Source of the DNA: Thermoplasmatota archaeon
Lineage (GTDB): Archaea > Thermoplasmatota > Penumbrarchaeia > Penumbrarchaeales > Penumbrarchaeaceae
Length of the DNA: 36,372 nucleotides
Direction: 5' to 3'
Assembly: GCA_965234725.1 (NCBI GenBank)
Contig: CBDDUX010000066.1
Location: forward strand, 1-36,372
A program made the position numbers and the translations under genes. Below the pieces are notes generated by a model that did not search any database, had not been told where the DNA came from, and saw only the letters and a list, made by a program, of their open reading frames with translations. Shown here piece after piece: positions 1 through 36,372 of the stretch. Each line of letters starts with the position of its first letter. Positions within the stretch are counted from its first letter, which is position 1.

Positions 1-1
1 T

Positions 2-163
2 ATCGGTGGGCCAGTGTACCTTACATCGATTCAAAAAGTTAGTGAAGTACTGAAGGTTAGTATTATACATTCTTCCTCCAATTTTAAAAAGATCTTTATA
101 TTCAAATTTACACGCATAGGCAAATGCATTGCCACGCTTTTCAAATTCCTTCTCAAAGTCCAT
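2..163 (-). CDS. Hypothetical protein, partial (runs off window start): MDFEKEFEKRGNAFAYACKFEYKDLFKIGG...
   Basis: ATG at 163 preceded by SD-like AGTGA, open to the window edge, same orientation as other island ORFs. Not in the ORF track. Confidence 0.5.
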   Translation of the reverse strand, partial: MDFEKEFEKRGNAFAYACKFEYKDLFKIGGRMYNTNLQYFTNFLNRCKVHWPTD

Positions 164-359
164 AAATCATCACTTCAAAGGAGACGATTATTTATGAATG
201 TAATAATAATATCTGCTAAAAAAGTCATTTTTATTTGAGTAATCGAATTTTCAGATATTATTTCAGACTCTCTTCAAAAGATGAAGAAGAGGTCCGAGAT
301 CCCCGATTAAAGGAAGGTGTGGATTAATGAATTATTTTTTAAATATGAATTTGTTTGTT

Positions 360-668
360 CTAATGAATTGTCATTTCACCTTCCTGATTAAATTCAATAT
401 CAGAAAATATTTTTTCCATTTCTTTATGTTGGGGTGTGATAATTTCAATTATTAATCCATCTTGAGATTTTTTAACATTATCTTTCCTAAAAGAGATTTG
501 GAATTTCTTTCCCTTGGAAGTTATTTTAGCAAAATACTTTCTATTATCTTCCAACTCGAGTGGATGGTAGAAAAAAACATCACCAATTGTATTATTTATT
601 CCTGGACGGATTTTCACAACCTGAGGTGTGTTAATCGATTCATTTATGCTGTTATTCATTTTATTCAC
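360..668 (-). CDS. Hypothetical protein (island ORFan, ~100 aa)
   Basis: SD AGGTGA upstream of the internal ATG (MNNSIN), co-oriented with neighbours, hydrophilic composition. Confidence 0.6.
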   Translation of the reverse strand: MNKMNNSINESINTPQVVKIRPGINNTIGDVFFYHPLELEDNRKYFAKITSKGKKFQISFRKDNVKKSQDGLIIEIITPQHKEMEKIFSDIEFNQEGEMTIH

Positions 669-814
669 CTTTTACACATATATTCACATTTTTGTTATTT
701 AAACCCCGGTATAATTTCATATTTAAAGATTGTTATTGCATCATTCGATGGATTCCCTAATAGATTTGAGAATGTCCTACTTCCCGGGAGAAAAGGACAT
801 ATCAGGAGGGGAGT

Positions 815-1102
815 TTATTGTTGGATACAGGTCAAAATCAGTTCTATCTTATCCACTTCAGCAAGAAATCGATGAAATGGTTCTGGAACTTTGATCCAAG
901 TTCTCATTTTTCCATCTTCCGAAAGTCCCCATATCTCATTTGGTTTGAAAAAGAATTCACCTCTTTCAGTTTTTACTGTCACATAATTAACAGTAAGACC
1001 TCGAGCATCCCCCTCGAATCCAATAATCGAATTTCTTGCTTGACCAAATTTATCTCCTTCAATATCTCCAACGATTTCTTCATTATTCTCAACCATATTC
1101 AA
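815..1102 (-). CDS. Hypothetical protein (island ORFan, ~93-95 aa)
   Basis: SD-like AGTGA upstream, plausible globular composition, co-oriented. Confidence 0.6.
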   Translation of the reverse strand: MNMVENNEEIVGDIEGDKFGQARNSIIGFEGDARGLTVNYVTVKTERGEFFFKPNEIWGLSEDGKMRTWIKVPEPFHRFLAEVDKIELILTCIQQ

Positions 1103-1126
1103 TCACTTCTTAAGATGAATGGATTT

Positions 1127-1367
1127 CTAATTTAAGAATTGTCCGACTCTCGAGAGATATGGAAATCCAGGAGGTTCAATCTTGATATTAATAAAAACTA
1201 TACTCCATACATTCTTCCTTAACAAGGTTTGCAAAGTTTCCAACTGCTTCCATTATTGCATTGGAAATGGCAATTTTCTGATTGTTGGTAAATTCCCCAG
1301 GGGCATAATGATCAAGCTTTTTTTCAATTTCATTCCTAAATTTAATTTCCATAGGTCCTGTAATCAT
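1127..1367 (-). pseudogene. Small hypothetical gene (MITGPMEIKFRNEIEKKLDHY...), 59 aa to TAA at 1188-1190, possibly frameshifted
   Basis: GGTGA SD before ATG 1367. A T5 run precedes the stop; removing one T extends the frame (FINIKIEPPGFPYLSRVGQFLN) to TAG at 1127-1129. It could equally be an intact 59-aa gene. Confidence 0.4.
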
Positions 1368-1461
1368 CCTAAATCACCAATAAGTCAAGATATTGATAAT
1401 ACTTCAAGTATCCGACTCTGTTCAAAAAAGGAAATAAGGGAGGGATCATGTGATTAATTTA

Positions 1462-2766
1462 CTGAAGTTTTGCGTTTCAGATCAGAATCACCCTTTTCAC
1501 CTTCGTAGAGTTGTAGGGATACAATACTGATGTCACGATCTTTTCATAGCTCTTCCTACCATTTCTCCGAACGAATCTGATAAAACTCCTCAATAATTCA
1601 AGATGGAGCAATCGGCGCTTAAGTCCAGGCGTACCAACCTTTCTCTTCAAAACACCAAGCAAGGGGGAAAGCAAGGTGACTATCTCGAGGAAGGTGTCCG
1701 CGCAGGAACTCAGAGTGAGGTACTTACTCACTCCTTCAACACCCCTGAGCCGGCAATCCTTTAACCCGTAGTCCACCTTGCCTTCCCGATGCCATACTTC
1801 AATGTCCCATCTTCTACAATATATTTTCAATATCTTCTCCTCGTTCCAATCCAATCTGTTGCTCACAAAGAATTTGAAATTACCACGATCACTGTTTGAG
1901 ATCAACAATCGAACAGGACCTACACCTTTCATTTCTACGGTCATCACTTTCACAAGATAGGTGTCATCTCCAATCTTGACAGTCTTAAAACTCCTGCCCG
2001 GAAATATGCTTTCAGCATACTTCTTAACGGATGTCCATTCATTGTTTATCTTGATCTGTCTGTTTGATTTCACCTGGCCAACCCAATCCTTGTTCAATGA
2101 TTCAACATGATCAATAAGTTTCTTTGTAGTATACCATGTATCGAATGTGACTACTGAAAAAATCAAACCCATATCCACCAACTTCGTAAGGTGGACCTTC
2201 TGAAGTTCTATCTTGGTCTGATGTTTCTTCATGTCCAGCCATTTACTGTCTTTACGTATGTAGAGTGTCTGGAGCAATGGGAAAATACCATTTCCTGAGT
2301 ATACACAATCAACAACATTGTGCCCAAATACGTTCTTTCCTTCTGAGTGATCGAAATGGTAATCTGAACCATAGATCTTGGTCCCATATTTCTCCACGAT
2401 GTAGTCATCAAGAATGACCACACCATTTTCATCTGCTCGATTTATCATTCCCATTCTGGTTTTGTCAAGTTTGTATTCACTCCATAAATTGGAGTTTACA
2501 AACCTGTTCAAGTTCGATTGATCGGTATGTTCTATGAAGGAACCGTTAATCTCTGTGATGGTTGATTTGTATGAGAAAAGGAAGCCAGTAAGCATCCTCT
2601 TGAATTGGTTGAATGTTCGTTTCTGATTGAATATCTCTCTGTAATATTCTGCAAGCTCTTCTATGAAGCACGGAAATCCCGCGATCGGAGTATCCATCCG
2701 CATCCCCGGGTATCAAATATAAACCTCAGAACATACAAATCTTTCGCTCAAAACGCAAAAGTCCAG
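1462..2766 (-). mobile_element. IS701-family insertion sequence (~1.3 kb)
   Basis: TIRs CTGAAGTTTTGCGTTT (1462-1477) and AAACGCAAAAGTCCAG (2751-2766) match 14/16. Direct repeat TAATTTA at 1455-1461 and 2767-2773; the TIR/TSD split is ambiguous. Single transposase ORF. Confidence 0.88.
1477..2703 (-). CDS. IS701-family DDE transposase
   Basis: Motifs DQSNLNRF, VILDDYIVEKYG (D), TFDTWY (D), YCRRWDIEVWHRE (YxxRWxIE, E). Intact 408-aa ORF. Confidence 0.88.
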   Translation of the reverse strand: MRMDTPIAGFPCFIEELAEYYREIFNQKRTFNQFKRMLTGFLFSYKSTITEINGSFIEHTDQSNLNRFVNSNLWSEYKLDKTRMGMINRADENGVVILDDYIVEKYGTKIYGSDYHFDHSEGKNVFGHNVVDCVYSGNGIFPLLQTLYIRKDSKWLDMKKHQTKIELQKVHLTKLVDMGLIFSVVTFDTWYTTKKLIDHVESLNKDWVGQVKSNRQIKINNEWTSVKKYAESIFPGRSFKTVKIGDDTYLVKVMTVEMKGVGPVRLLISNSDRGNFKFFVSNRLDWNEEKILKIYCRRWDIEVWHREGKVDYGLKDCRLRGVEGVSKYLTLSSCADTFLEIVTLLSPLLGVLKRKVGTPGLKRRLLHLELLRSFIRFVRRNGRKSYEKIVTSVLYPYNSTKVKRVILI

Positions 2767-2770
2767 TAAT

Positions 2771-3088
2771 TTATTTAGAATGAGCTGTGATAATACGAAT
2801 TTCTGCCTTAAAATCTTCATAATCCATTGTCATAGGAAGGAATTGGTTGATATGTGGAGAGGAATTGTCGGGAATTGTAATTATATATGTGCGTGGTTTA
2901 AATTTCCCCATTGGAAAATATTTATTAGTATTAAAAATTATAGATTTATCTTGAAAAAATATTTTAATCTCATATTCTTCTCCAATAATCAAGTCTCTAA
3001 TTTTATGAAGCCCTTTACATTTAATAGTTTTATTTCCAAAATGATAATCATAAAATCCAAGTTTTTCATTAAGGCATTCGCTTCTCAT
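2771..3088 (-). CDS. Hypothetical protein (island ORFan, 105 aa)
   Basis: Co-oriented AT-rich ORF whose TAA stop lies inside the IS target duplication. Confidence 0.55.
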   Translation of the reverse strand: MRSECLNEKLGFYDYHFGNKTIKCKGLHKIRDLIIGEEYEIKIFFQDKSIIFNTNKYFPMGKFKPRTYIITIPDNSSPHINQFLPMTMDYEDFKAEIRIITAHSK

Positions 3089-3249
3089 CTAATCAACTTA
3101 ATCTTAACTATGTCAAGAGGTGTATTTACTCTTTACGATTTCTGTGTAATGAAGGAAAATTCCAACTATCTGGAAAATAGTAACGATATCATTCTGCAGG
3201 GTGAACAGGAAAAGCAGACCAAATCGGACAAAGTTTTTGGAGGGAGTAT

Positions 3250-3345
3250 ATGAAGGTTGCACTCTATATGAGAGTATCCACGGACCATCAAACAACAGAA
3301 AACCAATACCGGAGATTGGAGGAATTTTGCGATAGAAAAGGGTAG
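3250..3345 (+). pseudogene. N-terminal fragment of a serine recombinase (resolvase/invertase family)
   Basis: Translates MKVALYMRVSTDHQTTENQYRRLEEFCDRKG*, with the canonical YxRVSTxxQ...Q catalytic-Ser motif. GGAGG SD upstream. The stop coincides with the edge of the GC-rich insert. Confidence 0.85.
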
Positions 3346-3707
3346 GCTCTGGACGTTGGTCAGTGACCAACACGTTTTGACCAAAGGCAAAGCCTTTCGC
3401 TCCATCGGTCTCACACATAAACCAGACGTGTGTGCGATTGGACGTTACGGGGATTCCATCAATACTTTCTGTTCGTAGCCATATCCAGTTCGATCGACCG
3501 GCAGGAGCGGGTCCTGGTTCCCACTCATCCAGCCTTTGTCGAGGGGCTTCAGCCCTTGTGTGTATTTGCCACATCTTCAAGCACTGCCCTCCTTCTTCTC
3601 TGCCTGTCTGCACACAGGCAGGGCGGAGCCGACCTTCGTCATCTCCGCAGAAACTTACCAAGTTAGCCTGGCGCACGCCCTCTTTGTCCATATAATGAAA
3701 AAGAGCC
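3345..3707 (-). ncRNA. Putative structured non-coding RNA / non-autonomous insertion element (group II intron D1-D4-like or omega-RNA-like)
   Basis: About 54% GC (hand count) inside AT-rich DNA. Termini GGCTCT/AGAGCC. Multiple stems: 3600-3607/3614-3621, 3623-3628/3643-3648, 3505-3511/3520-3526, 3494-3498/3538-3542, 3466-3471/3648-3653, 3422-3427/3666-3671. G-U wobbles favour the minus strand. GTGCGCC begins at 3676 on the minus strand. Confidence 0.55.
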
Positions 3708-3824
3708 CAGGATGAACCATTATCAGAAAAATAAAAAATCAACACAGGAGGAATTCAGATCAACCAAATTCAAGGGAAATTACAGAGTGGATATGGTCGG
3801 ATGAGGGTCTGGATAAGGCCATTA

Positions 3825-5102
3825 TCAGTCTGATATTCTCCTGATAATGGTTGTTTTTTCATTCTCTTCATATTCATATTTTCTAGGGTCACTACTATCG
3901 ATCTGATTAGGGTTTATTGAAAGACCAATATTGGAGACTAATTTTGTCATATTATTGACCATTTCTGTAAGTTGTTTATTTTCTAGTTTTAATTTCTGGA
4001 TCTGATCAAAGAACATTTCTTCATTCAGTTTCATTTTATCAATTTTATCATCCAGAATAGTGATTCTTTTTTCATTTTTCTGCAATTCTTGGTTATTAAC
4101 ATCTGTCTGGAGATATGATTGAGATTTAACATATGATTCTTTCAGATCTGCCAGATGACTGTCTATGAGGCCTTTATTCATAGTATATGTGGACATCATA
4201 TCTCCTTTATGACCCATCATGAATTGACTGAATGAATGATGCATTATACCATGATATTCGGCCTCATTCATCCTTGAAGCAAAGTATCTTCTCAAAACAT
4301 AGGGTCTTTTATTAATCCCAATTTTTCTAAGGGATATACGAATTCCATTCCTTACTGCCCCTGTGCTTAAGAATATAGGTTCAGTATCCTTTTTCTTTCT
4401 CTCAAAAGCACATCTGACAACAGGAGAATTATTGTCTATGATCTCTCCCTGTCTTATTCTGGAATCAATATAATTCTCCAGGTGTTTGGATCCCTCTTCA
4501 CATAGAAATGTAAGATATCTATTGGATGTTTTCGAGAGGACTGACCGTACTGTGATCATAACAGGGGTCTCGAATGATATTTTTCCATTCTGAATTGACC
4601 ATCCCTCGAGATCTCCCATTCTGAGGCCATTTTCCCCATGAGGATCCCCGATAACCCCAGGCCTTAGACCTGAGAATCCCATTAGACAAATTGATACTCT
4701 ATCTCGAGGAGTGGCCATCTGAAGAACATTAGATAATTCTTCTTTGGTTGGTATCTTTTCATCTTCTACTGTAGGAGTTGATTGTATATTCTTTGGATGT
4801 GGGATCTTCTTAAAATCCACATCATAATACAATAAATAAGAATAAATGGCCTTAAATTGGGTCATGATTGTGCTGGGGGCCTTACCTATTTTCTTTTCAT
4901 CTTTTGCATATCTCAACATTTTATCATATAAGATCTTCTTATTCAATGATAAAACTGATTCAGGTGTTTCTCTCATTGTCTTCAAGATCGAGGATAATCC
5001 CCTTAGGTAGACAATTGAAGTGCTTTCAGAATGATTGTAAATGAATTCTTCATACCATTCCTTGACATGATGATCATCCAACATATCTGTTATTATCGAC
5101 AT
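3825..5102 (-). CDS. Site-specific tyrosine recombinase/integrase with C-terminal coiled coil
   Basis: Catalytic set R (FSGLRPG), K (LSKT), YxxR variant of HxxR (RPYVLRRYF), H (MMGH), Y (STYT). Archaeal integrase-like architecture at the island edge. Confidence 0.9.
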   Translation of the reverse strand: MSIITDMLDDHHVKEWYEEFIYNHSESTSIVYLRGLSSILKTMRETPESVLSLNKKILYDKMLRYAKDEKKIGKAPSTIMTQFKAIYSYLLYYDVDFKKIPHPKNIQSTPTVEDEKIPTKEELSNVLQMATPRDRVSICLMGFSGLRPGVIGDPHGENGLRMGDLEGWSIQNGKISFETPVMITVRSVLSKTSNRYLTFLCEEGSKHLENYIDSRIRQGEIIDNNSPVVRCAFERKKKDTEPIFLSTGAVRNGIRISLRKIGINKRPYVLRRYFASRMNEAEYHGIMHHSFSQFMMGHKGDMMSTYTMNKGLIDSHLADLKESYVKSQSYLQTDVNNQELQKNEKRITILDDKIDKMKLNEEMFFDQIQKLKLENKQLTEMVNNMTKLVSNIGLSINPNQIDSSDPRKYEYEENEKTTIIRRISD

Positions 5103-5116
5103 ACTAGGGGTAAATG

Positions 5117-5156
5117 AAACCTTAAATAAATAGGTTTTTGTGTCAAATATGTTTGA
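5117..5156. promoter_or_regulatory. Integrase promoter region with inverted repeats
   Basis: Minus-strand TTTATTTAAG TATA-like box about 20-30 nt upstream of the integrase ATG, bracketed by AAACCT (5117-5122) and AGGTTT (5132-5137). Second dyad TCAAA-TATG-TTTGA at 5143-5156. Confidence 0.4.
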
Positions 5157-5164
5157 TAGTCCTT

Positions 5165-5392
5165 ATGGGTTTTGTGAGAAGGTCCCGCAACGGCGGAGCC
5201 CTCAAAGTGAGCGTGAATCAGAACGCATTCGAGACCGCGGAGAGATACCATACCTCAGACGGCACCGAATACGTGGGAATGATTATCAATCTCAATAGAT
5301 TGAGGAACCTTTTGAACGGGGAGCAGGAGGTCACTGCCATCAACCAGATAGTCGATGGCCATGCTCCCGAGAATGCATCCTTAGATAGTTGA
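5165..5392 (+). CDS. Small conserved hypothetical protein of Thermoplasmatota type (GxVRxSxxGGALKxS motif)
   Basis: Resembles, from memory, a ~70-aa Thermoplasmatota family. Host-like GC. Start uncertain (ATG 5165 vs TTG 5138). Confidence 0.7.
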   Translation: MGFVRRSRNGGALKVSVNQNAFETAERYHTSDGTEYVGMIINLNRLRNLLNGEQEVTAINQIVDGHAPENASLDS

Positions 5393-5421
5393 CCCCACCA
5401 GCCTGGTTAAGTCCACACCCG

Positions 5422-5446
5422 GGGCGGGAGACCCCCTCTCCCGCCC
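5422..5446. terminator. GC-rich hairpin between convergent genes
   Basis: Perfect 10-bp stem GGGCGGGAGA/TCTCCCGCCC with a 5-nt loop, followed by a T-rich tract. Confidence 0.5.
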
Positions 5447-5458
5447 ACTCATTTCCTT

Positions 5459-8400
5459 TTACTCATCAAATAGACGGTCCAGGAGATCATCCTCTTCCTT
5501 ATCATCATATTCCGGAGATTCATTGTGGACCTCCTCTTTTGGAACTCCTTCTTCTTCGGATTCCTCTTGAAGATCCTCCTCTTCCTCAGATGGTACTTCT
5601 TTTTCAATGATCGGGACGACCGGAGAACTTGCTTTCTCCAATTCCAATTTCCAGGTCGCTATCTCCTCTTCGGTCGGGTCCTGCCCATAGAGGTCCTTGT
5701 AGGTCCTTATCCTTTCAGTGATGGGATCGGTTGCCTTCTTCCTCTTGGAAGTGAACCTGCTGATCAATATCCCAATGAAGGCGATGATCGCTACAATGAG
5801 GAGCACAATAATGAGGAAGGCCGGAATGATCAGCCCATTCGGAAGGACCGAGAGGAACGGAAGTACGTCTGTGATATCATCGGTCAAAGGTGTCGATTCA
5901 TCACCACCAGGTGCATCCTTGACATCTATGACCAATCCTTCCACAAGTGTCTCCGTTGTCCCATCCTCGGATATGGCCTTGATGGAGAACATATACTCTC
6001 TCTTGGGGGTCTTCTCCTCGGGAGAGACAACGATATCAAATGCTTTTGGAATTGGAATATCCATTCCCTTTGATGACATTACAGAGAATGTCCCGACAGA
6101 TGTTCCGGTGGTCTCAAAGAATATCCAACCGGCATCCACGGGTTCCCCCTCCAGGTAAAGCGTGACATTATCCGGAAGGGTCCCTTTGTTTAGGATTTCA
6201 CAGTTCATAGGACCGGATATTGAGAAGCCCTTACCCCGAAAAGCAATATGGTTCTGTGGCAGGGTAAGGTTGATACTATAATCCGAGATCTTGAAAAGGG
6301 CGGTCCTGACCCTTGAGAAATTCCCGTTGGCCCATGCCATGACCTGTGTGGAATATGTCCCGACCCCCAGTCCCAGGGTCGACATATCGAACGAAGTGTT
6401 CTTGCCGAGGTCTATCCAATCGAGCACGTCACCGGTTAGATATGATGACCCCACTCGGAACCAGTAATCCGAATCCGGGATGTCCGATCCATCCCACTCG
6501 ACATTTACCGAACCTGTTCTGGTAAAATAGGGGCCGAACTCCGGGACCATCGAAGGGGGTTTTGGACCAAGGTCCTTGATCTGGAAGGGATGATCCATGA
6601 AATCCTCCCCTCCGATCCTGTCGGTCACATGTATCCTGAGAACATAGAAATCCGGGGCAAGTGCCTCCCTGTCAGGGAGATCGAAGAACGTATTGCTCCC
6701 GAGGTCGAAGAAGTCCATCAGCTGCAGATTGTTCCTCATGACCATTGCTCTGTAATAAAGGACATCGCCGTCCTCGTCGTATGCATCCTCCCACCAGAAA
6801 TGCGGGGTGGGGGATGCTACAATATCCGGCCATGCCCTTCCCTTGAAAACAGGACGGTAGTTATCAGGAACATCCACCTTCACAATGAACTCCCTTGATT
6901 CCACCAGGTTTCCAACATGGTCCGAGACCCTCCATTTGATCTTTGAATAAATTCCCTCATCCGGAAAGTTCACGGATACCCAGGCCCTGTAAGCTCCCTT
7001 ATCCACTTCCATACGACCGTCTGGGAACATCCAGTCCGAGAAACCTTCGGATGTTTTCTTGTAAGCATACATGATGGTAGATGGGTCCACACCGGTGAAT
7101 TCCAGATTGGTGCTTCCTTCCAGATTGTCCCTTATGGTGATTGAACAGTTCACATCCGAATATATCCGGGTATCGTTCTCCAGCGGACTCACATCCATGA
7201 AATAGGGTGGTGTGGGGTCCAGCCATATATTGATCGGGTCCGTGATGAATGGTCCATTACCCACTCTATCATAAGCTTCGAACTTGAGGTAGTTGTTCTT
7301 CCCGGGATACATAGTGGTAGATCCCCATGCTTCGATGGTATCGTTGTCTATGACCTTGTATCCCGACATCTTGATACCCTTGTCGAACTCATTGGGCCCC
7401 TGGAATGAAATGTTGAACCTGATCCTATCAGGGTCCACTCCGGCACCTCCGGTATCTGTAACTCTCACCCTGCAGTTGACCTTGGCGGAACTGTTCCACA
7501 CTTCCGGTGTGGGATCAAGGATCTCTATCGATGGTATAGATGTGTCAATTAGCGGTCCCGGTAAGATATCTGATGATATTATTGAAGGATCGGCTTCGTC
7601 GGATATCTCCATCTTCCAGTAGAACCTTCCTTCTTCAGGGATACGGACCGTCACATTGTACGGGACCCCATCCATATAATATATGTCAGAGGGACCTCTG
7701 TTCTTCCCAAGGATCACTGGCTGGGTGAGGACCGGGTCCGTTCCCTGGGGATCCCTGAAGAGGTACATTCTGGGGAATCCCTCCCTTGGAGCATCGTTAT
7801 CAGTATCCCTGTAGGTCAGATTGAACGTGAAATTTGTCATGGTCGATCCAACAGTGGGATCGAAACCGGATTCCCCGAAATACCATTTGGAGTCGATCAC
7901 TGGCAGATATGTGGTCCCATCAAGTGACTTCGAATGGCGGGACATGAAAAGGGACCTCTTGATCCCGTCACCCACCCTGTAATCACCATAATACGTGCAA
8001 AGCACCCTTCCAGTTTGGTCGTATACCCCTGCTGTATATTTCTGGTCAAGCCTGTCCTCCTTGAACCTGTCCTCATCATCTATCCTGAGGGGCTTTTCCC
8101 AGGTTTCCCCGTTATCACTGGAATCCATGTAGAATGCCTCGGACTCCAGATCAGGATTCCCATAGGAGTTCACGAACTCCACCTGTCTCTCCCAGGTAAC
8201 GAAAAGCCTGTTACCCCCATATGTCCCAATGAATGGGTCCAGGTCTCTGGTGTCCGCAGGTGGGTCTATCAGTCTTCTGTCAGGTGTGAAATTCCCTCCG
8301 TGGTCCGTACTCTTGACGAACCAGATCTCCTCCACATCCGATCTCTGGTCCACCCAGGCAATGTATAGTGTCCCATTGTCATCCAGAGCAGGGATAGCCC

Positions 8401-9280
8401 TGTCCCTGATATTTCCTTCAACCAGGTCATCCACAAAGGATTCCTCTATCTCGAATGTGGCTCCCGCATCCTGGGAAACGATGACATATGGCTTGGTGCC
8501 GTAGGTCTTGTCCCTGTTGTCATGCCATGTGGCGTAGACCAGGTCTCCGTCCATTACTACTCTGGGGTTGACTATCTTGATATTGCTGTCATATTTGCCA
8601 TCATTATTGATCATGAGTGGGGTTGACCAGCTTGATCCCTTGCTGTCCGAATATGAGGACCAAACATTGTTCTTGGACCCCACTTCTCTTTGATCAAGCC
8701 AGACTACGATCACTCGGCCATCCTGATTGACGGCTACATCGGATGTTGTCGCATGCTGGACCCTGTCCGGCGGTGGTGGTGAGACCTGTATCGATTCTCC
8801 GAATGACTCCCCATCGGCAGATACTGACATCCTAACCACTCTAGGATGTGTGAGCGCAATATCTTCCCTCCATTCCCTGTGATCCGTCCAGACCACAAAA
8901 ACAGTGCCATCAGGTCCGACATCCATTCTGGGGTTCACTTTCTGGGTTATGAAATTGCCATCCCCTGACTCATTGCCGTCTCTGAGGACGTCATCGACCC
9001 TTACAGGATCTGACCAGGACAGGCCATTGTCATCCGAATGGGTCAGATATGCCCCGTAGTAGAACTCGGGATTTCCTTCATAGAGAAGATATATCCTTCC
9101 ATCCGGTGCCACCACCATATCCCGAGTGGCCTGAAGATTTCTGTCGAAATCCTCTCCCAGTATCTTATATGGTTTCGAGAAGACCGGTTCCCCTGCCTCC
9201 ACATTATCTGGAACCAGGGGTATCATGGAGATCATGAGCAGTGCAATGCTGGCAAGAATCACGGGTGCGGTCCTGTTCAT
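5459..9280 (-). CDS. Large cell-surface protein: signal peptide, BNR/Asp-box beta-propeller (sialidase-like), Ig-like domains, TM anchor, acidic tail
   Basis: Six Asp-box repeats (SDDNGLSW, SADGESF, SDSKGSSW, SQDAGATF, STDHGGNF, SSDNGETW), hydrophobic N-terminus, TM segment AFLIIVLLIVAIIAFIGILI, GGAGG SD. Confidence 0.85.
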   Translation of the reverse strand: MNRTAPVILASIALLMISMIPLVPDNVEAGEPVFSKPYKILGEDFDRNLQATRDMVVAPDGRIYLLYEGNPEFYYGAYLTHSDDNGLSWSDPVRVDDVLRDGNESGDGNFITQKVNPRMDVGPDGTVFVVWTDHREWREDIALTHPRVVRMSVSADGESFGESIQVSPPPPDRVQHATTSDVAVNQDGRVIVVWLDQREVGSKNNVWSSYSDSKGSSWSTPLMINNDGKYDSNIKIVNPRVVMDGDLVYATWHDNRDKTYGTKPYVIVSQDAGATFEIEESFVDDLVEGNIRDRAIPALDDNGTLYIAWVDQRSDVEEIWFVKSTDHGGNFTPDRRLIDPPADTRDLDPFIGTYGGNRLFVTWERQVEFVNSYGNPDLESEAFYMDSSDNGETWEKPLRIDDEDRFKEDRLDQKYTAGVYDQTGRVLCTYYGDYRVGDGIKRSLFMSRHSKSLDGTTYLPVIDSKWYFGESGFDPTVGSTMTNFTFNLTYRDTDNDAPREGFPRMYLFRDPQGTDPVLTQPVILGKNRGPSDIYYMDGVPYNVTVRIPEEGRFYWKMEISDEADPSIISSDILPGPLIDTSIPSIEILDPTPEVWNSSAKVNCRVRVTDTGGAGVDPDRIRFNISFQGPNEFDKGIKMSGYKVIDNDTIEAWGSTTMYPGKNNYLKFEAYDRVGNGPFITDPINIWLDPTPPYFMDVSPLENDTRIYSDVNCSITIRDNLEGSTNLEFTGVDPSTIMYAYKKTSEGFSDWMFPDGRMEVDKGAYRAWVSVNFPDEGIYSKIKWRVSDHVGNLVESREFIVKVDVPDNYRPVFKGRAWPDIVASPTPHFWWEDAYDEDGDVLYYRAMVMRNNLQLMDFFDLGSNTFFDLPDREALAPDFYVLRIHVTDRIGGEDFMDHPFQIKDLGPKPPSMVPEFGPYFTRTGSVNVEWDGSDIPDSDYWFRVGSSYLTGDVLDWIDLGKNTSFDMSTLGLGVGTYSTQVMAWANGNFSRVRTALFKISDYSINLTLPQNHIAFRGKGFSISGPMNCEILNKGTLPDNVTLYLEGEPVDAGWIFFETTGTSVGTFSVMSSKGMDIPIPKAFDIVVSPEEKTPKREYMFSIKAISEDGTTETLVEGLVIDVKDAPGGDESTPLTDDITDVLPFLSVLPNGLIIPAFLIIVLLIVAIIAFIGILISRFTSKRKKATDPITERIRTYKDLYGQDPTEEEIATWKLELEKASSPVVPIIEKEVPSEEEEDLQEESEEEGVPKEEVHNESPEYDDKEEDDLLDRLFDE

Positions 9281-9355
9281 TTAGGAACCTCCCTGAGGGA
9301 AACGGGCGGGAACGTTATCTGGATAGGGACCTCGGTATAAATACAATACTGGTTT

Positions 9356-10579
9356 TCAGCAGTTCTCCCCCGCGAGGTTCCCTGTTGAGAATGCGATCTG
9401 GAGGTTGAAACCTCCTGTTCCTGCATGGATATCCAACACCTCTCCGGCAAAATAGAGGCCTTTGACGATCCTTGAACCCATTGTAGAAGGGTCCACCTGG
9501 TCGATATCTATACCTCCTGCTGTTATCATAGCCGTACTGTCCTTTGCTCCGGTGGATATCATCGTCAGGTCCTTCATGGAAGATATAAGGGCCTTCCTCA
9601 TCTCCTTTTTTAGCTGGTTTGCATTCGGATCAGGAGGAATACCGGAGAGAGCAAGTAACCTCTCGGCAAGTCTCCTGCTTATCAAAGGGGAAATGATGTT
9701 CTTCAATTTCTTCTTTGGATCGGAAGCCTGGGCCTTGATCAGGAAAGAATCCAGCTCCGATGTCTTCATGGAGGGAGCAAGGTCCATCGTAACTTCGAGA
9801 GGGAATCCGTTCTCATTCAAAAGGTCAAGTTCGAAAACAGCAGGACCCGTTATTCCATCGTGGGTGATCAGTAGAGGACCTCTTGCTGTAACCCCTTCAC
9901 CAGTCCTCAGTAAAATATCATCCAGGGTCATTCCCTGAAGACCCTGAAGGGCATTTTCACTGATGATCATTGATCTGAGCCTTGGTTGGGGAGATATTAA
10001 TTTGTGCCCGATAGATCCGGCTATCCTCAGACCCTCACCATCGGAACCTGTCTCAGGATAGGTTATGCCTCCTGTGGATATTATGACCGAGACGGCATCG
10101 ATCTCCTTACCATCTTGAAGGACAACACCTTTCACTGAACCTTTTTCAACGAGGATCGAAATTACATTTCCCTTTGCGATATTGACCCCCCTTGACCTTG
10201 CTTGATTGAGGAGAGTATCAAGAACATCCGATGCCTTATCTGATCCGGGAAAGACCCTTCCACCATCCTCGACCTTTGTGTCCAGGTGCCACTCCTTGAA
10301 CCTTTCCAATAGCATTTCTGGAGAAAGGGAGTAAAGGGCGCAATAGAGGAATTCACGATTTTTGTAGACATTATCCAGGAATTCATCGACCTCACAGAGA
10401 TTGGTAATATTGCATCTTCCCCCTCCCGTCAACAGAAGCTTTCTTCCCGGAGGTTCGTTTCTGTCCAGTAAAAGGACCTCCTTCCCTCTCGAGGATGCGG
10501 CAATGGATGCCATCAATCCCGCAGGACCCCCTCCGACAACAATGACCCTTTCACTCATCATTTTAGCTCCGTTATCCAT
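9356..10579 (-). CDS. HI0933/YhiN (BaiN-like) family NAD(P)/FAD-dependent oxidoreductase
   Basis: GGGPAG, GRKLLLTGGGRCNITN, GRVFP, TGSDGEG, TAGGI and GEVLDIHAGTGGFNLQIAFSTG signatures. Confidence 0.92.
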   Translation of the reverse strand: MDNGAKMMSERVIVVGGGPAGLMASIAASSRGKEVLLLDRNEPPGRKLLLTGGGRCNITNLCEVDEFLDNVYKNREFLYCALYSLSPEMLLERFKEWHLDTKVEDGGRVFPGSDKASDVLDTLLNQARSRGVNIAKGNVISILVEKGSVKGVVLQDGKEIDAVSVIISTGGITYPETGSDGEGLRIAGSIGHKLISPQPRLRSMIISENALQGLQGMTLDDILLRTGEGVTARGPLLITHDGITGPAVFELDLLNENGFPLEVTMDLAPSMKTSELDSFLIKAQASDPKKKLKNIISPLISRRLAERLLALSGIPPDPNANQLKKEMRKALISSMKDLTMISTGAKDSTAMITAGGIDIDQVDPSTMGSRIVKGLYFAGEVLDIHAGTGGFNLQIAFSTGNLAGENC

Positions 10580-10609
10580 GAGATGATCGGTTCACGGATA
10601 AATCTTTCT

Positions 10610-11371
10610 TCATATGAACGATAGTATGCCAGTGACCAATGCCGTGATCCCGGCGGTAAGGACAAGGATAAGGGCGATCTTCCTGAACCAGTCCTCTCCC
10701 ACCCTGTGGGAAAGGAATTCACCTATAAGGAGTCCGACGGGAAGAGGGGGGATCAATATGACCGAAAGAAGAAGTACTTCCTCGGTGAGGACCCCTGTCC
10801 CGAAGAAGACGATAAAGGTCACTATGTTCAGCAGGAAGAAATATGTCACCAGATTTGCCCTGAAATGGACCTTCCCTATCCTCTGATTGGAAAGGAACAG
10901 GATGATCGGCGGTCCGCTCATGGAAACACTTCCGTTGAGCAGACCGCTGATAAACCCCAGAGGGACCAGAGCCCTCTTCTCCCTCTTGAATCGGTACGAG
11001 AAGCCGGCAAGAAGCAGCAATGAGAAGATAGTTATCAGTATTCCGATAAGGACCTTCAAAGCGTTCGAGGGGAGTAGTATCAAGACTGCAGCCCCAAAGG
11101 GAATTCCAAGGATCCCTCCAAGGAAGAGAGGGATCACCCTTTTCCTCTGGATGTATCTCCTGTTCCTGACCGAGAGGTACATGTTCATGAGGAGACCGTG
11201 GACAAGTGTCAGAGGGACAACGACCTTAGGTCCCATGAAAAGGGAAAGGACCGGAACGGCAACAAGTGCGGACCCGAAACCAACAAGTCCCTGGACGAAA
11301 CCTGAGAGGAGAAGAACTGCCGCGGCTGCCAGAATGAGAACCGGTTCCACGCATATGAAGATGTGTTCCAC
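10610..11371 (-). CDS. Sulfite exporter TauE/SafE family membrane protein
   Basis: SGFVQGLVGFGSALVAVP and repeated SGLLNGSVSMSGPP motifs, about 8 TM segments. Confidence 0.88.
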   Translation of the reverse strand: MEHIFICVEPVLILAAAAVLLLSGFVQGLVGFGSALVAVPVLSLFMGPKVVVPLTLVHGLLMNMYLSVRNRRYIQRKRVIPLFLGGILGIPFGAAVLILLPSNALKVLIGILITIFSLLLLAGFSYRFKREKRALVPLGFISGLLNGSVSMSGPPIILFLSNQRIGKVHFRANLVTYFFLLNIVTFIVFFGTGVLTEEVLLLSVILIPPLPVGLLIGEFLSHRVGEDWFRKIALILVLTAGITALVTGILSFI

Positions 11372-11441
11372 TTGAAAATCGTGTCGGAGGTGTCTAGTTC
11401 CTGGAATCGAAATAGAATCATCGTAATCCGATCGATCCCCT

Positions 11442-12155
11442 TTAGATCAGGAAAGGGACCTTGTTACGATAGGCCTGGTAGTTATGGTCCTCACCCATCT
11501 CCTTCTCCTCTTTCTTGCAGACCCTGATATACATGAAGATCAGGATCGGGGCGAAGATCACGGTGAGGAGTGTGGGCCATCCCAGTAGCCATCCCCCTAT
11601 GACCAGTATGAATCCAAGGTACTGGGGATGTCTCGATATCGAGTACAAACCGGTTGTAACCAGGCCCTCTTTCTTGATATTCCGGTAAAGGGTGATCCAC
11701 CCCCACATTATGAGGACCGTTCCCGCGATCATCATGACCGCTCCGTATATCATGGGAATCGTGAAGGCAAAATCGACCCCAAGGAATGGGATCACAAGAG
11801 GCCTGTGGAGGTCCGCACCACCTGTAGGTTGTATCGCTTTGGAAGCGAACAGTATTGCAAATGGTATCCCGTACATCTCTATGAAAAGTGAAATGAAGAA
11901 AGCCGCAACAAGCCCGTATTCCTTCCAGTTGGCCTTCCTCCGAAATCCCAGAGGGATGAGAAAACCTGTGAAAGCAATTATGTTGAGTACAACTATCAGC
12001 CACTGGCCTTTGATGACAGAGGATTCTATGGAACCGGTCAGATGAGCGTAGAAATGATCATATAGATCACGGGGAAAGAGGAACAATGAAAGAAAAAAAA
12101 GGAGAAGAAGGACCCTGATGGTCCAATTCAAGGTTCCTGCCCTGGAAGCAACCAT
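11442..12155 (-). CDS. Isoprenylcysteine carboxyl methyltransferase (ICMT/PEMT)-family membrane protein
   Basis: LVTTGLYSISRHPQYLG, EEKEM and YRNKVPFLI motifs, several TM segments. Confidence 0.85.
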   Translation of the reverse strand: MVASRAGTLNWTIRVLLLLFFLSLFLFPRDLYDHFYAHLTGSIESSVIKGQWLIVVLNIIAFTGFLIPLGFRRKANWKEYGLVAAFFISLFIEMYGIPFAILFASKAIQPTGGADLHRPLVIPFLGVDFAFTIPMIYGAVMMIAGTVLIMWGWITLYRNIKKEGLVTTGLYSISRHPQYLGFILVIGGWLLGWPTLLTVIFAPILIFMYIRVCKKEEKEMGEDHNYQAYRNKVPFLI

Positions 12156-12160
12156 GTTGG

Positions 12161-12871
12161 TTAACCTATATCTCTGTTCATTACATTTTCCACAAGGATA
12201 TCAGGTCTATCGGTGATTATCCCATCCACCCCCATGGAGATGCAGGTTTCCATTGCTTCTTTATCATTTACTGTCCAGGTGTTGACCTTTAATCCAAGTT
12301 CTCTGCACTGTTCCACAAAATCCTTGCTCAAATAATGGTAATTGGGGTGCAATGCCTGTGCTCCGACCTGGTTGGCGAACTCCTCGGACCCCCGTGGGTC
12401 CCGATCAATGAGGAATGCTGTCGGGATACCAGTACCGATGTCTATGAAATCCTTCAATTCCACCGGAGAAAAGGATGATATCAAGATCTCATCCCGATTC
12501 CATCTCCTCGATCCGAACTCCTGCTCAAGCAACTCAGAGACCGGAACGGCGGTTCCACCCCCTTTCAACTCTATGTTCAGCTTGCATTTTCCTGAAAGTT
12601 CCCGCAGGACCTCTTTCAATAGGGGGACCATCTCCCCCATTCCCGCATCAAGCTGTTTGATCTCCTCAAGGTCCATTTCGAAGATCTTCCCGGATCCGTT
12701 CGTCGTCCTGTCCACAGTATCATCATGCATTACGATCAGATGGCCGTCCCGGGTCATATGGACATCCAGCTCTACCATGTCGCATTCGAGGGCTATGGCC
12801 CTGAAAAATGACCTCATGGTGTTCTCGGGTTCGTAACCGGATGCTCCCCTGTGGCCAATGACCAGGACCAT
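12161..12871 (-). CDS. Glycerophosphodiester phosphodiesterase (GlpQ/UgpQ family)
   Basis: IGHRGASGYEPENT, ELDVHMTRDG, HDDTVDRTT, NIELK, WTVND and GVDGIITDRPD motifs. Confidence 0.95.
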   Translation of the reverse strand: MVLVIGHRGASGYEPENTMRSFFRAIALECDMVELDVHMTRDGHLIVMHDDTVDRTTNGSGKIFEMDLEEIKQLDAGMGEMVPLLKEVLRELSGKCKLNIELKGGGTAVPVSELLEQEFGSRRWNRDEILISSFSPVELKDFIDIGTGIPTAFLIDRDPRGSEEFANQVGAQALHPNYHYLSKDFVEQCRELGLKVNTWTVNDKEAMETCISMGVDGIITDRPDILVENVMNRDIG

Positions 12872-12891
12872 GTGGCTTCAACCCTGTTTGT

Positions 12892-13989
12892 TCACTTCAG
12901 GTTTTCGGCCCAGTCCCAATCATAACCCTTGATCCCCAGCTCATCCCTCATCTGGACGACCTCTTTCTTCAGGCTCTCGTTCAACGGAACCCCAATTTCC
13001 CTGGTTGCCAGCCAGTGGAGGTGTTCCTTCTCTCCGGGAGTATATATCCTCTCTGCATTCGGTGCTTTCCTGGATGCCCTCAACTGCCTCATCACATCAC
13101 CTGAGGACCTCTTGAAATCCTCCAGTGGATCGAAGGCCTCGATGTCTATTGCAAGGAAGAAATGCCCCACATTGACACCTGTTATCGCCTTCAAGAACGG
13201 ACCTGCCTGGAGTGCGGATGAGAGGACCTCCACTACTGTGGAGTAGCCGTACCCCTTGTATCCGGCGGTCTCATCTCCAATTCCACCCAGGGGAAGGAGT
13301 GCGGCATTGCCCGTTACAAGCTCCCTGAGAATCTCTTCAGGGTCGGTCAGGGATGATCCATCACTTCCTACCACAAGGTTCTCTGGTATGGGTTTACCCT
13401 CCCGTGCATGATATTCTATCTTTCCCCTCTGCCATATTGATGTGGCACAATCCAGAAGGAATGGGAATTCCTCATCTGTTGGGAATCCGATCGTGAACGG
13501 ATTCGTTCCAAGCATCCCCTCGGTGCCGAAGGTAGGGGCTACCGATGGTCGAGCATTGGTGCCGTTGATGCCAATCATACCATTATCAATGGCCATCATT
13601 GAATAGTATCCTGCAGCCCCGTAATGTGTGGAGTTTCTGACAGCTACCATTCCGAGGCCATATGACCTGGCCTTGTCAATTGCCATCTGAATTGATCGTC
13701 TGGCCACAGCATGGCCCATCCCGAACCTTCCATCAATAACAGCGGTAGTGGGACCTTCCTTGACGATCTCCCATCCCGGATGCGGGAACTGAAGACCTTT
13801 CTTTATCCTGTCGTAGTAGAAAGGTTTCATCCGGTTTATCCCATGGGAAGATATACCTCTCCTATCTGCGAAGCTCAGGACCGAAGCGCAGGTCCCTGCA
13901 TCATCCTCGGGAACGTCCAGTCCGATGAATACCTCTCTCATAAAACGCTCAAGCTCATCATACCCAACATGGACCACGTCATCTTCCAT
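12892..13989 (-). CDS. Ldh_2 family (type 2 malate/L-lactate/sulfolactate dehydrogenase-like) oxidoreductase
   Basis: ADRRGISSHG, RNSTHYGAAGYY, GTNP, LDCATS, GYKGYG and PGEKE motifs. Confidence 0.92.
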   Translation of the reverse strand: MEDDVVHVGYDELERFMREVFIGLDVPEDDAGTCASVLSFADRRGISSHGINRMKPFYYDRIKKGLQFPHPGWEIVKEGPTTAVIDGRFGMGHAVARRSIQMAIDKARSYGLGMVAVRNSTHYGAAGYYSMMAIDNGMIGINGTNARPSVAPTFGTEGMLGTNPFTIGFPTDEEFPFLLDCATSIWQRGKIEYHAREGKPIPENLVVGSDGSSLTDPEEILRELVTGNAALLPLGGIGDETAGYKGYGYSTVVEVLSSALQAGPFLKAITGVNVGHFFLAIDIEAFDPLEDFKRSSGDVMRQLRASRKAPNAERIYTPGEKEHLHWLATREIGVPLNESLKKEVVQMRDELGIKGYDWDWAENLK

Positions 13990-14060
13990 CCGAAACCACC
14001 TTTTTCCACTGCAAAGAGGATGGCTGACATTAAATCATTTTTCCTCATGAAATGTCCATT

Positions 14061-17000
14061 CTAAACGTTCCCCGAAACCCCGCAGAATGGACAGATGAGC
14101 TCCTTATCTGTGGATTTGATCGAGAACTTACCCTGGCAGGAGGGACATCTTACTTTGACATCCTCTATCACCTTCTCGGCGAACCTTTCCTCCAACCTGG
14201 CCTTTGTCTCATCATCCAGCTCTCCTCTGGCATTACAGAAGGGACATGTGGCCTCTTCCATGATATGGTCGAGTTCGAACATTCCGCTGCATGAAGGACA
14301 GATTATCGAGATCGGTTCAGGACCCTCTTCCTCCTCCTCCTCCGCTTCTTTTTCCTCATCTCCGGGGACATGGGAGATCGAACCCTTGGCCCCACAGTGA
14401 GAGCAGGTCATAAGTAACGGTCTTTCACCGTCGTCCTTCACCTTGAAAACCCTCTTGCAGGATGGACATTTTACCCTCACCATCTTAGGCTCTTCCACTG
14501 CCGGAGGTTCCTGCTTGGGAGCTTCCTTGGAAACAGGAGGTGTTTGGGAAGGCGAGAGATTTGCACTTGCAGGCGGACCCTGGAGCCCGCCTGGCGGGGT
14601 CATACGAGGAAGACCGGGACCCGGTCCGGGCGGAGGTATGGGTCCAAGAAGATCATGTGCTCTTGACCTTTTCTTTCCGAAAAGGAAATAGAACATCAGG
14701 ACCACCACGATCACCACAACTATGAAGATCACAATTCCAGCTATCAGACCGGAATTGTCCGTTTCAACGGTGTTGGATACCTGGAAGGATAATGAGGATG
14801 TCTGTTCCACACCGGTATCGAGAAAAACCCTTACTTCCAGCTGGTGCTTGCCATCGGAAAGCTTCAGGGTATTCAGATCATATTCCCAATCCGGAGGATT
14901 GTCCGCTTTATCCCAATCTCCTCCATCGATACGGACCTCTACCCTCTCAACCCTGTAGTCGATAATATAATCCACAGAACCCCTGAGGACGACCCTCCCC
15001 ATTAGTGTGGCCCCGTTCCTCGGGAATCTGATCACCAGACCATCGAATTCCACGACAGTTACTGTTGCTCTGGCATAACCCCAGAGGGAACCGTCGGTAA
15101 CATGGGAGAAGATCTCGTAGGTCCCTGCCTCGGAGTATTTGTAAGAGACCGTCGAGGTTGTCTCGTTCCTTATGGTCCCATCCCCGAAATCCCAGTGATA
15201 CTTCAGGTTCCTGGTCTGCCCGCTATCATCGTCTGAAGCGGTGGATGTGAAGTCAACCGTGGAGTTGACGTATATCTTGAATTTCTTACTGGACTGGAGG
15301 TTGGTCACCTCGGGCGGATGATCACCCTGTAATCGTATGATGAGGTATGATGACACGCCCATCCTGTCCGTTACGTTCAATCTCACCAACAGGACATTGT
15401 CATCGTCCACGGGGACCCTGACGGTCTTGCCTTTTTTGGTGAAATCGTTATCCTTGCTGCCGTCCCTGTCCGCATCGCTGCCAGCATCTAGGTCCCAGCT
15501 GTAGGTGAGATTGTTCTTCTCCCTTCCGTCAATGATACCGTTGTTGTTGGAATCGTCATCCGGATCAATGGAACTGCTGGCATCAAGTTCTATCTCTCCC
15601 CTGTCATCTGACATGGGCACTATGATCGGATCGTCTTCTTCGTTCCAACCAAGGACCTTTGGTATCGGAGGTTCATTCGGGAATCTTGGACCGACAATGA
15701 CCTCTGCTTCGGAGACCGCGAAGCCATCATCAACCAGGAGCTTGACGGTGTACTCACCCTCTTCATTGTAGGTAAATGTGATATTGTAACCTGATTGGTC
15801 GAAGATACCATCCCCATCCAGGTCCCATCGGTAGGTGAGCTTGTCCCCATCCTCGTCCGTTGTCCCGTTGGCAGAGAACTTGAATGCTTCCCCCACAATA
15901 ATGTCGCCTGGGGGTTCAATAATTGCATTTGGGATGGTGTTCACAGCTATCTTGAGAGTGGCGTTGGCGACATTATCGTAACTTGAGCCGTCATCAACTT
16001 CCAGGGTGACCGTATAGGTTCCGAATACCGACCATGAGTGGGAGATGTTGACACCTGTGGAAACGGACCCGTCACCCAGGTCCCATCGATATGAGAGAGA
16101 ATCACCATTAAGGTCAAAGGATGAAAAGCCGGATAGTTCTGCAGTTTCAGTGACATTAACTGTCCTGACACCGCCCCTGGACTTGATGTTCGGAGCTGAA
16201 ATCACCGCAACGGGCGCATCATTTGTAACCTTGATGTGCTGGAAATCCGAGGAGACCAGTCCGTCGGTATCCCGAACCTTAAGGGAGATGTTGTGTGACC
16301 CCTCCTCCAGGGTAATATTTAGCAGAGGGCCGTATCCAAGAACACTTCCTCCACTGAGATTGGTAGACCATGTGAAGTTCATGGTGTTCAACGTATCGAA
16401 GCTGTTTGGATCGGTGGTATCGGTCCCATCTAGAGTGATGATCTCACCCTTCATATAAACAGACCTTCTTGGAATGATATCCATCACGGCAGCAGGGCCC
16501 AATATATCCTCCCTCACCTTGATCATCTTCACAAGTATGGATTCTCCACCGTTTGGATCGGTCACTGTAAGGGTTATGTTGTGCCAACCGATCATCTTCA
16601 TCTCCCTTGTGAAGACAGGTAGGGAAGGAAATGGACCCTCGCCATCCACATCTGATACCCAGGAGAAAGTGAGGGCGGAAAGATCGGATTCCGGATCGGA
16701 CACCGTGGTCGCGTTGAATTCGATTGGGGCCGATATCTCGTAAAAAGGTCCCTCGGACCCTGAATCCATTGGAAGAATGGAAAGTGAATCAAGGATCGGG
16801 TCCTGGTTGATGCTTGGTGACACATCCACCTCAGCGGTCCCGAACTCTCCAAGGGGATCTGTCAATGTTAGCTGGATGGTGATCTTCTCTTCTGTGAAAA
16901 CCACAAAATTTGGACGGGACGTATCATTGTCTAAGATGTCGACATTATCATTCGATGTACATTCCCAAGACCAGGTGCAGTTGTCTATGTCCTCATCTGT

Positions 17001-17231
17001 GGAATTGGAACCGTCCAGATTAACGATCTCATTTAGCAGTACACCGGTTATTTCCTCTCCGGCATCCGCAACGGGGGGTTGGTTGTCTTCCCCTGCTCCA
17101 ACATCGGAACTTGCGGAGAACGGCACCACCGATATCGCCATTAGAAGGACGACAAGAAGGGGAACATACCCGTCGATCATCCTCGGGGAGGGGTGTCCCG
17201 CACTTCTCTTTTCTTTCATCAAAAGGACCAC
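14061..17231 (-). CDS. PKD-domain surface protein with TM segment, Pro-rich linker and three cytoplasmic zinc ribbons
   Basis: NQPPVADAG, WDLGDG, WDLDGDG and WDFGDG PKD motifs. TM segment IAGIVIFIVVVIVVVLMFYFLF. Six C-terminal CxxC motifs. Confidence 0.85.
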   Translation of the reverse strand: MVLLMKEKRSAGHPSPRMIDGYVPLLVVLLMAISVVPFSASSDVGAGEDNQPPVADAGEEITGVLLNEIVNLDGSNSTDEDIDNCTWSWECTSNDNVDILDNDTSRPNFVVFTEEKITIQLTLTDPLGEFGTAEVDVSPSINQDPILDSLSILPMDSGSEGPFYEISAPIEFNATTVSDPESDLSALTFSWVSDVDGEGPFPSLPVFTREMKMIGWHNITLTVTDPNGGESILVKMIKVREDILGPAAVMDIIPRRSVYMKGEIITLDGTDTTDPNSFDTLNTMNFTWSTNLSGGSVLGYGPLLNITLEEGSHNISLKVRDTDGLVSSDFQHIKVTNDAPVAVISAPNIKSRGGVRTVNVTETAELSGFSSFDLNGDSLSYRWDLGDGSVSTGVNISHSWSVFGTYTVTLEVDDGSSYDNVANATLKIAVNTIPNAIIEPPGDIIVGEAFKFSANGTTDEDGDKLTYRWDLDGDGIFDQSGYNITFTYNEEGEYTVKLLVDDGFAVSEAEVIVGPRFPNEPPIPKVLGWNEEDDPIIVPMSDDRGEIELDASSSIDPDDDSNNNGIIDGREKNNLTYSWDLDAGSDADRDGSKDNDFTKKGKTVRVPVDDDNVLLVRLNVTDRMGVSSYLIIRLQGDHPPEVTNLQSSKKFKIYVNSTVDFTSTASDDDSGQTRNLKYHWDFGDGTIRNETTSTVSYKYSEAGTYEIFSHVTDGSLWGYARATVTVVEFDGLVIRFPRNGATLMGRVVLRGSVDYIIDYRVERVEVRIDGGDWDKADNPPDWEYDLNTLKLSDGKHQLEVRVFLDTGVEQTSSLSFQVSNTVETDNSGLIAGIVIFIVVVIVVVLMFYFLFGKKRSRAHDLLGPIPPPGPGPGLPRMTPPGGLQGPPASANLSPSQTPPVSKEAPKQEPPAVEEPKMVRVKCPSCKRVFKVKDDGERPLLMTCSHCGAKGSISHVPGDEEKEAEEEEEEGPEPISIICPSCSGMFELDHIMEEATCPFCNARGELDDETKARLEERFAEKVIEDVKVRCPSCQGKFSIKSTDKELICPFCGVSGNV

Positions 17232-17313
17232 TCCTATTCCTCATGGTGTTATTTATGTTCCATACGTGATATCTTTATAAATCCTTTGGCAGGAACTGGC
17301 AAAGGTCATCACC

Positions 17314-17667
17314 TCAGAAGAAATCCTTCAGAAGAAGGACCTCCTCCATAGGGCCCTTGACCTTGATCTTCTTCATCGCATATGCCATCAATGGGTTCAA
17401 TTTCTTGTCAAGGATCTTCTGCATGGTCTGAGTATCAGTAACGACAAGAAGGGTTGGTTCCTCGAGCTTTCCTTCCCTTGGAACCAGCAATTTCCCGTCC
17501 TTCACCTCCAGGATATAATCCTTTTCATCCGTGAAATGAAGGGAGATCGTCCTGTCCTTCTCCTCCGCCATCTCCCTGACCTTGGGATCGTTCTCTATCT
17601 TACTGTTCACTTCCTTGCTAAGTGCTATGAGTTTTTCCAGCATGAGGATCACGGCCTCCGTTCCCAA
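17314..17667 (-). CDS. SCP2 sterol-binding domain protein
   Basis: C-terminal LNPLMAYAMKKIKVKG matches the SCP2 signature; 117 aa; overlaps the upstream gene end. Confidence 0.75.
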   Translation of the reverse strand: MGTEAVILMLEKLIALSKEVNSKIENDPKVREMAEEKDRTISLHFTDEKDYILEVKDGKLLVPREGKLEEPTLLVVTDTQTMQKILDKKLNPLMAYAMKKIKVKGPMEEVLLLKDFF

Positions 17668-18110
17668 CCTTCCTTCCAGACAGAGAAGAATCCGTTATGA
17701 GGGTCCATTTCCAAGATGTCCCCGGTGTCGATATTCTCCATTTTCTGCCGATCTACCCTGCTGAGAAGGGGAATATCTGCGAGAATGCAACCGATGGTTA
17801 TAATTGCATCGGCCCGGGACATGACCATTCCTCTGGGGGCATTCCCGAAAAGCCTCAGGTTGTATACCACGTAAGATCCAACGGTCGATCCTGCTCCCTC
17901 TTCAAAGACAATTATCCTATCTTTAATGTAACCCACAAAGCCGTCCTTTGTAAGTGTCCCTTTCTCAGGGTCTACATCTCCAAGAAATGATATGGAACCC
18001 TTCCATCTCAGCACCTCACCAGAAACAGGTTCATTACCCACACCTTTGAGCGGTGATCCCTGCCCCTGAATATCCGGAACCCTGCCACTTACTTCAGCTT
18101 TCATCGTCAT
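17649..18110 (-). CDS. Aconitase X swivel domain / phosphomevalonate dehydratase small subunit (DUF126)
   Basis: ISFLGDVDPEKG, GAGSTVGSYVVY, NAPRG and GCILADIPL motifs. Confidence 0.82.
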   Translation of the reverse strand: MTMKAEVSGRVPDIQGQGSPLKGVGNEPVSGEVLRWKGSISFLGDVDPEKGTLTKDGFVGYIKDRIIVFEEGAGSTVGSYVVYNLRLFGNAPRGMVMSRADAIITIGCILADIPLLSRVDRQKMENIDTGDILEMDPHNGFFSVWKEGWERRP

Positions 18111-18999
18111 CCCTTTTTCCGATCATGGAATTTGGGGGAGGAGAGGGTGCTTTGAAACCAGGTTGGGGTAATGTGACCTTCGGTGTGGTCGAAGGAGGAA
18201 CGTTTGCAGGCGGTTGGACTGCTGCCGGGGGAGATGTTTGAACTGTGGTTGCAGGAGGTTGAGATGGCTGAGGTCCAACAGGGGTTGTCTTCTCCACTGC
18301 AGGTTTGGACGGAGGGACATCTGCCACTGACCCCATCATATCCAAAGCGTCCACCTTATCTGTGATATCCTCGGATACAGGAACCTCCGATACGAGTTCT
18401 ATGCTTTCCTGGAATACCGGACCTGTGCTCGCGGCTGTGTTATCCACCATCTCACCCTGATGTTCATAAGGATTGAAAGTTGAGACCCCCTGTATGGCCT
18501 CATTCGCTATCTGGAGCTCCTCTGATATCCTCCCTCCGGGATCTCCCTTCTGATCGGAACTACCGGGTGCAACGAAATTATCTAGAGCATGGAGGTCACC
18601 CTCTGAAACATGGATCTTCTTCTGGTCAAGTTTCCTGGCAATATCTTCATAAGATCCCATTGTGTCCTTGTAATTGGGCCTAAGCTTGGCCTGTTGCTTG
18701 GCCAACCTTTCGCGGATCTGCTCGGGAGTGGCCCTTTTCCAAACTGCATATCTGAGGCCTTTCCAGGGCATGTTGACATAGATCGGATCATAGATCTCGA
18801 CTATCAGTTCTCCCTTTACTTCCTTTGCAACGCTCATCGCATCCTTGCGCAGCTTCTCTGATGATTTATGGACATCGAACTGGAAGGGATCATCGCAAAG
18901 TATCCATCCCTTGTTCTCAAGGGCCCTGAAAACCTCGCCTTCCCTGTCGATCGTGATCGTTTCGAACCTGATCTTGGGTTTCTTGTTGAATAGACCCAT
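18094..18999 (-). CDS. Hypothetical protein: globular N-terminal ~110 aa plus disordered Pro/Thr-rich tail
   Basis: GGAGGT SD before ATG 18999; its stop overlaps the start of the next gene. Confidence 0.7.
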   Translation of the reverse strand: MGLFNKKPKIRFETITIDREGEVFRALENKGWILCDDPFQFDVHKSSEKLRKDAMSVAKEVKGELIVEIYDPIYVNMPWKGLRYAVWKRATPEQIRERLAKQQAKLRPNYKDTMGSYEDIARKLDQKKIHVSEGDLHALDNFVAPGSSDQKGDPGGRISEELQIANEAIQGVSTFNPYEHQGEMVDNTAASTGPVFQESIELVSEVPVSEDITDKVDALDMMGSVADVPPSKPAVEKTTPVGPQPSQPPATTVQTSPPAAVQPPANVPPSTTPKVTLPQPGFKAPSPPPNSMIGKRDDDES

Positions 19000-19326
19000 G
19001 GACCTACCTCCACATAGGAACCGCATCTGGACTTCGGGGGACCAGGGAGCAGCCAGGGTGAAGTGGGGTTTCAGTTATTTTTTTGTTTCCTTAATGTTAG
19101 ATGGAATTCTGATCGGGTTCATGGAAAAGTCCAATGACCATATGAAAAAATCGAACCCTGGCCATTAACGTATGGATTTTCTGTCATCATGACCAAGATG
19201 AGAGGGATATAAGAGAAAAAACCCTTCTCCCTTCTGGATATAAGTAGGGGGCATGTGAATGAAAGTTTTTTTATCGAACCTACATGATTGGAGCCGTCGA
19301 CATACGAAATAACAGGCAGGTACATA

Positions 19327-19914
19327 ATGGACAGGCCAAGCAAAGTGGATGAAGGACCCAATAAAAAAGAACGAATGTCCTCGGTCTATGTGAAATGGGT
19401 AGCCATAGGGATCGGGGTGTTCATGGTCATGGTTGGAGGTTTGCTCCTACTGTGGGGTTTTTCATACCAGGCAACCGTGGGAGAGCCGACCGATCTGGAG
19501 GGTGATGAACTTAAAGGGGGTCCTGTCCTGGTCCCGATAGGAGCTGCTTCCATCGCATTTGGAGCATTATGGCTATTCTATGGGATCAAGGGATTCAAAC
19601 GTCCGGGAGAGGAGGTCGGCATGAAAAGATGTCCTCATTGCGGAAAGACCATCGAGGAGGACCTTAATTTCTGCTATCACTGCGCCACGACCTTCACCAC
19701 TCCCGAAGAGGTGGAAAGGGAGATGAGGTCTGTGGAAGAGGAAGAAGAAGAGGATCCTGAGGAAAGTACCTCGGATGATGGTCCGTCCAAAGGTCAGATG
19801 GCCAGGATGAGGAGGCAGCAGGAAAGGAGACCATCATCCGATAATGAGTTGGATGGCATTGAAAGAAGAGCTTCTCCTCTTAAAGGACTTGAAGGAGGGG
19901 GGAAGGGTCAGTGA
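19327..19914 (+). CDS. Membrane protein (2 TM) with zinc ribbon and acidic tail
   Basis: Two hydrophobic segments and CPHCGK...FCYHCA. Start placed at ATG 19327 (track start 19288). Confidence 0.75.
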   Translation: MDRPSKVDEGPNKKERMSSVYVKWVAIGIGVFMVMVGGLLLLWGFSYQATVGEPTDLEGDELKGGPVLVPIGAASIAFGALWLFYGIKGFKRPGEEVGMKRCPHCGKTIEEDLNFCYHCATTFTTPEEVEREMRSVEEEEEEDPEESTSDDGPSKGQMARMRRQQERRPSSDNELDGIERRASPLKGLEGGGKGQ

Positions 19915-19948
19915 AAGTATTTTTAGACCATGGTATATACACTCGTTC

Positions 19949-21124
19949 ATGAAGACCGCCCTTGACGCCCTCAAGCGTAGCAATATATTCAAAGACCAAT
20001 CAAAACTTTCCTTTGACTTCGTCCCAGAGGAACTACCGGGCAGGGAAAAGGAGATGGACGGTCTTGCAAGATTGTTCAGACCCGTACTCTACGATAAGAT
20101 GAGCCAAACTGCACTCATAACAGGACCTGTTGGCTCTGGTAAGACCGCTGTGGTGAAAAGATTCTGCATGGTCCTGGAAAAAGCAGGATTGGAGAACAGA
20201 AGGAGGATCGAGAGCGTCCACGTCAACTGCAGGAACCGGAAATCAGAATCCATGGTCCTGCTCTCCATCCTCACCCACTTCGATCCCAGGTTCCCCGACA
20301 GAGGATTCTCCATTCCGGAAATGATAGAGATCCTTAAGAAGCATCTCAAAAGGAAGGAATGCCACCTGGTCATAGTCCTGGATGAGGCGGATGTGCTCCT
20401 GAAAAGGTCCGGATCGGACCTTGTCTATAATTTCACACGTATCCAGGAGGAGGATTCAGACCTCCTGGGTTCGATCTCCCTTGTCATGGTCAGCCAGAAG
20501 GCAGTAGTCCAGCTTCTTGACAAGGCATCACTTTCCACTTTCAAGAGGACGAACCATCTGGAGTTCGGGAAATACGATATGGATGTCCTCAAGGCAATAG
20601 TGGACCAGAGGATAGAAATGGCCTTCCATCAGAATATCGTGGAAGATGGTGTCTCCGAGATGATCGCCTCCATGGCAGAGGAGTACGGCGATGCCAGATT
20701 TGCAATTGAACTCCTTGAGAAATCCGGGATGGTTGCTGAGGAGAAGGGAAGCGATACGGTCAATCCGGAGCATTCCAGATGGGCCAAGGCTGACGTGAAG
20801 CCGTTCATCTTCGAGGAGACAATACATCAGCTCAATGTCCATGAACAGGTGATGCTCCTTGCCGCATCCAGGCTCCTGAAAAGGACCGCCTACTGTTCCA
20901 CAGGAGAGCTTGAAACAGAATATCAGGCATTGTGTGAACAGGTCAACAAGAAACCCCTGGGGCATACCCAGTTCTGGCAGTACATGAAGGAGATGGATGC
21001 TTTCGGCCTGATCTCAACGAAGAGGTCCGGGAAAGGTACTGTGGGGAACACTACTCTGATAACGATCCAGGACGTTCCTGTCCAGGAGCTTATCGAATAC
21101 CTTGAAAGGACCTTGCTTTCCTGA
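19949..21124 (+). CDS. cdc6: ORC1/Cdc6-type replication initiator
   Basis: DFVPEELPGRE, Walker A GPVGSGKT, HVNC, Walker B IVLDEAD, sensor GDARFAI, C-terminal winged helix. Start placed at ATG 19949. Confidence 0.93.
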   Translation: MKTALDALKRSNIFKDQSKLSFDFVPEELPGREKEMDGLARLFRPVLYDKMSQTALITGPVGSGKTAVVKRFCMVLEKAGLENRRRIESVHVNCRNRKSESMVLLSILTHFDPRFPDRGFSIPEMIEILKKHLKRKECHLVIVLDEADVLLKRSGSDLVYNFTRIQEEDSDLLGSISLVMVSQKAVVQLLDKASLSTFKRTNHLEFGKYDMDVLKAIVDQRIEMAFHQNIVEDGVSEMIASMAEEYGDARFAIELLEKSGMVAEEKGSDTVNPEHSRWAKADVKPFIFEETIHQLNVHEQVMLLAASRLLKRTAYCSTGELETEYQALCEQVNKKPLGHTQFWQYMKEMDAFGLISTKRSGKGTVGNTTLITIQDVPVQELIEYLERTLLS

Positions 21125-21185
21125 TGGTTCTAAGATTAAGGTCAGCTTGAACGGAACCCCTCAATATTCGTGCTTCCTACCATGA

Positions 21186-24100
21186 TCAGAGATCTGGCGG
21201 AGGAGGGGGAAGGTTCGTTGCTTTTGGTTCGGGAGGTTCTTCTTCCGGTGCATCTGCGAAAAGATCGTCTACCTGGCTCCCCTGTGAATCAGCATCCTCC
21301 TCAACCGGAGGCCTCCAGATATTCTTATCAGCATCATCTTCCGCCGGTTTTTCCTGTCTGAGGGTCTCTGCCGCATCCTCAAGGAAGGAATCGGGGAACT
21401 CATCTTCAGGTTCCGGTGCAGGAGGAAGACCCTGAGGGATGCCCCCTCCGGATACATTTTCCTGATCAGGGCCAGGTGGAAGACCCTGCATTGCCTGGCC
21501 TGGAAGACCCTGCTGACCTCCAGGTGGAAGTCCTGTCTCCGGAGCATAGGCCATCTGCTGGACCACCGGTTTCGGTTTTCTCATTGCAACGAAGAGGAAG
21601 AATCCCAGAGCTGCTATGACCAGGATGACCACTATCAAGATCACAATGATGAGAAGCAGGTCGGAATTCCCGTCATCTCCACCACTTTTTACAGGATGGG
21701 ATTTGGGGTCAAGTGGGTTCGTATCCTTCTGGTATTCATCCAAATTTGTGAATCCGTCCTTGTCATTATCCAGACCGGCATCGTTGATATTCTTGTTCAG
21801 ACCGTTATCATCCTCATAGACATCAGGCATACCATCTCCGTCGGAATCCAGGTCCGGATCAGGTTCCGGTTCTTCCTTGGGATAAATGGTGATGGTCCTG
21901 GTGATCTGCTCTTTGAGGCCTGAGGGGTCGGCAACCGTTACGGTGATTATGTATGATTGGTCCTTCTTGTAGCTGTGGACCACATTCTCTCCTGTAACCG
22001 TTCCAGTATTGTCCCCGAAATCCCAGGTTACCGTCAGATCGTCCCCATCCGGATCGTTCAGGTCCTCAACGAAGAAGGTGATGTTGTTGCCTACAACAAG
22101 GTCCACGGATGTTCCCCAATCGACCCTGAAGTCCCCGGGAGGATCGTTCGTGTTCACCACTTCATACTGGACTATGACCGAATCCGCCTCCTCGTCCTCA
22201 TCAAGCACAGTGATCACAACGGTATGGAAGCCCACCATGTCCTGGTTCGGTCTGATGGTGAAGTTGCCGGCGAAATCATCAAGGGGATCCTGGAAGAACT
22301 GGAAGCTTGTATCCACGACACCGGAAGCTTCCCTGGCCTCGAATGTGATCGAATCCTTGGGATCGATATCCTGTGCTGTCACATAGATGTAAAAAAGTGA
22401 ATCCTCCAGTGCATACTGTCCGGTCTCCTGTGTCAAGAATATCTTTCTTACTGACCCATCCTTGACAGGGATCTCGTTGTTGACCGTCAGTATCTCAGGA
22501 GCATCGTTCCTGTTCTCGATCGTCAGCCTGATGGTGATGTCCTGGCTCATGGAATTTGCCGCATCCATGCAGAACAATGAGGTCTCCACCATTGTGGCGA
22601 TGGAATCATCGTTCGTTGGAGTGTAGGTGACATAGGCCTTGAGTGGATCTGTCGGATGGGGATGGACCTCCCAACCCTGGCCTCCTACGGACCAGGTCAG
22701 AAGATCTGCCTGTCCTATGAGTATGTCCGGATCCGAGGCGGTGACCGTGAGGTTGATCTCCGAATCCTCCCTGACATTCCTGAAGGTGGGATTATCTTCT
22801 GTTGTCAGGTCGAAGGACGCTCCCTTCAGAGACCATTCGATCTCAACCAGTTCGGGTTTGTCGTTCTTGTTGGTAATGACGAACATGAGGTCGGCATAGT
22901 CGTCCTCGTCCCTTCCCTTCTGATCATCGACCCAGATCCTTACATAGGTGGTTCCCACGTCGTCGTTTGTTGGAAGGAATGAAACCTGACCGTTTTTGTT
23001 CATCGTGAACGCGGGGGTGGTGGCATTGTGGGTGTAGACCAGCCTAGTAAGGTCCTCAGTATCGTTGTCCCCGCCGTAGATCTTCTTGTCCCGATAAATG
23101 TTCCTTCCCTGCTGGAAGGATATCAGTATCGGTTCATGATCATTCGGAATTGCTCCACCTACAGGGGCGTCAACCTTCTCGATGTAAGCATCATCGTTCA
23201 CAGGGTTCACAACGATCTCGAAGGTATTGGAGATCGCCTCCCTGTCATCTATGGAGATCGAAGCATCAAGTACACCGTAATCGTAACAACGTACCTTGTA
23301 TTCTCCCTCACCATACCAATTTGGTTCCGTAACGTTTACCCAAAGGTACCTACCATCCTTGATGGTGACCTCCAGCTCATCCGGATTTGTTACACCTGAC
23401 GGTTTGGTAACCTTGAACTCGAGAGGCGTAATGGTATCCTCATCGGAAAAGTGGGTAAGAAGGTCCGTCACATACCATGGACCCTCATCTTCCTCGAAAT
23501 CCTGGTCCTCTATGGGAAGAGAGAATGTCGGGGCCTTGTTGGGGGGTATCAGATCCGCGGAGATCGAAGTGATGTTGTAGAACATCTCAGCGTTACCCTC
23601 AGCTCCTGGATAGTATCGACCGCTTTGGGTGTCACCCCAGTAGGAAACGGGTCTCATCCCAATCCAAAGATGGTCCGCCTGTGTCCGGTAATTGATGGTC
23701 ACGGGATCCATATTGAAAAGTGCTGCTGCAGCTGGCAGGCTATCGCCGGGAGTATAGATGCCCAGCTGTTGAGATGTGTAATTCAACCATACCAGATAGA
23801 TGACCATCAAAGTGGTTGTCGGAGATTGGGTCCCGTATAATCCGTATGGATTGAACATGGTTCCCCTCTCCTCGGTGGCAACATCTACACTGAGACCGAA
23901 CCTGATCTCGTCACCCCTATCTATGTCCAGGTTCGTGTCCGTAATTGCTCCTGACAGATCGAACCAGTCGAAAAGGTCATGGGACCGATTTATACTCTGC
24001 ATCTTTGGGGGGGCGTTCGTCGAATTATATATTGGTCCCACACCAAAGAAACCGTTCCATTCGGTCCTTGTGGTACTTGTGATGTCTATCTTGAAAGAGT

Positions 24101-24812
24101 AGTTGAGACTCGTACTGTTCCAGGACCTGAACCTCAGCATGATGGGTATTTCAAGGTTGAGGGTCAAGTCGCCTTCGGGGACGATCACTATTGTTTTACT
24201 ACTTCCATGGAATTTTCCAACTGATTCAAAACCACCGTCTATCCATTGCCCGAACAGGTAATCCACCTGGAGGATCTCAACCGTAAGAGAGGCGTTCTGG
24301 TCCACGGCATCCGTGGAGGTTACGGTGATCTCGAGTCTGTCAACTGTCGAATTGATACCGTCGCTTGTCAGATTTACCTGATAGAAGTCCTCGTCATCGA
24401 ATGTGATGGTGGTTCCAGAGATGGTCGATGTAACATTATTGGAGATCTCATCGTCATCATAGGCATAGAACGGGTTGTCGATATCATCGGCTTCTTCTTC
24501 AGCCATGATCGAATCGGTCATGGTCCTCATGGATGACCTTGGGATCCTGCTTGTATCATATAGTGAAGCTGGAATATTGTCAATATCATCGATGTCGATC
24601 GTCCTGAAGTCTCCTACTCCGGCTTCCATGAGTTCGTTCAGATCGATGAATGGCTGATCGGGTTCAAGCAGACCGGACGGGGTCTGTTCAACTTCGGGTA
24701 CTTGTATATCGGCATCAGTTTCCGTGGACGTTCCTGCGTCCACAAAGAATGGTATGACAGTTGTGATCATCATGATGGCGATCAACAATGGAAAAAATCC
24801 GTTTCTCTTCAT
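21186..24812 (-). CDS. Large surface adhesin-like protein: cadherin-like repeats, PKD domain, Ca-binding TSP3-like repeats, TM segment, Pro/acidic tail
   Basis: GGAGG SD before MKRNGFF (24812) and a signal peptide. Repeated NxAP/NDxP domain starts, WDFGDN, DSDGDGMPDVYE and DNDKDGFTNLDEY. TM segment LLLIIVILIVVILVIAALGFFLFV. Confidence 0.85.
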   Translation of the reverse strand: MKRNGFFPLLIAIMMITTVIPFFVDAGTSTETDADIQVPEVEQTPSGLLEPDQPFIDLNELMEAGVGDFRTIDIDDIDNIPASLYDTSRIPRSSMRTMTDSIMAEEEADDIDNPFYAYDDDEISNNVTSTISGTTITFDDEDFYQVNLTSDGINSTVDRLEITVTSTDAVDQNASLTVEILQVDYLFGQWIDGGFESVGKFHGSSKTIVIVPEGDLTLNLEIPIMLRFRSWNSTSLNYSFKIDITSTTRTEWNGFFGVGPIYNSTNAPPKMQSINRSHDLFDWFDLSGAITDTNLDIDRGDEIRFGLSVDVATEERGTMFNPYGLYGTQSPTTTLMVIYLVWLNYTSQQLGIYTPGDSLPAAAALFNMDPVTINYRTQADHLWIGMRPVSYWGDTQSGRYYPGAEGNAEMFYNITSISADLIPPNKAPTFSLPIEDQDFEEDEGPWYVTDLLTHFSDEDTITPLEFKVTKPSGVTNPDELEVTIKDGRYLWVNVTEPNWYGEGEYKVRCYDYGVLDASISIDDREAISNTFEIVVNPVNDDAYIEKVDAPVGGAIPNDHEPILISFQQGRNIYRDKKIYGGDNDTEDLTRLVYTHNATTPAFTMNKNGQVSFLPTNDDVGTTYVRIWVDDQKGRDEDDYADLMFVITNKNDKPELVEIEWSLKGASFDLTTEDNPTFRNVREDSEINLTVTASDPDILIGQADLLTWSVGGQGWEVHPHPTDPLKAYVTYTPTNDDSIATMVETSLFCMDAANSMSQDITIRLTIENRNDAPEILTVNNEIPVKDGSVRKIFLTQETGQYALEDSLFYIYVTAQDIDPKDSITFEAREASGVVDTSFQFFQDPLDDFAGNFTIRPNQDMVGFHTVVITVLDEDEEADSVIVQYEVVNTNDPPGDFRVDWGTSVDLVVGNNITFFVEDLNDPDGDDLTVTWDFGDNTGTVTGENVVHSYKKDQSYIITVTVADPSGLKEQITRTITIYPKEEPEPDPDLDSDGDGMPDVYEDDNGLNKNINDAGLDNDKDGFTNLDEYQKDTNPLDPKSHPVKSGGDDGNSDLLLIIVILIVVILVIAALGFFLFVAMRKPKPVVQQMAYAPETGLPPGGQQGLPGQAMQGLPPGPDQENVSGGGIPQGLPPAPEPEDEFPDSFLEDAAETLRQEKPAEDDADKNIWRPPVEEDADSQGSQVDDLFADAPEEEPPEPKATNLPPPPPDL

Positions 24813-24943
24813 GCATTTTCCTCCAGGATGGCTGTTTCGGGTGCATCGAGGGGCAGCATATGCCCTATCAATGGTCCAGATGAACAAAGTGATTATAAAG
24901 TGTTTATGGTCAGTTGCGGCACTAATAATGTCAGGATGTTGTG

Positions 24944-25339
24944 TCAAGAGGGCCTTGTCCAGACATCGTCCGGGATGTCCTGGTATACATTGAAATCATC
25001 ATCCTCGATGGGACAATCATTACCATCCACACAGGACATGACCTCTATGGCATTCTTCTTGAGGAGCCAGTAGTGTATCCTCCACTCCCTGCCGTCATAG
25101 AGTGTTGTCTCCTCCCTTTCCGTGACAAGGAGTCCGAAATCCTCCAGCATGTAGAACAGGTCCCTATCCTCCGGTTCCAGAATATTATCAACTATCCTGT
25201 CACCGAAACCGAAGAAATTGAGGACATGGTATGCCATGTTCTGGGCATCCTCCTGGCTCATATTGTGCTCCTTGTAAGAGTTGACAATGGCCGCCGTCAT
25301 TCTGTTGAGACTGATGATAAGACCCATATTCCCTACCAA
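24944..25339 (-). CDS. Conserved Thermoplasmatota protein (DUF6015-like)
   Basis: HVLNFFGFGDRIVDNILEPEDRDLFYMLED...EREETTLYDGREWRIHYW, recognised from memory as this family. Confidence 0.8.
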   Translation of the reverse strand: MVGNMGLIISLNRMTAAIVNSYKEHNMSQEDAQNMAYHVLNFFGFGDRIVDNILEPEDRDLFYMLEDFGLLVTEREETTLYDGREWRIHYWLLKKNAIEVMSCVDGNDCPIEDDDFNVYQDIPDDVWTRPS

Positions 25340-25543
25340 GCTACCACCTTATGCACTCTATGGAGGAGGTTACCTCCGGGGGCGGACCCGCCTATATAAG
25401 AAGCTATATATTACCGTTGTGGGGGTATTGATACTTAGATCAGCCACCGTTCAAGATGTGTAAAGGGTCCGTTGCACCGTTTGATAGCAAACTATTATAA
25501 GTCCTGTCCGATTTTGGTTGATATCCTACCTGGAGGAATGTGA

Positions 25544-26137
25544 TTGGCCTCGACCGACAGGCAACATGAGAAGAAGCTCCGAGAAGCAGAGAAGGCCTAT
25601 AACAAATGGAAGAAGGCATTCCTTGCGGGAAAGATCTCAAAGGATGAGCTGAAGGAACATCTTCGGCCGTTCAAATACGAGCTCAACGAGCTCAATCTGG
25701 TTAAGCTCAAGGAAGGAGATCTGCCCCCTGAAGCGGAAAAAGAGAGCGGATCCGAGGATCAAAAAGTCCCTGAGACCAAGCCCATGGCATCGGTCTCCTA
25801 TCCACCCTGGAAGAAAAGATCCTCTATTACAATGGATGAGATAGAGGAGAGGGTAGACCTCCTTTCCCTCGATTCGAGGCCTTCGGAGACCCTTCAGATG
25901 CTTTATGAGAAAAGATACGGAGAAGAACTTTCACCTCCGTCCGATCCGGTCACCTTCAAAGTGGAGAGCGAAGATGATGAGGAATATCTGCTTCCCGGAG
26001 CCAGTATCAGACAGCTTCCCTCCTTCGAAGAGGAGGAGAAGGAAGAGGATACACCGGGGGAGCTTGAAGGACCCGTGAAGAGGAAAGAGAGAAAGCCTTT
26101 CTGGAAGGGACTGGGAAGAAGGAAGAAGGATGGATAA
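25544..26137 (+). CDS. Hypothetical charged protein, probably co-transcribed with the proteasome alpha paralog
   Basis: GGAGG SD before TTG; ends 12 bp before the next gene. Confidence 0.72.
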   Translation: MASTDRQHEKKLREAEKAYNKWKKAFLAGKISKDELKEHLRPFKYELNELNLVKLKEGDLPPEAEKESGSEDQKVPETKPMASVSYPPWKKRSSITMDEIEERVDLLSLDSRPSETLQMLYEKRYGEELSPPSDPVTFKVESEDDEEYLLPGASIRQLPSFEEEEKEEDTPGELEGPVKRKERKPFWKGLGRRKKDG

Positions 26138-26149
26138 TCGCGGTGATAG

Positions 26150-27118
26150 ATGATGGAAAAGGACCACTATGATCAGGCGGCAACTGTATTCTCACCGGAT
26201 GGAAGGGTATATCAGGTGGAATATGCGAGGGAGGCCATCAAGAGAGGTGGTCTGGCAATGGGTATCCGCTTCAAGGGCGGGATACTGTTCACCATAGACA
26301 AGTCCATCTTCTCTCCACTTGTGGAAGAGGATAACATAGAGAAGTTCTTCAAGGTGACACCGACCATCGGTGCAGCAGCCTCGGGTTTGATTGCCGATGC
26401 AAGGGTCCTTATCGATCTTCTAAGGGACAAAGCCCAGGCAGAGAAGAGACGATACGGTGAGGAACCCGACATCCATACGATGGTGGAATGGGTGTCCAAG
26501 ATATACGAGGTCTACACCAGATACGAGGGCGTCAGACCATTCGGAACTGCAATAATCATCGGCGGGGTGGACCCAACAGGATTCCACCTGTTCGAAACGG
26601 ATCCATCCGGAGTTTTCCAGGAGAGAAGGGCCACGGCCATAGGGAAGGGATCGAAGACCGCAATGGAGATACTGGAAACCAAACACAGTGTGGACATCAG
26701 CCGTGATGAGGCCATAACACTAACATTCGAGATACTCAAGGCCACCCTTGTTGAGAGGCCTCAGGACATTCCCAAGGGAGAGGAACTCCATATAATCACA
26801 AAGAACGGTTTCGAAAGGATCGACCTCGATGCGGAAGGGGACAGGGTCAAAGAGCTTCTGGAGCGGGTGACGGCAGCCTCTCAAGAGTTGATATCAAAGG
26901 AGAAAGGACAGAAAAAGGAACTCGTGAAGGCTCAAAAGGACCTTCCTGATATACTCCTGGATATCAAAGGAGTATCCCAGGGGATCATGGGATCCCTGAT
27001 CCTGAAATATCCGGATATTGCCTCCCTGAAGAAAGCCAAAAGAAAGGACCTTATGTCCATCCCGGGTATCGGTAAGGTCCTTGCCGATAGGATAATTGAA
27101 GCTGTAAAGGACCTATGA
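26150..27118 (+). CDS. psmA: 20S proteasome alpha-subunit paralog fused to a C-terminal tandem helix-hairpin-helix domain
   Basis: YDQAATVFSPDGRVYQVEYAREAIKRG, IEKF, SGLIADAR, GVRPFG, ETDPSG and ATAIG motifs. C-terminal LLDIKGVS...DLMSIPGIGKVLADRI. GGTGA SD. Confidence 0.88.
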   Translation: MMEKDHYDQAATVFSPDGRVYQVEYAREAIKRGGLAMGIRFKGGILFTIDKSIFSPLVEEDNIEKFFKVTPTIGAAASGLIADARVLIDLLRDKAQAEKRRYGEEPDIHTMVEWVSKIYEVYTRYEGVRPFGTAIIIGGVDPTGFHLFETDPSGVFQERRATAIGKGSKTAMEILETKHSVDISRDEAITLTFEILKATLVERPQDIPKGEELHIITKNGFERIDLDAEGDRVKELLERVTAASQELISKEKGQKKELVKAQKDLPDILLDIKGVSQGIMGSLILKYPDIASLKKAKRKDLMSIPGIGKVLADRIIEAVKDL

Positions 27119-27168
27119 TGCGGTTTCCGTTCCAACCTTCAAATTATTCGGTTTCGTATCAATATCCA

Positions 27169-27603
27169 TCAGGCGAATTTCTTTGTATTCTTCAAGAGCT
27201 TGACGCAGGCTTCCACAGCGCTTCTGGCATTTTCTATTCTGGCCTGGGCCTGTCCCCGGGACATTCCCGGACCGGTGATCCCCAGACCAACTGGTTTGTC
27301 AGCTTCAAGGGAGATATCTATGATCTTCCTCGCAGAATGCTGGATCACAACATCATCATGGTCGGTCTCTCCCTCGATAACAGCTCCCAGGGCAACCACG
27401 CAGTCGATATCCCCCTGTCTGATCAATCTCTTCAGGGCAAAGGGGATGTCATATACTCCAGGAACACTGACGACATCCTTAACCTTGCATCCGAGGAACT
27501 CAGCGTGCGCCTTGGCCCTCTCCAGCATCATCATGGTTATATCGAAGTTGTACTCCGAAACCACAAATCCCATACCGATCTGTCTTTCTGTCATTGTTAT
27601 CAC
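27169..27603 (-). CDS. ribH: 6,7-dimethyl-8-ribityllumazine synthase
   Basis: VSEYNFDIT, VPGVYDIP, LGAVIEGETDHD and KPVGLGITGPG motifs. Confidence 0.95.
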   Translation of the reverse strand: MITMTERQIGMGFVVSEYNFDITMMMLERAKAHAEFLGCKVKDVVSVPGVYDIPFALKRLIRQGDIDCVVALGAVIEGETDHDDVVIQHSARKIIDISLEADKPVGLGITGPGMSRGQAQARIENARSAVEACVKLLKNTKKFA

Positions 27604-27621
27604 TCCATACTATCGATCTTT

Positions 27622-29330
<1,709 letters not shown>

Positions 29331-29389
29331 CGGCAATTACATTGAGGAATTGAAAATAAATATTTTGTAGATACCAAAAAATTGGTAGA

Positions 29390-30331
29390 TCATTGGTCCT
29401 CATCGTTCTTCCTGAGGTCTTCCTCTACCATGATCTCTTTGAAATGGACCATCCCGTCCTCCTCCCTTGCCTCTCTGCCCTCCACATCCTCCAGTGTGAA
29501 TACCCTGCCCTCTTTATCAAGGGCCCTTCCCAGCACCTCATTGGCCTCTTCCATCTTTCCTTTCTTTTGCAGGAGACGGCCTTTGGAGTAAAGTGCGGGG
29601 AAATATTTGGGATCGAGTTCGAGGGCCTCTTCATAAACCTCCATGGCCTCATCCTCCCTTTCCTGGGCCTCAAGCGCGGCCCCGAGATTGTTGAGGACTG
29701 GTGGAGAGGGGCCAGTCCGGTCCATAAGTTCGACAAGAAGTCCTTCGGCATCCTCAAACCTACCCAATTTTATTAAAACGATGGACATGTCAAAGAATAT
29801 CTCAGGTGGAGCATCCTCGAAGGAAGCGGCCTGCTCGTACATCTTAAGAGAGGGTTCAATAAGACCCATCTCCCGATATATCAGCCCCATGACCGATGAA
29901 GTTCTCCAATTAGGCTCCTCGATCTGCCCAAGCTTTGTGTAGCAAAGGGCGGCTCCCTTCCACAACCTGTCGTTCAACAATCTGTTCCCTATCATGGAAT
30001 ATCTTGCCATCTCGACCTCAGGGCCGTCCCCATTTGGCCATTTATCACTTTCCATGAGGTTCAGTGACCATTTTGCCTCAGGATAGTGTCCGCTCTTGGA
30101 CGTGGCTTCGATGAAGGAGGTCCTGGCACCATCGAAATCACCGTAATAGAGCAGTATCATTCCATTAAGTTCCCAGGCCCTGCCAAGATCAGGATCCAGT
30201 TCCAGACTTTCCATTATGGGCCCATAGGCATCATCGAACTGCATGGATGAATACAATTCCTCGGCATTTTCAAGTGCCTTTACGGCTGATACGTGATCAT
30301 CGTAGCCTTCATCCATATGATTATGAATCAA
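29390..30331 (-). CDS. Tetratricopeptide repeat protein
   Basis: TPR units such as LELDPDLGRAWELNG and VLNNLGAALEAQ...YEEALELDPKYFPALYSKG. Confidence 0.85.
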   Translation of the reverse strand: MIHNHMDEGYDDHVSAVKALENAEELYSSMQFDDAYGPIMESLELDPDLGRAWELNGMILLYYGDFDGARTSFIEATSKSGHYPEAKWSLNLMESDKWPNGDGPEVEMARYSMIGNRLLNDRLWKGAALCYTKLGQIEEPNWRTSSVMGLIYREMGLIEPSLKMYEQAASFEDAPPEIFFDMSIVLIKLGRFEDAEGLLVELMDRTGPSPPVLNNLGAALEAQEREDEAMEVYEEALELDPKYFPALYSKGRLLQKKGKMEEANEVLGRALDKEGRVFTLEDVEGREAREEDGMVHFKEIMVEEDLRKNDEDQ

Positions 30332-30361
30332 CCTGCTCTTGTTTAAAGGTTACCTGTAAAG

Positions 30362-30898
30362 TTACTCCGCCTTTATCCAACCATTGCGTTCCAGGACCTC
30401 GCCATCCGGGGGAAAATCCCAGTCTGCCATGGAAAAGTGCCTGTTACATCTGGTACAGGAATAGAGGGAAGAGCCGTATTCCATCAGAGGGTCATGGCAC
30501 ATGGGACACAAGGCTTTGGTTTTGGATGCGACATCCATGTAGAACCTGTGCCCCTTGGAGCATTCTATACCCTTTACCTGTATCCAATATTGGGTCGCTG
30601 TCTTCTTGGTTATTTCCCCGCCCATCAATTTCAATCCGTACATATTGATCCTCCCCCCATCGTGGATCAACTCGGTCTCCTCATCAACGACCCGGGTCGG
30701 TGATTCGCAAAGGGGGCATGGACACTCCCGATCGAATTCCTTTAACCTGATCTCCTCTTGCTTTATTTTCTCATGCTGATCTTTTTCTACATTCTGGCCT
30801 ACCCTTTCTCTGTGGGTTGCCATATCATAACCGCATTTCCTGCATCTTTCGGCATTTTCCTCATACTGATAAGCACTGCAGTTGGGACAATATTGCAT
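30362..30898 (-). CDS. Multi-zinc-ribbon hypothetical protein
   Basis: CPNC, CRKC, CPLC, CSKGH, CPMC and CTRC motifs. Start placed at MQYCPNC. Confidence 0.75.
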   Translation of the reverse strand: MQYCPNCSAYQYEENAERCRKCGYDMATHRERVGQNVEKDQHEKIKQEEIRLKEFDRECPCPLCESPTRVVDEETELIHDGGRINMYGLKLMGGEITKKTATQYWIQVKGIECSKGHRFYMDVASKTKALCPMCHDPLMEYGSSLYSCTRCNRHFSMADWDFPPDGEVLERNGWIKAE

Positions 30899-30947
30899 CT
30901 TGACACCCCAGGGTGATCCCGTTCCCCGTAGTATAATGGTGTAGAAC

Positions 30948-32723
30948 CTATTTTGATTTGTTGGCCTTCCGATAATAAACAAGCCCAACCGAAGCTGCTA
31001 AAACCACCATTATTACAAAAGCTGCGAGATTAATACTGCTTAAGAGACCTGAACCTCCATCGGACATACTGGTGACCACAAGCTCGACCTGTCCGTCCTC
31101 GCTCTGAATGAAACGATGTTCAGCCCTCAGGTCTCCCGATCTTGCGATCAGGGAATAATCAGAGCAAGGAAGATACTCGAAGGAGACTTTACCACTGTTG
31201 TCTGTCACCAGCTCGAAGGTGGAATTGTCCACCTCGGACCTTATAGTAACAGAAGCACCAGTGATAGGATCACCACCGCTATCCCTTACCAAAACATCAA
31301 GCATGGTCAGAGGTGAAAAAGCCGCATACGGTTGCGGAATGATATCCACAAGGTCATCGAATGTGTAATCGGGATTATCCCGGGCCTGATCGCTCACTAT
31401 GAAAGGGGTACCACAGGAATGCCCGAACCTTGCCCAGGCTTCCATCCTTGAAGCCATGGTCCTGTTGATCACCTTGCCGTCCATGGACCCATGGGGATAA
31501 CCGGAGTCATTCTCAACGTGCCCGCAAAGGGTATGCGAGCATGGATTGATCCTCTCCTCCACGGTATCATAATGGTCTCCAAGGTACTCCATTCCTTTGA
31601 AAACATCGATATTCCCGTAATCCCGTTCGGAAAGCTGTTCCCATCTTACCCACCGTGGATAACATCCATGGTCCCATCCGGACGGAGCTCCCATCTCCTC
31701 GGCGACCTCCGGGTCCCAGGGGTAGTTGCATGAGGGAAGGAATCCGTTCGTTGTCCTCCTCAGCTCCCATTCATAGGATCCCAGCTCGAGGATCGCCACC
31801 TCGTTGGTCTTCGCATCGGCAAGAAGATAATCTCCACAATATGCACCGTTGGTGTTCTCGAGCATGATATCCTTGAACTCGTCTATAGAATCTGCAAACT
31901 GTACCGCCCGTCTCAATCTTACGAAGGATGGAACACCGCCCCACCTGTAGGGTCCCGTTCCAAGGGTGGTCTCGGAAACAACAAGACCGGCGGAGTTCAC
32001 ATAGAACTCGGTACCGGACCATATCATACCCGCGGTGACCTCCATGAATATCCGGTTCCCTTCATCGGGAATGATATCGATGAAGATCGCATGGGCTGGT
32101 GAGAGGAAATAGGGCATCCAGAGAGATTGTCCCATAACGAATCCGCCGTCAGAGGTAGCATCACCTGTGGCCACGAACGCTGAGCAGTGATGAGGAGTGT
32201 CTGAGGGAGGAGAGGGCAGACCATTGTCAAATGGAAGCCACCACCAGATATTCCCCGGGGGTTCGGCCCTCCACCAGATGTCCCATATGGCATTGAGGGC
32301 AAGGATATCCCAAATGTCGACCGGATCTCCAAGGGGATTAAGGGCTCCTTTCTCGGAAGACCCTTTTGCGATCCCTTCCATCTCTTCCCTCTGCTCAGTG
32401 GGGACCAAGTGCCAGTAGGTCCTTCCGTGCATTCTTACTTCTGACCAATCAAGGTTGTAAGACCTCTCGGTGGCATGTGCGTAAGCTGATAGGGACCTTG
32501 GGATCAGATCATAGAGGACCACGCCGTGCTGATAACCTATCTCGGCAGGGGATCCGCTAACCTGAATGTATCTAAAACCCTCCTTCTCCGTGACATAGGC
32601 TCCGCAGGGATCAACCTCGCCTGAGATCACGGTGGCATCCGAAAAAGTGCTGGAGAACAAAGGTGCAAGAAGTATCAAAGCTGTAAGAAGGACGATCTTT
32701 CCTGGGATCCTGAGTTGTCTCAT
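30948..32723 (-). CDS. Secreted, membrane-anchored C45-family Ntn hydrolase (phospholipase B-like) with C-terminal beta-sandwich domain
   Basis: Signal peptide, GYQHG, EEMEGIA, autoproteolytic nucleophile HCSAF, NSAGLVVSETT, C-terminal TM plus basic tail. Confidence 0.82.
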   Translation of the reverse strand: MRQLRIPGKIVLLTALILLAPLFSSTFSDATVISGEVDPCGAYVTEKEGFRYIQVSGSPAEIGYQHGVVLYDLIPRSLSAYAHATERSYNLDWSEVRMHGRTYWHLVPTEQREEMEGIAKGSSEKGALNPLGDPVDIWDILALNAIWDIWWRAEPPGNIWWWLPFDNGLPSPPSDTPHHCSAFVATGDATSDGGFVMGQSLWMPYFLSPAHAIFIDIIPDEGNRIFMEVTAGMIWSGTEFYVNSAGLVVSETTLGTGPYRWGGVPSFVRLRRAVQFADSIDEFKDIMLENTNGAYCGDYLLADAKTNEVAILELGSYEWELRRTTNGFLPSCNYPWDPEVAEEMGAPSGWDHGCYPRWVRWEQLSERDYGNIDVFKGMEYLGDHYDTVEERINPCSHTLCGHVENDSGYPHGSMDGKVINRTMASRMEAWARFGHSCGTPFIVSDQARDNPDYTFDDLVDIIPQPYAAFSPLTMLDVLVRDSGGDPITGASVTIRSEVDNSTFELVTDNSGKVSFEYLPCSDYSLIARSGDLRAEHRFIQSEDGQVELVVTSMSDGGSGLLSSINLAAFVIMVVLAASVGLVYYRKANKSK

Positions 32724-32726
32724 CGA

Positions 32727-33659
32727 TCATCTCCTCCTCTTCATGGTCAGGAGGGCAGCTGCCAATACACCAATTAACAGGAGAGGCACCTCGAATCCTG
32801 GGATCGATACACCTCTTTGACGGACGTATACAGAATAATAGACCACCTCGGAGACCTCATTGCTCTGGATGGACTGGGTAGAGGAGACCTGGAACCTGAT
32901 GACCGATATCACATTCCTCCAGCCGTCCCATCTGCTTGGGGTCGTGACAATGACCTTGATTTTCTGGGTCCCCTTGAAGGGCAGTTCATAATGGGTCTTG
33001 TCCATGATGAAGGCCCATCCGTTGTCCTCCATCTGGTCCCTCCGATCGATGGTAACCCCGATCTCATCAGCCCCGTTCCCGGTATTGTGGACCACCAATT
33101 CAAGTTCGAACTGGCCTCCAGGAGCAGTCTGTACATAACCTGGATCCGATCTGATGGAATACTGATAGACCTGATTGACATGTATGAATGCCTCTGCGGG
33201 ATTGATATCCCCGCTTGAAACACCATCGATCAAGGCAGGTTCGTAGTACCATCTCCCTGAGATTATGATCTTCTTTATCTCATCTTGTTCCGTGGCTATG
33301 GTCATCTGGGGGACGAAAACTGATACGGAGAAGGTGGGGTCCTTAAGCCCTAGACGGCTGACCGTCAACAGAGGAATGTCTGTCACTTCCCAGCCTGGGG
33401 TACAGGTCGCATTCAATTCGATGAAAGCGAATTGGAAATCTATGTCCCTCCATTGGTCGGTCACGACCTTACCAGTGTAAGTTATAATACCCCCTCTCTG
33501 TGGATCCACATCGACATTGGGTTCATATGGGTCGATCTCGATGGTGACCCGAAGGTCACCAGCGGCCTCAACCTCATCCGATCCCAATAGAAGCAGGATC
33601 CCCGGGATGATTGAGACAACGACGATCAGGGAGATCATCCTGATATGGGGGACCATCAT
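32727..33659 (-). CDS. Surface protein with PGF-CTERM-like sorting signal (choice-of-anchor T-like)
   Basis: Signal peptide, Ig-like NTGNGAD motif, C-terminus IPGFE + hydrophobic helix + KRRR. Confidence 0.8.
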   Translation of the reverse strand: MMVPHIRMISLIVVVSIIPGILLLLGSDEVEAAGDLRVTIEIDPYEPNVDVDPQRGGIITYTGKVVTDQWRDIDFQFAFIELNATCTPGWEVTDIPLLTVSRLGLKDPTFSVSVFVPQMTIATEQDEIKKIIISGRWYYEPALIDGVSSGDINPAEAFIHVNQVYQYSIRSDPGYVQTAPGGQFELELVVHNTGNGADEIGVTIDRRDQMEDNGWAFIMDKTHYELPFKGTQKIKVIVTTPSRWDGWRNVISVIRFQVSSTQSIQSNEVSEVVYYSVYVRQRGVSIPGFEVPLLLIGVLAAALLTMKRRR

Positions 33660-33794
33660 AGGACAAGGAGAGTTGTTCAGGATATTTAATTGTTCTAATC
33701 ATACCATGCATTCTCCCCATGGGCCCATAGGACTTGGTGGCAAGTGTTAACAATATGCATGTGAATGACATATTATCCGAAAGGAGGCCGATTC

Positions 33795-34910
33795 ATGGAT
33801 GTCCTGATAGTAGGTGGTAACAGCTTCATAGGGGGCAATCTCCAATCATATCTTCTGAGCAGGGACCAGGGGATCAATATCATAAGCCTGGATGTGACAC
33901 GTGATACCAGGATGGAAGATGTGATGGGACTCAATCAATACCAGGGAAGATACTCCTTCAAGGAGGGAGGGATATGCGATCTCTCCACGTACGAGCATTA
34001 CCTGAAGGTCTCTGACCTTGTTATCAACTGTTCATCCGTAGGCTACAGATCAAGGTTCAGCGAGGGTATGGAGCTTTTCATAAGGACCAACATCCAAGGT
34101 GCCAGGATGCTTGCGGAATCTGCCTGCAGGTATCATGTCCCCCTTATGCATATTTCAACAGACGAGGTATACGGATCATGTCCCTTTACGGTTCACAGGA
34201 GAGAGGAGACCGCACCTCTGGACCCTACCAATTCCTTCGCGGCAACAATGGCAGCGGGTGAAAGACTGGTATCACTTGCGGGTAAGAGCAGTGGAAATCC
34301 CATAATGATCGCAAGGCCATGCGAGTTGATCGGCCCTAACCAGGACCCTGACAGGATAGTCCCGAGGACCATAAGGTCGATCATGGGGGGCAGGCCGCCA
34401 GGTATTCGCGAGAAAGGGGGAGAGAGATATAGGGATTGGCTCCATGTCCTGGACCTTTGCTCGGCTCTCCATCTTCTCATGGAATCCATCTCGGGATCCT
34501 CCGGTCCTATTTCCCCCGAGGAAGGTGAAAATGTTCATTCCCAACCTGGAGGAACTGTCATTTCCGGAACATCTGTTGCCAGCACGCCCTCATCAGGACC
34601 CCGAAATTCATCAAAGAGGTCCATCCTCTCGGGGGTATCGATATTCAACATCACATCAGAAATGAGATATCCCATCACTGATGTCGTTGAGAGGACCATG
34701 AAACTGATGGGATCCGTACTCCCTGTCCAGGAAACTTCCGAAGAGGGATACAGAGACCTCGGCTACAATCCATCGGGAAAGAAGATCACCTATCAAGGTT
34801 GGCAGGGCAGATATGATGATATCGACGGCATACTCCTGTCAACGATAGAATGGTACAAAGAGAATCCAGATATGCTGAGCCTTCCACCCTCACAAAAACT
34901 GATGCCATGA
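33795..34910 (+). CDS. Extended SDR, dTDP-glucose 4,6-dehydratase (RfbB/RmlB)-like, with degenerate active site
   Basis: FIRTNIQG, ISTDEVYG, RDWLHVLDLC and TIEWYKEN motifs. AGGAGG SD before ATG 33795. The YxxxK position reads FAATM. Confidence 0.82.
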   Translation: MDVLIVGGNSFIGGNLQSYLLSRDQGINIISLDVTRDTRMEDVMGLNQYQGRYSFKEGGICDLSTYEHYLKVSDLVINCSSVGYRSRFSEGMELFIRTNIQGARMLAESACRYHVPLMHISTDEVYGSCPFTVHRREETAPLDPTNSFAATMAAGERLVSLAGKSSGNPIMIARPCELIGPNQDPDRIVPRTIRSIMGGRPPGIREKGGERYRDWLHVLDLCSALHLLMESISGSSGPISPEEGENVHSQPGGTVISGTSVASTPSSGPRNSSKRSILSGVSIFNITSEMRYPITDVVERTMKLMGSVLPVQETSEEGYRDLGYNPSGKKITYQGWQGRYDDIDGILLSTIEWYKENPDMLSLPPSQKLMP

Positions 34911-35013
34911 TCTCACATTCTTCCTAAAAACATGGTTTTACATCGAAAGAAATAACTCCAATTAACCCATTTAAGTAGCAGGGTTATCGAAAAACGACCA
35001 TTGAAAGTGAAGT

Positions 35014-35047
35014 GTGAACAATGATCATTATATCGCATATTGTTCAC
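35014..35047. promoter_or_regulatory. Inverted repeat flanking a TATA-like box upstream of the NYN gene
   Basis: GTGAACAAT-N16-ATTGTTCAC (perfect 9-bp arms) with TTATAT in the spacer. Confidence 0.45.
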
Positions 35048-35081
35048 GATCTTTGATTGTTTGATCTGAGTCGGTGATATC

Positions 35082-35636
35082 ATGAAGAGGGATTCAGTTG
35101 GGGTTTTTATTGATGGTGATTATTTTGATAGTGTTCTGAGGAACGAATTCGATTCCAGGAGGATCGATTTCCTTACCTTCTCGCAATTGATCATACCTGA
35201 AGAATGCCACAGGTTCAGGACATACTACTACAAGTCCACCCCATACCTGGGATTGGATGCATCACCCGAAGACCGGTCCCGGTCAGAGGGCGTGGAGAAG
35301 TTCCTACAGTCATTGAGGCATCTTCCAAGGTTCAAGGTCAGGACAGGAGACCTTTCAAGGAGCTCTGATGGTCAGTTCAGGCGGAAAGGAGTGAATGTTT
35401 CCATGGCCATTGATATAACAAGGCTATCCACCGAGAGGATCATCGACCAGGTCTTCATGGTATGTTCCGATCCCGACCTCCTTCCCCTTCTCAAGGCCAT
35501 TCGGGACATGGGAATACTTGTAAGGTTATATCATGGGGATAACGTGCCCGAAAGGATGCTTGCCGAATCCGATGAATCCATAAGGATCGAGGAAGAGATC
35601 ATCCAGAGGTCACTCAGGGAAAATCATTACCAGTAG
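35082..35636 (+). CDS. NYN (LabA/DUF88, PIN-like) domain protein
   Basis: VFIDGDY, RTYYY, KGVNVSMAIDI and SDPDLLP motifs; GGTGA SD. Confidence 0.85.
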   Translation: MKRDSVGVFIDGDYFDSVLRNEFDSRRIDFLTFSQLIIPEECHRFRTYYYKSTPYLGLDASPEDRSRSEGVEKFLQSLRHLPRFKVRTGDLSRSSDGQFRRKGVNVSMAIDITRLSTERIIDQVFMVCSDPDLLPLLKAIRDMGILVRLYHGDNVPERMLAESDESIRIEEEIIQRSLRENHYQ

Positions 35637-35646
35637 GTGATCCTTC

Positions 35647-36135
35647 ATGATGCCCCTTGGTCATCTTGGCATCCCCCTGCTTGTTCCGATTATCGGGAAG
35701 AAGGTCCGAATAGATGTGAGGCTGCTTCTTCTAGGTTCGATCCTGCCGGATATCATAGACAAGCCCCTCGGACATCTTCTACTACCGGGTGATAACGGCA
35801 GGATATTCGCCCACACGCTGCTTTTTGCCGTTTCAATATTACTGATCGGTTTCATCTGGAAACCTGTGTTGTCACTTTCCCTCGGTGTGAGCTTCCATCA
35901 TATTCTGGATGGGATGTTCCGAGATCTTAAAACCTCTTTCTGGCCTTTGCTTGGACCTTTCGAGTCCTATGATTTCAATGTCTCACAATGGTTCGATGCT
36001 CTGTTGGATCCATATGTGATCACTGAGGAGATCATAGGTGTGATCATCATTGTAATGTTCGTAGCCAATTTCAGGATCTTCAACAAAGAGAAGTTACAAT
36101 TATTATTAAAAAAAGGCCGGATAAACTCAAGATGA
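35647..36135 (+). CDS. Membrane-bound metal-dependent hydrolase (YdjM-like)
   Basis: GH, GSILPDIIDKP, RIFAHTLLF and HHILD motifs; hydrophobic. Confidence 0.82.
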   Translation: MMPLGHLGIPLLVPIIGKKVRIDVRLLLLGSILPDIIDKPLGHLLLPGDNGRIFAHTLLFAVSILLIGFIWKPVLSLSLGVSFHHILDGMFRDLKTSFWPLLGPFESYDFNVSQWFDALLDPYVITEEIIGVIIIVMFVANFRIFNKEKLQLLLKKGRINSR

Positions 36136-36219
36136 TTATAGGGTCGTGGCAATCCAGCAATATTCATAGGATTGAAAAAAAGAATAGTTTTATATCTTCC
36201 TGATTGTTATTACATTGTC

Positions 36220-36330
36220 ATGCAATTGAAGAGAGGTTACTATAAAGGACTTTATCTGGTATCTGCCCTTTACGATCTTGTCCTGGGATTCATGTTCCTC
36301 CTTTTCTACAGGCCGTTGACTCAAGTTTAA
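36220..36330 (+). pseudogene. Probable truncated membrane-protein gene (MQLKRGYYKGLYLVSALYDLVLGFMFLLFYRP...)
   Basis: TTTATAT box about 30 nt upstream of the ATG; one TM helix, then a stop at codon 37 near the window end. Confidence 0.4.
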
Positions 36331-36372
36331 GAGTATATAAATGACTGGGGATTTCTAATTTCATGGCCAGTC

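Follow-up and report, generated by a model that had tools for sequence, protein, structure and literature searches.

A GC-rich block in an AT-rich archaeal mobile-DNA island is very probably the 5′ stub of a dead group II intron from a Thermoplasmatota family

What is the GC-rich block that interrupts the AT-rich left part of this DNA? In the window, by which we mean the whole 36,372-nt stretch that was analysed, GC content amounts to 53.7% at 3345-3707, as compared with 32.6% at 2700-3344 and 35.2% at 3708-5100. This bears out an earlier note on the same DNA, which had described a GC-rich block in AT-rich surroundings and, on its minus strand, dense secondary structure. The latter is confirmed by folding: the minus strand of the block reaches -138.7 kcal/mol (z = -3.87, with 1/100 shuffles equally good) and the plus strand -121.7 kcal/mol (z = -2.88; 0/100 shuffles). 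The note had offered two readings, namely a group II intron-like ribozyme without D5/D6 that starts at GUGCGCC (3676) on the minus strand, and a stand-alone, omega-RNA-like mobile element with 6-bp inverted termini. We are highly confident that the minus strand from 3676 to 3344 is a dead, 3′-truncated copy of a mobile group II intron, belonging to a family of uncultured Thermoplasmatota archaea. The note's GTGCGCC is indeed present at 3676, and the kind of element was rightly recognised, while its domain details were not. High GC content and dense pairing are features that the stub has inherited from the ribozyme.

The identification is carried by two full-length relatives. A degenerate pattern built from invariant alignment columns, with one match in the window and none expected by chance, was scanned against genome contigs and retrieved two loci, L001 and L002, both in Thermoplasmatota MAGs (Table 1). 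By blastn, the stub is 88.6% identical to L001 3896-4228 (334 columns, 2 gaps) and 76.2% identical to L002 (328 columns); the two relatives share 69.2% identity end to end, and their RT proteins 63%. The L001/L002 family is a typical RT-encoding group II intron: in common with bacterial and archaeal members of this class (RF00029 Intron_gpII, TIGR04416), both loci possess a GUGCG 5′ end, a domain I of ~400 nt, D2, D3, an RT+X (GIIM) ORF in D4, a 34-nt D5 with an AGC triad, and D6. Their RT ORF probably starts at a conserved MEL(I/V) near intron nt 564. Pfam detects no endonuclease domain in the RT/maturases of the relatives, and among solved structures the L001 RT comes closest to RTs of group II introns (LtrA, 7uim, 6me0 and GsI-IIC). 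The term 'ORF-less', which the note had applied to its D4-like hairpin, is thus inappropriate for a family that encodes an RT/maturase.

Table 1. Coordinates of the features discussed, in the window and at the two related loci
Feature	Coordinates	Strand	Evidence or remark
Group II intron 5′ fragment (very probable), intron nt 1-333, 3′-truncated; ~first 80% of domain I, without D2-D6 or RT gene	3344-3676	-	blastn, alignments, covariation
GUGCG, intron 5′ end (5′ splice-site consensus GUGYG)	3672-3676	-	similarity among window, L001 and L002 starts exactly here; upstream unrelated
5′ exon/flank, wrongly counted as part of the element by the earlier note	3677-3707	-	no similarity to L001/L002 flanks; hairpin z = +0.49
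EBS2 GUCCA, intron nt 234-238, unpaired stretch of domain I	3439-3443	-	aligned with L001 CCCCAAA and L002 UACGUA; unpaired in consensus folds
IBS2 UGGAC, exon -14 to -10, in 5′ exon	3686-3690	-	5 Watson-Crick pairs with window EBS2
Breakpoint, truncated intron/truncated resolvase, within ~2 nt	3342-3344	.	homology ends at 3344 (blastn) or 3343 (vs L002); last resolvase codon ends at 3342
Serine recombinase (resolvase/invertase) remnant, 31 codons then TAG	3250-3345	+	Pfam Resolvase 25.0 bits (cut-off 23.3); PHROG DNA invertase 1.1e-06
IS701-family transposase	1477-2703	-	in AT-rich island
Tyrosine-integrase-like gene, stop 148 nt upstream of intron 5′ end, same strand	3825-5102	-	phrog_1 integrase 5e-14; weak Pfam Phage_int_SAM_1, E = 0.18
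L001, complete group II intron, 2240 nt (uncultured Thermoplasmatales MAG, 43,752-nt contig)	3896-6135
L001 D5/D6	6042-6135		Rfam Intron_gpII, 61.2 bits (gathering score 40)
L001 ORF between 5′ region and D5			Pfam RVT_1 E = 3.5e-33, GIIM E = 1.3e-16; NCBIfam TIGR04416 (RT/maturase) 339.4 bits (cut-off 300)
L002, complete group II intron, 2211 nt (Thermoplasmatota MAG)	4144-1934	-
L002 D5/D6	2025-1934		Rfam Intron_gpII, 61.8 bits (gathering score 40)
L002 ORF between 5′ region and D5			Pfam RVT_1 E = 4.5e-34, GIIM E = 1.2e-17; NCBIfam TIGR04416 (RT/maturase) 348.6 bits (cut-off 300)

Rfam returned nothing at gathering score over the whole window, and at E <= 10 the stretches 3000-4100 and 3320-3720 gave only chance-level snoRNA, leader and lncRNA matches, none of them to a group II, HEARO, RNase P, SRP or rRNA model. 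The Rfam group-II-D1D4 models were built for particular bacterial classes; they match neither the window (E <= 10) nor L001 and L002 (E <= 1), so that the family's D1-D4 region sets it apart from the Rfam-modelled group II introns. The 5′ part is therefore assigned by its homology to loci with a typical D5/D6 and RT, and not by a direct model match.

Unlike a full group II intron, the window copy consists of partial domain I only. It can be aligned to intron nt 1-333, and no further intron DNA is present in the 36-kb window: tblastn with the IEPs of both relatives gave a best E of 0.54 and no RT, and D5/D6 are missing, Rfam being empty both at gathering score (whole window) and at E <= 10 (3000-4100). 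Lacking the closing 3′ strands of domain I, domains II-VI including the catalytic domain V, and an RT, the stub can neither splice nor move.

Where does the element begin and end? The block had been delimited as 3345-3707, yet homology to the relatives spans only 3676 to 3344 on the minus strand. Upstream of the GUGCG, the remaining 31 nt (3677-3707) resemble neither of the L001 and L002 flanks, and indeed the flank is unrelated in all three copies. The proposed 6-bp inverted termini, GGCTCT at 3345-3350 and AGAGCC at 3702-3707, do exist and pair with each other in the minimum-energy fold; since the right-hand arm sits in the unrelated flank, they do not mark the ends of an element. A target-site duplication, whose absence had been noted before, is not seen in the sequence. 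Nor does the block resemble a MITE, with one arm outside the conserved unit, no target-site duplication and a single copy in the window, where self-blast revealed no second one. Distant-mode blastn of 3300-3760 against PLSDB plasmids and INPHARED phages gave no match, and a tRNA scan of the window found no tRNA, so the block is no integration target of the tRNA type.

The structure of the relatives tells which part of the ribozyme is left. A consensus fold of the full L001 and L002 5′ regions comprises 154 pairs, 26 of them with compensatory changes; herein, domain I closes between nt ~6-28 and ~391-410 (alignment columns), followed by D2 at ~411-464 and D3 at ~465-523. With domain I closing at columns 391-410, the window piece represents a partial domain I, roughly its first 80%, and the break lies within the hairpin at columns 324-354, in its 5′ strand or its loop. 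A check for covariation, as the earlier note had called for, gave a positive answer. In a three-sequence alignment of window, L001 and L002, the only nucleotide sequences on which the count rests, 95.4% of the cells of 87 local pairs are paired, and 18 of these 87 pairs display compensatory changes, a number reached by 0/500 shuffles and to be compared with 0-5 in slid controls. The note's finer assignments do not survive this comparison: its domain I closing helix and its D3-like and D4-like hairpins all fall inside the relatives' domain I, and the GAGCC that it had taken for the start of D5 forms the 5′ side of a hairpin within domain I, the true D5 starting at nt ~2147 in L001. The three-sequence fold also proposed a long-range helix between columns 22-28 and 328-334 that uses the terminal GAGCC; we rejected it because columns 25-28 pair with 391-394 in the full-length relatives. 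As a side observation on the hairpin at the break, the last 8 nt of the L001 5′ exon (3888-3895, GGUUCAGG) are identical to its 3′ strand (columns 346-354, intron nt ~343-350), and the exon end of L002 loosely resembles L002's own loop at this hairpin. These likenesses may reflect chance or the trace of a nested insertion.

The 5′ junction provides a second line of support. The three copies differ in sequence at an unpaired stretch that aligns among them (intron nt 233-239), and in each of them this stretch can form Watson-Crick pairs with the copy's own 5′ exon at -15 to -9, which is an EBS2-IBS2 interaction: GUCCA/UGGAC in the window (5 bp), CCCCAAA/UUUGGGG in L001 (7 bp) and UACGUA/UACGUA in L002 (6 bp). 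Because the EBS2 of each copy matches its own exon, the exon-intron boundary in the window is an authentic insertion site. For EBS1-IBS1, no aligned position works consistently across the three copies; the window has a candidate EBS1 (GCCUUU, nt 289-294; 6 bp including 2 G-U pairs), whose aligned position fails in L001 and L002. Class IIC introns insert directly downstream of a stem-loop (a terminator or attC) and are not known to possess an EBS2. A IIC-like position just after a hairpin, as suggested previously, is not supported, since the 5′ exons of the three copies fold no better than shuffles (z = +0.49, +0.96 and -0.03) and EBS2-IBS2 pairing is present. Both findings argue against an RNA of the IIC type.

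Why, then, does the block look like a gene? On the minus strand, a 213-codon stop-to-stop frame (3113-3754) spans the ribozyme fragment together with the antisense of a resolvase remnant. We used its translation as a probe for spurious ORFs predicted over other copies. Among 23 candidates, it found 20 database proteins (62-98% identity), one being the window's own; the 19 others are 62-81% identical to the window frame and stem mostly from contigs of 0.7-4.7 kb. A search against representative proteins gave 15 matches at E <= 0.001, 9 of which are short single-stretch ORFs of the same spurious kind, and the remaining 6 (675-2252 aa, 5-12 stretches) are taken to be compositional. A minus-strand protein-coding gene with 19 database homologues would account for a frame that stays open over the entire block and for 'proteins' that are up to 81% identical, but several findings contradict it. 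There is no match to a Pfam family. Conservation among the homologues begins exactly at V/M-R-(Q/R)-A-N-L, the translation of GTG CGC CAG GCT AAC, that is, at GUGCG, where there is no start codon, and the residues upstream of the GUGCG codons vary. All homologues run ~75 residues past the point where the window diverges, and two subgroups translate this same downstream region in different frames while remaining similar, as exemplified by L001 DNA, in which one frame yields LHPGKRYSLS and a second frame over the same bases TPSGEEIQPKS. From the frame-shifted homologues and the common start at GUGCG it follows that conservation acts at the nucleotide level. Moreover, base pairs covary, and the C-terminal third of the frame, antisense to the resolvase remnant, occurs in no homologue. 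We therefore give a coding gene next to no credence: the 213-codon frame and its 19 similar ORFs are spurious gene calls, and the long open frame over the stub is a by-product of high GC. Six of the homologue ORFs extend upstream of GUGCG, and four of these (P0009, P0010, P0012 and P0013) have a similar flank (..F/C-L-L-A/R-L..), which suggests a common preferred homing site, unlike the sites of the window and L001.

At its 3′ end, the stub abuts the beginning of another gene. The resolvase ORF (3250-3342) covers positions 1-30 of the 145-position Pfam Resolvase model (PF00239), and its TAG stop at 3343-3345 was created by the junction with the intron fragment. A full serine recombinase would comprise a complete catalytic domain and a DNA-binding domain; here, model positions 1-30 are all that is present. 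Was this gene split by an insertion, as had been thought? Removing 3345-3707 does open the frame as predicted, by 31 further codons (3709-3801). Neither for these codons nor for the other two frames of the plus strand after 3667 did Pfam return a family, whether at E <= 1 or at E <= 10, so the deletion restores no resolvase gene. With resolvase sequence absent after the block, the gene is a remnant and not one split by insertion.

How did the two stumps come to lie side by side? Abortive target-primed reverse transcription during retrohoming yields copies that are truncated at the 5′ end. Here, by contrast, the 5′ end and the cognate exon are kept, and the stub was therefore truncated after insertion. 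In the history that we propose, a complete intron of ~2.2 kb, made up of the ribozyme with an RT/maturase gene lodged in its domain IV, would have retrohomed into an AT-rich mobile-DNA island, namely into the spacer 148 nt downstream of the integrase-like gene, at a site recognised in part through EBS2-IBS2 base pairing. Later, everything after intron nt ~333 would have been lost, along with a convergent serine-recombinase gene beyond its codon 31, which fused the two stumps and thereby made the TAG stop. We infer this order of events, and the most economical cause of the loss would be a single deletion or illegitimate recombination with its end points in the intron and in the convergent resolvase gene.

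Alternatively, the intron might have been interrupted rather than deleted, in which case the AT-rich sequence left of 3344 would be mobile DNA that had been inserted, with the missing intron part lying beyond the contig's left end. Several features speak for this scenario: without the block, 1-5100 is AT-rich and mobile-looking (35.4% GC, compared with 49.8% for 5459-36372), the DNA left of 3344 harbours an IS701-family transposase, and the window seems to be a whole contig, so that DNA further left lies outside our view. What meets the intron at the break, though, is no recognisable end of a mobile element but the stump of a gene, namely codons 1-31 of the resolvase, which read in the direction of the break. 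As the abutting DNA is itself truncated, at least one deletion would be needed even under interruption, and no intron or RT remnant was found elsewhere in 1-36372. We thus favour deletion; an insertion by which the missing part was displaced beyond the contig is the weaker alternative and, in our judgement, unlikely. Might the stub instead have kept a function, either as one half of a group II intron that is split and spliced in trans, or as a domain I RNA that was retained for regulation or as a decoy? Its good preservation (88.6% identity to L001) and a 5′ exon junction that retains the cognate IBS2 would fit. Known split points of group II introns, on the other hand, lie in D4 or D3, whereas here the break cuts a hairpin of domain I and has taken away the strands that close this domain; in addition, the partner half is absent from the window and the 5′ exon is a non-coding spacer of a mobile-DNA island, all of which makes such a role exceedingly improbable. 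We see a very slim chance for a bolder proposal, according to which the stub would be the 5′ half of an archaeal split intron or a trans-acting domain I RNA, with the rest of D1 and D2-D6 elsewhere in the genome, or, more modestly, the family without an Rfam D1-D4 match would represent a structural lineage of archaeal group II introns that has yet to be described.

Hardly any credence is due to the stand-alone RNA of the earlier note, be it omega-RNA-like or a new small mobile structured RNA, 363 bp long, ending in 6-bp inverted termini and moved in trans. Its arms are present and paired in the minimum-energy fold, the fold is stronger than that of shuffles, and, like IscB/TnpB omega-RNAs (HEARO, RF02033) and non-autonomous IS200/IS605 derivatives, the stub is structured non-coding RNA tied to mobile DNA. 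Against this, homology stops 26 nt inside the right-hand arm, leaving that arm in unconserved flank; the relatives are 2.2-kb introns and not 363-bp units, and the window holds a single copy. Neither HEARO nor any other Rfam family matched (E <= 10), no IscB/TnpB neighbour exists (an IscB/TnpB-type domain was found in 0/33 window ORFs scanned), and intron homology accounts for 3344-3676. The idea is therefore virtually without standing, and the supposed new class of mobile RNA turns out to be an ordinary relic of a known kind of element.

The surroundings of the stub merit brief description. The AT-rich island (1-5100) contains the IS701-family transposase, the resolvase remnant, the intron stub, the integrase-like gene and several small ORFs without a family match; it reaches the left end of the window, and its left boundary thus lies outside. 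The integrase-like protein (425 aa) has its SAM-like match at the N terminus and a coiled-coil-like C-terminal tail. The Pfam Phage_integrase catalytic domain was not matched in it, and the protein may represent a diverged tyrosine recombinase of archaea. The integrase stop codon lies between the arms of a 19-nt inverted repeat (3715-3733/3834-3852, 89% complementary); in addition, two perfect copies of the 10-nt direct repeat CCATTATCAG are found 102 nt apart, at 3717-3726 and 3819-3828. Together, these repeats might act as a terminator or as a site of recombination. The gene content of the window is archaeal, with Orc1/Cdc6, a proteasome alpha subunit and an archaeal-type transposase. A replication origin may be located near the Orc1/Cdc6 homologue (19844-21124, plus strand), and the proteasome alpha subunit (26150-27118, plus strand) bears a C-terminal helix-hairpin-helix domain (Pfam HHH_5, HHH), an unusual fusion.

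Islands of mobile DNA are commonly littered with truncated copies of group II introns, and Dai and Zimmerly reportedly described fragmentary copies in archaeal genomes in 2003. The stub is hence of little importance in itself, being a non-functional fragment of a known kind of element. Its relatives belong to a phylum in which such introns are established: a survey gives group II introns in 15% of complete Thermoplasmatota genomes, distinguishes the archaeal IEP clades bacterial-C, bacterial-D, CL1A and CL1B, and lists class C introns in Methanomethylophilus alvus and archaeon ISO4-H5 (PMC8919778). L001 and L002 share with these archaeal introns the host phylum, Thermoplasmatota, and an RT/maturase without a Pfam-detectable endonuclease domain.

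What, then, can be learned from a dead intron? Recognising the 213-codon frame and its homologues as ribozyme-borne spurious ORFs is a useful fix for annotation. The covariation of EBS2 and IBS2 in three copies defines part of the family's target recognition. Finally, the stub and its relatives document a group II intron family of uncultured Thermoplasmatota whose 5′ region is missed by the Rfam D1-D4 models.

Follow-up and report, generated by a model that had tools for sequence, protein, structure and literature searches.

A conserved paralogue of the proteasome alpha subunit with a C-terminal (HhH)2 domain in Thermoplasmatota, and its possible role in anchoring 20S particles to nucleic acids

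The window analyzed here (the whole stretch of 36,372 nucleotides, contig CBDDUX010000066.1 of a Thermoplasmatota archaeon) contains a gene (26150..27118; an ORF of 322 aa from ATG to stop) for a divergent paralogue of the proteasome alpha subunit that ends in an (HhH)2 domain, hereafter referred to as the tailed alpha. This gene and all features described below are on the forward strand. Directly 5' of it is up197 (25544..26137), a conserved ORFan with a TTG start that encodes 197 aa and was recognized by synteny and family search. The two genes are separated by 12 nt that contain GGTGA ahead of the alpha ATG, and upstream of up197 is a putative promoter/RBS region of the pair (25494..25536) with ATTATAA (25494-25500) and GGAGG (25532-25536), read from the sequence and assigned this function tentatively. 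Up197 and the tailed alpha are probably co-transcribed. A scan of 29 window ORFs turned up no exosome or RNase P gene and no further proteasome gene, in agreement with a first-pass annotation of the same DNA, which had remarked on the absence of exosome and RNase P neighbours. The window yielded no Rfam family and no tRNA, and no convincing origin-like repeats were seen near its Orc1/Cdc6 gene.

The N-terminal part of the tailed alpha consists of the alpha N-terminal signature (residues 7-29, 26168..26236; PF10584, E 3.6e-12), which includes the gate-opening cluster Y7-D8-Q9...P16...Y25, and an Ntn-hydrolase-fold core (residues 30-226, 26237..26827) that carries K65, G33 and L80 and matches Pfam Proteasome (PF00227) over residues 30-200 with an E of 7.2e-44. 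Its best PDB matches by sequence are the archaeal alphas 3h4p (5.7e-56) and 1pma (1.3e-53), and Foldseek aligned the core to archaeal alphas with an E of 3e-20 and a target-normalised TM of 0.74-0.81. The complete alpha fold claimed in the first-pass annotation is therefore borne out by the Proteasome_A_N and Proteasome domains and an archaeal fold over residues 7-226, and the gate-region motif that it had pointed out, FSPDGRVYQVEYA, is present, including Y7-D8-Q9 where YDR would be usual. It had also assigned the lysine of an IEK motif to the HbYX pocket; this residue is K65, which aligns without gaps to K66 of Thermoplasma acidophilum, the HbYX-pocket lysine, and the same ungapped alignment to 1pma equates G33 and L80 with G34 and L81. 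The roles of Tyr8, Asp9, Pro17 and Tyr26 in gate opening and of Gly34 and Leu81 in the HbYX pocket are as described in PMC5227139. Across the 35 clade members compared, Y7, D8, P16, Y25, G33, K65, L80 and G127 are invariant, and judging from the alignment the gate-opening cluster and the HbYX pocket are kept in the tailed alpha.

Despite these shared features, the core has diverged from canonical alphas, to which it is only ~41-44% identical. It passed the NCBIfam subfamily model NF003075 (244.3 bits, cut-off 219) and scored below the cut-off of the TIGR03633 equivalog (237 vs. 287.35 bits). When the 35 clade members were compared with 74 canonical alphas, 13 of the 67 columns conserved in both groups were switched. 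Residue 9 is Q in 91% of the clade (n = 35) and R in 91% of the canonical alphas, and 23 of 35 clade members have five residues before YD whereas 58 of 74 canonical alphas have nine, making the gate tail ~4 residues shorter. Further, R124-Y125-E126-G127-V128 (26519..26533), invariant in 35/35 clade members, is an altered form of the Tyr126-Gly127-Gly128 loop, which presumably lines the alpha annulus. In canonical alphas, Q occupies the first of these positions (100%), H the second (86%) and G the third (97%). The clade has Y-E-G instead of Y-G-G, with E126 in 100% of its members against G in 97% of canonical alphas, and the pivot Gly is retained. This loop is highly conserved and has been described as the pivot of HbYX-induced rotation (PMC5227139). 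Another fixed switch places an Arg where canonical alphas have an invariant Tyr. In summary, the tailed alpha has in common with canonical PsmA (T. acidophilum 1pma, M. jannaschii 3h4p, A. fulgidus 1j2q) the fold, the N-terminal signature, the equivalents of the gate and HbYX residues and the pivot Gly128, and differs from it in switches that include R10 to Q, Gly127 to Glu and the invariant Tyr to Arg, in a C-terminal addition of ~95 residues, and in not being located beside exosome/RNase P genes. The fixed changes, namely the Glu of the Tyr-Gly-Gly loop, the Arg in place of Tyr, and the short gate tail, suggest that gating or pore chemistry may have been retuned too. The diverged core and the conserved, apparently co-transcribed up197 are observations that go beyond the first-pass annotation.

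Archaeal alphas self-assemble into rings, and one could imagine that the tailed alpha forms alpha-only rings outside proteolytic particles, serving as a non-proteolytic nucleic-acid scaffold or clamp. The low identity to canonical alphas, the score below the equivalog cut-off, and switches that hit a conserved loop and an invariant Tyr would fit such a role. However, the residues of the HbYX pocket and of gate opening do not vary in the clade, although they are of use only to a gated protease, and up197 is the only evident dedicated partner; we regard this scenario as very unlikely.

Following the core, residues 227-263 (26828..26938) are a C-terminal helix and a disordered, variable linker according to the predicted structure and the alignment; in the full-length model, a helix spans residues 230-254 and pLDDT drops below 50 at 250-262. 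The linker is 16-41 aa long in the 35 members and has a net charge of -11 to +10, being acidic in many. This range of charge rules out a generally basic tether as a DNA-binding feature. The remainder (residues 264-322, 26939..27115) is an (HhH)2 domain by Pfam and by the model, with a degenerate first hairpin I-K-G-V-S (272-276) and a canonical second hairpin G306-I-G308-K309. Pfam HHH_5 (PF14520) covers residues 268-321 with 37.1 bits (gathering cut-off 27, E 4.6e-9) and HHH (PF00633) covers residues 292-317 with 27.1 bits (cut-off 24). Five helices, making up two HhH motifs with a connector helix between them, are predicted in the full-length model (265-270, 277-286, 290-294, 298-302, and 309-320) with pLDDT of 92-96, and the same five were obtained when the tail was folded by itself (pLDDT 84-89). 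Foldseek matched the tail to the N-terminal domain of RadA/Rad51, ERCC1, XPF, the C-terminal half of UvrC, FAAP24, RuvA, and DisA, with rmsd of 1.5-2.6 A over 52-57 columns and E of only 0.06-0.45. The first-pass annotation had described a charged helical linker followed by DIKGVS...SIPGIGKVLADRI, which is what the translation contains, and had proposed an (HhH)2 tail, to be abandoned if no HhH fold were predicted; the Pfam scores, the five helices and the superpositions on (HhH)2 domains all speak for that proposal. The tailed alpha is a proteasome alpha fold with an (HhH)2 tail.

The tail is conserved at specific positions. Residues L301, G306, G308, and A318 are invariant, and K294, K295, K309, and R314 are K or R in at least 83% of the members. 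The second hairpin is the only one with a canonical G-h-G, and its G306-[IVM]-G308 is invariant. The first hairpin reads I-P-[KRG]-L-S in most of the clade, and the window has I-K-G-V-S there. The net charge of the domain is small (-4 to +5). Mean pairwise identity is 44% in the tail, 13% in the linker, and 57% in the core, and this pattern indicates a tail under constraint and a fast-evolving linker.

Because its sole match was P0002, a 93% sister, a word-index search with the tail only was uninformative on the origin of the tail. Among the best 150 representatives matched by the tail profile, an alpha core was found only in the clade's own P0044, and HHH_5 modules close to that of the tail occur as fusions on proteins of many unrelated kinds, with L32e, Topo VI-A, NAD ligase, and FGE-sulfatase among them. 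L32e (N-terminal HhH repeats) and Topo VI-A (seven HHH_5) present the same promiscuous module on an unrelated core, on host proteins other than an alpha. In its five helices, single G-h-G-K hairpin and length of ~55-60 residues, the tail resembles the (HhH)2 domains of RadA/Rad51, UvrC, XPF/ERCC1, RuvA domain II, DisA, and ComEA. Unlike these, it sits on a ring subunit of a protease rather than on a nuclease, recombinase or helicase, its first hairpin is degenerate, and it is known here from sequence and model.

The fusion is widespread in the lineage. Of 46 related protein clusters, drawn from several sources, 37 have it, as do, besides the window, 15 of 21 species-level genomes, and the locus is syntenic throughout. 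The carriers are Thermoplasmatota MAGs, including those of the uncultivated EX4484-6 / Ca. Penumbrarchaeia lineage. No major sub-lineage is without the HhH tail, and the deepest pair has it too. It has been lost twice, in two sub-lineages (6/21 genomes), so that it is dispensable in some backgrounds. The first-pass annotation had named a misassembly at the junction, or a fusion unique to this assembly, as what would overturn it. Such an artefact, whether by misassembly, frameshift or read-through of two genes, has virtually no probability since the fusion recurs across assemblies: the same continuous ORF is present in 15 independent assemblies and 37 protein clusters, the frame is unbroken across the core-tail junction in the window, and the locus flanks, also those of tail-less loci, contain no stand-alone or split-off HhH gene (the tail HMM matched only the 16 fused ORFs). 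Nothing that would favour an artefact was found. Our literature search found no published description of an alpha-HhH fusion, as the first-pass annotation had also presumed.

No second proteasome-family ORF was found within ±10 kb at any of the loci. The perfect synteny had suggested that the tailed alpha might be the sole alpha of the lineage, which was ruled out by canonical alphas listed for the same assemblies in Table S10 of PMC12220078. Each of 29 MAGs has a single canonical alpha entry in this table. It lists canonical alphas of 240-241 aa in two assemblies that also carry a tailed alpha, one on JAFGLL010000103 (tailed alpha L005 on JAFGLL010000063) and the other on JAGLEG010000378 (tailed alpha L018 on JAGLEG010000105). 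A further canonical alpha in the table, OYT45345.1, is titled ex4484_6, the organism of tailed alpha L003. As far as Table S10 goes, the tailed alpha is a paralogue beside a canonical alpha, as the first-pass annotation had claimed pending a search for a separate psmA, with the canonical copies known from the assemblies of relatives.

A second alpha beside a canonical one, with alternative or mixed rings possible, is also found in Haloferax volcanii (alpha1/alpha2; PMC13022661), which belongs to a different phylum and represents an independent duplication. That review makes no mention of a hairpin. By analogy to the Haloferax subunits, the diverged core may be what matters in the tailed alpha, by way of condition-dependent rings that gate differently, and the HhH domain may be a tolerated accretion, a promiscuous module that does little by itself. 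Archaea often encode two or three alpha or beta subunits according to the same review, the 13 core differences are fixed, the gene and its core were conserved where the tail was lost twice, and HHH_5 modules related to the tail occur on many unrelated proteins. On the other hand, a tail that has kept invariant Gly, conserved basic sites and an identity far above that of the linker, and that is present from the deepest pair to every other major sub-lineage, does not look like a tolerated addition, and we consider this reading distinctly unlikely. The Haloferax alphas have, to our knowledge, no added nucleic-acid-binding-type domain reported.

Up197 is located directly 5' of the alpha gene and on the same strand in 21/21 loci, and it has conserved blocks. 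Its family (n = 61) includes no member with a Pfam domain, and those with names are all hypothetical proteins of Thermoplasmatota MAGs. Searches for homologs of up197 gave no usable match in the protein atlas, nothing below an E of 0.1 in the PDB profile search, and only sub-threshold matches in Pfam (SHOCT-like at E of 0.02 or higher). A complex prediction of alpha with up197 scored 0.00, which counts neither way on binding.

Alternatively, the tail may be a protein-protein module and not a nucleic-acid binder. It would then bring a partner to the ring, such as up197, some regulator or an adaptor for substrates, or pair neighbouring particles, and the constant presence of up197 would fit this. 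In ERCC1, XPF, and FAAP24, the HhH2 domain serves mostly to pair proteins with one another, and the pairing domains of ERCC1-XPF and FANCM-FAAP24 are among the top structural matches of the tail; its degenerate first hairpin and modest charge would also be compatible with this role. However, DNA-contacting HhH motifs are expected to conserve a G-I-G-K-type hairpin and basic residues, and the tail has conserved both (K294, K295, K309, and R314). In addition, up197 persists in all six genomes with an alpha that has no HhH domain, and therefore cannot depend on that domain. A protein-protein tail appears somewhat unlikely.

Putative DNA tethering of 20S particles is, in our judgment, the most likely function of the fusion. 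Specifically, we tentatively propose, with some reservation, that the tailed alpha is a second, specialised 20S alpha, and that rings carrying (HhH)2 modules place 20S particles on the nucleoid. In structure, the tail is closest to (HhH)2 modules that include the DNA-binding ones of RadA/Rad51, UvrC, XPF, RuvA, and DisA. The tailed alpha would enter alpha rings, on its own or together with the canonical alpha, on a beta core. As alpha C-termini are peripheral and protruding (PMC7910952), a ring would project as many as seven tethered (HhH)2 modules outward, leaving the pore and the activator pockets free. Each module may bind duplex nucleic acid weakly and with no sequence preference, and seven modules together could provide enough avidity to keep part of the 20S pool at the nucleoid; DNA-bound or DNA-trapped proteins would be degraded locally there. 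Proteolysis of DNA-protein crosslinks or stalled complexes by tethered rings, as raised in the first-pass annotation, is speculation. The tethering proposal is tempered by the loss of the tail in two sub-lineages, the single canonical hairpin, a linker that is not consistently basic, the small charge of the domain, the pairing role of several of its best structural matches, and Foldseek E-values for the tail that all exceed 0.05.

A DNA-binding element brings the protease to its substrates in SPRTN/Wss1-type crosslink proteases and in DNA-binding Lon, which are comparable to the tailed alpha in the way they would work and not by homology. A more elaborate and, in our view, unlikely version of DNA tethering is a "chromatin proteasome," in which the (HhH)2-anchored 20S particle, with a ring of glutamates in the conserved pore-side loop, would preferentially take in basic DNA-associated proteins, and the lineage-specific up197 would act as an adaptor or regulator. 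If true, its cargo would be chromatin proteins, stalled polymerases, and crosslinked adducts, and it would represent prokaryotic DNA-localised proteolysis via the core particle itself rather than via a regulator.

We know of no proteasome core particles targeted by domains of ring subunits rather than by regulators or adaptors. A conserved alpha with its own nucleic-acid-binding-type domain would therefore be a simple natural form of core-particle localisation encoded in the ring, and the fusion, a conserved yet undescribed design, could anchor the main protease of these archaea to nucleic acids. Given small proteins that should express easily, and a lineage available in an enrichment at ~90% relative abundance (PMC12220078), assembly, DNA binding, and localisation are directly testable. 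The purpose of alternative archaeal alphas is mostly unknown according to a 2026 review (PMC13022661), and the tailed alpha offers a concrete, testable case of what they do.

The open reading frame at 26150..27118 on the plus strand runs from ATG to stop and encodes a 322-aa protein (referred to here as the tailed alpha). In Pfam, residues 7-29 match the N-terminal signature specific to alpha subunits (E = 3.6e-12) and residues 30-200 the proteasome core (E = 7.2e-44); toward the C-terminus, residues 268-321 score 37.1 bits for HHH_5 (gathering cut-off 27) and residues 292-317 score 27.1 bits for HHH (cut-off 24). In NCBIfam, it clears the cut-off of NF003075, a subfamily of archaeal alphas (244 bits vs. 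219), but misses that of the stricter equivalog TIGR03633 (237 vs. 287), and its tail weakly matches UvrC, Hef, DisA, RuvA, and an HhH-bearing L32e model. Among solved structures, its sequence is closest to alphas from M. jannaschii (3h4p, 5.7e-56) and T. acidophilum (1pma, 1.3e-53), and the best PDB sequence match of the tail is a ComEA-related HhH protein (1.8e-4). All of the sequence details named in the first-pass annotation, which described an alpha-subunit paralogue with a C-terminal (HhH)2 domain, are present in this frame.

A full-length AlphaFold2 model, built with an alignment of 35 sequences of the clade (the tailed alpha and its close relatives; alignment A1), is confident for the alpha core, which is followed by a C-terminal helix (230-254), a disordered stretch (250-262, pLDDT <50), and a tail of five helices within 265-320 (pLDDT 92-96). 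In a structure search, this model matches archaeal alphas at E ~3e-20 with TM 0.74-0.81 (normalised to target). The tail modelled alone (alignment A2, the window plus 15 locus tails) gives the same five helices (pLDDT 84-89) and fits the (HhH)2 domains of the RadA/Rad51 N-terminus, ERCC1, XPF, the UvrC C-terminal half, FAAP24, RuvA, and DisA at 1.5-2.6 Å over 52-57 columns; the Foldseek probabilities are ~1, yet the E-values are 0.06-0.45 and none is below 1e-3, which is possible for a domain so small.

A search of a 5.8-billion-protein index matched 556 proteins, of which the best 120 are considered here. Clusters P0002-P0047, the top 46 with 51-93% identity, stand apart as a group, after which the score falls from 246 to 202 bits. 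According to the precomputed Pfam column, a Proteasome and an HHH-family domain co-occur in 37 of these 46, and in P0046 the tail is also present by alignment, while an HHH-family domain is found in none of the next 74 (P0048-P0121), which are canonical alphas of 236-277 aa. Scanning a genome collection with clade-specific patterns, which do not reach canonical alphas, we found 21 loci in 21 different assemblies, all titled as Thermoplasmatota, Thermoplasmata, or Thermoplasmatales MAGs (one as “ex4484_6”). The HhH domain ends the protein in 15 of the 21 and in the window; in L012, L013, and L014 the protein finishes with a short, neutral or acidic tail (251-266 aa), and in L017-L019 with one rich in Lys/Arg (269 aa), all with genuine stop codons inside contigs. 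The fusion is therefore not peculiar to this assembly, nor is it an artefact, an explanation left with a vanishing probability by its recurrence across these loci and by a reading frame that continues unbroken across the alpha/HhH junction in the window.

The gene order is common to all loci and consists of Orc1/Cdc6, a large PKD-domain surface protein, DUF6015, a 197-aa ORFan (up197), alpha, and then riboflavin genes on the opposite strand, with further genes beyond. up197 lies directly upstream of alpha in 21 of 21 loci, and the lumazine synthase gene directly downstream in 20; in L015, the contig runs out at this point. As order and immediate neighbours are kept, the three tail types are positional orthologues. 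The Orc1/Cdc6 gene (19844..21124, plus strand), ~5 kb upstream of the tailed alpha, is present in every locus extending that far (75-98% identity), and no origin-like repeat cluster was found around it in 18900-21300. The DUF6015 gene (24944..25339, minus strand) is divergent from the up197-alpha pair, and its product is 74-95% identical across loci, above the conservation of alpha; in Table S10 of the lineage paper, its L005 counterpart has 52.8% identity to Methanomassiliicoccus MMINT_01900 (PMC12220078).

up197 (25544..26137, plus strand, TTG start) is conserved in a helical region at the N-terminus, in the block PW.KRS.LT.EEIE..ID.LS...YGE.L.PP at its centre, and in a K.PFWK.L.K motif at the C-terminus, which has the appearance of a basic amphipathic helix. 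None of its 61 family members has a Pfam domain, those with names are all hypothetical proteins from Thermoplasmatota MAGs, and no PDB or protein-atlas match was found. Based on the 12-nt gap to alpha, which contains GGTGA, and the TATA-like ATTATAA and GGAGG upstream of up197, the pair is probably co-transcribed.

The riboflavin cluster, kept in all loci reaching that far, comprises lumazine synthase (27169..27603), beside it a second DMRL-fold protein (27622..28113) that we take to be an archaeal-type riboflavin synthase, and a DHBP synthase (RibB) fused to a cytidylyltransferase-like domain in one ORF (28104..29336, minus strand). ORFs of 120-200 aa antisense to these genes (e.g., 27115..27726, plus strand) were rejected as mechanical shadows of the opposite-strand genes; one such shadow starts within the stop region of the tailed alpha. 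Elsewhere in the window, three very large minus-strand proteins with BNR or PKD domains (5459..9280, 14061..17231, and 21186..24947; 1,056-1,273 aa) are probably surface proteins, the last with a hydrophobic segment followed by a Pro/Gln-rich acidic tail at its end and 39-89% identity in related loci. Positions 1..6000 have a G+C content of 35-41% vs. ~50% elsewhere, and a DDE transposase (DDE_Tnp_1/ISC1217-like; 1477..2703, minus strand) is followed by three ORFs without a Pfam match; this stretch of ~6 kb is probably a mobile element that inserted here or DNA of foreign origin.

In a tree built on core columns only (22 clade rows, with 10 selected canonical rows as outgroup), the clade has 100/100 support and a long stem. 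L012-L014, the three with short tails, group together (100/100), and the basic-tail trio L017-L019 joins HhH-bearing L015 (100/99), to whose linker the basic tail aligns, ending just before the HhH domain. The HhH state is found in all remaining sub-lineages, the long-branched pair L020/L021 among them, and the backbone is unresolved. One gain followed by two losses is the simplest reading, for which the tree by itself is no proof of direction. Neither locus flank holds a split-off HhH gene, and the tail HMM matches only the 16 fused ORFs. The six HhH-less species-level genomes are natural tail-deletion variants and would make useful comparators. That the protein is simply an alternative alpha whose tail is of little importance seems unlikely to us, and the HhH domain is constrained: across the 35 members, pairs of sequences are on average 70% identical in the core, 13% at residues 227-263, and 44% in the HhH domain.

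Within this domain, G306-h-G308 of the second hairpin is invariant, most members have I-P-[KRG]-L-S as their first hairpin, and Lys or Arg occupies position 309 (Lys in the window) in 91%, R314 in 100%, and K294 and K295 in 83-86%. The charge of the domain varies from -4 to +5, and that of the linker (16-41 residues) from -11 to +10. Searching 1.84 billion representatives with a tail profile yielded 9,680 matches at E <=1e-3, with multi-repeat HhH proteins at the top ranks. Among the best 150, an alpha core occurs in P0044 alone, which belongs to the clade, and no independent alpha-HhH fusion was seen; 27 selected from these 150 and scanned with Pfam include L32e, Topo VI-A, NAD ligase, and FGE-sulfatase fusions and HhH-only proteins. 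Such varied partners mark the module as generic and promiscuous. A tail that recruits proteins is an alternative that we consider rather doubtful, though worth keeping in mind.

Class EX4484-6 was named Ca. Penumbrarchaeia in 2025 (Microbiome; PMC12220078), and in the part of Table S10 of that paper covered here, each of 29 MAGs has a single K03432 row, all with query lengths of 200-262 aa and 63-73% identity to the Methanomassiliicoccus intestinalis alpha. Two of these canonical alphas are in the same assemblies as tailed-alpha loci but on other contigs (JAFGLL010000103 vs. L005 on JAFGLL010000063; JAGLEG010000378 vs. L018 on JAGLEG010000105), and a third carries the title ex4484_6, the organism of L003. 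On these rows, the genomes hold a canonical alpha besides the tailed gene, which bears out the term paralogue. The window most likely belongs to the same lineage, as its alpha core and that of L002 are 97% identical and its locus is syntenic with L003. For beta, in the 13 K03433 rows covered (of 32), 13 MAGs have one beta each, a hint, though not proof, of a single beta.

The alpha core itself has diverged. Between 35 clade members and 74 canonical alphas, 67 core columns reach 90% conservation or more in each group, with the same residue in 54 and a switch in 13, including Q9 (canonical R), R124 (Q), E126 (G), T70 (D), and H214 (A); R159 in the clade is Y in canonical alphas, each at 100%. 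Five residues precede YD in 23 of the 35 members vs. nine in 58 of the 74 canonical alphas. The Tyr126-Gly127-Gly128 loop reportedly lines the alpha-annulus (in the 1995 T. acidophilum structure paper). PMC5227139 describes this loop as highly conserved, Gly128 as the pivot of the rotation induced by the HbYX activator tail, Gly34 and Leu81 as contacts of that tail, and Tyr8, Asp9, Pro17, and Tyr26 as stabilising the open gate. With window residue n equal to T. acidophilum residue n+1 (ungapped alignment to 1pma), the gate and docking equivalents Y7, D8, P16, Y25, G33, L80, and G127, as well as K65, are retained invariantly in the clade. In contrast to the canonical Tyr-Gly-Gly, the Gly127 equivalent is an invariant Glu (E126), with the pivot glycine kept. 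The alpha HMM found no second proteasome-family ORF within ±10 kb of the loci. A non-proteolytic ring of alpha only, set beside the retained docking residues, appears quite improbable.

A full-text literature search returned no description of a proteasome alpha-HhH fusion, though mention in a supplement or elsewhere is possible; the accessible portions of the main text of PMC12220078 mention neither proteasome nor HhH, and those of a 2026 review on proteasome plasticity no such fusion. Clade proteins are already in public databases, labelled “archaeal proteasome subunit alpha”. According to PMC7910952, each alpha contributes a loop to the alpha-annulus, immediately beneath the gate, and the C-termini of alphas protrude at the periphery. 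We tentatively favour a tailed alpha that would join alpha rings on the beta core, with its (HhH)2 modules sticking out from the ring periphery on flexible tethers. These modules may have a weak, non-specific affinity for duplex nucleic acid, and avidity could then keep part of the 20S particles at the nucleoid, a form of the nucleic-acid tethering proposed in the first reading of the sequence. Entry would be retuned by the shortened gate tail and by the Glu of the conserved loop.
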